Source: Lysobacterales bacterium
GTDB lineage: Bacteria; Pseudomonadota; Gammaproteobacteria; Xanthomonadales; SZUA-36
DNA: 64,000 bases
Assembly: GCA_029859645.1 (NCBI GenBank)
Contig: JAOUCS010000007.1
Span: 1,740-65,739, forward strand
Direction of reading: 5' to 3'
Positions 1-64,000 of the stretch are shown here, piece after piece (position 1 is the stretch's first letter; every line of letters begins with the position of its first letter). Made by a program: the position numbers and the translations under genes. Under the pieces are notes generated by a model, which worked only from the letters and a program-made list of their open reading frames with translations, had not been told where the DNA came from and made no database searches.

Positions 1-1298
1 TCGCCTGCGTGCTCGCCTGGGCATTCGATATAACTCCGGAGGGTATTCGCTCTGTGTCCTTCGTTTACGGGAAGCCGGCACCGCAATCTGCGAACGTCGT
101 GGTCGAGCCAAGCACAGAGCCATCCGTCGCCGTGCTCGCTTTTGACAATCTAAGCACCGAACCCGAGCAAGCCTATTTCTCAGATGGCATTGCCGAGGAC
201 ATCATTACGGATCTCTCAAGGCTTTCGCAGCTGCGCGTGATCGCTCGCAACTCGAGCTTCACCTACAAAGGCGGCCCAGTGGACGTGCGGCGGGTTGGCC
301 GGGAGCTTGGTGCGCGCTATGTGCTGGAGGGTAGCGTGCGCAAGGTGGGCCAGCACGTCCGCGTTGTCTCTCAGCTTACTGAAACGACGACCGGCGCGCT
401 CGTCTGGGCCGAACGATTCGATCGCGATCTGACCGACATCTTTGCCGTACAGGATGAGATTGCCCTCGAGATCATCGAGGCGCTCAGGATCAAGCTGTCT
501 CCGGAAATGGAGGCACGGCTGACCCGGAAAATCCCTGTCGACCTGGAAGCGCGAAACTTGTTCCTGCGGGGACGCGAACATGCGTTTCTACTCACAGCGA
601 ACGGAAGCATTGAAGCGCGCAAGCTGCTCGAACGAGCTATCGCGATCAGCCCCGGCTTTTCGTCTGCAATGGCCTGTATCGCATTCACGCTTGTAGAAGA
701 CTACGTCATGGGTTGGGGCGACGATCCGCAGCGCTCCCTCGAGTCCGGTCTGGAAATCGCGCGGCGTGCATGTGCGGTGGACGATCAGGATCCCTACGCG
801 CAAGTGTACCTCTCGCTTGCCCTGCTGTGGAACCGGCAGCACGAGGAGTCGATGGTTGCAGTGCGGCGCTGCCTCGCCCTGGCGCCCAGCCATGCAGACG
901 GCCACATGCAACTGGCCAACCTCCAGTACTACATGGGGGATATCGAAGATGCTCTGAACACGCTTGATATTTGCATGCAGCTGGATCCGCTGTATCCGGA
1001 GATCGCGCTTTATTTCCTGGCGGAAGCGCAGGCAGCCTCAGGGCAGTTGGTTGCTGCAGTGGCCACCCTGCGGCGGCGACTGGAACGCAATCAGAACTCG
1101 GAGACGACTTACGCGCTACTGGCCTCGTGTTACGGACATCTCGGAAAAATCGAAGAGAGCCGCGAGGCCTGGGCGCAGGTAATTAGAATCGCGCCGAACT
1201 TTTCGCTGGAACGGCGGCGGCGAATATTGCCCTACAGGACTCCCGAAATATTCGAGCGCCGTATTGAAGGATTGCACAAAGCGGGGTTGCCGATCTAG
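1..1298 (+). CDS. TolB-like module plus TPR-repeat protein, probably 5'-truncated by the window edge (C-terminal part of an adenylate-cyclase or regulator-type TPR protein)
   Basis: ORF 9..1298 is open back to base 1. The stretch VAVLAFDNLS..YFSDGIAEDIITDLSRL..VIARNSSFTYKG..RYVLEGSVRK is the module found N-terminal to TPR repeats in such proteins. The C-terminal half is TPR-like. Confidence 0.6.
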   Translation, partial: ACVLAWAFDITPEGIRSVSFVYGKPAPQSANVVVEPSTEPSVAVLAFDNLSTEPEQAYFSDGIAEDIITDLSRLSQLRVIARNSSFTYKGGPVDVRRVGRELGARYVLEGSVRKVGQHVRVVSQLTETTTGALVWAERFDRDLTDIFAVQDEIALEIIEALRIKLSPEMEARLTRKIPVDLEARNLFLRGREHAFLLTANGSIEARKLLERAIAISPGFSSAMACIAFTLVEDYVMGWGDDPQRSLESGLEIARRACAVDDQDPYAQVYLSLALLWNRQHEESMVAVRRCLALAPSHADGHMQLANLQYYMGDIEDALNTLDICMQLDPLYPEIALYFLAEAQAASGQLVAAVATLRRRLERNQNSETTYALLASCYGHLGKIEESREAWAQVIRIAPNFSLERRRRILPYRTPEIFERRIEGLHKAGLPI

Positions 1299-1542
1299 CG
1301 ATTTGCCGCGATAGCAGAAATTGGTCTTCCAAGCTCCCCGATGGCCGCTACTGGCCGAACTCAGATCAAGACTTCCTTAAAACACGGCGTAACGAGTGAA
1401 ATGACATTCATTGCTATACTCAGGTTTACTCGCCCTGGTGACAGTTACCAGGCAACACATGACTTGGATGAGTTGGGCGTCGTATTCTACGGCGGCATGT
1501 TCGGAGATCGGACGGATCATTTCCGAGAGGGATTATAGTGTT

Positions 1543-2259
1543 ATGCATGACAACACCAGAATTGATGAAATCGCTACAGGAATCTATCGAATCAGCACGC
1601 CGGTGCCACCGCCGGTAATTCCCGGAGGATTCACCTTCAATCAATACCTGATCAAGGACGATGACCCGTTGCTTTACCATACGGGGCCTCGCAAAATGTT
1701 TTCGTTGATACGCACCGCGATCGAGTCCGTACTGCCCGTACAGTCACTCCGTTACATTGGTTTTTCCCACTTTGAAGCAGACGAGTGCGGCTCTCTCAAT
1801 GATTTCCTTGAGGTTGCTCCGGGCGCCGAACCATTGTGCAGCCAAATTGCAAAAATGGTGAGCGTGGATGACATTGCCCTGCGCCCGGCTCATGCCCTGG
1901 GCGACGGTGAGAATCTGGTGCTGGGTAGCCATACGGTCCGCTGGATCGACACGCCACATCTTCCGCATGCCTGGGAGTGCGGTCACTTGTTCGATACCAC
2001 GACCAGCACACTATTCTGCGGCGATCTGTTCACCCAGGGTGGACACCAGCATGAACCACTGACCCGCGATGACATCCTTGACTCCAGCGAGGATATGCGT
2101 GCGCAGTTGGATTACTTTTCCCAGACACGTAATGTGCGCAGTTTAATGGAAAAGCTGGCAAGTACATCGCCGAGCACACTGGCGTGCATGCATGGCGCTG
2201 CCTGGCAGGGTGATGGCGCAAAACTGTTACGACAATTGGCAGAGCGGCTGGCAGGATGA
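1543..2259 (+). CDS. MBL-fold protein with a di-iron-type (flavodiiron/ODP-like) motif
   Basis: ORF 1411..2259. The ATG at 1543 is preceded by GAGAGG. It has a metallo-beta-lactamase fold, with SHFEADECG where HxHxDH is expected. Confidence 0.6.
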   Translation: MHDNTRIDEIATGIYRISTPVPPPVIPGGFTFNQYLIKDDDPLLYHTGPRKMFSLIRTAIESVLPVQSLRYIGFSHFEADECGSLNDFLEVAPGAEPLCSQIAKMVSVDDIALRPAHALGDGENLVLGSHTVRWIDTPHLPHAWECGHLFDTTTSTLFCGDLFTQGGHQHEPLTRDDILDSSEDMRAQLDYFSQTRNVRSLMEKLASTSPSTLACMHGAAWQGDGAKLLRQLAERLAG

Positions 2260-2381
2260 CCATTTGGCCGCAATTCGGCATCTATTTCTAAATATGAGTT
2301 TGTTCTGTTACTGGCCGTTTGGTCTTGCATAGATTTCGTGGACACCTGACTTTGGCGCGATAATGCGTCAGGAGGTGTTTT

Positions 2382-2455
2382 ATGGCACGAAGGAAGAGAT
2401 ATAGCGCGGAGTTTAAACCGGAAGCATTAAGACGAGCCGACGAGCCAGGCGTCCG
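2382..2455 (+). pseudogene. IS3-family OrfA (HTH transposase) N-terminal fragment
   Basis: MARRKRYSAEFKPEALRR is a typical IS3 OrfA N-terminus. It breaks off after about 25 codons, where an IS110-like reading frame takes over. Confidence 0.5.
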
Positions 2456-2839
2456 AACGTCAAACTGGCCCCGCTTAAGACGGTCGAACAGCAAGGGATG
2501 CAGGCGGTCCAGCGATCACGCGAGTTGTTGGTGCATGAGCGTGTCTCTTTGTCCAACCACCTTCGTGGTTTGCTGATGGAGTTCGGCATCGTCATCCCGC
2601 AAGGCTTTGCGAGCCTGTACCGGTTACTACCGGAGATCCTGGAAGAGGGGGATATCGAGTTACCCGACCTGTATCGCCCCACACTCAATTTGCTGTATGG
2701 CCGACAGTTCTCGGCCTATCTGGGCCTGACGCCGAAGCAGTTCAGCAGTGGTGGAAGAGTCAACCTGGTGGGGGTCAGCAAACGAGTCGCCAACAAGCGC
2801 TTGCGTGCCGTGCTGATCCAGGGTGCACGAGCAACGTAA
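2456..2839 (+). pseudogene. IS110-family transposase remnant (N-terminal catalytic part missing, internal deletion)
   Basis: The frame containing ORF 2498..2839 reads NVKLAPLKTVEQQGMQAVQRSRELLVHERVSLSNHLRGLLMEFGI and then FSAYLGLTPKQFSSGGRVNLVGVSKRVANKRLRAVLIQGARA. These are the IS110 DEDD and Transposase_20 signatures, but only about 125 codons remain. Confidence 0.6.
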
Positions 2840-3172
2840 TCCGTTGGCGGCCTAAATGACCGCCAAGTAAGAGGAGTTCAGCGAGAGACCAGGATCAGAT
2901 AGAAGATATCCGCTCCGGTAAAACCTGTTCCGCTTTGAGGCCCTGGAGTCCATCGACCCGTTGAGGAACCGGAGTGCGCATACATTGAGGGCTGGGAGAT
3001 AGCGTCTCCATTGAAAAGCCGAATATACATACGCGTCTGATGTCTGATACGAAATCACTCGCTAACAAGGAGGAGTCCATATACGAAGCGGTCGTTCACT
3101 CTTTGACCGTGAATCTCGATTATACTGGACGATAATTTCGTGCGTATTGGTCTGGATTTCGGGAGAAGAATT

Positions 3173-4444
3173 ATGGTTGCCGTGAATAAAGTGCTTGTTA
3201 CAGCGTCGCTGGCCTTCATGGCGGTGGCGACCTATCAATGGGGAAACTCTGACAGTCCTGATTCTCGGGGGGTCCAGCTTATCGACACAGCTGTTGCAGC
3301 CGAGACCCCAGCTGAGTACTCACCGGTGAAGGCGCGTGCTCGTGATTTCTATACGCCGAACAGTGAAGACCTCGCACCTGATGAGATGCGATTAATTGCC
3401 TGTGGTACCGGTATGCCCACGGCCCGTCCGAAGCAGGCGGCGTCATGCTGGTTACTCGAACTTGGGAACGGTGACAAGCTTCTCTTTGATCTGGGGACGG
3501 GCTCGGCGGAGAGAATCGCAGCCATGCAGATTCCCTACAATTATCTCGATAAGGTTTTTCTGAGCCACCTGCATACCGATCACTTCGGCGACCTGGACGC
3601 CTTGTTTATCGGCGGTGCGCTTGCCGGTCGCCAGAAGCCTTTGCGCGTTTGGGGGCCGAGTGGCGCCACGCCTGAGAGGGGCACGAAATACGCGGTGGAG
3701 CACCTGCGTAAGGCACTCACCTGGGACATCGATGGCCGCGCAGGGCTCACCGATCCACGTGGATACCATATCGAAGCCAACGAGTTCGACTACAAGGCTG
3801 TGAATGGAATTGTCTATCAGGAAAATGGCGTGACGATTCGCTCCATCCCGGCGATTCACTCGCTGGATGGCCCAGTGAGTTTCATTGTCGAGTGGAACGG
3901 TTTCAAGTTCGTATTCGGCGGCGATACCTATCCGAACAAGTGGTTTGCCAAATACGCACAAGATGCGGATCTGGCTATCCACGAGTGTTTTATCGCCGTG
4001 CCTGACATGATTGAAAAGTTTAAATTCACGCCACAAAGTGCGCTGGCAGTGGGCACCCAGATCCACACAGCACCCGCGGCATTCGGGAAAATGATGTCGA
4101 TCATCAAGCCGCGCATGGCCGTGGCCTATCACTTCTTTAAGGATTTCGACACCACGGGGGCGATTTATGATGGCATCCGGTCAACCTACGACGGTCCGCT
4201 GAGTCTCTCGGAGGACTACATGGTGTGGAACATCACCAAGGACGATATACGGGTGCGGATGGCCGTTATTGACGAAGATGTCTGGCCGCCTCCGGCCACC
4301 GAAAAGCCGCAGGCCCCCGATGCCAGTCTCAGGATTCCCTATTCGGACATGATCTCCGGCGGCAAGTATGACATGAGTGATGTGATTCAGCCTACATATG
4401 ACGAGATCAACAAGGAATACGGGCTGAATGAAAAACAGGAGTGA
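3173..4444 (+). CDS. Secreted or membrane-anchored MBL-fold metallo-hydrolase (RNase Z/arylsulfatase-like branch)
   Basis: ORF 3140..4444. The ATG at 3173 follows GGGAGAAG. It has a hydrophobic N-terminal signal/anchor and the motif HLHTDHFGD (HxHxDH). Confidence 0.75.
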   Translation: MVAVNKVLVTASLAFMAVATYQWGNSDSPDSRGVQLIDTAVAAETPAEYSPVKARARDFYTPNSEDLAPDEMRLIACGTGMPTARPKQAASCWLLELGNGDKLLFDLGTGSAERIAAMQIPYNYLDKVFLSHLHTDHFGDLDALFIGGALAGRQKPLRVWGPSGATPERGTKYAVEHLRKALTWDIDGRAGLTDPRGYHIEANEFDYKAVNGIVYQENGVTIRSIPAIHSLDGPVSFIVEWNGFKFVFGGDTYPNKWFAKYAQDADLAIHECFIAVPDMIEKFKFTPQSALAVGTQIHTAPAAFGKMMSIIKPRMAVAYHFFKDFDTTGAIYDGIRSTYDGPLSLSEDYMVWNITKDDIRVRMAVIDEDVWPPPATEKPQAPDASLRIPYSDMISGGKYDMSDVIQPTYDEINKEYGLNEKQE

Positions 4445-4476
4445 CCAAGTACAACACTGGTCTGAATCAATAACAG

Positions 4477-4503
4477 GAACCCGCTTCGGCGGGTTTCTTT
4501 TTG
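4477..4503 (+). terminator. Rho-independent terminator after the MBL gene
   Basis: GAACCCGC-TTCG-GCGGGTTT hairpin followed by a T-rich run (CTTTTT). Confidence 0.75.
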
Positions 4504-4860
4504 TCTATTTCCTATGGGGCGAATTACTTCTTGTGGCCGAATTGAGAACCAAACTCCTTTGAGAACCACGTTCAGGGAAGTTCTCTTATCTAAATCAATT
4601 ACAGAACTAGACCGCCCAAGTGTGCTTATGGCTGCTACCGACAAAGCTGGACCAGTTTTTTCAGGCCAGGCCACCGTCGCGCCTTCACCAACAGCGCGCT
4701 CGACCATGGCGCCATAGTGGTGTACGGTCGCACTATCAGCGAGTAGGTAGAGCTATTGCTCAACCGTATCGGCCTGGACACCGGCCATTAACAACGATGT
4801 CCTGACCTGCCAGGTTCTGGACGGTACCTGGCACCGGTTGTTGCAAACCGGAGTTGATAA

Positions 4861-5886
4861 ATGAGATTTGGTATGTCGCAAATAAATTTATTCCTGAAAT
4901 GGCTTCGAAAAGTTGTAGGAGAGAATTCACTCGTAATATCTTTTTTGGTATTTATTCTACTGTTTTCAAGCAGTGTCAATATCGACTACCAGACCGGCCT
5001 CGATGCCTACACCATCGGCGATTACCAAACCGCGATGAAGAAATGGACAGCCATAGCTGAAGGGCCAGCCACCGCAGTCGATCCGCTCGACTATGTCGAA
5101 GCCCATTACTCCATCGCCATGCTTTACTGGCAAGGGCAGGGCGTGCCCCGGGATTTCCGCAAATCCTACGAGTGGTTGCTCAAAGCCGCTCATTTGAACC
5201 ATGCGGGCGCCCAGACGAAATTGGGTTATCTCTACACCGACGGCGTTGCTGTACCGCGGGATTTGAATGCGGCCTTTGAGTGGTACAGCATGGCCGCGAA
5301 GCAAGGCGATGTAGATGGTCAGTACAACCTTGGCATTTTTTTTCTGAACGGCTGGGGTACGGAACAAGACATTACCATGGCCAAAATGTATCTCTCCGAG
5401 GCTGCCGCCCAGGGTTATGAGGTGGCGGAGCAAGCCCTCGTTAGAGCAAGCACAATCGCAATCAACGATTTTGAGGCTCCAATCCTTGAAGAGGCTCCAA
5501 TCCTTGAAGAGGCTCCAATCCTTGAAGAGGCTCCAATCCTTGAAGAGGCTCCAATCCTTGAAGAGGCTCCAATCCTCGATGAAGCATGGATTCTCTCGCA
5601 AGATCCCAACCACTACACCATCCAGGTAATTGGACTGAGCACCACCGAAAAACTAAGAGCTCTGATCGGCGACCATGACAACCTGGCCCCTTTTGCGATT
5701 TACGTTGTCCAGCGCAGCTCAAGCCCTATTCACGTGCTCATCCAGGGTAGTTACCCTGATGTCGATGCCGCCCGAAGTGCACGCGATAATTTCCCGCGCG
5801 ACATCAACCCGCCAGACCAGGTATGGATACGCCAGTTCGGCAAAATCCAGGAACTCATCGCGGCAGAGAGTACCGGGGATGGATAG
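4861..5886 (+). CDS. Membrane-anchored Sel1-repeat protein with a C-terminal SPOR (septal peptidoglycan-binding) domain
   Basis: N-terminal TM segment. Sel1 repeats carry motifs such as AMLYWQGQGVPRD, LGYLYTDGVAVPRD and NLGIFFLNGWGTEQD. A six-copy EAPILE linker is followed by a SPOR-like tail (HYTIQVIGLS...WIRQFGKIQ). Confidence 0.75.
   Translation: MRFGMSQINLFLKWLRKVVGENSLVISFLVFILLFSSSVNIDYQTGLDAYTIGDYQTAMKKWTAIAEGPATAVDPLDYVEAHYSIAMLYWQGQGVPRDFRKSYEWLLKAAHLNHAGAQTKLGYLYTDGVAVPRDLNAAFEWYSMAAKQGDVDGQYNLGIFFLNGWGTEQDITMAKMYLSEAAAQGYEVAEQALVRASTIAINDFEAPILEEAPILEEAPILEEAPILEEAPILEEAPILDEAWILSQDPNHYTIQVIGLSTTEKLRALIGDHDNLAPFAIYVVQRSSSPIHVLIQGSYPDVDAARSARDNFPRDINPPDQVWIRQFGKIQELIAAESTGDG
5473..5580 (+). 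repeat. 18-bp tandem repeat in six copies (five identical, last one variant), in frame and coding EAPILE
   Basis: GAGGCTCCAATCCTTGAA is repeated head to tail. The last unit is GAGGCTCCAATCCTCGAT. Confidence 0.95.
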
Positions 5887-6378
5887 GGCGCCCATCAGAC
5901 TATCTGCGCCACTTAAGCAGGCAATACACTAATACACTGGCTGTTTTGAAGCAGTGCAGACGATTGCATCGGGTTGCCAATAGCAGATCACATGGCTAGG
6001 GAAAATTCTTTCATCATTTGAGTTGTTAGAAATTGGCTTTTTGAATAAGTGTTGTATTACAGCCAGTTAAATAATACTATTAAGGTGCTTTAGCGTGAAA
6101 TTCAGAGAACTGCGCACAGAATGCAGTATCTGGAACAACAACAATAAGCACTGAAGCAACAACCCGGCAGCTAACTGGTCGGGTAGGCACAGGGATATTA
6201 CCGCTACGGGTAATGACTCTTGCCGGTCCAGGGCGCGGACTGGCGAATTGACAGGGATCAAATGGACATTGAACGTCTGAACTGGCCGCCGGCACATTGG
6301 AGTGTGTGGGCAAAGGCTGGATGCCCGGGTTTTCTGCTGTTGGAACAGACAATCCGGGTTGATAGAAGGGCGAAGACA

Positions 6379-6780
6379 ATGGAGTATATATATTTCGTTA
6401 TTTTAATAGCAGCAGTCGGTGTGTTTTTAATTGTTTATTGGCAAATCAGCCTGTCCAGAAGCAGAAATGGTGGGTCATTTTTTGGCGCAAAACAAAGAAA
6501 CACTATCCCCATTGAACCTCCTCCGCCGGTAAAGAAAACCATCAGCGGCCCATCATTCAAAGAAATGGAGCGGATCAAGTTCGAGGAAAAAGTAGAAATG
6601 TGGCAACGGGGATTTGGAGTCCGGCATGGCTGGCACAATCGATGTGGAAATGATCAGCTGCTGACGGGCAAAAAGTACACCTATGTACCCCCGGCGACAA
6701 GCCGTGTAGCCGATCGGAAAGCAGCCCAGCCAAACCGTAATTCGTCACCGAACTCCAATGGATGGCAATTAATCGGTTGA
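6379..6780 (+). CDS. Hypothetical small membrane protein
   Basis: ORF 6220..6780. The internal ATG at 6379 opens directly into a TM helix (MEYIYFVILIAAVGVFLIVYW). No recognisable family. Confidence 0.4.
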   Translation: MEYIYFVILIAAVGVFLIVYWQISLSRSRNGGSFFGAKQRNTIPIEPPPPVKKTISGPSFKEMERIKFEEKVEMWQRGFGVRHGWHNRCGNDQLLTGKKYTYVPPATSRVADRKAAQPNRNSSPNSNGWQLIG

Positions 6781-6804
6781 TCAGCAGTAGAGTGGCAGAA
6801 AGCC

Positions 6805-6834
6805 ATAGCCGCGGGCCCAAAAGCCCGCGGCTAT
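6805..6834. terminator. Perfect 12-bp stem hairpin between convergent genes (bidirectional terminator candidate)
   Basis: ATAGCCGCGGGC-CCAAAA-GCCCGCGGCTAT. Confidence 0.6.
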
Positions 6835-6856
6835 CTGCCTTACGAAAAGTGCAAGA

Positions 6857-8077
6857 TCAACTGTCGCTCGCCTCACAGAATATGGCCCAATCTCGCATCA
6901 ACCGAACTCTTTTTGCGATCAGGTCGGAACGTAAATAAGCGGCTGCGGCCATATCCTTCGACTGTGGCCCGAGTGCATGTGCGATCACCTCTGCCGGGTA
7001 AACGCTCTGGTTAACAGCCCAGTCCCTGAAGGTTTTACGGAAACCCTGCTGGGTGATCCCTGGTTGCAGTTGCTTGAGCAGTTTCATGCCGGCAGCGGTG
7101 GTCATGCCGACACAACCGCTGCGGCCAGGAAAGACGTATTCTGAGGATCTCCGCAGATTCTTGAGCAGCTCCAGGGCAGGCGGTGAAAGTGGCACTGTGT
7201 GTTCGTGGTTCGTCTTGAATCGCCGGGCTGGAATGGTCCAGAGCGCTCCTTTGAGGCCGAACTCAGACCATTGCGCAGTCACCACGTCTCCAGGACGGGT
7301 GGCCGTAAGTATCTGCAGCTCCAGAGCGCGCGCCGCGAGCGAGTCAACGCTCCTCAGTTTGATCATTAACGTGCTCATCTTCCTGTAGTGAAGGGCAGCA
7401 CGCGGTTTCGATTCCTTCAGCCGGGTGGGGCGCGGCAATACGCTGTCCAGGTGCCCGCGCCAGCGGGCGGGGTTTGCCCCGTGCCGCCAGTGGCACTCTG
7501 CTGCCCAGTCCAGGACTGATTCAATTCGCTGTCGCACTCGCGTAGCCGTCTCGGTTTTGAGCGTCCAGATCGGTTTCAGGCACTTAAGCACATGTTCTGC
7601 ATCTATCACCGCAACGGGCAGCGTCAACAATTCAGCGGCGTACTGGTTCAGTGTGGAAGACCATTGCTGGGCCTGTTTTTCGTTACGCCAGGCTGACTGG
7701 TGCGCGTTTATATAGCGCGCAACGCATTCTCCAAAAGTGGGTGAGTCAATCGGTTGCGAAATCCCATTGCTGCTTGCCTGTCGGCCCTGTTGGATAGGGT
7801 CTTGCCCCTGGCGCAGCATCTTCCGGCATCCGCCGGCCAGCTCGCGCGCTTCCGCCAACGTAACATCGTATTTACCGTATCTCCCGAGCCCTTTTTCACG
7901 GAGTTTACCCACCCCTGAACTTTTCGGGGTGGTGTAGCGGATCTGCCGGTCCCGCCAGCGAAAACACCAGTATTTACGGCCGTCCGGCTTTACATTCAGG
8001 TAAAGCCCGCCACCATCTGCGTAATAACCTGGCTGCTGAGTGTCAGCACAGAACTCTTCCGACAGTTTTTCACGCAT
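6857..8077 (-). CDS. int: Tyrosine-type site-specific integrase (P4-like, DUF4102 N-terminal arm domain)
   Basis: N-terminus has GGLYLNVKPDGRKYWCFRWR. The catalytic region has LTATRPGD (Arg), AHALG (His) and AAYLRSDL (Tyr). A GAGG Shine-Dalgarno sits upstream of the ATG. Confidence 0.9.
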   Translation of the reverse strand: MREKLSEEFCADTQQPGYYADGGGLYLNVKPDGRKYWCFRWRDRQIRYTTPKSSGVGKLREKGLGRYGKYDVTLAEARELAGGCRKMLRQGQDPIQQGRQASSNGISQPIDSPTFGECVARYINAHQSAWRNEKQAQQWSSTLNQYAAELLTLPVAVIDAEHVLKCLKPIWTLKTETATRVRQRIESVLDWAAECHWRHGANPARWRGHLDSVLPRPTRLKESKPRAALHYRKMSTLMIKLRSVDSLAARALELQILTATRPGDVVTAQWSEFGLKGALWTIPARRFKTNHEHTVPLSPPALELLKNLRRSSEYVFPGRSGCVGMTTAAGMKLLKQLQPGITQQGFRKTFRDWAVNQSVYPAEVIAHALGPQSKDMAAAAYLRSDLIAKRVRLMRDWAIFCEASDS

Positions 8078-8553
8078 TACCTCATTCCCAGTTCGAATCC
8101 CTGTGGAAATTGCTTCATATTATGTCCCATACTATATCCCATATATATCCTTCGGTTCAGGTTTGATTTAAAAGGCATTGATAGCCTGTTGAAGAATATA
8201 TTTTATTTATATACAGATACTTATGAGCCTATAGTGTTTTTGAAAGACCGTTTCTGAATTATGGGTTAGGTAACCAATTGAACGTTGCTGAAGCCTGTTG
8301 GTGAGATTTGGAGGGTCAGGCGAGCTACTGTCGGTGGGTTCGGGAATTGACGCATTAAAGCTGCGCTGATCATCTCGTATTGAATACGTGATGTTTAGCA
8401 ATTGTTGCAAGATCCAATGAATCTTGATCTGCCATGTGGACAATATATTTACTAAATAAAACAATTAGATAATTAATTTATTTAAAGTGTATCGCCATAT
8501 GAATTTGAGATATTGCGCAGGTGAACAGCCCCGCTTTCTGCGAGCTTTTCAGG

Positions 8554-9504
8554 TTAATGGCATTCGAACAACTGGATGCTGAACCAGTGATTTAGGTCCG
8601 TCCAGCTATTCACATGGCAGAAACCCGCACATGATGCCAATTCACGAAAATCCTCAGGACTGAACTTGTGGCAGTATTCGGTAATGATTTTTTCGCCATT
8701 GGCGATCGAGAACTGGTGCTCGCCGAGAGTAACTTGTTGATCATCCTCGCTGATCAGGTGCATCTCGACGCGGCCAGACTGTTCATCGTACGTGGCATGG
8801 TGCCGGTAATGTTGGAGGTTGAAATCGGAATCGAATTTCCTGTTGAGGTGCCGCAGCATATTCAGGTTGAACTGAGCCGTCACACCATGGCTGTCGTTAT
8901 AAGCAGGCTCGATGATTTGTGGGTCCTTCTTCAGGTCCGTACCAATCAGCAGGGCGCCGCCTGGCCCCGCCTCCTGGCGCATCACGCGTAGCAACTCCAG
9001 CGCAGCATCCGGTTCGAAATTACCGATCGTAGAGCCTGGAAAATACACCAGGTTACGCAACGATTTCCTTTTTGTCTCGGGGATTAGGACGGGCCGGGTG
9101 AAATCCGCAGCGACCGGCAGAATTTCGATATGCGGGAATCTCTGCGCAAGTTCCCGGCTGGCTTCTGCCAGGTGTTCCGGGGAAATATCTATCGGAATGA
9201 ACGCGACCGGGTCATCCAGGCCTTCCAGCAGAATGCGTGTCTTGAGACCGGAGCCTATGCCGTATTCAATTACTCGAGCTTGTTTTCCGATCCGGGCACT
9301 CATTTCGTCCATGCAGGACTGCATAATGTCGATCTCAGTGCGGGTCAGGTAATACTCTGGCAACTCGCAGATCTGCTCAAATAACCTGGAGCCCTGCTCA
9401 TCGTAGAAATACTTGGGCGAGATCATCTTTGGAGACTGGTTCAGCCCCGCAATGATTTCGGACAATTCGTCCTTGCTGACAGGGTTTTTCAGGTTGCGGG
9501 GCAT
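8554..9504 (-). CDS. egtD: L-histidine N-alpha-methyltransferase (ergothioneine biosynthesis)
   Basis: PKYFYDEQGSRLFEQICELPEYYLTRTE, YFPGSTIGNF, IGTDLKKD and AYNDSHGVTAQFNLN closely parallel mycobacterial EgtD as I recall it. Confidence 0.9.
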   Translation of the reverse strand: MPRNLKNPVSKDELSEIIAGLNQSPKMISPKYFYDEQGSRLFEQICELPEYYLTRTEIDIMQSCMDEMSARIGKQARVIEYGIGSGLKTRILLEGLDDPVAFIPIDISPEHLAEASRELAQRFPHIEILPVAADFTRPVLIPETKRKSLRNLVYFPGSTIGNFEPDAALELLRVMRQEAGPGGALLIGTDLKKDPQIIEPAYNDSHGVTAQFNLNMLRHLNRKFDSDFNLQHYRHHATYDEQSGRVEMHLISEDDQQVTLGEHQFSIANGEKIITEYCHKFSPEDFRELASCAGFCHVNSWTDLNHWFSIQLFECH

Positions 9505-10760
9505 GAATCTCCGCCCCCGTCACGTGCCAGCCGGAAGCCCAGGACCTGCCAGCGGGCGTCCGGATAGAAAAAACTGCGATAGCTGGCGCGAATATGGTCA
9601 CTTGCGGTCACGCATGAGCCGCCGCGAACCGTTATCTGGTTGCACATGAACTTTCCGTTGTATTCACCAAGAGAGCCGGCCAGCGGTTTGAAGCCGGGGT
9701 AGGGTGCGTATGGCGATGAGGTCCACTCCCAGGTGTCGCCGAAATATTGGTGTGAATGCCCATCGGCTGAAGCTGGGTGCCAGTATCCCGATTCCAACAG
9801 ATTTCCGGTAACGGCTGCAGGGGCGGCCGCGAGTTCCCATTCAGTTTCTGTTGGCAACCGGCAACCAGCCCAGCGCGCGTAGGCATCGGCTTCGTAATAG
9901 CTGACGTGGCAGACCGGAGCATTCGGGTTCAACGACCTTTCACCGCCGAGAGTAAACTCACTTTGCAGGTCTTGGCTCCAGTACAGCGGGCGGTTCCAGG
10001 CCCTTTCCTGGATAATGCCCCAGCCATCCGATAGCCATAGATCGGAAGTTTCGTAACCCCCGTCAGCAATGAAATCCGCGAATTCCCGGTTGGTTACCAG
10101 CCGTGAACCCAACGCATGCGCTGGAACCAGAAGCTGGTGCTTCGGTGTCTCATTATCGAAATGAAACTCGCTGGTGTCTGCCCCAATCTCCGCCAGCCCG
10201 CCCGGATGCTCCAGGAAAGTCAGGTCTGGAACAGGGTGCTTTGGTGGCGTAGAAAGATCCCCATTCACGGCGGGTTTCTGCGGATGAACAGAGAATACGT
10301 GCTTGATGTCGGTTAACAGGAGTTCCTGGTGCTGCTGTTCATGGTTAATCCCCAGGATGAGGCGTTGACGGATATCCTCCTCTAACGCACTGGACTCGAG
10401 CAAGCGAGCTATCGCTTCATCGACACACTCCCTGTATTGCATTATCTCCTTCACCAGCGGACGGCTCAGCAACCCCCTTTGAGGTCTCGGGTGCATTCTC
10501 CCTGCCGTCTGGTAGTAGGAGTTGAACAAGTAGTGATATTGCCCATCAAATACCCGGTAGTCCCGAACGAATGGTACCAATACGAACTGCTCGAAAAACC
10601 AGGTCGTGTGCGCGAGGTGCCATTTGGTCGGACTCACTTCCGGCATGCTCTGAACCACGAAATCTTCCAGTTCGAGGCTGGAGCACAGATCAAGCGTTTG
10701 ATCGCGAATCGCGTGGAAGGCAGAGGGCAGGGCGGCCGTACTCAATACGGTCTGCGCCAT
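9489..10760 (-). CDS. egtB: Hercynine oxygenase / sulfoxide synthase (DinB_2 plus FGE-sulfatase domains)
   Basis: SPTKWHLAHTTWFFEQF is the DinB-like N-terminus, and the C-terminus is FGE-sulfatase-like (RGGSCVTASDHIRASYR). I prefer the ATG at 10760; the ORF is open to 10808. It overlaps egtD by 16 nt. Confidence 0.88.
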   Translation of the reverse strand: MAQTVLSTAALPSAFHAIRDQTLDLCSSLELEDFVVQSMPEVSPTKWHLAHTTWFFEQFVLVPFVRDYRVFDGQYHYLFNSYYQTAGRMHPRPQRGLLSRPLVKEIMQYRECVDEAIARLLESSALEEDIRQRLILGINHEQQHQELLLTDIKHVFSVHPQKPAVNGDLSTPPKHPVPDLTFLEHPGGLAEIGADTSEFHFDNETPKHQLLVPAHALGSRLVTNREFADFIADGGYETSDLWLSDGWGIIQERAWNRPLYWSQDLQSEFTLGGERSLNPNAPVCHVSYYEADAYARWAGCRLPTETEWELAAAPAAVTGNLLESGYWHPASADGHSHQYFGDTWEWTSSPYAPYPGFKPLAGSLGEYNGKFMCNQITVRGGSCVTASDHIRASYRSFFYPDARWQVLGFRLARDGGGDSCPAT

Positions 10761-12031
10761 TCGACAAACTCCAGGTCGTCGACTGCGACCGGTTCGGAAG
10801 TGACCCAAAGCACGAGCCGGTGACCATCACTGAACCAGGGATCTCCGGTTAGATTTCCCTTTGGGTTATCGAACGAAACCTCACCGACTCCTCCAACGTA
10901 GCCAAATTTTTCCAGTGCCTGGGCATAGACGAGATTTTCGAGCAGGTATTCCCGGGTCTCATCGACATCCGGATCAATCTTGTGGGTCGTGATCGTTTTC
11001 GAAGTGAACCGCACGCCGATATCCCGGCTGATCTGGCCAATGAATACCGGCTCGCCTTCATAAGTCGCGCTGGACATCCAGAGACGCAGGTGATTGCGCT
11101 CGTGGATGTTCACCCTAGCTTTCTGGAAAGCCACGTCCTGTGGGCGGCCAAAAACATAAAGTCCGCTGATGGGCGAGTAACGATATTCACCACCGCTAAG
11201 AAACGAACCAATGGTTTTCAAGGTCGATGTTCTGGTTACGGTCTCCGTCTCATCCCATCCGGCGCGAATAAACGCAGTATAAATGTCCCTGGGCTTGCCA
11301 ATGATAACCAGGTTGAGTGGGTCTCCGCTTCCCTTGCCTTTCTTGTCCGTCACACAGCAGGTCATTTTCTCGAATATTTCAATGAGTTGCTGATCGTCAA
11401 GGTCAGTCCATTCGTCATCGGCGTAGAGGTTCCGCCAGTCGACGTTGTAATGATCGATATTCAGTCCTGGCACTGGTATGAAGAAAGTGAAGGTGTCGAA
11501 ATCTCGAATACTCCCGTCAATCGCAGAGCCAATGATATCGACATTGAACGCCTTTGTGCCCTCGTCGAGCTTGGAGAAAATGAAACCGGTGCGGGTTTCG
11601 CCGGGTTCTACTGACAACGTGCCCAAGCCTTGCTGTATAAAGAATTCGTCGACAACATTCGTGGGATTTGCAGCGTCTTTTTCTTTGAGATCAGCATTTG
11701 CAACCTCAAGGGGCGTGAAGTATTGGGGATCGAGCCCCACGGGCAGGAAATTGACCCCGGTTTCCCTGCTGTTGCTTATTCGCAGCCACACCGGCTGAAT
11801 ACCTTTCTTATATAGCGGCATGCCAAAGAGTTCCCTGGCCTCCTTGGCGCTCGGTACGGCCGCAGTGACTTCTATTCCATTGGCTTGCTGGGACTGGGCC
11901 CGGGCTTTCCAGTCGCCCTCCGGCATGGAACTGTCGGGGTGATAGGTGGGGGACGATGCGCAAGCGGCCAGCAAGAGCAGGGCGCCGATGGTCATAAAAT
12001 TAATGAGGAGCATTCGAACATGGAATTTCAT
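10742..12031 (-). CDS. Lipoprotein with an LssY C-terminal-like domain (paralog 1)
   Basis: Lipobox LLLAAC. The C-terminal half has DPLNLVIIG..FIRAGWDETE..ERNHLRLW, as in LssY_C. It is a paralog of the upstream gene, with an ATGA start/stop overlap. Confidence 0.75.
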   Translation of the reverse strand: MKFHVRMLLINFMTIGALLLLAACASSPTYHPDSSMPEGDWKARAQSQQANGIEVTAAVPSAKEARELFGMPLYKKGIQPVWLRISNSRETGVNFLPVGLDPQYFTPLEVANADLKEKDAANPTNVVDEFFIQQGLGTLSVEPGETRTGFIFSKLDEGTKAFNVDIIGSAIDGSIRDFDTFTFFIPVPGLNIDHYNVDWRNLYADDEWTDLDDQQLIEIFEKMTCCVTDKKGKGSGDPLNLVIIGKPRDIYTAFIRAGWDETETVTRTSTLKTIGSFLSGGEYRYSPISGLYVFGRPQDVAFQKARVNIHERNHLRLWMSSATYEGEPVFIGQISRDIGVRFTSKTITTHKIDPDVDETREYLLENLVYAQALEKFGYVGGVGEVSFDNPKGNLTGDPWFSDGHRLVLWVTSEPVAVDDLEFVEWRRPY

Positions 12032-13278
12032 TGTTCTTTACTCCTTATCGTCGCTTGCTTGTCCCAATCGAAGTTTTTGACATCCTGCAGCGCTACAGGG
12101 TCCCCGGATAGCCACATGACGATTCTTCCGCCGTCGGTGAAGAAGGCATTGTTATTAAAATCCAGTTTCGGGTTACTCACCGGGACCGCCAGGCCAGTAT
12201 CTGAATAGGCCACGGCCAGAAGGGTTTGCGAATACCAAAGGTTCTGAAGAAGGAAATTGCGCCCATCATCGATGTCAGGGTCCTGGGCGGCGCCGAAAAA
12301 GATTTCATTGATCTTATAACGCTGACCAATAGCATGCTTGATCTGCGCCATCCACACCCCGGTACCATCGTTCCTTAGTGGCGTCAGCCAAAGACTCAAT
12401 TCATTTCTGTCTGTTGTGAGCGTGCTCCTGCCGCGGCTTTTACGAAACACTGCATCCGGAGGTCTTCCGAATAAATAATTAACATTATTCAGATAGTTAT
12501 CGTCTTTTTCGTAACTGGTTTCTGACCAACCTGCACGTAGCATGGTTTGCAGGACCTCGATACCGTTTGCCACCAGGACGATATTGACCGGCTGACCTTG
12601 TCCGCTACCTTCACGGTTGGTCGTGCAGCACGGTAATTCACGCAATTCAGTGCGCAACTGCTCGATGCTCACGTCTCGAATTGAATCCTTGTCATAAAGG
12701 TTTTTCCAGTCAACTGTCGCATGATCTGGCACGAAGCCCGGCACGTTGACAAAAAAGGTAAATTCCTCATAGACCGGTTTTCCGGTGCCGGAGTAAAACA
12801 CATCGACATTAAAACTTTTGGTGCCAGTATTAGCATGCGTATAAATAAAACCTGATCGCGTTTCACCAGCAGGGATCAGGCGAGGCATGGCTGTATCCAT
12901 CAAGTGCCTCTCCATGTCCTGCCATCCTTGCTTGGAGAATTGCTTTTTGTGCATGTATGCAACTTCCAGTGGTGAAAAGTACTCCCGATCCACGCTGACG
13001 TGCACGAAACGCGCGCGGTTAGGGCTGTTGTTGGTGATTTCCAGCCACACGGGTTGAATTCCGCGTTTATAGATGGGAAAGCCCAGAATCTGTTCAGCTT
13101 CTTCCATACTCGGAACAGATGCTCTGACCTGGATAGCGTCTTGCTGCTTGGTCACCGCTCGTTGCTTTAATCCGAAGTTTTCCAGCGACTCGTAGCGATA
13201 GGGCGCCGTGGAGCATGCCGTCGACAAGACGAGGAACAGGCCGAGTATAATCAGCTGATCCCATCTTCTATTTAACAT
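12028..13278 (-). CDS. Lipoprotein with an LssY C-terminal-like domain (paralog 2)
   Basis: The signal MLNRRWDQLIILGLFLVLSTAC has a lipobox. QPVNIVLVANG..MLRAGWSET..RNELSLW is LssY_C-like. The possible starts at 13296 (TTG), 13287 and 13278 (ATG) all lie inside dif. Confidence 0.7.
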   Translation of the reverse strand: MLNRRWDQLIILGLFLVLSTACSTAPYRYESLENFGLKQRAVTKQQDAIQVRASVPSMEEAEQILGFPIYKRGIQPVWLEITNNSPNRARFVHVSVDREYFSPLEVAYMHKKQFSKQGWQDMERHLMDTAMPRLIPAGETRSGFIYTHANTGTKSFNVDVFYSGTGKPVYEEFTFFVNVPGFVPDHATVDWKNLYDKDSIRDVSIEQLRTELRELPCCTTNREGSGQGQPVNIVLVANGIEVLQTMLRAGWSETSYEKDDNYLNNVNYLFGRPPDAVFRKSRGRSTLTTDRNELSLWLTPLRNDGTGVWMAQIKHAIGQRYKINEIFFGAAQDPDIDDGRNFLLQNLWYSQTLLAVAYSDTGLAVPVSNPKLDFNNNAFFTDGGRIVMWLSGDPVALQDVKNFDWDKQATIRSKEQ

Positions 13279-13297
13279 AATATACATTATACGCAAT
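13270..13297 (-). other. dif: dif, the XerC/XerD chromosome dimer resolution site
   Basis: The minus strand reads ATTGCGTATAA-TGTATA-TTATGTTAAAT. E. coli dif is GGTGCGCATAA-TGTATA-TTATGTTAAAT. This is 25 of 28 identical, with the XerD arm and central region perfect. Confidence 0.85.
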
Positions 13298-13323
13298 TAT
13301 ATCCGGAACATTAGAATGGAACT

Positions 13324-14436
13324 TCAGGCAGCTTCCTCGGAACCCCCTTCCGTTAGTGCTTCCCTGCCTTCTCCATCGGTAATCCAGAATATGTACAACT
13401 GGTACCCAAGCGCCAGGATGACGGCGCCAATAAACAAACCAATAATTCCGGCAGTGATCATTCCACCAATAGCGCCCAGCAGTATGACGAGCATGGGAAC
13501 GTCCACACCGCGTCCCAGTAACAGGGGCTTCAGGAACGTGTCGCTGATACCGACTAACACGGAATAAACGAGGAAGATGGTGGCGGGCACTGGCTCGGCG
13601 ACGGAAAATACCCACAACGCGATCGGCACCAGGATGAGGGTTGGAGGTAATTGCGCGATGCACAAAAATAAAATAATCATGGCCCATATACCGGCACCCG
13701 GTACATCCATTACGACCAACCCAATAGTCGCGAGCGCAGTTTGAATGAAAGCCACGCCGAGAACACCCTTGGCTACGCTGCGTATCGTGGCTACCGTAAG
13801 GTCAGCAAAATTCGCGCCTTTGTCACCCGCAAGCCGCCGGCCTATTCGCTTGGTAGCCTCGTAGCTTGCATCGGCGGACAACATCAATGCACCTGAGATC
13901 AAAATGGACACGATGAAACCCAGCAGGCCCATCGTGGTGCCGGCAATTTTCTTGAGCAGCCAACTGCTAAAGCTTTTGACCTGGTCATGATACTTGTGAA
14001 GTGTTGCTTCAATATTAGTTGAAGCCTCACCCCATACGCTGTACAACCGTTCTCCAACCAGCGGCCATTCGGCCACTTTTTCATTGGGCGGCGGAACCTT
14101 CAGGCTGCCCTCTTCAAGCGATTGTGCAAGGTTTTGAGCGGTCTCGATACTGGAACCGGTAAGCGACCAGGCCGGTATGATCAGGATGGACAGGAAAACG
14201 ATTATGATAATCATTACCGAGAGTTTTTCCTTATTCCCCAGCGCTCCGGCAAGTTTCCTGTGGAGAGGATAAAGCGCGACTGCAATGACTGCTGCCCAAG
14301 TCACCAGGCCGATGAAAGGTTTTATGATCGCGATACACCATGCGGCCAACAGAAACAGAAGGCCGATCTGTATCGCCGCTGCTGTCGCGTTCTTGGTGAA
14401 AAGCTGGGTAGACATGGCTGAAGGGGTGTCTGACAT
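13324..14436 (-). CDS. AI-2E family transporter (PerM/UPF0118)
   Basis: 370-aa polytopic membrane protein with the typical AI-2E C-terminal region (FLKPLLLGRGVDVPMLVILLGAIGG). Confidence 0.8.
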   Translation of the reverse strand: MSDTPSAMSTQLFTKNATAAAIQIGLLFLLAAWCIAIIKPFIGLVTWAAVIAVALYPLHRKLAGALGNKEKLSVMIIIIVFLSILIIPAWSLTGSSIETAQNLAQSLEEGSLKVPPPNEKVAEWPLVGERLYSVWGEASTNIEATLHKYHDQVKSFSSWLLKKIAGTTMGLLGFIVSILISGALMLSADASYEATKRIGRRLAGDKGANFADLTVATIRSVAKGVLGVAFIQTALATIGLVVMDVPGAGIWAMIILFLCIAQLPPTLILVPIALWVFSVAEPVPATIFLVYSVLVGISDTFLKPLLLGRGVDVPMLVILLGAIGGMITAGIIGLFIGAVILALGYQLYIFWITDGEGREALTEGGSEEAA

Positions 14437-14476
14437 GATGGTCTCTCCGTTTTTCTTCTGTCAAATTTTCATTCAA

Positions 14477-15667
14477 TCACGACTGGCGTTTCACTTCCAG
14501 CGCTATGCCTTTTCTTCCGGCCAGCCACATGAGAACACAGAACCCAACTAGAAGAGGCGCACAAGCGAGAAGCACCCCTTTCCACTGCCAATGAAACAGA
14601 AACCAGCCAGAACTCAATGAAGCGATTGCCTGGATCGAAAACACGAGGAAATCATTACCGGATTGAACCCGAAACCTCTCTTCCGGACGGTAACCCAGTG
14701 GCAGCAGATTGGTGCCGCTCAGAAATAGGAAATTCCACCCTACTCCCAGCAGGATCAATGCCAGCCAGAAGTTCAGGAATTCGGTGTTCAGCGCTGCAAT
14801 ACCAAGGCAGATAACATAGACCATCACGCCAGACCACAGCATGCCTTTGTAGCCAATTTTTTCACAAAACCAGGCAAACACCAGCGACGGAAGATACATG
14901 GCTGCAATATGGGATTGAATGACAAACTTGGTCGCCTCCAGGCTGTGGCCGGAGTGCGTGTGCATGCTGATGGGGGTGGCGGTCATGATGAAGCTCATGA
15001 TTCCGTAACCCAGTGCTGCCGCGCTGACCGCCATGATGATGACGGGTGAGCGCAGAATCTCCAACAGCGGCCGGCCCGAAGAAGATTGGGCAGATTGCTT
15101 GATCTCGGTGTCACGGTAGAAACTGATGATCGAAAGACCCGCTACATAGCTTCCAGTCAGCAGCAGGAAAGAACCGGCGTACTCGGTTGCCAGCAGTTCC
15201 CTGCCCCGCACCGCCAACTCGGGACCGACGAACGCGGCCAGTATGCCGCCCAGCAGCAGAAAGGAAGTGGCTTTCGCTGACTGCTCCGGCGGTACCGATT
15301 CCAGTGCGGCAAAACGGTACTGGTGCCCCGCTGCACCCGCCCAGCCCATCATGAACGCCGCAAGGCAAAACGCGGAGAAGGAGTCGCTGAGCAAACTTTG
15401 CATCGCAGTCAGCGCCGCCGCAATTGCAATGAATCCGTAGGCAATGAAGACGCGGCGCCTGCCGAACTTGTCGAGTAGTTTTCCGGTTGGAAGAGTGGAA
15501 CTGGCGACGCCGACCACGACCAGTGCAATGGGTAGTGTCGCCAGGTCCGTGGAAGGCGCGAAATCAGTCCCGATGATACCGGCCAGCAACACCATCATCG
15601 AGGTGCCGGCCATCATCAGGGAGTAAGCGATCATCAACCGCCAGACCATTCCTGGCAGGTGTTTCAC
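14477..15667 (-). CDS. MFS transporter
   Basis: 396 aa with about 12 predicted TM helices. The loop GKLLDKFGRRRVF is MFS motif A-like. Confidence 0.8.
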   Translation of the reverse strand: MKHLPGMVWRLMIAYSLMMAGTSMMVLLAGIIGTDFAPSTDLATLPIALVVVGVASSTLPTGKLLDKFGRRRVFIAYGFIAIAAALTAMQSLLSDSFSAFCLAAFMMGWAGAAGHQYRFAALESVPPEQSAKATSFLLLGGILAAFVGPELAVRGRELLATEYAGSFLLLTGSYVAGLSIISFYRDTEIKQSAQSSSGRPLLEILRSPVIIMAVSAAALGYGIMSFIMTATPISMHTHSGHSLEATKFVIQSHIAAMYLPSLVFAWFCEKIGYKGMLWSGVMVYVICLGIAALNTEFLNFWLALILLGVGWNFLFLSGTNLLPLGYRPEERFRVQSGNDFLVFSIQAIASLSSGWFLFHWQWKGVLLACAPLLVGFCVLMWLAGRKGIALEVKRQS

Positions 15668-15748
15668 TCTCTCAGCACTCGCACCATCAATCTAAATCCG
15701 GGTCGCCGAGCAAAAGAAGGCAGTATTTGTTACCGCGAATAACCCGCC

Positions 15749-16594
15749 CTACCAGGCAAAAGTCATTGCCACGACCGGGCCACTATAGGTCAGGTCCAGC
15801 CTGCCCCGCCAGTCATCTTTTTCCGCCCCGCCGTTCAGGTTGAAGTACTGCCAGTAAAGATCAAATCCAACGTGGCGCCAGGCCTGGAAATTGACCCCGA
15901 CCGTCGTGTTCCACAGCGTCCCGTCGTAGTCGCCGATATCCGCGCTGATCCAGTCCACCCGCGCATGCAGCAGCCAGCGCTTGGCCGGGGAAAAGTTGTA
16001 CCAGGCCCCGATGTTGGGCAAGACCTGGCTTCCGCCGACCTCGTCTCGTTTGAACTCGAAATCTTCTTCGTTAACCGCGATATCGCCTTCGATGTAAATA
16101 TCGATGTCAATATTATGAATACCCACGCCTACACCGAAATCATGCCGGTCGTTCTTGATCCAGCTCCTCCCCACCATCAGGCGTGCGATACTCATTTTCA
16201 CTCCGGCGCCTACCAGGGAGCCTTCGCGGAAAGTGTCACCGTCCCACTCGATGTCCTTCGTTAAAACCGCTTCACCCTTGGCGCTGTTGGTGAAATACTG
16301 CCCGAACAGCGACCATTTTCTTTGCCCGCCGAACTTCCAGCGCAATTGCCCGTTCCACAGGGTGTTGTGACCGGAGACGCCCAGGCTGTCTTCAAAGTCG
16401 ATGTAGTCCCCGTCGTCGCCAGGATCCGTTCCATCCGCCTCGGCCTTGAAGGAATTACTGGACCTCATCCAGCCGATCGAAGCGGTGAAATTATCGGAAA
16501 GTGCTGGGTGGTAATCGTAATCCTGGGCCAGCAGGGGAGCAGTTACAGTCATCAGCAGCAATGCCACCAGGCAGCAGTAACATAATCTTGTCAT
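15749..16594 (-). CDS. Hypothetical outer-membrane beta-barrel protein
   Basis: Signal peptide ending APLLAQD, alternating amphipathic strands and a C-terminal aromatic residue (..MTFAW). Confidence 0.55.
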   Translation of the reverse strand: MTRLCYCCLVALLLMTVTAPLLAQDYDYHPALSDNFTASIGWMRSSNSFKAEADGTDPGDDGDYIDFEDSLGVSGHNTLWNGQLRWKFGGQRKWSLFGQYFTNSAKGEAVLTKDIEWDGDTFREGSLVGAGVKMSIARLMVGRSWIKNDRHDFGVGVGIHNIDIDIYIEGDIAVNEEDFEFKRDEVGGSQVLPNIGAWYNFSPAKRWLLHARVDWISADIGDYDGTLWNTTVGVNFQAWRHVGFDLYWQYFNLNGGAEKDDWRGRLDLTYSGPVVAMTFAW

Positions 16595-16673
16595 TTCAGT
16601 CTCCGGACGTAGTTTCCTCTCACCAATATTCTAACCCAGCCGTTTGATTGAAATCGTAGCTTTTTAAATCTGT

Positions 16674-17384
16674 TTAATGATGCTGGTGGCCCGCTTCCCC
16701 GGCCGGGCCCATGGCGCCCCACATCATCAGAATGGTCCAGATCGCCAGCACGACCAGGGCAAAACCAATCAGCCTGCGAACCGTGCGATCTTCGAGAAAC
16801 GAGGCGAGTGCCGGCGCGGCGGCGGTCAGGCCCAGCATGGCAGGCAGGGTGCCGGCGCCGAATGCCAGCATCGTGAACGCGCCGCTCATGGCGTTTGCGG
16901 TGGATGCCGCCGTCATCAACACCGAATACACCAGCCCACAGGGAATCAGCCCCCAACAGGCGCCCAGCGTTATTCGGCCCAGCGCGTCCTGGCGGTTGCT
17001 TGCCCTCATGGCCAGGGGCATGATCTTCTTCCATAGCCCCGCCCCGCCCCGCTCGATAAATTCTAAGCCGCGGAAATTGAACAGGAACTTAAGGCCAATC
17101 ATCATGATCATGATGGCGGTCAACAACCGCAGCCACCGGGCTATGGGCATCAGGCCGGAGACTCCACCCAGCACAGCAGCGGCTGCCAGGCCTAATACCG
17201 CGTAGCTGCCCAGTCGAGCCAGGTTGAACTGCAGCGCAGGCACTACTGCCCTGCCCTTCGACATGGCGCCCAGGCCTGCGGCAATGCCGCCGCACATGCC
17301 AAAACAATGTCCGCTACCCAGTAATCCGGCAAGGAAAGCCGTGGTCAGAACGGCAGGGTCCATCCAGCCTGTTTCTGGAGTCAT
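16674..17384 (-). CDS. TauE/SafE- or DsbD_2-like membrane protein downstream of ccoS
   Basis: 236 aa, polytopic, with an HCFGMCGG motif. It overlaps the ccoS stop by ATGA. Confidence 0.65.
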   Translation of the reverse strand: MTPETGWMDPAVLTTAFLAGLLGSGHCFGMCGGIAAGLGAMSKGRAVVPALQFNLARLGSYAVLGLAAAAVLGGVSGLMPIARWLRLLTAIMIMMIGLKFLFNFRGLEFIERGGAGLWKKIMPLAMRASNRQDALGRITLGACWGLIPCGLVYSVLMTAASTANAMSGAFTMLAFGAGTLPAMLGLTAAAPALASFLEDRTVRRLIGFALVVLAIWTILMMWGAMGPAGEAGHQHH

Positions 17385-17569
17385 TTTTTCTCTTCCTCCT
17401 TGTCATCATCGGGGTGTGGCGGGGGTTTCTGGTCGTCGTCCAGAACCACGCTCCAGCCGTGTGATTCGAGATCGTCGAACTGGCCGGAACGAATCGCCCA
17501 GACGAGGGCCCAGACGGCGACCGCCAATAGCATCAACGCCAGTGGAATAAGGACATAAAGCATATTCAT
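17381..17569 (-). CDS. ccoS: cbb3 oxidase maturation protein CcoS/FixS
   Basis: 62 aa. MNMLYVLIPLALMLLAVAVWALVWAIRSGQFDDLE is the CcoS signature. Confidence 0.9.
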   Translation of the reverse strand: MNMLYVLIPLALMLLAVAVWALVWAIRSGQFDDLESHGWSVVLDDDQKPPPHPDDDKEEEKK

Positions 17570-20010
17570 AAGGCAGGATTCTCCGTGTTCCTTTTGACCA
17601 GCCGCGAAGCATTGGCGACTACCAACAACGAGCTCAGCGACATCCCCAGGGCAGCCATCCAGGGTTTGAGCATGCCTGACACCGCCAGTGGCATGACCGA
17701 GGCGTTATACATGACCGCCCAGGTCAGGTTTTGCCTGACCAGTTCGCGGGTCCGCCGGGCAGCATGAATGGCCTTGTTCACAAGTTCCAGCGACTCCGAT
17801 GTCAGGATCATGTCGGCGGCGCTGTTGGCCAGTTCGGCGCCGCCCTTGACGGTCATCGAAACGTCTGCGGCGGCAAGCACCGGGGCGTCATTGACACCGT
17901 CACCGACCATCAGCACATGCTTGCCGGAATTGCGCAATTCCTCGAGGCGGGCCAGCTTCATTTCGGGCGTTTGCCGGGCGGCCCGGTCGCTGATCTGCAA
18001 GCGGTCAGCGACGCGGTCGACTGCTTTGCGACTGTCTCCGGAAAGCACGGCCAGTTCAAGCCCTTGTCGTTTCAGCTGCTGAATCGTGAATTCCGCATCC
18101 GGGCGCAAGGAGTCCTGTAACTCAAAACGCGCCACCCAACCTTGATCATCCGCCAGCCAGATGCTGTCATCATTGTCCGTTGCTGCAGCGGAGGGGTTCG
18201 GAACGAAGCCGGCTTTACCAATCTTCCATGCAGCCCCTGCAATGAGACCTGAAACCCCGCTGGCTGAATGTATGGTAATTTTTTCGGCGACGAGGGGCTT
18301 GTTGGCTCCAGTCCCATTCTCCGCTCCATCCCATCGAAATGCACCGGCGATGGGATGCGCCGAAGCGATTTCCAAAGCTGCCGCGATTCGCAGGGCCCGC
18401 TGCTCACTGATCTCCGGCCGCTGTGGATTGATCTGGATCGCGACAACTTCAGGCTGTCCGCTGGTCAAAGTGCCGGTCTTGTCGAAGATCACGGTGTCCG
18501 TTTGCGTTAGCGCTGGCAGTGCTTCTCCGCGTGTCAGCAGGATGCCTTCGTCCAGCAGGCGGCGGCTGGCGGCTGCATAGACCACCGGTAAGGCCAGGGA
18601 AAGCGCACAGGGACAGCTTGCCACCAGCACCGAAAGCATGGCAGCGAAAGCGCGGCCAGGATCCACGAGTTGCCATCCCAGCCAGGTCCCGCCGGCAATG
18701 ACCAGGACCGCAACGATAAACACCGGCACCAGCCACACAGGCATGACGTTGCTCGAAGGCCGTCTTGACTGGGCGAGCAATAACAGGCGCCCCAATGCCG
18801 AAACAGTCGTTTCCTGGCCACTTGCCGTAACGGTCATTTCCACCGGCTGGGACAAGTTGATCGTCCCGGCGATCACGAGATCGCCGGCGCCTCTTGCTAC
18901 CGGGCGCGATTCACCGGTGAGCAGTGCCTCATCGACCTCGGTAGCGCCGCTGTCTAATGCCCCGTCTGCAGGAAAACTTTCGCCGGCCCTCACCAGCACC
19001 CGGTCGCCATCAGCCAGGTCACTGGCCGGAATGGTTTCTCGTCCATCGTCGGTCAGCCGTTCAGCCCATTCCGGCAGCAAGCGTGCCAGGGCCGCCCCCG
19101 CCTGCAGGTTTCGATGCCTCAGCATCATCTCGATGTGCCTTCCCAGCGATAAAAAGAAGATAAACATGACCACCGAATCGAACCAGACCTCACCTTTGCC
19201 GGTGAAGAAGTTGTAGCAGCTCGCGATAAATGCCAGGCTGATCGCGAGTGCGACCGGCACATCCATACCTGGGCTTCCGGCCTTCAGACTCCGGAAGGCG
19301 CCTTCGAAAAAAATCCTGCCGGAATAGATCAGCACCGGTAAGGTAACCATCAGGCTGACCCATTCGAGAAAACTACGTTCTGCAACGGCAATACCGAAGG
19401 CGTCACCGGCATACAGGCCCACCGCGTACATCATCACCTGCATCATCCCCAGGCCGGCCACACCCAAACGCTTCATGGAATTGCGGCGCTCTTCCTGGCG
19501 TCCCTGTTCTTCCGCGCTGGCCAGTGGCAGGTGGGGTTTGTAACCCAGTTCCATCAACGCAGCGGCGAGACCGCTCAGGTGGTTGTCGTCAGGCCGCCAG
19601 ATGATTCGTGTATAGCCGGTGGCCGTATCCACCTGAACGGAATCGACACCGGGTTTGTTTTCAACATGGCTGCGAATCAGCCAGGCGCAGGCGGCACAGC
19701 GAATGCCTTCTGTTTGCAGTAGCAGGTCCCGCTTACCATCGGCCAACTCGGCGCCCCAAAGCGATTGCCGATCATCGCAACCGCGCCAGGCCTCGATGTC
19801 CTTTTCAAGGTCTTCTTCGGCTTTACGGCCCAGGTCCTGGCGGAATTGGTAGTAGCGGCCCAGCCCGGAGCTGAAAATCAGTTCAGCAACGGCCTGGCAG
19901 CCGGAGCAGCAGACGGGTTTTTGCTGTCCGTCACGCAGGACGAACAGAGATACACCATCAGGGACAGGTTCACCGCAGTGGAAACAGGCGCTCTCAGTGC
20001 GCTCCATCAT
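17566..20010 (-). CDS. ccoI: Copper-translocating P-type ATPase CcoI/FixI
   Basis: N-terminal CFHCGEPV and CCSGC metal-binding region, with CPC, DKTGTLT and GDGVNDAP motifs. The ORF is open to 20067; I prefer the start at MMERTES. Confidence 0.9.
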   Translation of the reverse strand: MMERTESACFHCGEPVPDGVSLFVLRDGQQKPVCCSGCQAVAELIFSSGLGRYYQFRQDLGRKAEEDLEKDIEAWRGCDDRQSLWGAELADGKRDLLLQTEGIRCAACAWLIRSHVENKPGVDSVQVDTATGYTRIIWRPDDNHLSGLAAALMELGYKPHLPLASAEEQGRQEERRNSMKRLGVAGLGMMQVMMYAVGLYAGDAFGIAVAERSFLEWVSLMVTLPVLIYSGRIFFEGAFRSLKAGSPGMDVPVALAISLAFIASCYNFFTGKGEVWFDSVVMFIFFLSLGRHIEMMLRHRNLQAGAALARLLPEWAERLTDDGRETIPASDLADGDRVLVRAGESFPADGALDSGATEVDEALLTGESRPVARGAGDLVIAGTINLSQPVEMTVTASGQETTVSALGRLLLLAQSRRPSSNVMPVWLVPVFIVAVLVIAGGTWLGWQLVDPGRAFAAMLSVLVASCPCALSLALPVVYAAASRRLLDEGILLTRGEALPALTQTDTVIFDKTGTLTSGQPEVVAIQINPQRPEISEQRALRIAAALEIASAHPIAGAFRWDGAENGTGANKPLVAEKITIHSASGVSGLIAGAAWKIGKAGFVPNPSAAATDNDDSIWLADDQGWVARFELQDSLRPDAEFTIQQLKRQGLELAVLSGDSRKAVDRVADRLQISDRAARQTPEMKLARLEELRNSGKHVLMVGDGVNDAPVLAAADVSMTVKGGAELANSAADMILTSESLELVNKAIHAARRTRELVRQNLTWAVMYNASVMPLAVSGMLKPWMAALGMSLSSLLVVANASRLVKRNTENPAL

Positions 20011-20239
20011 CCGGGTCCCCCGACGTATCCGGATCGGTTGGCCCTTCCTCGGATGGATCCTGGGCACGAAACTCTGCTTTCATTTCGTTGTACTGCTGAT
20101 CATCCACAACCAGGTAGTCGGGGTTGGAGATGGCCAGATAAAGCGTGGTCATGCCCATAATCACCGCCGCCAGTGGAATGGCGATGGCCACCCATGGCCA
20201 GGGCTCGCGGTACCAGGGTTTGTTGGAGCTTTGATTCAT
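19994..20239 (-). CDS. ccoH: Short FixH/CcoH-like protein (N-terminal TM region only)
   Basis: KPWYREPWPWVAIAIPLAAVIMG..LVVDDQQY matches the FixH N-terminus, but the protein is only 81 aa. Confidence 0.65.
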   Translation of the reverse strand: MNQSSNKPWYREPWPWVAIAIPLAAVIMGMTTLYLAISNPDYLVVDDQQYNEMKAEFRAQDPSEEGPTDPDTSGDPDDGAH

Positions 20240-20241
20240 GT

Positions 20242-21642
20242 CTAGTTTCCGAAGTCCATTGGCATCAGCGCCTTGGCGGTAGTTTCTATCCTGATTGAAG
20301 GATCATCCTGCGACTGGAACTCGATGTCCAGCGTTTGCACACCTTGACCGGCAGATCGCGGTATTCTGAGCCGGACCGATACGCCAAGGACTTCCTCGGC
20401 CTGCAGGGACAGAGGCTTGTCCATGTCAATTTCCACGGCATCGTTGTTCAGAACCCTCATATCATAACGGTGTGGAGCATTGTCCATGTTGGTAATTTTC
20501 AGCGTGTACACATTCTCCACCAGGTTTCCTGGCAATTCCCGGTACAACGCATTCCGGTCGCGGATCAGGTCAGCGCGCAACGGCACACGATGGGTCATCG
20601 ACCAGATCGTGCCTCCAAGAATGGCGATCAATAACACGCCATAAATAATGATCCTGGGCCGAATGACATGCTTTGTCTTGTGCTTCAGCGAATGTTCGGT
20701 CGTGTAACGAATCAAGCCGCGGGGGTATTCCATCTTGTCCATGACCTGGTCGCAGACATCAATACAGGCAGCGCAGGCGATGCACTCGTACTGAAGACCA
20801 TTTCTGATATCGATGCCGGTTGGGCAGACCTGCACACAAAGCGTACAGTTGATGCAGTCTCCGAGGCCTTTTTCGGCTGGATTATCTTTCTTGCGCCGTC
20901 CTCCCCTGGGCTCGCCCCGTTCCGGATCGTAGGAGATAATCAGCGTATCCTTGTCGAACATCGCGCTCTGGAAACGGGCATAAGGACACATGTATTTGCA
21001 AACCTGCTCACGCAGAAAGCCCGCGTTTCCATAGGTTGCAAAACTGTAGAAGACGATCCAGAACGTTTCCCAGGGGCCCAGCGACAGGCTGGCGATATTG
21101 GCTCCCAGTTCGCGAATCGGCGAAAAGAAGCCGACGAAGGTAAATCCCGTCCAGGCCGCGAAGAGTATCCACAAAGCCTGCTTCGCCGACTTGCGCATGA
21201 TCTTGTCAGCGGTCCACGGGGCCTTGTCCAGTTTCATCCGCTTGGCGCGATCACCTTCTACCCATTGTTCGATCCACATGAAGGTTTCTGTCCAGACTGT
21301 TTGTGGACAGGCGAATCCACACCACAGGCGGCCCGCCAGGGCGGTGAAAAAGAACAGCGAGAGCCCGGCTGTAATCATCAGCAAAGCCAGGTAGACGAAA
21401 TCCTGCGGCCAGAAAGTCAGCCCCAGGATATAGAATTTGCGCGCTGGCAAATCGAACAAAACGGCTTGATTGCCATTGATATTAAGCCACGGCAGTACAT
21501 AGTAAAGGCCGAGCAGCACCCATACCGCGATCACGCGCAGACGCGCGAAGGTACCCTTTACCTGGCGCGCATAAATCTTCGGTTCTTTACGATAAAGGGA
21601 TTCTCCTGCACCCGGCTTTTCCGGAGCGGAATCCTGCTTCAC
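20242..21642 (-). CDS. ccoG: Cytochrome c oxidase accessory protein CcoG/FixG (4Fe-4S)
   Basis: Ferredoxin motifs CINCTLCVQVCP and CIACAACIDVCD, plus TM helices and the position next to ccoH. Confidence 0.9.
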   Translation of the reverse strand: MKQDSAPEKPGAGESLYRKEPKIYARQVKGTFARLRVIAVWVLLGLYYVLPWLNINGNQAVLFDLPARKFYILGLTFWPQDFVYLALLMITAGLSLFFFTALAGRLWCGFACPQTVWTETFMWIEQWVEGDRAKRMKLDKAPWTADKIMRKSAKQALWILFAAWTGFTFVGFFSPIRELGANIASLSLGPWETFWIVFYSFATYGNAGFLREQVCKYMCPYARFQSAMFDKDTLIISYDPERGEPRGGRRKKDNPAEKGLGDCINCTLCVQVCPTGIDIRNGLQYECIACAACIDVCDQVMDKMEYPRGLIRYTTEHSLKHKTKHVIRPRIIIYGVLLIAILGGTIWSMTHRVPLRADLIRDRNALYRELPGNLVENVYTLKITNMDNAPHRYDMRVLNNDAVEIDMDKPLSLQAEEVLGVSVRLRIPRSAGQGVQTLDIEFQSQDDPSIRIETTAKALMPMDFGN

Positions 21643-22007
21643 TTGAAATCTCCGATATCGAGGTCAGGGTTTTCTTCTTCCGGGGAACGGATTTCGGGCG
21701 GAGGTCTGCGGCCCGTGCCACTGGCATGGCCGCTTTTGGGCCCGGTCCTGATCATGAAAATCGTCAGTCCGCTGGCGATCAGGCTGACCAGGAACAGGAA
21801 CAGGAAGCCCAGGCTGTACGCGAGGCGCCTGCCCATCTCCCAGGGCAGGACCCAGGCGTCATTCAGTGCATCTGGATCCAGCACCGCGAATATGACGAAA
21901 GTACCGACGCAGGCAGACAGGAAGGCAATCCACAACGCGATTCCCAGGTCACGCTTGCCCCTGCTCCATCGCCCGGGCAGTGACTGGGAAGTGTCATTCA
22001 TCGGCAC
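21639..22007 (-). CDS. Hypothetical membrane protein inserted between ccoP and ccoG
   Basis: 122 aa with 2-3 TM helices. Its stop overlaps the ccoG start by ATGA. No family recognised. Confidence 0.5.
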   Translation of the reverse strand: MPMNDTSQSLPGRWSRGKRDLGIALWIAFLSACVGTFVIFAVLDPDALNDAWVLPWEMGRRLAYSLGFLFLFLVSLIASGLTIFMIRTGPKSGHASGTGRRPPPEIRSPEEENPDLDIGDFK

Positions 22008-22036
22008 TGCTTCCCGTTACCCGCTGCGGGGCTCAC

Positions 22037-22927
22037 TCATGAACCTGACATTCTTTTTACATAGGCCGCGAGCAGGCGACTGTGGATTTCGCTCAGCTGG
22101 CTTCCAAACGCAGGCATTCTGCCATTACGTCCCTTGAGCAGGGTCAGTTCGATATCCTCCGGATTACCACCGTACAGCCAGATGTCATCGGTCAGATTGG
22201 GCGAACCCAGTAGTGGATTCCCCTTGGCGTCCTGTCCATGACAGGCAGCACAGACCATGAACTTCGTCTTACCGGCTGCGGCCAGTTCCGCATCAGCCTT
22301 TTGCCCTGCAATCTGCTGCACGTAGGCAACCATCTCTCTGATACCAGCCTCTCCCAGGATTGCATCGTGTGGAGGCATGACGGCCATTCTCCCGGCATTG
22401 ATACTGGTTAGAATGTCATCATAAGAACCACCCCACTGCCAGTCATTGTCCGCAAGGTTGGGAAAACCCTTGGCGCCCCTGCCGTCAGAACCGTGGCACA
22501 TGGCGCAGTTGTTGCCAAACAGCCGACCAGCGGTGTCCATGGCTTCAACGTCAGCCATCAGGGCGTCACCATCCATATCCTGGAAGCGCGCGAATATGAC
22601 TTTCTGGACCTCCCCGGCCTGCGCAATCTCTGCGTCATACTGTTCGATCTGCGTCCAGCCTTTGATTCCGGCAAAGTTTCCCAGCCCCGGGAAAAGTACC
22701 AGGTACACCAATGCGAAGACGATGGTGATGTTAAACAGGTGCAACCACCACCTCGGCAGTGGGGTGTTCAGCTCTCGCAAATCCTCGTCCCAAACGTGGC
22801 CGGTTGAACCATCGTCATCGTCCGAGCGATCTGAGACGCCCTTGGTCCAGTGCAACAACCACCAGCAGGCCAGGATGCTGCCGACGGAGATGATAATTAC
22901 GAACCAGTTCCAGAATGAATTCAGCAT
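22037..22927 (-). CDS. ccoP: cbb3-type cytochrome c oxidase subunit III (diheme)
   Basis: Two CxxCH motifs (CAMCHG, CAACHG) and an N-terminal TM helix. Confidence 0.92.
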   Translation of the reverse strand: MLNSFWNWFVIIISVGSILACWWLLHWTKGVSDRSDDDDGSTGHVWDEDLRELNTPLPRWWLHLFNITIVFALVYLVLFPGLGNFAGIKGWTQIEQYDAEIAQAGEVQKVIFARFQDMDGDALMADVEAMDTAGRLFGNNCAMCHGSDGRGAKGFPNLADNDWQWGGSYDDILTSINAGRMAVMPPHDAILGEAGIREMVAYVQQIAGQKADAELAAAGKTKFMVCAACHGQDAKGNPLLGSPNLTDDIWLYGGNPEDIELTLLKGRNGRMPAFGSQLSEIHSRLLAAYVKRMSGS

Positions 22928-22930
22928 GGA

Positions 22931-23128
22931 TTACTCCTTGGACCTTTCTTCTTTGCTGTCGATTTGTGGCACCTGGCCATCGTCTTCTTCGAGTGGCAGC
23001 ATGCTTGCCTGGTGAAATACCTCTTTCCGGTTGCGACTCCAGGCCCAGGCCCAGATACCGGCAAACGCTAGGATCATCAGGATCAGCACCACTCCCCTAA
23101 CCAGATTTGAGTCAAAAAATTCCAACAT
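22931..23128 (-). CDS. ccoQ: cbb3-type oxidase subunit CcoQ
   Basis: 65-aa single-TM protein between ccoO and ccoP. Confidence 0.8.
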   Translation of the reverse strand: MLEFFDSNLVRGVVLILMILAFAGIWAWAWSRNRKEVFHQASMLPLEEDDGQVPQIDSKEERSKE

Positions 23129-23144
23129 TCGACTATCGTTTCGC

Positions 23145-23756
23145 TCAGCGTCCGCTGCGGGTCAATCCAAGACCCTGCAGGTAAGCGACAAGCGCTTCCA
23201 TCTCGGTCTTGCCTTCCACGGCAGCGGCCGCCACAGCAATTTCCTCATCAGTGTACGGATCACCCAGCGTTTGCAGGACGGACAGCTTGCGCTGGATGAG
23301 TTCGCCGTCAACCGTGGCTTCCAGCAGCCAGGGATAGCCGGGCATGTTGGATTCGGGCACGACATCCCGCGGATTGATCAGGTGTATGACGTGCCAGTCG
23401 TCGCTGTAACGCCCGCCAACCCGAGCCAGATCAGGACCGGTCCGCTTGGAGCCCCACTGGAACGGGCGGTCATAAACAGACTCGCCAGCCACTGAGAATG
23501 GCCCATAACGTTCTGTTTCGCTTCGGAATGGCCGGATCATCTGGGAGTGACAGTTGTAACAGCCTTCCCTGACGTAGATATCGCGGCCCGCCAGCTGTAA
23601 TGGCGGATAAGGCTTGATTCCTTCAGAAGGTGTGCGCACCTGGTCCTGGAAAATCAACGGTAGAATCTCAACCAGGCCGCCAAGGCTGACCGCTATAACA
23701 ATGAAAACCGACATCAGGATGATGTTCTTTTCTAGTCTTTTGTGACCTTTGCTCAT
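23145..23756 (-). CDS. ccoO: cbb3-type cytochrome c oxidase subunit II (monoheme)
   Basis: [12 protein letters not shown] heme motif. It overlaps the ccoN stop by 4 nt. Confidence 0.93.
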
Positions 23757-25174
23757 GCGTGCTCTCCCCAGATAGCAGGTTCTGCAGCTTTGAATTCAGG
23801 CGCTTTTGACTGTGCCAGAGTCTTGAACGTATTCCACGCCATGATAAACATGCCGGCCAGGAATAGCGTGCCACCCAACAGGCGAATCACGTAGTAAGGT
23901 TTGGTCGCGGCGATCGTTTCGATGAAGGTGTAGGTCAAGGTGCCGTCTTCATTGAAAGCACGCCACATCAGGCCCTGCATGACGCCGGCAATCCACATCG
24001 AAGCGATGTAAAGCACGATACCGATGGTGGCGATCCAGAAATGAGCGTCCACCGCCTTGACACTGTACATGACCTTCTTTCCCATCAGGCGCGGAGTCAG
24101 GCTGTAGAGTGATCCGATCGTCATCATGGCCACCCAGCCCAATGCACCAGAGTGGACGTGTCCAATCGTCCAGTCGGTGTAATGGCTCAGAGCGTTGACC
24201 GTCTTGATCGACATCATCGGGCCTTCAAAGGTCGACATACCATAGAAACTCAATGCGACGATCATGAACTTCAGCACCGGGTCGGTGCGCAATTTGTGCC
24301 AGTGGCCCGACAGGGTCATGACACCGTTGATCATGCCGCCCCAGCTCGGCGCCAGCAGAATCAGCGAGAACACCATACCCAGTGACTGAACCCAGTCAGG
24401 TAGGGCCGTGTAATGCAGGTGATGCGGTCCTGCCCACATGTAAATGGCGATCAGCGCCCAGAAATGTACGATCGAAAGGCGATAGGAATAGACTGGACCT
24501 TCCGCCTGTTTCGGCACGAAGTAATACATCATCGCAAGGAAACCGGCGGTCAGGAAAAAGCCGACCGCGTTATGCCCATACCACCACTGAACCATCGCAT
24601 CTACAGCCCCGGTATAGACCTCGTAGGACTTGGTCATGGTTACCGGCAGCGACAGGTTGTTGACTATGTGCAGCAACGCAATCGTAATTATGAAAGCGGC
24701 GTAAAACCAGTTGGCCACATAAATGTGGCTGACTCTTCGCTTGATGATCGTACCGAAAAACACCACTGCGTAGGCGACCCACACCACCGTGATCAGGATG
24801 TCGATAGGCCATTCGAGTTCGGCATATTCCTTGCCTTGCGTCCAACCCAGGGGCAGAGATATGGCAGCCGCTAGAATCACCAGTTGCCAGCCCCAGAACA
24901 CGAAAGAAGCGAGCCCCCCGGCAAACAGCCGCACGTGGCAGGTCCGCTGCACCACGTAAAAAGAGGTTCCAATCAGAGCCGAGCCGCCGAAGGCGAAAAT
25001 TACTGCGTTGGTGTGCAGCGGGCGGAGCCTGCTGTACGTCAGCCAGGGAATATCGAAATTCAACACAGGCAGCCACAACTGGGCGGCAATAATCACACCA
25101 ACCAGCATGCCTACTATGCCCCAGATCACAGTCATGACGACAAACTGCCGCACCACTTTATCGTTGTAGGTCAT
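23753..25174 (-). CDS. ccoN: cbb3-type cytochrome c oxidase subunit I
   Basis: 473-aa, 12-TM heme-copper oxidase subunit with the typical [19 protein letters not shown] region. Confidence 0.95.
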
Positions 25175-25213
25175 ATCAATTTTCCAGTAGTTCAGTCATT
25201 AACTTCAGTGCGC

Positions 25214-25241
25214 CTTAAAAAAACCCGGCCGCTTGGGCCGG
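25214..25241 (-). terminator. Rho-independent terminator after the HiPIP gene
   Basis: The minus strand reads CCGGCC-CAAGC-GGCCGG followed by G and TTTTTTT. Confidence 0.7.
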
Positions 25242-25252
25242 ATTTCATCCAC

Positions 25253-25630
25253 TCAGGATTTTGCCACCCAGGCGTTGCACCAGCCCAACCCCCGCACGGG
25301 GCGGTTTTGGAAAATACTGCATGGTGCTATTTCATCGTCGACCTTGCCGGCGTATAAGGCGCAGTTATTACAAAACTGGCTTGCACCCGCTTCACCGGCA
25401 CGCTTGGGGAATTTCGCGGTATCAACCGTCGTGGCATCCGTCACATATCCCATGGCCTGCGCCAACGGTTCATCGACAGTGACTTCATCGTCAGCCAGAA
25501 GCTGAATCGGAATTGCTGAGAGCGCCAGGGCGCCACCACTGGCCTTCATGCCGAGCTTGAGAAAGTTTCGGCGATTAATCAATTTAGTGTTTTTCACATT
25601 TGCCTCCGGAAGCAGTGCTTTGTCGTACAA
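25253..25630 (-). CDS. hip: High-potential iron-sulfur protein (HiPIP) with a Tat signal
   Basis: RRNFLK twin-arginine signal. The cluster motif is CNNC..(x16)..C..(x13)..WCNAW. Confidence 0.88.
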   Translation of the reverse strand: MYDKALLPEANVKNTKLINRRNFLKLGMKASGGALALSAIPIQLLADDEVTVDEPLAQAMGYVTDATTVDTAKFPKRAGEAGASQFCNNCALYAGKVDDEIAPCSIFQNRPVRGLGWCNAWVAKS

Positions 25631-25632
25631 AA

Positions 25633-26046
25633 TTAAACAAGTGTTTCATTCTGCCTTGACTTGAGTCGCAGGAGCAAATCCAACAGCCTGGATTGCGGAA
25701 ACGGCTTGTCCAGAAAATCCAGTGCGCCCTGGCGGATCAGGTCTACCGCTCCCTGTAAAGGCAGGTCATGACCGGTAAAAATGACGGGAAGTCCTTTGCC
25801 CGAGCACAGTTCCAGAATCTCCTGCGGTGAACACCCGGGCAAACTCGATTCACTGACAACTGCAATGACATCGCGCGAGTTGTCGAGATTCTCCAGCTCC
25901 TCACATCCATCCATGACCTTTACCTGCCAGCCATCTTCCTCCAGTAGTACCGTTAAGGCGTCCCGAACCGAGGCATCTGGCTCAATAAGAACCACGATCC
26001 TATTGTTGTTTTCTTCTTTAATTCCTCGGTCCCCTGATCGTTCCAT
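25633..26046 (-). CDS. Single-domain response-regulator receiver with Glu at the phospho-acceptor position
   Basis: CheY-like fold (VVLIEPDASVRDAL.., VIFTGH, DFLDKPF). VVSESSLPG aligns with LLDIRMPG of the neighbouring FixJ. Confidence 0.7.
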   Translation of the reverse strand: MERSGDRGIKEENNNRIVVLIEPDASVRDALTVLLEEDGWQVKVMDGCEELENLDNSRDVIAVVSESSLPGCSPQEILELCSGKGLPVIFTGHDLPLQGAVDLIRQGALDFLDKPFPQSRLLDLLLRLKSRQNETLV

Positions 26047-26160
26047 AACTAAACAGGCTGCCACCCAGGCGCTTGCAAAATGCTAACGGCAACGCCTCGC
26101 ATAACCATCAGGGAAACTACGTAATTTTAAAATGATCCGGGTCAGGCGGAGGACAATTCT

Positions 26161-26766
26161 TCAGGATTCCAGGCTTGTTACCATTTTAACGAGAGCAGGT
26201 AATGAGTCTGCCCTCATCTTTTCCATGACATGTGCGCGATGTATTTCCACCGTCCTGGGACTGATCCCCAATGATTCGGCGATGCTCTTGTTCGGCAATC
26301 CATCCGCCATCAGCTTCATGACATCCTGTTCCCTTGGCGTACAAGAGTCCACCCGCAGTTGCAGATTTCTGAGCTCTTCCAGCTTTTTACGATCTTGCTG
26401 GAACTGCCTGATCGCCGCTTTGACCTTTTTGATCAGTTCTCCTTCCCGGAACGGTTTCGCCAGGAAATCGAAAGCGCCCTGCTTGATCGCAGAGACAGCC
26501 AATGGAATATCGCCATGGCCGGTAATAAAAATGACCGGAAATGGCAGGTGCTGCTTTTTCAGAATTCTGAACAATTCAGGCCCGTCGGTTCCGGGCATCC
26601 TGATATCCAGCAGCATGCAGGTACATTTTGGTTTTTCGCCAGCCGACCGGTAGGCGTCCGCAGATTCGTACACGACACTTTGCAGGCCTTCTGAATACAA
26701 CAGCAATCTCAAGGCTTCCCGGATAGCCTCGTCATCGTCCACGATGCAAACAAGCGGTTCCTGCAT
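26161..26766 (-). CDS. fixJ: FixJ/LuxR-family two-component response regulator
   Basis: Receiver domain (IVDDDEAIREAL, LLDIRMPGTDG, DFLAKPF) plus a LuxR HTH domain (LTPREQDVMKLMADGLPNKSIAESLGISPRTVEIHR). Confidence 0.9.
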   Translation of the reverse strand: MQEPLVCIVDDDEAIREALRLLLYSEGLQSVVYESADAYRSAGEKPKCTCMLLDIRMPGTDGPELFRILKKQHLPFPVIFITGHGDIPLAVSAIKQGAFDFLAKPFREGELIKKVKAAIRQFQQDRKKLEELRNLQLRVDSCTPREQDVMKLMADGLPNKSIAESLGISPRTVEIHRAHVMEKMRADSLPALVKMVTSLES

Positions 26767-26773
26767 AACGGTA

Positions 26774-27901
26774 TCAGCCTATAAGTTCTAGCGGCAATGA
26801 TAGCGTAAATGTACTGCCTCCCTGCGTCGATTCTGCAAAAGTCAAGCTGCCGCCATGGGCGCCTGCAATGGTTTTGCAAATGGACAGGCCCAGTCCAACA
26901 CCCTTGGGCTTGGTCGTGAAGAAAGATTCAAACAGCTGCTTACGAAATTCCTCCCGCACGCCTGGACCATTATCTGAAACGGAAATCGTCACGTCGGAAG
27001 GCCGCTTCATGACGCGAATTTCTATCCGGCCATCGGGCGAGCCCGCCTCTGAAATGGCGTCAATGCTGTTCTTGATCAGATTGACTATGATCTGCTGAAT
27101 GTGAATTTCATCAACATACAATTCGCCGGCGGTTTCAAGTGGGTAAAAACTCAGCTCAATATTGCTTTTTTTTACTTCATATTCAAATAGTAATAGAGTA
27201 TTTTTTATTATTTGGTTTATGTCATGTTGACCTTTACTTACGGTGCCGCTGCGGACCAGCTTACGCAATCGCTGAACGACCGCTGCGGCCCGCCGGGACT
27301 GCTCGGCAATTCGTTCACAAATCGAATCTATCTCGCTGGTGGCATCGGCAGGATTTCGGTTGATCATCCGCTTCCCGGCATCTGCATAGGCCGCAATGGC
27401 CGTCAGCGGCTGATTGATTTCATGTGCTATACCGGCCGTCAATTCTCCGAGAATAACAAGGCGATCGGCGTGCAATAGTTGTTCTTCGAGTTCGCGCACT
27501 TTCTCGCGGCTGGCCTGGACATCACTCAGGTCCCTGATAATGCCAACATATCGCCTCGCCTTTTGCCTCGTGGTTTCACCCACCGACAGGAACATCGGGA
27601 AAGTATCCCCATTCTTTTTCAAGCCGGTTACTTCCCGGCCCCCTCCAATGATCGAGCGCTTGCCTGTCCGCATGTACCGACTGAGGTAGGCGTCATGATT
27701 TCCACGATCCGGTTCCGGCATCAGTTGCTTTATGTTCCCTCCGGAGATTTCCGTCTCGGTGTAGCCGAATATCCGTTCCGCCGCCTGGTTGAAGCGCAAT
27801 ACAGTGCCGACCTCGTCAATAATGATGATGCCATCTACTGCTGCTTCAAGCAGCGCATCGAACGCATTGCCGGCTTCCCGCGTACCTTCTTTGGCGGTCA
27901 C
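26774..27901 (-). CDS. fixL: Heme-PAS oxygen-sensor histidine kinase FixL
   Basis: The PAS core LMPEPDRGNHDAYLSRYMRTGKRSIIGGGREVTGLKKNGDTFPMFLSVGE closely parallels the rhizobial FixL heme pocket. It also has the H-box AHEINQPL and an HATPase domain. The ORF is open to 28066. I prefer the GTG at 27901, which overlaps the ygfX stop as GTGA. Confidence 0.85.
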   Translation of the reverse strand: MTAKEGTREAGNAFDALLEAAVDGIIIIDEVGTVLRFNQAAERIFGYTETEISGGNIKQLMPEPDRGNHDAYLSRYMRTGKRSIIGGGREVTGLKKNGDTFPMFLSVGETTRQKARRYVGIIRDLSDVQASREKVRELEEQLLHADRLVILGELTAGIAHEINQPLTAIAAYADAGKRMINRNPADATSEIDSICERIAEQSRRAAAVVQRLRKLVRSGTVSKGQHDINQIIKNTLLLFEYEVKKSNIELSFYPLETAGELYVDEIHIQQIIVNLIKNSIDAISEAGSPDGRIEIRVMKRPSDVTISVSDNGPGVREEFRKQLFESFFTTKPKGVGLGLSICKTIAGAHGGSLTFAESTQGGSTFTLSLPLELIG

Positions 27902-28350
27902 CAGATCATCCTTTGGGCCTGTGAAGAAGGAGTTCTCATTTGCAGAAATACCAATAGTCTCCGGTACTCGTCGGGATCGTTCGCAGATGCGAAAATGACG
28001 AAAAACTGTTTTCCATTTTGTTTCGCAGGATGGACGGCCAGGGAACAGAGCCAACGGCTGACCCATTGATTTCGGGTCAATGTTCCGAAAATCCGGTTGT
28101 TGCCGTCGGCAAAAAACAGGGTCGTGCCGTCACGGAAGACGCGGACGCGGCCTGTCGTCCGGCGATCCTTGACCCGTTTTGTGGTCAGGATGGCTGCACA
28201 GGCGAGCAGGCAGATTAAAACGAACTTCCAGATCCAGCCAGCGGGTGAGATCAGGATGGCCAGAACTCCCAGGCCTGAGGCCAGGGCATGCAGCCACCAG
28301 CCCCATTGTGTCATGCCGGCACGAAGTTCGAGATAGTCAGCCCGGGCCAC
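27898..28350 (-). CDS. ygfX: YgfX/CptA-like inner-membrane protein
   Basis: 150 aa with two N-terminal TM helices. It lies directly downstream of and overlapping sdhE, as in E. coli ygfY-ygfX. Confidence 0.65.
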   Translation of the reverse strand: MARADYLELRAGMTQWGWWLHALASGLGVLAILISPAGWIWKFVLICLLACAAILTTKRVKDRRTTGRVRVFRDGTTLFFADGNNRIFGTLTRNQWVSRWLCSLAVHPAKQNGKQFFVIFASANDPDEYRRLLVFLQMRTPSSQAQRMIW

Positions 28351-28582
28351 TGCTGATCCTCATCACAAGTTTCCAATACCGTTCATCCGCCTCTGCCGGA
28401 TGCTGAAACCAGTCCCACAATTGATCGTCTTCGCAGGCCAGCATCGCCTCAAATTCCGGCCACGAACCCGCGCTTAAAGAGAACTCATTTTCAAGGATGA
28501 ATCGCTCCAGCAGGATGTCCAGTTCTTTCATGCCGCGACGGCAAAGCCATTTCAACTTGCTGACGCGTTCAAATCCTGCCAT
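28337..28582 (-). CDS. sdhE: FAD assembly factor SdhE (YgfY)
   Basis: KWLCRRGMKELDILLERF...DDQLWDW is the SdhE family signature. I prefer the start at MAGFERV. Confidence 0.85.
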   Translation of the reverse strand: MAGFERVSKLKWLCRRGMKELDILLERFILENEFSLSAGSWPEFEAMLACEDDQLWDWFQHPAEADERYWKLVMRISSGPG

Positions 28583-28596
28583 AACCCCGGGCCGGC

Positions 28597-29382
28597 TCAG
28601 ATTCCCCTGCGGGTCATCAGCATCTTTTTCGTTTCGGCAATGGCCTTGGCAGGGTTGAGACCCTTGGGACAGGTCTTGGTGCAGTTCATGATCGTGTGAC
28701 ATCGATACAGGCGGAACGGATCTTCCAGGTCATCGAGCCGTTCACCGGTTGCTTCGTCCCGGGAATCCGCCAGCCACCGATAAGCCTGCAGCAGAATGGC
28801 CGGACCCAGGTAGCGGTCGCCGTTCCACCAGTAACTGGGACAGGACGTTGAGCAACAGGCGCAAAGGATGCACTCATACAGACCGTCAAGCTTTTCCCGG
28901 TCCTGTTTGGATTGCAGCCGTTCGCGATCCGGCGGTGTGGTGCTTTGGGTGCGAATCCACGGCTTGATCGTGGCGTATTGTGCGTAAAAGTGAGACAGGT
29001 CGGGGACAATGTCCTTGACCACCGGCAAATGTGGCAAGGGATTGATTTTCACATCACCCCTGATCTCGGCAATCGGCTTGGTGCAGGCCAGTGTATTGGT
29101 GCCATCAATATTCATTGCACAGGACCCACAAATGCCTTCGCGACAGGAGCGCCGGAACGTCAGCGTGGGGTCAATCTCATTCTTGATCTTGATGATCGCG
29201 TCCAGGACCATGGGGCCACAGCTGTCCAGGTCAACCTCGAAAAGGTCGATGGTCGGATTACTGTCATCATCCGGACTCCATCGATACACGCGGAACACCT
29301 TGACATTGGTCGCCCCGGCGGGCGCCTTGAAAGTCTTCCCTTTGCCGATTCTCGAATGCCTGGGTAGTTGAAATTCAGCCAT
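28597..29382 (-). CDS. sdhB: Succinate dehydrogenase iron-sulfur subunit
   Basis: 2Fe-2S motif [11 protein letters not shown], with the 4Fe-4S/3Fe-4S motifs [12 protein letters not shown] and [12 protein letters not shown]. Confidence 0.95.
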
Positions 29383-29383
29383 G

Positions 29384-31177
29384 TCAGTAAACCCTCGCCT
29401 TGGGTGGGACAACCTCGACATCGTCCGTAAGCGTGTACATATGCACCGGTCGGTAATCCAGCGTTACATTGCCTGCCTGGTCCATCCAGGACAACGTGTG
29501 CTTGTGCCAGTTTTCATCGTCGCGGTCGGGATAGTCCTCGCGCGCATGCGCCCCGCGGCTTTCCTTGCGGTTTTCAGCCGATTTCATGGTCGCGACCGCG
29601 CAACCCAGCAGGTTTCTGAGTTCCAGCGTTTCCACCAGGTCAGAGTTCCAGATCAAGGAGCGATCGGTGACCCCAACCTGCGTAAAGTCGCCATAAACCC
29701 CGCTGATCAACTGGCTGCCCTCTTCGAGCACCTCGCCGGTCCGAAATACCGCTGCGTTGTTCTGCATCACTGACTGCATTTCGCTGCGGATATCTGCGGT
29801 GCTGTTCGGTCCGTCCGCGTACCGCAGGCCATCGAAATCGCTAATCAGTGCGTCAATAACCGGTTGCGGCAATTCCGGATGCCGGGCGCCCGGCTCAATG
29901 ACTTCGGAACACTTCTGGGCAACGGCCCTGCCAAATACGATCAGGTCCAGCAGCGAATTCGAACCGAGACGATTGGCGCCATGAACCGAAACACAGGCAG
30001 CTTCACCAATGGCGAACAACCCGGGAACCACCGTATCAGGGTCGCCGTCCTCTAGAGTCACAACTTCACCCATGTAATTGGTAGGAATTCCGCCCATGTT
30101 GTAGTGCACGGTCGGAAGAACCGGGATGGGTTCGGTCGTCGTATCCACTCCTGCGAAAATTTTTGCGCTCTCGGAGATACCGGGCAACCGCTCATTGATC
30201 ACATCCGCGCCCAGGTGCTGAAGGTTCAGGAAAATATGATCCTTTTTCGGTCCAACCCCCCTGCCCTCGCGGATCTCGATGGTCATGGAACGACTGACGA
30301 CATCGCGTGACGCCAGGTCCTTGGCATTTGGCGCGTAGCGCTCCATGAAGCGTTCGCCTTCGGAATTGGTCAGGAAGCCGCCCTCGCCACGCACGCCCTC
30401 GGTAATCAGGCACCCTGCCCCATAGATTCCGGTGGGGTGAAACTGCACGAACTCCATGTCCTGCAGAGGCAAGCCCGCTCGCAACACCATGCCGTTTCCG
30501 TCACCGGTACAGGTATGGGCGGAAGTCGCGGAAAAATAGCTGCGTCCGTAGCCGCCGGTCGCCAGGATCACCGCGTGAGCCCGGAACAGGTGCATCGTGC
30601 CCTCCGCAAGGTCCCAGGCCAGTACGCCGCGACAGGCCCCTGACTCGTCCATCAACAGGTCAATCGCAAAATACTCAATATAGAAAGTGGCGTCATGCTT
30701 CAGCGACTGCTGGTACAGAGTGTGCAATATGGCATGACCGGTGCGGTCAGCAGCGGCACAGGTGCGCTGAGCCGTGCCTTCGCCGTAATGAGTGGTCATG
30801 CCGCCGAATGGACGCTGATAAATGCGCCCGTCATCCGTTCGTGAAAAAGGCACCCCGAAGTGTTCCAGTTCGATCACCGAGGGAACTGCTTCCCTGCACA
30901 TATATTCGATGGCGTCCTGATCTCCCAGCCAGTCGGATCCCTTGATGGTGTCGTACATGTGCCAGCGCCAGTCATCCTCGCCCATGTTCCCCAGGGCTGC
31001 GGACATGCCACCCTGAGCGGCCACGGTATGGCTGCGGGTGGGAAAAACCTTGGTGATGCAGGCGGTAGACAGTCCCTTGGCTGCTACGCCCATGGTAGCC
31101 CTTAGCCCGGCGCCGCCTGCACCCACGACAACGACGTCATATTTGTGTTCCTGCAGTTGGTAGGAATTACTCATCAA
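29384..31177 (-). CDS. sdhA: Succinate dehydrogenase flavoprotein subunit
   Basis: [14 protein letters not shown] motif, the [10 protein letters not shown] region with the histidyl-FAD site, and a full-length 597 aa. Confidence 0.96.
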
Positions 31178-31558
31178 TCAGGCTCCCAGCGCCAGTTTCA
31201 GGACATGAATGATCCCCAGTGCCATGCCGAAAAACGCGCCGGCCCTGGAGAGAAAATAAAATGCAACTTCGAGCACCGGGTGGTGGACATAGTCTTCGAT
31301 AACTACCTGCAAGCCCAGCATCGCGTGATACAGCAGCGTCACGATCAGCAGGCTGCAGAAAGCGGCATTGACAGGTTGTGCAATGAAGGCCCGCGCCGTT
31401 GGGTAATCAACGCCGGAAAGACTGAAGATGGCAAATATCAGCCAGCCTACCAAAACGATCAGCAACAGCGCCGAGGCCCGCTGCGCATACCAGTGGTGCA
31501 CGCCTTCTTTGGCGCTGCCCATGCCACGTGCCCTGGCCAGGGGGTTTGTCATGCTCAT
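31178..31558 (-). CDS. sdhD: Succinate dehydrogenase membrane anchor subunit
   Basis: 126 aa with 3 TM helices. Its ATG overlaps the sdhC stop (ATGA). Confidence 0.85.
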   Translation of the reverse strand: MSMTNPLARARGMGSAKEGVHHWYAQRASALLLIVLVGWLIFAIFSLSGVDYPTARAFIAQPVNAAFCSLLIVTLLYHAMLGLQVVIEDYVHHPVLEVAFYFLSRAGAFFGMALGIIHVLKLALGA

Positions 31559-31941
31559 AGCAGCGCTCCCGATAGCAGGATGGTCAGTACCAGGCTGCCG
31601 GCGAGTACCACCCAGCCAAGTGCGTAAGCCTTCTCGATTTCCAGCGCCGTGCCTGTATCCCAGACGAGATGGCGTATACCATTGAGAAAGTGAAAACTCA
31701 GGCAGAATACCGAGGCAATAATCACCAGGCTTCCAAGCCAGCCACCGAGGCTGGTCTGCATGGCCATGTACGCGTCCGGACCGCTGCTTACCGCGATCAG
31801 CCACCACAAAAGCAACGGCGCCCCGACGACACTCAGGAACACGCCGGTGGCCCGGTGTGTAATTGACATCAGCGAGGTCAGTTGGGGTTTGTAATAGGGC
31901 CCGATCATGAACGGGGAGAGAGGTCTCTGCTTTTGTTTCAT
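31555..31941 (-). CDS. sdhC: Succinate dehydrogenase cytochrome b556 subunit
   Basis: MKQKQRPLSPFM..SITHRATG is the typical SdhC N-terminus. Confidence 0.85.
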   Translation of the reverse strand: MKQKQRPLSPFMIGPYYKPQLTSLMSITHRATGVFLSVVGAPLLLWWLIAVSSGPDAYMAMQTSLGGWLGSLVIIASVFCLSFHFLNGIRHLVWDTGTALEIEKAYALGWVVLAGSLVLTILLSGALL

Positions 31942-32039
31942 GGGCGTCTCTTGCGAACGAGTCAACTCAGAAAGACTACTGACTCGGCCCCGGTTATTCA
32001 AGGCAAAAAAGAGTTCGTATACTAATACTTTTATATACA

Positions 32040-32888
32040 ATGCCCTTCTCTGATTCAGGTCAGGAGCAAACACCCCGGAAATTGACCATGGAAGCACTCA
32101 AATACTTGAAAACTGCGCGCTTTAGCGGCGCTGACGCTGAGAGCTTTTTGCAGGCACAGTTGAGCGCCGATATCGCTGCTTTGAAACCGGGCGACTCGAC
32201 CTTTGCCTGTTACTGTTCTCCCCGGGGGCAGGTTTATGGGCTGTTGCTTGTTTGCAGAACCGAACGGGACTACCTGGTCATTGGCGCCGCGGAGTTGTTG
32301 CCGGCGATGCTGCAACGCCTGCGCATGTTCGTGTTTCGCACACGGGTACAATTTGAACTCGACGAAGCGCTGGTGATTTATGGCGTTCAGCACCATGAAC
32401 CGTCCATGAAAAACCGGTTGTTTTCTCCCGGAGACTTTGGATTGCATTACCTGGTCACCGACAGTGACTTGAAAGCCCAGGAGCCGGTGCCCGGTTTCAG
32501 AGCACAGGAAATCAGTGCCCAGGTCGTATGGCTGGATTCTGCGACAACCGAGAAATTCATTCCTCAGATGCTGGGTTTTGATCAGTTGGGCGCAGTCAGT
32601 TTTACCAAGGGTTGCTATCCCGGCCAGGAAATCGTGGCGCGTGCCCGCTACCTGGGGAAAGTCAAGCGTAAACCGCTGGTCCTTGTCGTTGAACAGCCTG
32701 TGAGCATCGAAACCGCCCAGCGGATTGAACTGGCCCGTGGGGATCAATGGCTGAAGGGAACCATCGTAGACGCGGTGAGCGAGCAGGACAGCCGGACGTA
32801 CCTGTTCGTGATTGCTCCGGCTGAACCGGACGATCCGGTTTCACAAATCAGGCTCGGACAACAGGTTTACCGCTGCGCAACGACGTAG
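32040..32888 (+). CDS. ygfZ: Folate-binding Fe-S cluster repair / tRNA-modification protein YgfZ
   Basis: KGCYPGQEIVARARYLGKVKR signature. Divergent from the sdh operon. An alternative start lies at 32088. Confidence 0.85.
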   Translation: MPFSDSGQEQTPRKLTMEALKYLKTARFSGADAESFLQAQLSADIAALKPGDSTFACYCSPRGQVYGLLLVCRTERDYLVIGAAELLPAMLQRLRMFVFRTRVQFELDEALVIYGVQHHEPSMKNRLFSPGDFGLHYLVTDSDLKAQEPVPGFRAQEISAQVVWLDSATTEKFIPQMLGFDQLGAVSFTKGCYPGQEIVARARYLGKVKRKPLVLVVEQPVSIETAQRIELARGDQWLKGTIVDAVSEQDSRTYLFVIAPAEPDDPVSQIRLGQQVYRCATT

Positions 32889-33679
32889 CAGACCCATCCC
32901 GGGTCAGCGTCTCCTACTTCAGCCGGTTCGTAGATACCGTTGCCTTCGTTGCTTTCCTGGTCCGTACCCTCCCAGTACACCGTGATTTCACTGAATCCGG
33001 CCTCGGCCAGCATTTCTCGAATCTCCGGCAAGGTCCACAGGCGCCAGTAGTAACTGAACGCCCTGTCCATTCGCGACCGGTCGGGAAATTCAAAATGGAT
33101 ATGGCAGGCCATGGTGGAATCGATCGGATTGAACGAGGCCTGCTCCCAGATATAGGTGAAGCCCTCACATTCACGCTCCTCTTTGATTTCCCGGGGCGCA
33201 TCGTAACCACCATATGCATCCAGGAACAGGATGCCGTCATCCATCAGCCCGGCATACACGCAATGGAAATACTCCAGCAGTTCCTCCCTCGTCAGGAACA
33301 GGTAGTAGCTGAAATTCATTGCCAATACGATGTCAGCCAGGCCCGGATCAGTGTCGAGCACGTTTTCGTGCAGGAGCTGAATTCGTGATTGCTGTTCTTC
33401 AGTCAGTTGAGACAGGTTATTCAGTTCACCCCATTGCAGGACTTCCTCGTCCAGGTCAACCCCGATCGCGTAATGACCAGCTCCACGCCTGACCCACTCG
33501 CAGGCGGTATTGGCGGTTCCACAAAAATCCTCCCGCAGTAACTCGGGGGGACGGTTGCGAAGCGCCTGCCAGGTTTCCTCTACAAAATCGATTTCCGTTT
33601 CGGTGTCCTGCACGGATTCCTGGTATAACTGGTGGCGGTCTGCCTGGTTGGCGAGGCGGTTTCTCCGGAGACGAACCAT
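32867..33679 (-). CDS. Class I SAM-dependent methyltransferase
   Basis: Rossmann methyltransferase layout (DFCGTAN, VLAMNFSYYLF). Specificity unknown. Confidence 0.65.
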   Translation of the reverse strand: MVRLRRNRLANQADRHQLYQESVQDTETEIDFVEETWQALRNRPPELLREDFCGTANTACEWVRRGAGHYAIGVDLDEEVLQWGELNNLSQLTEEQQSRIQLLHENVLDTDPGLADIVLAMNFSYYLFLTREELLEYFHCVYAGLMDDGILFLDAYGGYDAPREIKEERECEGFTYIWEQASFNPIDSTMACHIHFEFPDRSRMDRAFSYYWRLWTLPEIREMLAEAGFSEITVYWEGTDQESNEGNGIYEPAEVGDADPGWVCYVVAQR

Positions 33680-33682
33680 GAC

Positions 33683-34933
33683 TCAGGACGAGGAGTCCTT
33701 GATACGCGCCGGGTAGTTGGTCTGCACATACTGTTCGATCAGTTCGAGAAACTCGCCCGCCACTCCTTCGCCACGCAACGTCAAGTGTTTTTCCCCATTA
33801 ATGAAAACCGGCGCGGACGGCGCCTCTCCGGTTCCAGGCAAGCTGATACCGATATCTGCGTGCCGGCTCTCACCCGGACCGTTGACGATACAACCCATGA
33901 CGGCCAGCGACAGGTTCTCCACTCCTTCGTACTGCAGTTTCCATTCCGGCATCCGGCCCCGCACGAACTCCTGCACATCCTGCGCGAGCGACTGGAAAAA
34001 AGTACTGGTGGTGCGCCCACAACCGGGACAGGCCGTCACCATGGGGGTAAAGGCTCTCAACCCCATGCTTTGTAACAATTCCTGCGCGACGATGACCTCG
34101 TCATTCCGCGACTGCCCCGGTTCAGGCGTCAGCGAGACGCGGACAGTATCCCCGATGCCCCGCTGCAGCAAGACTGCCATCGCTGCCGTCGAGGACACGA
34201 TGCCTTTGCTGCCCATGCCGGCCTCGGTCAATCCCAGGTGCAAGGGATAGTCACAACGGTCAGCCAGCGCCTGGTAAACGCTGATCAGGTCCTGTACGTC
34301 ACTGACCTTGCAGGACAGGATTATCCGGTTATGCGGTAATCCCAGGCTTTCAGCCTGCCCGGCACTTTCGACCGCCGACGAGATTAGTGCTTCGCGCATC
34401 ACGACCGCCGCATCCAGCGGTTCGCTCAGGGCTGCGTTTTCATCCATCAGGCGGGCCAGTAAACGGGCGTCAAGGCTGCCCCAGTTAACGCCAATCCGCA
34501 CCGGCTTGTCGTATTCGATGGCTTGCTCAATGATGGTGGCGAACTGGTCATCCCTTTTTCTGCCAAAGCCGACATTTCCCGGATTGATCCGGTACTTGGC
34601 CAGGATGGCGGCACATTCGGGTACTTCCTTCAGTAACTGGTGGCCGTTGTAATGGAAATCGCCAATCAACGGGACCTCACAGGACATCATGTCCAGTCGC
34701 CTCTGGATTTCCGGAACCGCTGCTGCTGCCTCCAGTGTGTTCACGGTAATCCTTACCAACTCGGAACCGGCTCGCGCCAGTTCTGCGACCTGCTGTGCCG
34801 TGGATTTTGCATCCGCAGTGTCGGTATTGGTCATCGACTGCACAACGATGGGGTGTTCGCTGCCTACATTGACAGGACCGATTGTGACCGTGGGAGTTTT
34901 TCGCCGCATCCCGGCCCGCGCGTTCTCAGTCAT
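33683..34933 (-). CDS. ispG: 4-hydroxy-3-methylbut-2-enyl diphosphate synthase (flavodoxin)
   Basis: [19 protein letters not shown] and CPGCGRT motifs. Confidence 0.95.
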
Positions 34934-35535
34934 TTTTCATCTTCGGGAAGATTGCCGTCCGCCCTGTGGTGACGCATGTCGCTGATGACCGGCCAGGCCG
35001 ACTGGAGATAGGTCCACATCGACCACAAGGTAAGTGCTGCAGCCGTGTAGAGCAGAATTTCGCCAATCAGGGCAATTGGTATCCAGCCCATGTTGTCGCG
35101 ATAGAGCAGAAAACCGATTGCGGTCATTTGAAAACCGGTTTTCAGTTTACCTACCCAACTGACGTTGACCAGGGCCCGTTCCCCGACTTCTGACATCCAT
35201 TCGCGCAGCGCGGAAATGGTGATTTCCCGACCAATAATAATGGCGGCTGCTATTGCGAACACGGCCTGGTAGGTTTCCTGCCTCTGAACCAGCAGGACCA
35301 GCGCGGTTGAAACCATGATCTTGTCAGCCACCGGGTCCAGGAAGGCGCCGAAACTGGAGGTCTGCCCTGTTTTGCGCGCAATGTAGCCGTCTGCGATATC
35401 AGTGACTGCAGCCAGAACAAAGGTGATCACGCAGGCCATGTTGGACCAGTGGTACGGCAAGTAGAAAAAAACCACAAGGACCGGCACAAGGGCGATGCGC
35501 AGCAAGGTAAGCATGGTCGGGACGGTCATCTGCAT
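34930..35535 (-). CDS. pgsA: CDP-diacylglycerol--glycerol-3-phosphate 3-phosphatidyltransferase
   Basis: The CDP-alcohol phosphatidyltransferase motif [16 protein letters not shown] prefer the start at MQMTVPT; the ORF is open to 35895. Confidence 0.9.
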
Positions 35536-35588
35536 GGTGGGTTTTCTACTTGGTCTAAATGCATTGTCATTATCGCAGACATCGGGAG

Positions 35589-37421
35589 TCAGTGCAGTGC
35601 CCTGTAGATCTGATTTGCAAGATTCTTGCTGATACCGGGCACGCTGGACAATTCTTCTACTCCGGCTTTCATAACCCCCTGCAGCCCGCCAAAATGCGTC
35701 AGCAAAGCTCTGCGCCGCCCGGCTCCGATGCCCGGGATATTCTCCAGCCTGGACTTGGTCGCTGCTTTCTGGCGCTGCCCCCGGTGACCGGTGATTGCGA
35801 ACCGGTGTGCTTCGTCCCGGATCTGTTGCACCAGGTGCGAGGCCGGCGATTCCGGGCCTGGCCTCAGGCTGCGGGCGGGCGATGCGGTTATCCACTCCTC
35901 GTGCCCGGCTCTCCTCGAGCGGCCCTTGGCAATCCCAACGATCGGGATGCCGTTCAGACCAAATTCGGCGAGCACGTCCATGGCCTGGTTCAGCTGGCCT
36001 TTGCCGCCATCAATGATCAGCAGGTCAGGCAGCATGCCATCTTCCGCCTGGATGCGTCCGTAACGCCGGGTCAGCACCTGGTGCATCGCCGCGTAGTCGT
36101 CGCCCGGCGTAATGCCCTTGAGGTTATACCTCCGGTAACGGGATTTCACCGCACCACCGGCGTCGAACACAACGCAGGCTCCTACCGTCTGGTTGCCGGC
36201 GGTGTGTGAGATATCGAAACACTCCACCGAGGCGGGGACATCTTCCAGGCCAAGCTCATTTTGCAGAGATTCGAACTGGGCGGACACATTAGCCTTGCCG
36301 GCCAGACGCATTTGCAACGCCTGGTGGGCATTACGCTGGGCGGACTCAAGCATCTTTTTTCGCTGACCCCTGGGCCGTGACTGAATCCTGACCTTGTGCC
36401 CTGTTGCCTCTGAAAACACTTCCGCCAGCAGCGCCTCGTCGTCCAGCGTTTCCGAGATCACGATATCCGACGGCGGGCTTCGTTTGCGATAGTACTGACC
36501 CAGGAAGGCTTCCAGGACTTTAGCGCCGGAATGGCCCTCTGTCTGGCTTGGAAAGAAATTCCTCTGCCCCAGGTTACGGCCACCTCTCACGGAAACCATT
36601 TGAACACAGGCCTGCGACATCTCCTGGTGCAATGCGATGAAATCAATATCCAGTTGCCTGCCGGAAATAAACTGCTGCGCCTGCATTTGCTTCAGGGCGT
36701 TGATCTGGTCGCGGTACATGGCCGCAGTTTCGAACTCCAGGTCAGCCGCTGCCTGCTCCATGCGGGCGATCATGCGAGTCATGACTTTCTGGTTCCTGCC
36801 CCGCAAAAACAACATGGCATCCTGTACTTGTTCGTCGTAGTCCTTTCTGAGCACCAGGCCGACACAGGGGGCTGTGCATCTGCGGATCTGGTACTGCAGG
36901 CAAGGCCGGTTTCGATGTGCAAAGTAGCTGTCCTCGCAATTTCTGATACGGAACAGTTTCTGAATCAGGTTGATGCTTTCCCGGACCGAGGAAGCCGAGG
37001 GAAACGGGCCGAAATAGGTTTTGGCCTTTTCCTGTGCGCCACGATGAAACGCAATTCGGGGGAATTCATGATCCGTGTTGAACACAATCAGCGGGTAAGA
37101 CTTGTCGTCCCGCAACAGCACGTTGTAGCGCGGCATGAGTGATTTTATCCACTCGTTTTCCAGCAACAGGGCCTCGCCTTCGGTTCGCGTCAGACTGACC
37201 TCGATCTGCCTGATCCGCGCGACCATCCGCATGATCCTGTCCCCTTTCGGACGGGCATCAAAATAGCTGCTGACCCGCTTACGCAAATTCTTCGCTTTGC
37301 CCACGTACAGTGGCGTATCATCGGCGTCCTTCATCAGGTAGATGCCGGGGCGCGTGGGCAGCCTGGACGCAACCGCCTTGCCGTCAAACGTTTGTTTGCC
37401 TGCTGCCATGCCAGCTGTCAA
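35589..37421 (-). CDS. uvrC: Excinuclease ABC subunit C
   Basis: GIY-YIG N-terminus (GIYLMKD..LYVGKAKNLRKRV), UvrBC domain and C-terminal HhH. Confidence 0.95.
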   Translation of the reverse strand: MTAGMAAGKQTFDGKAVASRLPTRPGIYLMKDADDTPLYVGKAKNLRKRVSSYFDARPKGDRIMRMVARIRQIEVSLTRTEGEALLLENEWIKSLMPRYNVLLRDDKSYPLIVFNTDHEFPRIAFHRGAQEKAKTYFGPFPSASSVRESINLIQKLFRIRNCEDSYFAHRNRPCLQYQIRRCTAPCVGLVLRKDYDEQVQDAMLFLRGRNQKVMTRMIARMEQAAADLEFETAAMYRDQINALKQMQAQQFISGRQLDIDFIALHQEMSQACVQMVSVRGGRNLGQRNFFPSQTEGHSGAKVLEAFLGQYYRKRSPPSDIVISETLDDEALLAEVFSEATGHKVRIQSRPRGQRKKMLESAQRNAHQALQMRLAGKANVSAQFESLQNELGLEDVPASVECFDISHTAGNQTVGACVVFDAGGAVKSRYRRYNLKGITPGDDYAAMHQVLTRRYGRIQAEDGMLPDLLIIDGGKGQLNQAMDVLAEFGLNGIPIVGIAKGRSRRAGHEEWITASPARSLRPGPESPASHLVQQIRDEAHRFAITGHRGQRQKAATKSRLENIPGIGAGRRRALLTHFGGLQGVMKAGVEELSSVPGISKNLANQIYRALH

Positions 37422-38182
37422 TCGGATGAGGCCAGGGCTCTTCGGACCCGCTCGAGATCCTCAGCGGTGTCGACTCCGGCCGGAATAAAGTCGACTGCGT
37501 TGGCCAGGACCATGCGGTACCCGGCTTCGAGAAACCGGAGCTGCTCCAGCTTTTCCAGGCCCTCCAGAAATCCCGGCTCCATCCGTGTAAACGCCTTGAG
37601 CGCGCCCACCCGGTAGGCATAGAGGCCCACGTGTCTCTTCCAGCTCGCGCCTCCGGCCACTGCTTCCTCGATGGATTCACCCCGCACGTGAGGAATCACG
37701 GAGCGGCTGAAGTACAAAGCCCGGCCCGAGGCATCCAAAACAACTTTTACGACGTTGCTGTCCGCGATCTCCTCGGCACTCTGGATGGGGTAGTACAGGC
37801 TGGCCGCAGCGGCATCAGGAGTTGCGCTCAACAGTTCAGCGACCTGGTCCAGGCATGCCGCAGGCATCAGCGGCTCGTCACCCTGCAAATTGACGACCAG
37901 CGTCTGCTCGTTCCAGCTCATCCGTTCCACGCATTCTGCCAACCGGTCGCTGCCGCTTTCATGTTCAGCGGAAGTCATCAGCACGTGCGCACCGAAGGCC
38001 TTCGCACGGCTGTGAATCTCTTTCGAGTCAGTGGCAATGATCACCGATGCTGCATTCGCCTCGCAGGCCCTTCGGTACACGTGTTCGATCAGCGTGCGTC
38101 CGCCAATCTCCGCCAAAGGCTTGTTGGGTAGTCTCTGCGAAGCGAGGCGCGCAGGGATAACAATGTGATAGGGACACGTCAT
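37418..38182 (-). CDS. kdsB: 3-deoxy-manno-octulosonate cytidylyltransferase
   Basis: VIPARLASQRLPNKPL and NLQGDEPL motifs. Confidence 0.93.
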   Translation of the reverse strand: MTCPYHIVIPARLASQRLPNKPLAEIGGRTLIEHVYRRACEANAASVIIATDSKEIHSRAKAFGAHVLMTSAEHESGSDRLAECVERMSWNEQTLVVNLQGDEPLMPAACLDQVAELLSATPDAAAASLYYPIQSAEEIADSNVVKVVLDASGRALYFSRSVIPHVRGESIEEAVAGGASWKRHVGLYAYRVGALKAFTRMEPGFLEGLEKLEQLRFLEAGYRMVLANAVDFIPAGVDTAEDLERVRRALASSD

Positions 38183-39198
38183 GAAGAGACCTGTTCTCTG
38201 CGCACTTCACGGGTGGCTTGCTGGAGCAGATTGATTTCCCAATCCCGGGGTAAAACCGCGTCCACCGACAGGAACCAGGCGTTGCTCAATCCCAGGTTTT
38301 TACACTTCACCGCATCTTTTTCCGTCATCAGTATGGGAAGTGCAGGATCCATTTTTTCAAAGTCGGCGGCGGAAAAAATATGGTGGTCCGGAAAAACATG
38401 TTCGATGGTTTTTATCCGGGCCTGATTCAACAGATTGAAAAATCGCGCGGGGTTTCCCACGCCGGCAACCGCATTGGCCTTGCAACCACCAAACTGCGCC
38501 AGCCGCCAGCTCTGCCCGCTTTCCAGCGAGCGCAGCAGGCCCGCCACGAAGGTCATCGAAATGAAGGGCAAGTCGTCGGGAAGGGAGGCCTGTTCGCCGT
38601 TGACTATGATCTGATCGAAAGACCGCAGGCGATTCAATGGTTCCCTTAACGGACCCGCCGGAATCAGGCTGCCATTACCAAAACCCCGGCTGCCATCGAT
38701 CACACAGATTTCCAGCGATCGTGGCAAGCGATAGTGTTGCAGGCCATCGTCCGAAATGATGACATTGATGTCCTGCTGCAATAATTTCCTTGCTGCCTCG
38801 CAGCGGTCGTTCGCGACGATCACGGGCACACCTGCCCGCTGCGCGATCAGTAGGGGTTCATCACCGACCTTACCGGGATCGGAGGCCGGACTGACCAGGC
38901 GCAGACTGCTGTCCTGCCGGCCGTAACCGCGGCTGATGACACCCGGTCGGAAACCTGCTTGCCGCAGGATCTGGCAGAGCCTGATCACCAGTGGGGTCTT
39001 ACCGCTTCCACCTGCCGTGATGTTACCGACAACGATGATAAAAACCGACTTCAGATCTTCCGGCTGGTGCTTCAGCTTCCACCAGCGATCGAGGCGATTG
39101 CCTGCCTTGTATAGAGGCACCAGCGCCCTCAGCCACCAGGGAGCGGGCTGATTTTCATACCAGATCGCGTTCAGTCTGGCTTCGATTCCGGTACGCAT
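38179..39198 (-). CDS. lpxK: Tetraacyldisaccharide 4'-kinase
   Basis: VGNITAGGSGKTP P-loop and ISRGYG motif. Confidence 0.93.
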   Translation of the reverse strand: MRTGIEARLNAIWYENQPAPWWLRALVPLYKAGNRLDRWWKLKHQPEDLKSVFIIVVGNITAGGSGKTPLVIRLCQILRQAGFRPGVISRGYGRQDSSLRLVSPASDPGKVGDEPLLIAQRAGVPVIVANDRCEAARKLLQQDINVIISDDGLQHYRLPRSLEICVIDGSRGFGNGSLIPAGPLREPLNRLRSFDQIIVNGEQASLPDDLPFISMTFVAGLLRSLESGQSWRLAQFGGCKANAVAGVGNPARFFNLLNQARIKTIEHVFPDHHIFSAADFEKMDPALPILMTEKDAVKCKNLGLSNAWFLSVDAVLPRDWEINLLQQATREVRREQVSS

Positions 39199-40952
39199 GC
39201 GTCATCTCTGAACTGGGTGCGATATAACCTGGCATACGCCTGGTCCCTGGCAAGCAGTTCGTCATGTGTGCCCGTTTCAACGACCCTGCCCTGCTCCAGC
39301 ACAATGACCTGGTCGGCATTTTCAATAGTGGACAGGCGATGTGCAATAACCAGCGTGGTCCGGTGCTTGACGACTTCCGATAACGCCTCCTGGATGACAC
39401 GTTCCGATTCGGTGTCAAGCGCGGAAGTGGCCTCATCAAGGATCATGACGGGAGAATCTTTCAACAGCGCCCTGGCGATTGCGATGCGCTGGCGCTGGCC
39501 GCCTGAGAGCAGCACTCCGTTTTCGCCGACCAGTGTGTCCAGCCCGTTCGGCAGCTGAGTGATAAATTCCATTGCATGCGCCTGGGTCGCGGCTTTTTCA
39601 ATCTCCTCACGGGTTTTACCGGCCAGCGAACCGTAAGCGATATTGCCGGCCACGGTGTCATTGAACAGCATCACCTGCTGGCTCACCAGCGACACATGGC
39701 TGCGCAGATTATCCAGTGAATAATCGGCGAGCTCGTGCCCGTCAAGCGTTATGTGACCCTGGTAGTCTGTATAAAATCGGGGCAGCAGTCCCGCAAGCGT
39801 GGTTTTACCGCTGCCTGAGCGCCCCACCAGCGCGGTGACCGTGCCCGCCGGCATGGTGAAACTGATGTTGCTCAAGACCGGTTTCTCACTCGAAGCATAG
39901 CCAAAACTGACGTCTTGAAACTCGATATCACCCCTGACCGTTGGAACCGAGTAAGTACCCATATTGACCTCGGGCTCCGTGTCCAGTACCTGGAAAATAC
40001 TGTCAGCAGCGGCGATGCCCCTTTGGATTTGAGATTGCACACTGGTCATGCGCTTCAGCGGCGGGATAGAAGCGATCATCGCTGTGAAGATGGCCGTAAA
40101 AGTGCCTGCTGATATCTCGTTGAGCATGGCAGGCCGGGTGGCGATCAGCATCAACATCACCAGCGCCAGTCCGGCAGCCAGCTGCAGCAGCGAGGAACCC
40201 GCAAGATGGGTCGCCCGCATACGCATATGCAATCGCCGGGTTTTTTCATTGGCCCGGTGGAAACGTTCCTTTTCAGCCTCCTGTCCCTGGAACACCTTGA
40301 TGACCTGCTGCCCCACGACCGCTTCTTCGGTGACATGGGATACATTGCCCATCATATTTTGAATCCGGTGGGATATTTTTCTGAATCGTCGGCTGATGAC
40401 AGAGACCATCAGACCAACGACGGGCACCAGTATCAGCATCACCAGGGTCAGCCGCGCGCTGGTAATGATCATGACACTCAGCAGGAAAATGATCAGCATG
40501 ACGTCCCGGATGGCTGCAACGACCGAATGGGTTGCCGCTTGAGCCACCTGTTCGCTGTTATAAGCGAGCTTCGAGATCAACTCGCCGGAGCTGTGCGTAT
40601 CGAAAAAGGTTGCCGGCAGGGAAACATAACGGTCGAACAGTTCCTGACGCAGGTCGGCGATGATCCGGCGCCCGACCCATTCCATGCCGTACATACCCAC
40701 GAAATTTCCCAGCATGCGAATCATCGCAATCAGGAAAATGAGCCCCGCCAGCAACATGCCATAGTCCGAATCCTTGCCAACAAAGACCCGGTCAATCAGT
40801 GGCTCCATGCCCTTGATGAAAATCGCCTGGGTGCTCGCATCGACGCTGACGCCGGCAATCCCCAGCAGGAACATCCATCGATAACGCCGCGTATAGCCCC
40901 ATAGCCGCTTGTAAACGACTAGCGGTTCGCTGGATGTTTCAAAATCCGCCAT
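39171..40952 (-). CDS. msbA: Lipid A export ATP-binding/permease protein
   Basis: Six-TM domain plus ABC NBD (GRSGSGKTT, LSGGQRQRIAIARA), with lpxK as neighbour. Confidence 0.9.
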   Translation of the reverse strand: MADFETSSEPLVVYKRLWGYTRRYRWMFLLGIAGVSVDASTQAIFIKGMEPLIDRVFVGKDSDYGMLLAGLIFLIAMIRMLGNFVGMYGMEWVGRRIIADLRQELFDRYVSLPATFFDTHSSGELISKLAYNSEQVAQAATHSVVAAIRDVMLIIFLLSVMIITSARLTLVMLILVPVVGLMVSVISRRFRKISHRIQNMMGNVSHVTEEAVVGQQVIKVFQGQEAEKERFHRANEKTRRLHMRMRATHLAGSSLLQLAAGLALVMLMLIATRPAMLNEISAGTFTAIFTAMIASIPPLKRMTSVQSQIQRGIAAADSIFQVLDTEPEVNMGTYSVPTVRGDIEFQDVSFGYASSEKPVLSNISFTMPAGTVTALVGRSGSGKTTLAGLLPRFYTDYQGHITLDGHELADYSLDNLRSHVSLVSQQVMLFNDTVAGNIAYGSLAGKTREEIEKAATQAHAMEFITQLPNGLDTLVGENGVLLSGGQRQRIAIARALLKDSPVMILDEATSALDTESERVIQEALSEVVKHRTTLVIAHRLSTIENADQVIVLEQGRVVETGTHDELLARDQAYARLYRTQFRDDACVPESKPD

Positions 40953-40955
40953 GGT

Positions 40956-41375
40956 TTACCCGTCGCTGCGGTCGGTGGCAATGGACAGGTTCATAAAGCC
41001 AAGCTGTGCAGCGACATCCATTGCCGTAACAACGTGGTGATGAGGTGTCTGGCGATCGGCCCTTAAAATGAGTGGGATATTCCGGTTTTCTCCGGCAGCC
41101 TGCTCGATGGCTGCCCGGATGGTCCTGGCTTCACTGTCAATCAGTCTCTGGTTGTTGAGGAACATGCGTCCCTCGTTATCGATAACCAGCTCCAGGCTGT
41201 CGGGGGTCTCCGCCCGGTCTTCCACGACGCTTGCCTCCGGCAGGTCTACTTTCAGCAGAGCCTGCCGTTCGAACGTTGTGCTGACCATGAAAAAAATGAG
41301 CAAGAGGAAAACGACATCGATCAGCGAAGTCAGGTCTACGGTCGGCTCTTCCTTGATGTGATGCTGCAGCTTCAA
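40956..41375 (-). CDS. exbD: Biopolymer transport protein ExbD/TolR family
   Basis: 139 aa. LIDVVFLLLIFFMV is the ExbD TM signature. Confidence 0.88.
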   Translation of the reverse strand: MKLQHHIKEEPTVDLTSLIDVVFLLLIFFMVSTTFERQALLKVDLPEASVVEDRAETPDSLELVIDNEGRMFLNNQRLIDSEARTIRAAIEQAAGENRNIPLILRADRQTPHHHVVTAMDVAAQLGFMNLSIATDRSDG

Positions 41376-41378
41376 CTT

Positions 41379-42017
41379 TCAGCCTCCCGGAATACCGGAC
41401 CTGAGCTGTGCGACATTGCCACGGTCGATCGCTTCAATCAGGTTGATGGCCTGCTCTTCCATGGATACCACGTATGCTTCGACCTTGCCCTTGAAAAAAC
41501 GGTAAAAGAAAAAACTGGGGATGGCGACAGTTAACCCTGCAGCGGTGGTGATCAGGGCCTCGGATATGCCGCCGGCCAATTGGTTGGCATTGCCGACACC
41601 ATGCGCAAGTATGGCTGAAAACACCTTGATCATGCCGATAACCGTTCCCAGCAAACCCAGCAACGGAGAGATACCGGCAATGGTGCCCAGCGTATTGAGA
41701 AATCGCTCCAACCGGTAAACGACGTGCCGGCCCGTGTCTTCAACGGCCTCCTTGATCAGGTCCCGCGACCGGTGCCTGTTGACCAGTGCGGCGGCCAGCA
41801 CCCTGCCAAGGGCCGATCCGGATCTCAATTGATCGATGTGGCGGCGGTCAAGTTCGTGCCGGGCGGCCCATTGTTCGACCTGCTGGCCCAGCCCCTGCGG
41901 AACCACATTTTCGCGCCGCAATGCCCAGGACCTTTCGGCAATAATGGTCAAAGACAGGATGGAGCATAAAATAATCGGGGCCATCAGCCAGCCACCAGCA
42001 AGGATAATTTCCAGCAC
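41379..42017 (-). CDS. exbB: MotA/TolQ/ExbB proton-channel family protein
   Basis: 212 aa. LGLLGTVIGMI and ALITTAAGL motifs. Confidence 0.88.
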   Translation of the reverse strand: MLEIILAGGWLMAPIILCSILSLTIIAERSWALRRENVVPQGLGQQVEQWAARHELDRRHIDQLRSGSALGRVLAAALVNRHRSRDLIKEAVEDTGRHVVYRLERFLNTLGTIAGISPLLGLLGTVIGMIKVFSAILAHGVGNANQLAGGISEALITTAAGLTVAIPSFFFYRFFKGKVEAYVVSMEEQAINLIEAIDRGNVAQLRSGIPGG

Positions 42018-42073
42018 GTTTCATCACTCCATTGACCGAGAGTCCAAATGATACCTAAGGTGATATGAAGTCG

Positions 42074-44392
42074 CTACGGGCAATTAGCCGCAACCGGCCA
42101 GCGCCAGGCGCGATTCCTTACCCGCCGGGCGCTCGTAGCGCGATAACTTCCATCCGCATTGATCATAATCCGAATGGCGCCACATTCACCGGTAGACCAG
42201 AAGTCTGAACCTGTCCTCACATATCGGGAACGCACTTCCGGACGTGGAAAATCGAAACGGTTACCAAGCCCCGCAGTAGCAATAGCGGCCCTGGGCGCCA
42301 GGCGCTGTATGAAAGGAAAGCTCGAGGAGGACTTGCTGCCATGGTGTGGCACCAGAACCAGGCTGTGAGGTTGAATACCGTCAAGAATCAGCCGGTTTTC
42401 AATGCTACTCGAAATGTCCCCGCTCAACAGAACCCGGTATTGCCCGCTACTGACACTGAGTACACAGGAACTGTCATTTCCCAGGTAGGGCAGGCCTGGC
42501 CCGGGATGGAGCACGCGAAATTGCACTCCGCTCCAAGACCAGTTGTAAGGTGCGACGCAGGGTGAAACTGCCTGCAACGAACGGGTCAGGTTTCCGAGGT
42601 ACGCCGCCTCGTGGAATCTGCTCAACAAGCTGCCGAGGCCGCCTGCATGATCCAGGTCGGCGTGGCTGATAATGACGTGTTCCAGGCTGTCCGCACCACG
42701 CACTGCCAGGGCGGGGGAAATTACGCTGTTGACCAGGTCATATCCCTGGCCGTCGCCCGGACCCGAGTCATACAACATGGTCTGTCCAGCAACGCTCAGA
42801 ACCACGGCAGTACCCTGCCCTGCGTCCAGCACCTCCATCTCAAGTTCACCCGGCCCAGTGCGGTTACCGGCAGGGATAAAAAGCGGCGTCACGAGAAACA
42901 GGCCCATCCAGCGAATTGGCAGGCCCGGAGGCAACCACAGAAAAAGCGCGCCTGCCAGGGCCAGCAACACCTGCATCCTGCTCGGTGGTGCCAGCATGGG
43001 CAACTCCCCCTGCAATCGATCAATCCACTCAAGTGCGGCAAATAGCAGCGACGAGGCCTCTCCGGCAAAAGTCCAGAGCAAGCCCGTGGCCAACTCGGAT
43101 ATTGGCGACAAAACCAACCCGACCAGTACCGGCGGCACGATCATCAGGCTGACCCAGGGTATGGCAAACAGGTTGGCCAGGAATGCAGAGGGTGAGAATG
43201 AAAAGAACAACATGGCGGTGACGGGCAGTAAGGTCACAATCACTGCAGTTTGTGCCAGCAGTGCAGTTTTGAACCCTCCGAGCTCGCCGGTGCGCGGCAG
43301 AAACGCGGTCAGCAAAGCGGCGACTGCGATGAAACTGAACCAGAAGCCGGCGTTCAGCGGAGCGAACGAATCCGTCAGCACGATTACCGTCAGGCTGATC
43401 AACCAGGCGCGAAACGGGTGAATGGTTCTTGCCAGAAGCACCGCCAGCAAGGCCGTGAACAACATCAACACGGAGCGAACCGTTGGGGTGCCGAATCCCG
43501 CGAGCGCGGAATAAAGAGACGCGCTCAGCAGGCCGGCGCCAACCAGCACAGGAAGCGAAACGCGCAACAGCAGCCTGCCAGGGAGCGGCCACAGCAGCAG
43601 CCGGCCGAGCCACATCCCGCCCGCTGCTGCCAGAGCGATATGTAAACCCGATATTGCCAGCAAATGTGAAGTGCCGGTCGCGGCAAGCAGTCGTTTATCT
43701 TCACTGCTGATCGCCGACCGATCCGCGGTTGCCAGCGCCTGCACGATCCCCAATTGACGTGAACCTGAAAGGTATCCAGCCACGGTTCGGATCACCGACG
43801 CTCGTGCCCTGTCTGCTGAAAAGCGCCATCGTGGATCGACTCCTTGCAGTTCGCCATCATAAGCCGTGGCGATCGCACCGACCCCATTGGCGAAGAACCA
43901 GCGTTCCTGGTCGGGACCCTGGAAATTGACCCGGCCCCAGGGCGGTTTGAGTTTCAGACGCAGTTGCCAGCTTTGTCCAACATGAAGTTCTGGCCATGAT
44001 CTGAACCAGTAAACCAGTAACTTACCGGGTAACGCCAAATCCTGAAATTCCGGGTCGGGCTCGAACTGGAACCTGGCATAGTCATCGGTAAAAGTGGGAA
44101 TGGAAGAAACCGTTCCCTGCACTTCCAGCACCCCGCCGGCAAGCGCTCCATCGAGCCGGTCAGCGAGCCGGGAGTCAATTTGAAAGAGGGTCCAGCAAAA
44201 AGCCAGCAACGCCAGTGAAACCATCCGGAAACGGTTGGTGACCAGGCCATACAGGCCGCCGCATGCCAGAAATGCCAGCAGCCATAGAGGTAATGACTGA
44301 TTGATCAGGTGTGCCGAGAGCGCGCCCGAGAGCAGGCAGACCGGGAGCAGCCATCCGCCCGGCTGCGCTTTCAATCCAGGTTCTGAAGACAC
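42074..44392 (-). CDS. comEC: DNA internalization-related competence protein ComEC/Rec2
   Basis: Polytopic competence domain plus a C-terminal MBL domain (VLDAGQGTA, SHADLDHAGG). Confidence 0.9.
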   Translation of the reverse strand: MSSEPGLKAQPGGWLLPVCLLSGALSAHLINQSLPLWLLAFLACGGLYGLVTNRFRMVSLALLAFCWTLFQIDSRLADRLDGALAGGVLEVQGTVSSIPTFTDDYARFQFEPDPEFQDLALPGKLLVYWFRSWPELHVGQSWQLRLKLKPPWGRVNFQGPDQERWFFANGVGAIATAYDGELQGVDPRWRFSADRARASVIRTVAGYLSGSRQLGIVQALATADRSAISSEDKRLLAATGTSHLLAISGLHIALAAAGGMWLGRLLLWPLPGRLLLRVSLPVLVGAGLLSASLYSALAGFGTPTVRSVLMLFTALLAVLLARTIHPFRAWLISLTVIVLTDSFAPLNAGFWFSFIAVAALLTAFLPRTGELGGFKTALLAQTAVIVTLLPVTAMLFFSFSPSAFLANLFAIPWVSLMIVPPVLVGLVLSPISELATGLLWTFAGEASSLLFAALEWIDRLQGELPMLAPPSRMQVLLALAGALFLWLPPGLPIRWMGLFLVTPLFIPAGNRTGPGELEMEVLDAGQGTAVVLSVAGQTMLYDSGPGDGQGYDLVNSVISPALAVRGADSLEHVIISHADLDHAGGLGSLLSRFHEAAYLGNLTRSLQAVSPCVAPYNWSWSGVQFRVLHPGPGLPYLGNDSSCVLSVSSGQYRVLLSGDISSSIENRLILDGIQPHSLVLVPHHGSKSSSSFPFIQRLAPRAAIATAGLGNRFDFPRPEVRSRYVRTGSDFWSTGECGAIRIMINADGSYRATSARRVRNRAWRWPVAANCP

Positions 44393-45063
44393 CCCATTCG
44401 CAATTCCAGCTGACGGTCCATTCGCGACGCCAGGCGCTTGTCGTGAGTGACCAGTAACAGGCTGGTTTCGAGTTCCTGGTTGAGTTCCAGCATCAGGCCA
44501 TAGACGTGATCTGCGGTACGCTCATCGAGGTTGCCGGTAGGCTCGTCACCCAGCACTACCCGGGGATTTCCCACCAGCGCCCTGGCGACGGCCGCGCGTT
44601 GCCGCTCACCTCCGGACAACTCCCCTGGCTTATGGGTCAGTCGTTCCGACATCCCGACTCTCCCAAGCAGTTCGGCGGCCCTGTCACGAGCTGCTGCGGT
44701 GTCTTCCCCGCGAATCAACAACGGCATCGCCACGTTCTCGAGGGCCGTGAACTCGGGTAGCAGATGGTGAAATTGATATACGAAGCCCAGTTCCCGGTTC
44801 CTGGCGTTGCTCCGGTCTGCTGCCTTCATACTCCAGATGGACAGATTATTGATCAGTACTTCACCCTGGTCGGGCCGATCCAGACCACCCAGGATGTGGA
44901 GCAAGGTGCTTTTTCCCGCACCGGAAGCCCCGACAATCGCGAGAGACTCACCCGGCGCCAGCTTCATGTCGACGCTTTCAAGCACCCGAACCTCCCTGGG
45001 CCCCTGGTGAAACGTTTTGCTTACGCCCCTTGCCTCGAGTACGTTTGCCCGGCGTTCACTCAT
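44371..45063 (-). CDS. lolD: Lipoprotein-releasing system ATP-binding protein
   Basis: ABC NBD (GASGAGKST, LSGGERQRAAVARA). It overlaps the upstream lolC/E-type permease gene. Confidence 0.9.
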   Translation of the reverse strand: MSERRANVLEARGVSKTFHQGPREVRVLESVDMKLAPGESLAIVGASGAGKSTLLHILGGLDRPDQGEVLINNLSIWSMKAADRSNARNRELGFVYQFHHLLPEFTALENVAMPLLIRGEDTAAARDRAAELLGRVGMSERLTHKPGELSGGERQRAAVARALVGNPRVVLGDEPTGNLDERTADHVYGLMLELNQELETSLLLVTHDKRLASRMDRQLELRMGCLQNLD

Positions 45064-46303
45064 AGCTTAAAGCCTCCGCCGGCCGTGTCCGAGCCGCACG
45101 CCAGGACGGGTATATCGTAGACAGCAGCGACATCGTCAGTGACATCAGTGCGAACTTGATGACGTCTGAACTTTGTAGGTCGGACGGCAACTCCGTGATG
45201 TAGTAGATATCCGATGGAAAAAGGCTGAAACCGAACAGGCTCTCAAGAAAGGGAACCACCAGGCCGATGTTCTGTGCCAGAAGGATGCCGCCAATGACTC
45301 CCAGAATGGTTCCGATAACGCCAATCACGCTGCCCTGGATCACGAATATCCGCATGATGGTTCCAGGACGAGCACCCATGGTCTTGAGAATAGCGATATC
45401 CGATTGCTTATCGGTGACCACCATTACCAGCATGGAAATGATATTGAATGCCGCCACCGCGATGATCAGCGAGAGAATGACCCACATGACGGTCTTTTCC
45501 GTACGAACCGCCTGAAACAGATTACCGCGTTCCTGGGTCCAGTCGCGAACCGAATAGTAGCCAGGCATCGTTGCTGATATTTCCCGGGCGACTCGCCAGG
45601 CCTGATACATGTCCTGCAGATGCAGACGAACTCCGCCGATGGACCCCTGTGGCATGCGCAACAGCTTTGCCGCATCCTCGATATGCACCAGTGCCAGGGT
45701 GGAGTCGTTTTCAAACTCGCCGAATTCGAAGGCGCCGACGACCGTGAATCGGCGCATCAGCGGACTCGCCCCAACCGGTGTTGCTTTCAGCCTTGGAGCA
45801 ATGACGGTTACACGGTCGCCCGGGCCGACGCGCAGCCTGGAGGCCAGACCGATACCCAGGATGATCCCGTACTCACCGGGCCGAAGTTCATCCAGAGAAC
45901 CACTGAGCATTTTACGGTCGACTTCGGACACACGCGGTTCGAAAGCGGGATTTACGCCACGAATGAAGGCCCCGGACGACTCCACACCCTGTAACCACAC
46001 ACCCTCCTCGATGTAAGGGGCGGCTCCATCGACTTCCGGGTGCTGTTCAACTTTCTCGATGACGCTGCGCCATTCCATCACCGAGCCATCGGCCGGTTGG
46101 ATGGTGGCATGCGCAATCGCGCCGAGGATCCGTGCCCGCAATTCTTTCTCGAAACCGTTCATGACTGAAATGACGGTGATCAGCGTGGTCACTCCCAAAG
46201 CGATCCCCAGCATCGAGGTAAGCGAGATGAATGAAATGAAGTGATTTCGCCTTTTCGCGCGAACGTAACGCAGACCGATAAAGGCTTCGAGTGGCTTATA
46301 CAT
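45056..46303 (-). CDS. lolC: Lipoprotein-releasing system transmembrane protein (LolC/LolE/LolF family)
   Basis: MacB-like FtsX permease with a large periplasmic loop. The N-terminus is FIGLRYVRAKRRNHFISFIS. Confidence 0.88.
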   Translation of the reverse strand: MYKPLEAFIGLRYVRAKRRNHFISFISLTSMLGIALGVTTLITVISVMNGFEKELRARILGAIAHATIQPADGSVMEWRSVIEKVEQHPEVDGAAPYIEEGVWLQGVESSGAFIRGVNPAFEPRVSEVDRKMLSGSLDELRPGEYGIILGIGLASRLRVGPGDRVTVIAPRLKATPVGASPLMRRFTVVGAFEFGEFENDSTLALVHIEDAAKLLRMPQGSIGGVRLHLQDMYQAWRVAREISATMPGYYSVRDWTQERGNLFQAVRTEKTVMWVILSLIIAVAAFNIISMLVMVVTDKQSDIAILKTMGARPGTIMRIFVIQGSVIGVIGTILGVIGGILLAQNIGLVVPFLESLFGFSLFPSDIYYITELPSDLQSSDVIKFALMSLTMSLLSTIYPSWRAARTRPAEALSYE

Positions 46304-46373
46304 CGAGCGAATTAGATCACAGCCCGCCGGCCATCACCAGCAGCCGGGCAGTCGAACTTTGTAGGAGAATGGA

Positions 46374-47312
46374 TCATGTTTCCTGTTCATCCAGAATTTT
46401 TCGTAAATTCAACGGCAGAGGCGCGTCGAAGACATGTGATATACCAGTGGGCATGGTGAATCCGAGGCGATGAGCATGCAGAAAAACCCGTTTGAGCCCT
46501 CGTTTCTTCCATGTTCTGACAGATTCCTTGTCTGCATAACGGCCATCACCAGCCAATGCCATGCCCAGGTGCTTGGCGTGCGCTCTGATTTGGTGTGTAC
46601 GTCCGGTAAAAAGTTCAACTTCCACGTAGCTGGCATCCCGGTAGGCCTGCAACAGGCGAAAGCGGCTCAGGGCCGGTTTTCCGTCCGCACAGACTTCCAC
46701 CACACCTTGTCTCTCCCCCTGTATTTTTTTCAGCGGCGCGTCTACCTCGATCACGGGCTCGGGCATCCTGCCGTTCAGCAGGCACAAATAGCGTTTCTCC
46801 ACTTTTCCTTCACGAAATTGCGTGGCGAGCCAGTTCAGGGCTGAACCATTCCTGGCCAGAACGAGACAGCCGCTGGTTTCCCGGTCCAGCCGATGGACCA
46901 GTTCCAGGTACTCTCCTGGCCGCTTGTTTCGCAGGACATCGATCAAACCCCAGGGCAGCCCGCTACCGGAATGTACCGCCATACCGGATGGCTTGTTGAT
47001 GACGAGGAAATCGGCATCCTCGTGCAGGATCGCTTCTTCAACCTGCTCGCTGACGGACTCGGAAATGAAGGCTTCTCCGGCTTGCCGGGTATGGGCGGGT
47101 GGGATCCTGACCTGGTCACCAGCGTCGAGCCGGCTCGCGGCTTTACAACGTTTTCCGTTGATCCGGACCTGCCCGGTGCGGATCATCCGATAAATCGCAG
47201 ATTTGGGCACGCCTTTTAATTGGTTCAGCAGAAAATTGTCCAGGCGCTGTCCTGTGCGGTTCCGGTCAACGGTAACCGCGTGCACGCCAGACTTGTTGTG
47301 TGTTTTGGACAT
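46374..47312 (-). CDS. rluC: 23S rRNA pseudouridine synthase C
   Basis: S4 domain (RLDNFL), catalytic HRLDRETSG and a position divergent from rne. The ORF is open to 47345. Confidence 0.88.
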   Translation of the reverse strand: MSKTHNKSGVHAVTVDRNRTGQRLDNFLLNQLKGVPKSAIYRMIRTGQVRINGKRCKAASRLDAGDQVRIPPAHTRQAGEAFISESVSEQVEEAILHEDADFLVINKPSGMAVHSGSGLPWGLIDVLRNKRPGEYLELVHRLDRETSGCLVLARNGSALNWLATQFREGKVEKRYLCLLNGRMPEPVIEVDAPLKKIQGERQGVVEVCADGKPALSRFRLLQAYRDASYVEVELFTGRTHQIRAHAKHLGMALAGDGRYADKESVRTWKKRGLKRVFLHAHRLGFTMPTGISHVFDAPLPLNLRKILDEQET

Positions 47313-47345
47313 CGCCGCCAACTCATTGATAGAACGCAGAAACAC

Positions 47346-47713
47346 TGTTATATTACAGCGCTCCGGAGTTCCGCGCGCTGGTTGAGATAAAACATCATAT
47401 CGATCTATACCCCAGCCGACGATCTAAAAGCGTATGTATCGTTCAGAATTTCTGCACGAGAGAACACCAGAATCGATTTGGATCCATCCGACGAACGAGG
47501 ATGACCGAGGAATCAACCGGAATATTGAATCATTGTGGCAGCCAAGGAGGCTGTCACGCAGGACCAACCGGCAAATCCGGCTGGCGAAAAAAATTATTGG
47601 CAAGCCTGGCACACCCTCTTAGACAGGGGCTGGGAACACGAATCGCGTAACAGCAGGGCTACAAGTCGCTGCCAGCCTTACGTGTTCAGGCCAGGACGCC
47701 TGAGGAATACAAA
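47346..47713 (+). promoter_or_regulatory. rne promoter and long 5' leader (candidate autoregulatory RNase E leader)
   Basis: About 370-400 nt of non-coding DNA lies between divergent rluC and rne, as in enterobacteria where the rne 5' UTR mediates feedback control. I did not model the structure. Confidence 0.45.
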
Positions 47714-50245
47714 ATGAAGAGAATGCTGATCAACGCGACTCAGCCAGAGGAGTTGCGTGTGGCCGTTGCAGACGGCCAGGTACTTATTGATCTGGACATC
47801 GAAGTTCCTTCCCAGGAACAAAAGAAATCAAACGTTTACAAGGGTAAAATTACCCGCATCGAGCCCTCACTGGAAGCTTGTTTTGTGGACTTTGGCTCCG
47901 AGCGCCACGGGTTCCTGCCGTTCAAGGAAATCTGCAAGGACTTTTACCATCCCTCTGCACGGAAAAGTGAAGGCAAGCTTGCGATCCGCGACGCCGTCAA
48001 GGAAGGCCAGGAACTGATTGTCCAGGTCGAAAAAGAAGAGCGCGGCAACAAGGGCGCCGCGTTGACGACCTATATTTCTCTCGCGGGAAGATACCTGGTG
48101 CTGATGCCGACCAACCCGAAGGCGGGTGGTGTTTCACGTCGAATCAGCGGCGAGGATCGACAGGATTTACGCGAACAACTGCAACAGGTTATTGCACCGG
48201 ACAACGTCGGAATCATAGTCCGGACTGCGGGTGTTGGGCGCGAGGCCGAAGAATTGCAGTGGGATCTTGATTACCTGCTGCAACTGTGGAGCGCCATTGA
48301 AAAAGCCGCTACGGAGAACAAGGCTCCCTTCCTGATATACCAGGAAAGCAACCTGTTTATCCGCGCACTACGTGACCATTTGCGCAACGACATCGGTGAA
48401 ATCCTGATTGACAATGATACCGTCTTCGCTGATGCGAAAGAGTTTGTGCAACAGGTCATGCCGCACAATACCCGCAAGCTCAAGCTGTATTCCGATGATG
48501 TGCCACTGTTTAACCGGTACCAGATTGAAAGCCAGATAGAATCGGCATTCGCCCGGACGGTTCATCTTCCATCCGGTGGTTCCCTGGTCATTGACCATAC
48601 CGAGGCGATGCTGTCCATCGACATTAACTCGGCCCGTGCCACCAAGGGCTCGGATATCGAGGACACCGCGTACAAAACAAACCTCGAGGCTGCTGACGAA
48701 ATTGCACGTCAGCTGCGGTTGCGGGATCTTGGTGGACTGATCGTGATTGATTTCATCGACATGATGGACCGCAAGCACCAGCGCAGTGTTGAAGAACGCC
48801 TGCGCCATGCCCTGCAGATTGATAAAGCACGGGTCCAGACCGGCCGGATTTCACGTTTTGGCCTATTGGAGATGTCGCGGCAACGCCTGCGCCCGTCACT
48901 GGGTGAATCCAGCCAGGAGCCCTGCCCTCGCTGCGACGGACATGGCACCATCCGCAGCACGGAGTCATTGGCTTTGTCCATTCTGCGACTCGTCGAAGAA
49001 GAGTCCATGAAGGAGTTCACCGGACAGGTTATTGTTCAGGCGCCGCCAACGGTCGCCAATTTCCTGCTGAATGAAAAGAGAAAGGCGCTGGCTGAAATCG
49101 AAGCCCGCCACAAGATGCCAATATTCATTCTGTCGAATGAATACATGGAGCGGCCCAAATTTGAAATACATCGAATCCGCAAATCAGACATCACGGATGA
49201 ACCCAGCTATACCCGCATCGAAAAACCGGATGCCGAACTGGTTGCATCTTCTGAAACCCAGGCCTCTGCTGCGGCCACAGGACCTGTGCCTGCCGTTACC
49301 GGTGTTGTACGCAACCGGCCTGCCCCGGTACGTGCCGCTCCTCCAGAGCCGGAAAAGAAAGCCAAGCCAGGATTCTTTGGTCAACTTTTTTCAAAGCTGT
49401 TTTCTGGATCTGAACAGGAAGAACCGGTAGTAGAGAAGCCACCGGCACGAAAGGAAGCCAGTAAGAAGAAGGCAACGGCTACGCGTCAGCAAAGCCGCAG
49501 GGATCCACGTCAAGGCGGGGAACAGAGAACGCGGAGCCGTCGTGGTGGGAAAAAGAAAAAAGTCTCGTCTCGATCGCAGCCTGGCGAAGACCAAAAACAA
49601 CAAAGCAAAAAGATATCCGGGAAGAAAAAGACAACCAGGAAAAAGTCCACTCGCAGGCGTGCACAAAAACCCAGGGCAGACCAGACCGGGCGGCAGCAGG
49701 ACCTGAAACAACAGACCGCTGGCCAGCAGGAAACGCCGAAGCAGTCAGCAGGCAATCAGTCACAGAAAAGCGCGTCCCAGGATAAGCCCGCTGAAACACC
49801 TTCCCGCAAACCACGCCGCAGAAGGTCTCCATACCAGACATCCGGCGCCAAAGGTCGTGACGGGCGTAGTGAAGACGTAGCTGACAAGGTTCAGACTTCG
49901 CCGGTCGCCAGTGATGATTCCCGTGCAAAAGCACTGGTTGAAAAGCCGGATCAGCCCATGGTCGAGCAAGGCAAGCCCAAACGCCAGCCAGTGGAAAAAC
50001 GGGAAAAACCTGCTGAGAGAAAGCCTGCCGACACAAACGAAAAGCCGAGGGCAGCAAAAGCCGGGACTGACGAACCAAAGCCAAAAACCATGCAAGCCAA
50101 GTCAGACAGCCCCAAAGCTGAAAAGCCCAAAGCTGAAAAGAAAGCCGGCAGCGGACAAAAAGTCGAAGCTGTAAAGGACCAGAACGGAATTTATACTCTT
50201 AAGTCACCACCTTCAGAGAACGCGAAAACCGATACGCCAGCATAG
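47714..50245 (+). CDS. rne: Ribonuclease E
   Basis: [17 protein letters not shown].., S1 domain, catalytic core, CPRCDGHG Zn-link, and a K/P/Q/R-rich low-complexity scaffold tail. Confidence 0.96.
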
Positions 50246-50263
50246 ACGCGTTTACCCGTCGGT

Positions 50264-50893
50264 TCAGACAACCCCGTATCGCAAAGCCATACGGGTCATG
50301 TCTACATCGCTTCTGGTATTGAGCTTGTCGTATATCCGGTACTTGTAGGTCGCTACGGTTTTGGGACTGAGGTGCATCATATCGGCAATTTCAGTGATTT
50401 TCTGACCCTCAGCCAGCATCAGCATGACTTCCATTTCACGGGCTGATAATTCGTCGAATGGCGATTTGCTGCCGCCGGGCAGCATCTGCAGCGCCATTTG
50501 CTGAGCAATTCGGGACCCAATGTGCCGTCCGCCGGCGGCCACGGTATCAATCGCCTGCACCAGTTCTGGCACCGGGCACCCCTTGGTCAGGTACCCCGAT
50601 GCTCCTGCATCCAGTAACTGAGTCGGATAAGGCGCCTGTTCATGAATCGTCAGGATGATAATACCCGGACAGGGGCTGGCCTTTTTCAGACGGGCTGTGA
50701 CCTCAAAGCCGGACAAACCGGGCAAGCTTACATCGAGCACCACGACATCAGGCTTGATTTCACGATTCAGTTTCAGGGCAGTTTCACCATCCCCTGCTTC
50801 AGCAGCAATATGAATCGCCGGATAATCTGCCAGTATGTAACGAAGCCCGATACGGACGAGTTCGTGGTCGTCCACAACCATTATCCTGATCAT
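50264..50893 (-). CDS. gacA: GacA/UvrY-family response regulator (LuxR-type)
   Basis: Close end-to-end resemblance to Pseudomonas GacA as I recall it (VVDDHELVR, PDVVVLDVSLPG, SPKTVATYKYRIYDKL). Confidence 0.85.
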   Translation of the reverse strand: MIRIMVVDDHELVRIGLRYILADYPAIHIAAEAGDGETALKLNREIKPDVVVLDVSLPGLSGFEVTARLKKASPCPGIIILTIHEQAPYPTQLLDAGASGYLTKGCPVPELVQAIDTVAAGGRHIGSRIAQQMALQMLPGGSKSPFDELSAREMEVMLMLAEGQKITEIADMMHLSPKTVATYKYRIYDKLNTRSDVDMTRMALRYGVV

Positions 50894-51303
50894 GCTTTCC
50901 CCTTTTCTGGTAGTTGTCCCGTTGCCCCCGGTTAAAAATATACTAGGACAAGAGCCTGGATTAGTCGACAGGGAAGCTTTCAGGCGAGTGAATTTCCTAC
51001 ACAGAGCCCGGCAAGATGTGTAGCTTTTCGCGGCGCCTTGTCCGCATTGGTCAAATTAGAAGAATTCCCGGCTGCACCGAAATAGGCTCGATTGTGGTGG
51101 CTCGAAGAACTCGTGACGGCTGGGTCAACGGGCCAGATGACAGGACTGAGATGCTAAAAGAACTCATATCTTGCTCTTTCACAGGTTAATGACTGGAGTC
51201 ATTGCATCTATTAACTGGAACGAGATTCTTACAGGACGGTATGGGAACTGAATTCTGAGCCGTGGGATGGTGAGTCCGGGCCAGCTAGCGTGAGGAGTAT
51301 CCA

Positions 51304-54036
51304 ATGAAAATGCCAGTCGTCTTTAATGAAAATCCTGTCTTTCTGTGCAAATTCAAGAGTCATGAGAAACGCCGGTCAACGGATTTATTGAAACGGCTAT
51401 TACAGCTCTTGGCGGCTTGCATGGTCATCAGTTGCATCTCCGCATTTGGACAAGAAAACACCAGTGTTAAAATCAATCCGGGGCACAATGGTGCTTGGTT
51501 CAATCCTACTACTTCCGGACAGGGGTTCCTGCTGGATGTAATGCCCGAGACAAACCTAGCATTCCTGGCCTGGTTCACCTATGACCTCGTTCAGCCGGCC
51601 CCATCGGAGACAGCGACCGTGGGATACCCCGGTCATCGCTGGTTGACGGCGCAAGGTCCGCTGAAAGGAAATGCGGCAAATCTGAATGTTTACCTCACGC
51701 GGGGTGGTCTGTTTGACAACTCTGCTGCTGTCAGAAACATACCGGATGGCACAATCACATTGACCTTTAATGACTGCACTTCCGGTACGGTCGACTACCA
51801 ATTAACATCTGCCGGGGTGTCTGGAAGTATTCCAATCATAAGAGCAGTGTCCGACAACGTGGCCTTGTGTGAGTCGATTTCCAGAATACAGGCCCAGAAA
51901 CTCGACAGGGTCGAAACTGTGAGCGTCAGGCAGACTGCAGTCGACCATCCGGACTGGGTATCAAGAACCGATTCAATTGCCGGAAAGTGCGAGATAAATC
52001 CCGGCCACAATGGCGCCTGGTTCAATCCAGTTACATCAGGCCAAGGTTTCCTGCTGGACGTAATGCCGGAAACGAGCATGGCGTTTCTGGCGTGGTTCAC
52101 CTACGACACCACGCAGCCTGAACAAGGTCGGGTGGCGCAGATTGGTGATCCGGGTCATCGTTGGCTGACCGCGCAAGGCCCCCTGGGCGGTATCAACACG
52201 AACTTGGATGTTTACCTGAGCCGTAATGGACAATTTGATGACCCGGCACAGGTCAGCAATACACCGGAGGGCAGCATCACCTTGACTTTCGACAGCTGCA
52301 CCAGCGGAACCGTGAATTATCAGCTCAATTCCGCGGGTGTTTCAGGCAGCATTCCGATTTCACGTGCCGGCACCGACAATGTTGCCCTATGCCGGTCGCT
52401 GTGTGGCGATGTTGTGGTTGAGGATTCCAGGCCGCAGACCCGTGTTCACGGCCAGGAGGGCGGAATTATCAGCACGCCTGACAAACAGGGAAACATTGCA
52501 CGATTGACGATACCAGAAGGCATTCTGGCGGGGTCGAAAGATCATGTTATCGAAGCAAGCCCGTTGGATCAGGCGACAAAATTGCCGACGGGACACCTGG
52601 CTTTTGCCGGAATGCAATGGTCATCAGGCCCAGGTCCTGTAATCGGATCAGCTAGGCTGGAAATTCTGACCAGCGAAGCGGATCGATATCCTGAATTGGG
52701 TGCGTTTCATTACGAACCGGAAAGCGCTGCGTTCTACTTTTTGCCCTTGCTGATCTCGGTTGATGAGGGCGTTGTTCTGGAGGTGCCCTCTGTTTCTCAA
52801 GGTACCACCGGGCTGGCTTTCATTACGGCAAGTGAAATGGAGCAGTGGCCGCCACCCGCCAGTCCTGTCAAAGCCAGATATCTTCAGCAGATGGCAATCA
52901 AGGCAAAAAAGATTGTGGAGTCGGCTGCTGCCAGGGAATCCGCACCTGGGAATGCGGTGGTGGCCGTTGCCAGTGATGAGCCTGGGCCAGTGAAACCCAA
53001 GGCGGATCCGTTCGATTTTACTGACTTTTGGTTGCCCGAGTTCAAAGCCTGGTTCGATAACGAGATTAAACCCAGTCTGGGTGCTGCAATCGGAGGCTGT
53101 TATGTGGCAGCTGATTTTGTCAGGATAGGGGAAGATTGGCTATCCGCGCTTGCGATGGAAAGTTACGATGACCACTCGGAACTGCAAAGCAGAATCAGCA
53201 CACTGGAATCGGCTTTTGAGCAGTTTTCCAATGCTGCAATTCAAGACATCGGGGAAATCGACCAGCTGTGCGCATTGGAATCCGATCCTTGCGCGCAAGT
53301 CAGTATCATGCAGGAACTGGCCGTATGCGCGCAGGCGCTGAATCTGCTCGGAACCGACATGAGTCTGATTGACCTCGCCTGTGCCAATGCACCGAGCGTC
53401 CTATCAGTTGCACCCAAGAACCGCAATATTTGTCCAGGGGAGACTATCCAGTTCTATGCTGTGGTCAAGAACCTGAAAGGGGATGCCATTGATGTAGACC
53501 AGGCCGAACTGTTATGGACGAGTGACCTGCCTCAGTCTTTAACAATCAATCCAGAAAGTGGCGAGGCAAACGCAGTGGCTGAAGGATATGTGCTGGTTAG
53601 TGCGTCCAGTGAAGTTTGCGGGTTTACCCTTTCGGGGAATGCTTCGGTCGAGGTTAACAGTGCACCGGATATCGGCGGTAGCTATTCATTGACGGGCAGT
53701 GAAACTGTAAGAGGCTGTCTTGACCCGGAAGATAACGGTGTCTATGGCGGAAGCGGCATGGCTACCATTTCGATGGGTCCGATCAATGCTGGGTCAGCAA
53801 GCGCCAGTTTTAGTGGTAAAAGTGACGGTCCCGGTTTTGGACATTCCTTCTCGGGTACGGTTTCTTGTAGTGGGTCACTGTCTGGCGGGGGTACTTACAG
53901 TGAGTCCGAGACCTCGGGAAATAGCTCCTTTTCCGGTTCATTTTCAGGTAGAACCATCATTATCAATGGTTCCGGTCAGGATGTGGCCGGAGACACATGC
54001 TCATCAAAGGGGTGGGCCAGGGCAACCAGGAAATAG
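51304..54036 (+). CDS. Large secreted repeat protein of unknown function (two copies of an uncharacterised 133-aa module, a Big_2-like Ig domain and an S/G-rich tail)
   Basis: GAGGAG Shine-Dalgarno and a hydrophobic signal-like N-terminus. It has two internal repeats, an Ig-like segment (ICPGETIQFYAVVKNLKGDAI..) and a Ser/Gly-rich C-terminus. Confidence 0.75.
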   Translation: MKMPVVFNENPVFLCKFKSHEKRRSTDLLKRLLQLLAACMVISCISAFGQENTSVKINPGHNGAWFNPTTSGQGFLLDVMPETNLAFLAWFTYDLVQPAPSETATVGYPGHRWLTAQGPLKGNAANLNVYLTRGGLFDNSAAVRNIPDGTITLTFNDCTSGTVDYQLTSAGVSGSIPIIRAVSDNVALCESISRIQAQKLDRVETVSVRQTAVDHPDWVSRTDSIAGKCEINPGHNGAWFNPVTSGQGFLLDVMPETSMAFLAWFTYDTTQPEQGRVAQIGDPGHRWLTAQGPLGGINTNLDVYLSRNGQFDDPAQVSNTPEGSITLTFDSCTSGTVNYQLNSAGVSGSIPISRAGTDNVALCRSLCGDVVVEDSRPQTRVHGQEGGIISTPDKQGNIARLTIPEGILAGSKDHVIEASPLDQATKLPTGHLAFAGMQWSSGPGPVIGSARLEILTSEADRYPELGAFHYEPESAAFYFLPLLISVDEGVVLEVPSVSQGTTGLAFITASEMEQWPPPASPVKARYLQQMAIKAKKIVESAAARESAPGNAVVAVASDEPGPVKPKADPFDFTDFWLPEFKAWFDNEIKPSLGAAIGGCYVAADFVRIGEDWLSALAMESYDDHSELQSRISTLESAFEQFSNAAIQDIGEIDQLCALESDPCAQVSIMQELAVCAQALNLLGTDMSLIDLACANAPSVLSVAPKNRNICPGETIQFYAVVKNLKGDAIDVDQAELLWTSDLPQSLTINPESGEANAVAEGYVLVSASSEVCGFTLSGNASVEVNSAPDIGGSYSLTGSETVRGCLDPEDNGVYGGSGMATISMGPINAGSASASFSGKSDGPGFGHSFSGTVSCSGSLSGGGTYSESETSGNSSFSGSFSGRTIIINGSGQDVAGDTCSSKGWARATRK
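51472..51870 (+). repeat. Internal protein repeat copy 1 (aa 57-189 of the 910-aa protein)
   Basis: INPGHNGAWFNPTTSGQGFLLDVMPE...DNVALC. It shares 98 of 133 residues with copy 2 in an ungapped alignment done by eye. Confidence 0.9.
51994..52392 (+). repeat. Internal protein repeat copy 2 (aa 231-363)
   Basis: INPGHNGAWFNPVTSGQGFLLDVMPE...DNVALC. Confidence 0.9.
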
Positions 54037-54220
54037 CTCAGCTTCGTTACGTTGAAATAGACATTTTGGTCACACTCCGAAAGTCTTTAGGCATTCAAGA
54101 ATGGCCAGCACAGAGGCCTGGGTTTCAAAGGTCAAACATGATTTCTGTTCGCGTAACACTCGGGTTCCTGATTGTTTTGTCCATTCTGAACGTCAGAGCC
54201 AACACGCCCGACCCCCTTTA

Positions 54221-54420
54221 TCAGGATGACGCCACTAATGGGATTGCTATTTGAGTGGGACCGTAATTATTACCCCAGCACTTAGCCCTAGCATCAAATG
54301 TGGCACTAGTGAATAGTCCTCCTGCGGAAACTGAGGTTATTTCAGACGTGAGATTTGCAATATCAACAGGAACGGCTTGATCTGGTTCAGAGGTGCCATC
54401 TCCGAGTTTGCCGGAAAAAT
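54221..54420 (-). pseudogene. RCC1-repeat gene fragment (about one repeat) abutting the 3' end of tRNA-Ser
   Basis: The minus-strand frame reads GKLGDGTSEPDQAVPVDIANLTSEITSVSAGGLFTSATFDARAKCWGNNYGPTQ. This fits the RCC1 pattern (LGDG..P..V...i..vsaG......dG...CWG.N.yGQ). It has no start codon of its own and only about 65 codons. Confidence 0.5.
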
Positions 54421-54440
54421 CATGTAACTTATTGAAATAC

Positions 54441-54531
54441 TGGCGGAGAGGGTGGGATTCGAACCCACGAAGGGCTATTAACCCTTGCTGGTTTTCAAGA
54501 CCAGTGCATTCAACCGCTCTGCCACCTCTCC
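54441..54531 (-). tRNA. tRNA-Ser (anticodon UGA)
   Basis: The reverse complement folds as a class II tRNA. The acceptor stem is GGAGAGG/CCTCTCC, and the anticodon stem CTGGT/ACCAG has loop CTTGAAA. It has a long variable arm, a T arm GTGGG-TTCGAAT-CCCAC and an encoded CCA. Confidence 0.95.
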
Positions 54532-54721
54532 GTGTCAAAACTTTGGTATGCCTGAGGCGCGCAAGAATACCCTAATTTTCACCTTTGCTCCAGCCCTGAC
54601 AGCTGGCACATGACAGATCATTGCAAATTATTTAAGGTATCAGCCTTGAAGCAGGGAACTCGGGCCCACAGTTCCCTGTCAGATACTTGGAATTTATGCA
54701 TTAAAGGAGCATCATTAACCC

Positions 54722-55393
54722 ATGAACACACCCGTTTACAACGTTTCTTCAACCAGAAGTCTGCCTGCTGCAACGGTCAACAAGACCTTGCGCAACACTT
54801 ATGCGCTGCTCGGCATGTTGTTTGTTTTCGGTGCCGCAACAGCATGGGTTGCCCAGGCGATGAACTGGCGTATTGGCTTCTTTCCGTTCCTGATCGGAAT
54901 TTTCGCTTTCTCTTATGCCATCACGCGCACCCGTAACAGTGTCTGGGGTTTGGTTTTGTCGTTTGGTTTTGCCGGCCTGCTTGGCGTGGTTACCGGCTCC
55001 AACGTCAATGCCGCGCTCTATCAGTACAGTAACGGCGGTGAACTTGTCGCTTCGGCCTTCGGCCTGACGGCGGGCATTTTCTTCGCACTTTCAGCCTACG
55101 CGATGACGACCAAGCGCGACTTTAGCGGCTGGTTTGCGTTTCTCGGGGTTGGTACGCTCGCCGTGCTCGGTGCTTTTATCCTGAACTACTTCCTGCAGGT
55201 ACCGGCGCTTGCGCTGGCGTTATCCACGATGATCATTATGCTGTCCTGCGGCTGGATCATCTGGCAAACCCAGCAAAACGTGCGTAATGGTGAGACCAAT
55301 TACATCATGGCCGCCACCGCACTGATGGCCGATATTTTCGTGCTCTTCAACCACCTGCTTGCGCTTCTGGGTTTTGGCTTCGGCGAAGACTAA
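54722..55393 (+). CDS. yccA: Bax inhibitor-1/YccA family membrane protein
   Basis: 223 aa with 7 TM helices. The N-terminus ..NKTLRNTYALLGMLFVF is typical of YccA/BI-1. Confidence 0.88.
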   Translation: MNTPVYNVSSTRSLPAATVNKTLRNTYALLGMLFVFGAATAWVAQAMNWRIGFFPFLIGIFAFSYAITRTRNSVWGLVLSFGFAGLLGVVTGSNVNAALYQYSNGGELVASAFGLTAGIFFALSAYAMTTKRDFSGWFAFLGVGTLAVLGAFILNYFLQVPALALALSTMIIMLSCGWIIWQTQQNVRNGETNYIMAATALMADIFVLFNHLLALLGFGFGED

Positions 55394-55422
55394 ACCGGCA
55401 ACCCGGAAACAGGATCTACCCC

Positions 55423-55450
55423 AAAGCCCGCTTCATGCGGGCTTTCTTTA
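55423..55450. terminator. Bidirectional rho-independent terminator between yccA and serS
   Basis: AAAGCCCGC-TTCAT-GCGGGCTTT with flanking A/T runs. Confidence 0.75.
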
Positions 55451-56719
55451 AATCGCTTCCAGGCCACCCATGTAAGGCTTCAGAACCTCCGGAACCCGGA
55501 TACTGCCGTCCTGTTGCTGGTAGTTTTCCATAACCGCGATGAGAGTACGGCCCACAGCCAGCCCGGAGCCATTGAGCGTGTGCACCAGCTCGGGTTTGCC
55601 GGTTTCAGGGTTACGCCAGCGGGTCTTCATCCGCCGCGCCTGGAAGTCCGTACAGACGCTGCATGACGAAATTTCGCGGTAGGTTTCCTGCCCTGGCAAC
55701 CAGGCCTCGATGTCATGAGTTTTGGCGGCAGAGAAGCCCATGTCACCGGTGCACAGAATGATGGTGCGATAGGGTATTTCCAGCCGCTGCAGGATGGACT
55801 CCGCGTGACCGGTCAGCTCATCCAGAGCGTCGAGAGAACGTTCAGGACTGGTGATCTGCACCAGCTCCACTTTTTCGAACTGGTGCTGGCGAATGATGCC
55901 GCGCGTGTCCTGGCCGTAGGAACCGGCCTCGCGTCGGAAACACGGTGTCTGGGAAGTGAACTTTAAAGGCAGGTCGGCTGCGTCCACGATATCGCCCGCC
56001 ATCATGTTAGTCATCGGCACTTCGGCTGTCGGTATCAGGTAACGCGGCGGATCATCGGTGGTTGCAAAGGCATCATCCCCGAACTTGGGTAACTGCCCCG
56101 TTCCCGTCATGGTTTCGGTATTGACCAGGTAAGGCAGGTATAACTCTGTGTAACCATGCTCCTGCGTATGCACATCCAGCATGAACTGGGCCAATGCCCG
56201 GTGCATTCGGGAAAGGTTGCCTCTAAGCACGACGAACCGCGATCCGGCGATCTTGGCCGCCGATGGAAAGTCGAGCAGGCCACTACCCTCCCCCAGCTCA
56301 ACATGGCCGCGGGGTTCGAAATCAAACCGGGTGGGCTCGCCCCATTTACGGATTTCAACATTGTCGCTTTCGTCTTTGCCAAGTGGAACATCCGGCAGTG
56401 CAATGTTGGGCATCTCCATCAGCCAGGCCTGCTGCTGATCGCGGACCTCGTTGAATTCGGCTTCAGACCGCCCCAACCTTTCACCAAGATCTTTCACCTC
56501 GTCCAGCAACGGCTGAATGTCTTCACCCCGGGCCTTGGCCTGCCCGATGGACTTGGCGCTTATGTTTTTTTGATTCTGGAGTTCCTGTACGGCGATCTGG
56601 AGTTCTTTACGGCGTTCTTCGAGAACACGCCAGGCTACGACATCAAATTCATAACCACGCGGCGCGAGCGATGCGGCAACGGCCTGCGGGTCGGACCTCA
56701 ACAATTGTGGATCAAGCAT
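55448..56719 (-). CDS. serS: Serine--tRNA ligase
   Basis: N-terminal coiled-coil arm and class II motifs ([16 protein letters not shown]). Confidence 0.96.
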
Positions 56720-56749
56720 GGGATTTTTCTTCGGTTTAAACCAAATAGT

Positions 56750-57409
56750 TTACCGCTGAATTTCGCCGATTACATCAGCGGATTCCGGCGGATCAAAGGT
56801 AAATAGCAGTGGATCAAGCTCAGGGTTTCGCTTCACCTGGTCAAAACGAATTTCAGTTCTCAGCCCGAAGGCGTCCTCCATCACCATCATCTGGAGAATG
56901 TCGTTGGTCATGCCCAGCAGGATGCGTTCGAATTCACTCTCTGCTGAACGGGAGCGCAATTCGATCAGCTGGAGTTCGTCGGCCTGACCCACTTCCCTGA
57001 CCTCGAACTGTGAATCCAGTTGGCCCAGGTCGGTCAGCAGGGTCAGTGGCGAGTTCACAGCGGCTTCGGTCTGATTCTTGACGGTCACCTGCTCCAGCAC
57101 TTCATCGTAAATCCAGATGTTCTTTCCATCGGCAATGACCTGCTCGGGGAACTCACCGCCGTATTCCCATCGAAACAGCCCCGGGCGCTGCAGCCAGACC
57201 TCACCGGAACTGCCGTCTTGCACGCTGCCGTCGCTGCCGATCACGCGCTGGTCGAATCGCGCATGCAGCGATTGCAAGCCCTCTGAAAACCGTTCCAACT
57301 GAGCCCGCGCATTGGGTTCCTGGGCCTGTGCGAAACTACCCAGGATGATCATCCCAAGAAGTGCAACTGTGACGGTGAAAGACCGCTTCATGATCCGGTT
57401 AATCTTCAT
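56750..57409 (-). CDS. lolA: Outer-membrane lipoprotein chaperone LolA
   Basis: Signal peptide MK(INRIMK)RSFTVTVALLGMIILGSFAQA and the LolA core (GEVWLQRPGLFRWEY). An alternative start lies at 57391. The ORF is open to 57655. Confidence 0.88.
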   Translation of the reverse strand: MKINRIMKRSFTVTVALLGMIILGSFAQAQEPNARAQLERFSEGLQSLHARFDQRVIGSDGSVQDGSSGEVWLQRPGLFRWEYGGEFPEQVIADGKNIWIYDEVLEQVTVKNQTEAAVNSPLTLLTDLGQLDSQFEVREVGQADELQLIELRSRSAESEFERILLGMTNDILQMMVMEDAFGLRTEIRFDQVKRNPELDPLLFTFDPPESADVIGEIQR

Positions 57410-57416
57410 GATCCGG

Positions 57417-57422
<6 letters not shown>
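57387..57422. repeat. Perfect 18-bp tandem duplication spanning the ftsK stop and the lolA start
   Basis: The plus strand reads TTCATGATCCGGTTAATC twice. On the minus strand this is GATTAACCGGATCATGAA twice. Confidence 0.95.
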
Positions 57423-60806
<3,384 letters not shown>

Positions 60807-60833
60807 AGTCCTGCAACCGGACTTTCCAGCAGT

Positions 60834-61982
60834 GTGAGTTTTTCCGCCCGTATCGTTTCTGATTTCAATTCGATCTCGCCGGATCAGTGGGGTCAGCTGG
60901 GCCATGCGGGCAATCCGTTCCTGTCCCATGCGTTTCTGGCCAGCCTGGAATCCAGTGGCTGTATCGGCCCTGCCGTGGGCTGGGTTCCACACCACCTGGC
61001 GCTGTTCGAACAGGAACGGCTGGTGGCCTTTGCTCCCAGCTACATCAAGACCAATTCCCACGGGGAGTTCGTATTTGACTGGGCCTGGGCGGATGCTTTT
61101 CAGCGCCATGGCCTACCCTATTACCCCAAGCTGCTGACGGCTGTTCCGTATTCACCGGTGACAGGCCCCCGGCTGCTCACGGCAAAAGACCACCCCGCGC
61201 AAGCAATCCTCGCGGAACAACTGCTCGAGTTTGCCCTGCAGCAGTGTGATCGTGCAGGATTTTCCTCCTGGCATTGCAATTTTCTGCTCGAAGAGGAACA
61301 GTCGGTTTTTGCAGGTGACGAGACGCTCGCCCGTTCTGACTGGCAGTTTCACTGGCACAACCGGGGTTACCGGACGTTTGATGACTTCCTGCTGCAACTG
61401 CGCTCGCGCAAGCGCAAGAACATCCGGCGGGAGCGACGACAGGTCCAGCAGGCCGGCATCCGGTTTGACTGGAAGAGCGGTTCACAGGTCGACTCAGAAG
61501 ATCTCCAATTCATTCATCGATGCTATATCAGCACATTTCATGCCTATGGCAATCACCCCGTTTTGAACGAGTCCTTTTTTGGCAAGCTGGCTGATGGGCT
61601 GCAAGAAGGTTTCCAGGTGTGTATAGCCAGCCGCGAAGGCGAGCCACTGGCGATGAGTTTGTTCCTCAGCGGCGGCGGCCGGCTGTATGGCAGGTACTGG
61701 GGTTGCCTGGAAGATATTCCCGCGCTGCATTTCGAATCGGCTTATTACCAGGGTATTGAATACGCCATTCGCAATGGCATCGAAGTGTTTGAGTCCGGCG
61801 CCCAGGGGGAACACAAGGTCGCTCGTGGCTTCATGCCGGAGAAAACCCGGTCGTTTCATTACATCAGGAACGAATCTTTTCGCACAGCAATCGCTACTTT
61901 TCTGGAGCGCGAGCAGCACTGGCTGGATGACTATCGGGATGAACTGCTCAGGCACAGCCCGTACCGGCAGCCGGAGTCATGA
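60834..61982 (+). CDS. GNAT/FemAB-like N-acetyltransferase family protein (DUF482-type)
   Basis: 382 aa. FVFDWAWADAF...YGRYWG are motifs of the DUF482/BioF2-like acyltransferase family as I recall it. It has a GTG start. Confidence 0.6.
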   Translation: MSFSARIVSDFNSISPDQWGQLGHAGNPFLSHAFLASLESSGCIGPAVGWVPHHLALFEQERLVAFAPSYIKTNSHGEFVFDWAWADAFQRHGLPYYPKLLTAVPYSPVTGPRLLTAKDHPAQAILAEQLLEFALQQCDRAGFSSWHCNFLLEEEQSVFAGDETLARSDWQFHWHNRGYRTFDDFLLQLRSRKRKNIRRERRQVQQAGIRFDWKSGSQVDSEDLQFIHRCYISTFHAYGNHPVLNESFFGKLADGLQEGFQVCIASREGEPLAMSLFLSGGGRLYGRYWGCLEDIPALHFESAYYQGIEYAIRNGIEVFESGAQGEHKVARGFMPEKTRSFHYIRNESFRTAIATFLEREQHWLDDYRDELLRHSPYRQPES

Positions 61983-62719
61983 AAAACATCCTGCAACTGC
62001 CGCAACTGGGCCCGGACCCTTTATCGCCCTTTCCACCACCAGGCGCGGCCCTGGAATCACCGAACGGTCTATTGGCCTGGGGCGGCGACCTGCACCCGGA
62101 CCGTCTTCTACGGGCTTACCGGCAGGGCATTTTTCCGTGGTATTCGGAAGGCCAGCCAATCCTGTGGTGGAGCCCCGCGCCGCGTTGTGTGCTCTATCCT
62201 GCCAGGGTGTACCTGTCCCGCCGGACCCGGCGACGCTACAACAATGGTGGCTACAAACTGAGCGTAAATACTGCTTTCGACGCGGTCATTACGGCCTGCG
62301 CCGGGCCACGGGCAGACGGCAGCGGTACCTGGATTACACCGGAAATGAAGGATGCCTATCTCCGGCTACATCACCTGGGGCATGCCCACTCCCTGGAAGT
62401 GTGGAAGGATGAACGGCTGGCCGGTGGCATCTACGGCCTGGCGGCGGGACGATTGTTTTTTGGCGAGTCGATGTTCAGCCGTCAGACCGACGGCAGCAAG
62501 ATCGCCCTGGTTGCACTGTGTCACCTGTTGCTAAAGCACGGTTACGAATTGCTCGACTGCCAGGTGGGAAACCCACATCTTTATTCCATGGGCGCCGAGG
62601 ACATCAGCAGGGAAGCTTTTCAGTCCATGCTGGAAAACCAACCAGACAACCAGGCAAGGCTGTTCGATTGGCAGGCAGGACCGGTAACGGAAAACCACTG
62701 GCAGGAGAGACCCGGCTGA
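61979..62719 (+). CDS. aat: Leucyl/phenylalanyl-tRNA--protein transferase
   Basis: GLLAWGGDL..LLRAYRQGIFPW..ILWWSP..HSLEVW..LAGGIYG..FFGESMF. Confidence 0.92.
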   Translation: MKNILQLPQLGPDPLSPFPPPGAALESPNGLLAWGGDLHPDRLLRAYRQGIFPWYSEGQPILWWSPAPRCVLYPARVYLSRRTRRRYNNGGYKLSVNTAFDAVITACAGPRADGSGTWITPEMKDAYLRLHHLGHAHSLEVWKDERLAGGIYGLAAGRLFFGESMFSRQTDGSKIALVALCHLLLKHGYELLDCQVGNPHLYSMGAEDISREAFQSMLENQPDNQARLFDWQAGPVTENHWQERPG

Positions 62720-62743
62720 GGCTAAGGCAAATCCGGGAAGCCG

Positions 62744-63619
62744 TCAGTTCCTGAACAGGCTTTGGAAACGCTGCAGGGTTTCTTCGTCCAGGTCACCCCT
62801 TTCCTGCGCCAGCTCCAGTACCGTTCTTGCCAGAACCCGGTAAACGTCTATGTCTTCCGGATGCGAATGCCGAATCGCACCCAGATGTGCTTCGATCGTA
62901 CTGGTGTCGCCGCGGACGACCGGCCCGGTGATCGTTTTCTTTGCGCCGGCGCGAGCCAGGTCGACCATCGTGCTCTGCAGTAACTGGTGCGTGACCGTAG
63001 CGGCGGTAGCCGCAGGCAGCCCGGCTTTTTGTTGCCACTTTTGCGCCTTCCAGGCCACAGCCTTGGTAATATTACTGACAATACTGACCGACGCGTGATA
63101 CAGGCCCCTGTTGATGGAGTCCACCGGCAACCAGCTGCCGCCGATCGAGGTTATCAATGGCTGGAGCCGGTCCAGCGCCGCTGACGAGCCTTCAGCCACA
63201 CAGGCCGTGCCCCTGAATTCCTCCACGGTTAGTTTTGCATCAGTCAGTGAGCGGACCGGGTGCAGGGCTGCCAGGCAAGCGCCTGTCTTTGCCAGTGGCT
63301 CAAGCACCTCCAGTCCGAAACGCCCGGCCAGGTGAAAGACGACCGACCGCTCCAGTCCGGTCACGCTGTCGGCCAGCAACTCAGCCAGGTCTTCAATACG
63401 ATCATCGTTGGCGCCAATCAGCCAGTATTCAGCCCGACTCATCGAAGAAACTGCCGTTACGGCATGGCCGGCCCCGGTTCGTGTGACCGCCCGTTCAGCG
63501 CTTTCAAACGTGCGGTTAATCACATCACCGATGCAGACTGAGCCCGCCTCAACCCACAGCCTGGCAAGGCTTCCGGCGGCCCGGCCACAGCCAATGATGT
63601 TGATACGTCCCAGGTCCAT
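62744..63619 (-). CDS. Rossmann-fold oxidoreductase-like protein with DUF2520 C-terminal domain
   Basis: N-terminal INIIGCGRAAGSLA dinucleotide-binding motif, 291 aa. Confidence 0.6.
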   Translation of the reverse strand: MDLGRINIIGCGRAAGSLARLWVEAGSVCIGDVINRTFESAERAVTRTGAGHAVTAVSSMSRAEYWLIGANDDRIEDLAELLADSVTGLERSVVFHLAGRFGLEVLEPLAKTGACLAALHPVRSLTDAKLTVEEFRGTACVAEGSSAALDRLQPLITSIGGSWLPVDSINRGLYHASVSIVSNITKAVAWKAQKWQQKAGLPAATAATVTHQLLQSTMVDLARAGAKKTITGPVVRGDTSTIEAHLGAIRHSHPEDIDVYRVLARTVLELAQERGDLDEETLQRFQSLFRN

Positions 63620-64000
63620 TCAGCCGCTTTCCTGCTGTTGATCGGCAATCATGAAGTAGATATGGGTAATAATTTCAGAAGCCGGCATCTGGCCTGGATC
63701 AGAAATGTAGTGTTCCCAGCTCACGCGCCCCTCTTCCAACTGGTTAGCGGCCATGAAAGCCGATAGCTTCTCATAACTCAGGCCCATCGAGTCATAGGAA
63801 CCCTTGTGAACCACCCGCACCGCAAGGCCGGCTGGCGACTGGCCAACCTGCACATTTCCGGCAACGCGAACATCGGTTGAAGAGACTGGAATCGCAGCCT
63901 CGAACGAGTAATCCCGGGCATCCCAGCCACGCGTAATCGCCATCGGCTGCGCCGTCATTTCAATACCATGCTCAGTCATGAAGGCGACGATTTCCTGGTA
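63620..64000 (-). CDS. GyrI-like small-molecule-binding domain protein, 5'-truncated by the window edge
   Basis: The reading frame stays open to the window end. The C-terminus WEHYISDPG..P.SEIITHIYFMI is typical of GyrI-like/SOUL effector-binding domains. Confidence 0.5.
   Translation of the reverse strand, partial: YQEIVAFMTEHGIEMTAQPMAITRGWDARDYSFEAAIPVSSTDVRVAGNVQVGQSPAGLAVRVVHKGSYDSMGLSYEKLSAFMAANQLEEGRVSWEHYISDPGQMPASEIITHIYFMIADQQQESG

Follow-up and report, generated by a model that had tools for sequence, protein, structure and literature searches.

Sequence of the predicted dif site and its uniqueness in the window

The 28 bp at positions 13270-13297 (minus strand) of the window, i.e., the whole 64-kb stretch of DNA that was analysed, very probably represent the genuine and quite ordinary dif of this chromosome, the target of XerC/XerD dimer resolution during cell division (probability ca. 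0.93). The original prediction had placed here a dif that works with XerCD and FtsK at the replication terminus. KOPS polarity, GC skew, the recurrence of the same sequence in other genomes, synteny and the presence of a gamma domain in FtsK are independent lines of evidence that support this proposal and point to a functional chromosomal dif.

On the minus strand the site reads ATTGCGTATAATGTATATTATGTTAAAT, i.e., ATTGCGTATAA-TGTATA-TTATGTTAAAT, and is composed of two 11-bp arms with imperfect dyad symmetry (the inner ATAA and TTAT are symmetric) around a 6-bp centre:

13270-13297, minus strand: predicted dif, 28-bp XerC/XerD recombination site in an 11-6-11 layout, matching E. coli dif and holding a 26-mer common to at least 119 species
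13287-13297, minus strand: predicted XerC-binding arm ATTGCGTATAA, three mismatches to the E. coli arm GGTGCGCATAA
13281-13286, minus strand: central region TGTATA, predicted place of strand exchange, same as in E. coli dif
13270-13280, minus strand: predicted XerD-binding arm TTATGTTAAAT, same as in E. coli dif, holding an ATG at 13276-13278

Alignment with E. coli dif (GGTGCGCATAATGTATATTATGTTAAAT) gives 25 identical positions out of 28, with an identical XerD arm and centre and all three mismatches (positions 1, 2, and 7) in the XerC arm, exactly as the original prediction had it; its description of the XerC arm as the more variable one among dif sites also agrees with a published survey (PMC3025954). 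The site is the single dif match at three mismatches or fewer on both strands of the window, and no such match arose in 100 dinucleotide-preserving shuffles. Moreover, with the 28-mer of E. coli or that of the window itself as query, a tolerance of up to 10 mismatches brought out no second dif-like site in the 64 kb, and half-sites (arm plus centre, up to four mismatches) were absent from the rest of the window. The proteobacterial dif consensus has C at position 7, from which the window site departs with T. The same variant also occurs in Enterobacterales, as GGTGCGTATAA, and in several of them the T is the sole difference from E. coli dif. Searches of the full-text literature with 25-mer and 22-mer strings of the site returned no match.

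KOPS polarity and GC skew around the site

The window contains 12 copies of the FtsK-orienting KOPS motif GGGNAGGG, 11 of which are oriented toward the site (left of it three on the plus and none on the minus strand, right of it one on the plus and eight on the minus strand; Fisher p = 0.018), and the switch in polarity falls between 10725 and 15199, positions that lie on either side of the site:

5134-5141, plus strand: KOPS GGGNAGGG, left of dif, directed toward it
9697-9704, plus strand: KOPS, left of dif, directed toward it
10725-10732, plus strand: KOPS, left of dif, directed toward it, the nearest before the site
15199-15206, minus strand: KOPS, right of dif, directed toward it, first of eight minus-strand copies
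17249, 30259, 30413, 39284, 42813, 48920, and 56286 (starts), minus strand: the other minus-strand KOPS right of dif
38578, plus strand: KOPS, right of dif, the sole wrong-way copy

The GC-skew analysis called for in the original prediction yielded a sign change 1-3.5 kb from the site within the 64-kb window, a span in which skew is noisy. Skew is above zero over 1-10 kb and below zero from ca. 12 kb to 47 kb, and the cumulative G-C peak is a plateau at 9.3-12.3 kb followed by a steady fall, i.e., close to the site and not exactly on it. Such an offset fits the pattern described by Kono et al., namely a strong correlation between predicted dif sites and the skew shift point but no exact coincidence (PMC3025954). 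Minus-strand genes have a skew of -0.004 just left of the site vs. -0.068 just right of it, and since these genes share a strand, transcription direction alone does not account for the change. Skew reverses locally once more at 48-56 kb, where it tracks plus-strand genes; this locally positive stretch (48000-56000) holds rne (plus strand) and a 910-aa plus-strand ORF (51304-54036) for which no match was found in Pfam or NCBIfam.

Genomic context

The gene content of the window is chromosomal, with ccoN, ccoP, ccoG, a ccoI-type P-type ATPase, sdhA/sdhB, ispG, uvrC, a pgsA-like gene, lpxK, msbA, kdsB, comEC, lolCDE-like genes, a rluC-like gene, rne, serS, lolA, ftsK, and aat. Rfam and tRNA scans of the window recovered only a tRNA-Ser at 54.4 kb and nothing near the dif or the integrase. 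The genes that matter for what follows are:

57417-59807, minus strand: ftsK, with 4TM, alpha, motor, and gamma domains
13324-14436, minus strand: AI-2E family transporter gene, stop codon 26 bp from the XerC arm
12028-13278 or 13287, minus strand: LssY_C-family lipoprotein gene with signal peptide MLNRRWDQLIILGLFLVLSTAC, 5' end overlapping dif
6857-8077, minus strand: P4-like tyrosine integrase, from domain matches

The ftsK gene lies where it had been placed before (57.4-59.8 kb), and its product carries the FtsK gamma domain (PF09397 FtsK_gamma, 97.7 bits, residues 730-790). Its presence in the window had been pointed out along with the terminus; the gene is 44 kb from the site, and its position is incidental and no evidence for a terminus. 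Neither xerC nor xerD was found within the 64-kb window; the sole tyrosine recombinase there is the P4-like integrase, not a Xer protein, with the domains Arm-DNA-bind_3, Phage_int_M, and Phage_integrase. Leftward from the dif-side LssY_C gene follow a second LssY_C gene, egtB, egtD, and this integrase, with the ergothioneine biosynthesis pair egtD and egtB occupying 8554-10808 between the integrase and the LssY_C genes. Two further ORFs on the left flank deserve mention. The ORF at 4861-5886 contains a perfect 18-nt tandem repeat (5473-5576, 5.8 copies, consensus GAGGCTCCAATCCTTGAA) and has weak, below-cutoff NCBIfam matches only (MerG, MotX, and an AlgK TPR-repeat lipoprotein). The ORF at 3140-4444 matches NCBIfam NF041257, "guanitoxin biosynthesis MBL-fold metallo-hydrolase GntH", at 476.9 bits (cut-off 333), an unexpected name in a gammaproteobacterial MAG.

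The same site in other genomes

A scan for the 26-mer TGCGTATAATGTATATTATGTTAAAT, with one genome per species, matched at least 119 stretches, i.e., the 26-mer is present in at least 119 other species, each time as a single match per contig. The carriers include Marinobacter, Idiomarina, Glaciecola, Woeseiaceae, Lysobacterales, Nitrosomonas, Acinetobacter, Yersinia rohdei, and Serratia fonticola. Among the matches listed, the first two bases of the 28-mer alone vary (mostly TA and AT, then AG and AC), and the full 28-mer is identical in Idiomarina seosinensis and in one Nitrosomonas MAG. The locus is found 49.8-50.1% of the way along the complete chromosome record of the former, 50.2-50.5% along the chromosome-level OZ245018, and 57.6% along a Woeseiaceae chromosome, positions that can be read as opposite the origin only if the records start near oriC, as we assumed.

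When 119 loci from the matches listed were oriented by the site and their KOPS pooled, the XerC side had 70 copies on the top and six on the bottom strand and the XerD side five and 62, respectively (p = 7e-27); 72% of the same loci had the higher GC skew on the XerC side (Wilcoxon p = 3e-4). The form with T at position 7 is thus a common and probably working dif variant.

Synteny among related genomes

The closest genomes are MAGs of Lysobacterales, Wenzhouxiangellaceae, and "Xanthomonadales", with at most 79.6% nucleotide identity over 4 kb. In six related MAGs, whose coding regions share 65-80% nucleotide identity with the window, the site occupies the same syntenic junction, between a block of ccoI, DsbD_2, an unnamed ORF, MFS, and AI-2E genes (with or without a MscS-like gene) and the LssY_C pair; their flanking non-coding bases have no evident similarity to those of the window. 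At more distant loci, ccoI and DsbD_2 still precede the site. Because an exact match to the site served to retrieve the relatives, the invariance of the site itself is partly by construction and its fixed syntenic position is not. Synteny of the LssY_C pair beside dif extends to five relatives, and that of egtB to the closest one (L055). A distant blastn search with window positions 12-15 kb gave no match in any complete E. coli genome, which argues against an enterobacterium as the source. The window is of metagenomic origin, with near-identical contigs in JGI and ENA samples.

In several relatives a MscS-like mechanosensitive channel gene abuts the XerC arm (3249-4913 in L017, 683-2158 in L054, and also in L039, L041, and L113), and at some of the relative loci its stop codon overlaps dif position 1. 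Both the window and L055 are without this gene, and the content of dif-adjacent genes therefore varies within the clade. Two MAGs have the site on two contigs each, i.e., Lysobacterales SS_bin_22 (L023 and L057) and CSMAG_1699 (L037 and L092). At least 13 bases 5' of the site are shared between L023 and L057 (the latter starts 13 nt before dif), and their XerD sides are ca. 70% similar; such pairs could be strain mixtures or tandem elements at dif.

Overlap of the site with the start of the LssY_C gene

The site had been described as hidden in an intergenic spacer, which holds on one side only: the AI-2E gene ends at 13324, outside the site, and on the other side the start ATG of the LssY_C gene lies inside it. 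The only in-frame starts ahead of the signal peptide MLNRRWDQLIILGLFLVLSTAC are the XerD-arm ATG at 13276-13278 and another ATG 9 nt upstream (13285-13287), both within dif; gene callers chose the ATG at 13287, and we consider the XerD-arm ATG the likely start codon. Depending on the start (13278 or 13287), 9-18 of the 28 bp are coding. The same overlap of dif and start is present in L055 and L039, where tblastn alignments start exactly at the XerD-arm ATG, and L104 provides an independent case in which a 182-aa signal-peptide ORF starts likewise in the XerD arm. ORFs of at least 100 codons from this ATG exist at six of 123 loci (median 13 codons), a rarity consistent with the ca. 6% of predicted dif sites that overlap annotated coding regions (PMC3025954).

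This arrangement raises the question of whether a real dif might also act as an expression signal for the LssY_C gene, leaderless or without a Shine-Dalgarno sequence, such that expression could respond to XerCD occupancy. Owing to the T at position 7, dif positions 7-12 read as a perfect TATAAT that has the XerD-arm ATG ca. 7 nt downstream, no Shine-Dalgarno sequence is visible before the LssY_C start, the in-frame starts are confined to dif, and the arrangement recurs in L055 and L039 and independently in L104. However, no minus-strand sigma-70 promoter with a -35 element came up at dif in the promoter scan, and read-through transcription from the co-oriented gene 36-45 nt upstream of the LssY_C gene would be sufficient. 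Besides, the orthologues in L017, L054, and L113 begin 70-160 nt beyond dif, the T7 variant is widespread at loci without an ORF starting at the site, and a small share of predicted dif sites falls in coding sequence anyway, as noted above. We thus regard an additional role in expression as improbable, and the fuller proposal, i.e., that dif doubles as the LssY_C translation start and possibly as a promoter (-10 TATAAT), as slightly more improbable still; the arrangement itself is kept in at least three related lineages. Were it true, XerC/XerD occupancy, or an IMEX integration that replaces the XerC arm, would control the expression of a secreted lipoprotein; as it stands, the overlap between XerD arm and start codon is a small curiosity of an otherwise ordinary dif.

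Unlikely alternatives: island border, chance, or plasmid-type origin

A site of this kind could also be a secondary dif-like remnant at the border of an IMEX or island, e.g., of the integrase block at 6.8-13.3 kb, with the functional dif elsewhere. The P4-like integrase lies 5.2 kb from the site, GC content is lower across 4-14 kb, and the genes at 6857-13296 are head-on to the inferred direction of replication; inoviruses flanked by the identical site are also known elsewhere, e.g., in L123. Yet neither a second site or half-site nor a direct repeat joining the integrase region (6857-8077) to dif was detected in the 64 kb, and the XerD arm and centre are perfect here, whereas a degenerate XerD arm is typical of the sites at IMEX borders (PMC5357621; L123). 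An integrated IMEX would be expected between two dif-like sites in direct orientation, one of them usually degenerate in its XerD arm. The synteny of the LssY_C pair in five relatives and of egtB in L055 argues that the block is native, and the KOPS inside it (9697 and 10725) are already directed to dif. With no second dif, half-site or att-like repeat to the integrase, we rejected the island-border reading as very unlikely.

The integrase itself is bordered by a 475-bp AT-rich gap (8078-8553), and 8-9 kb has 45% GC; no tRNA or att repeat that would belong to it was found in the window. A metagenome contig (L002) ends within the integrase gene, which hints at strain-level variation. The original prediction had also remarked that dif sites are integration targets of Xer-exploiting mobile elements (IMEX): beside the window's site there are no integrated element and no phage genes, and the general point holds for inoviruses of other hosts. 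The identical 28-mer is present on three inovirus-like IMG/VR contigs (L123; L124, at 2527-2554; L125, at 6437-6464), with a Zot-like ATPase in all three, a replication protein in two, and a GC content of 36-39%. L123 is bracketed by its sites at 111-138 and 7275-7302, one copy with a degenerate XerD arm and one perfect, a layout that corresponds to an IMEX prophage.

Finally, the match could be due to chance in AT-rich sequence or represent a plasmid-type (cer/psi-like) Xer site. This reading has the AT-rich spacer and nothing further in its favour, and was excluded as having next to no likelihood by the shuffle statistics (0 matches in 100), the chromosomal housekeeping-gene context, a 6-bp centre identical to that of dif, and the KOPS that converge on the site.

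Proposed mechanism and significance

The reading of 13270-13297 as the chromosomal dif implies a course of events that we transfer from E. coli and V. cholerae (PMC5357621). XerC would bind ATTGCGTATAA and XerD TTATGTTAAAT. FtsK at the septum would load on KOPS, translocate to XerCD-dif from either side and pair the sister dif sites; its gamma domain, the part that reads KOPS and activates XerD (PMC5357621), would trigger the exchange of the first pair of strands, and XerC would then resolve the Holliday junction across the TGTATA centre. Such a site would also be the junction of the two replichores, and termination of replication may be expected nearby.

The value of the site lies in annotation, as it would fix the replichore junction of an uncultured marine Lysobacterales/Wenzhouxiangellaceae-like gammaproteobacterium, a mark that helps to orient and check MAG assemblies, and would designate a possible place of integration for filamentous phages and other Xer-exploiting elements. 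Knowledge of Xer recombination is unchanged by it: the site is a textbook example of a well-known element, another instance and nothing new.

Comparison with known systems

A close model is E. coli dif (GGTGCGCATAA-TGTATA-TTATGTTAAAT), with which the site shares the 11-6-11 layout, the XerD arm, and the centre, as well as the convergence of KOPS (GGGNAGGG), the position at the skew switch, and an FtsK with gamma domain. It differs by the three XerC-arm substitutions (1, 2, and 7) and by its overlap with a coding 5' end, and the surrounding window, from an uncultured marine gammaproteobacterium, has no nucleotide similarity to E. coli genomes.

Plasmid Xer sites such as ColE1 cer and pSC101 psi have XerC- and XerD-binding arms in common with it; the window site has the chromosomal centre and context instead. 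Cer and psi have different central regions (6-8 bp), ca. 180 bp of accessory sequence and PepA/ArgR or ArcA, and are FtsK-independent. Cer likewise has T at position 7 of the XerC arm; a literature search with its XerC arm string returned unrelated primer matches only. The sites used by IMEX (CTX, VGJ, and TLC phages, and the gonococcal genetic island) are of the same kind, and the window differs in holding a single perfect copy with no element integrated. Close equivalents are also predicted for Idiomarina, Marinobacter, Woeseiaceae, Lysobacterales, Nitrosomonas, and others, as dif sites that have the same 26-28-mer, with flanking genes that differ outside the clade of the window.
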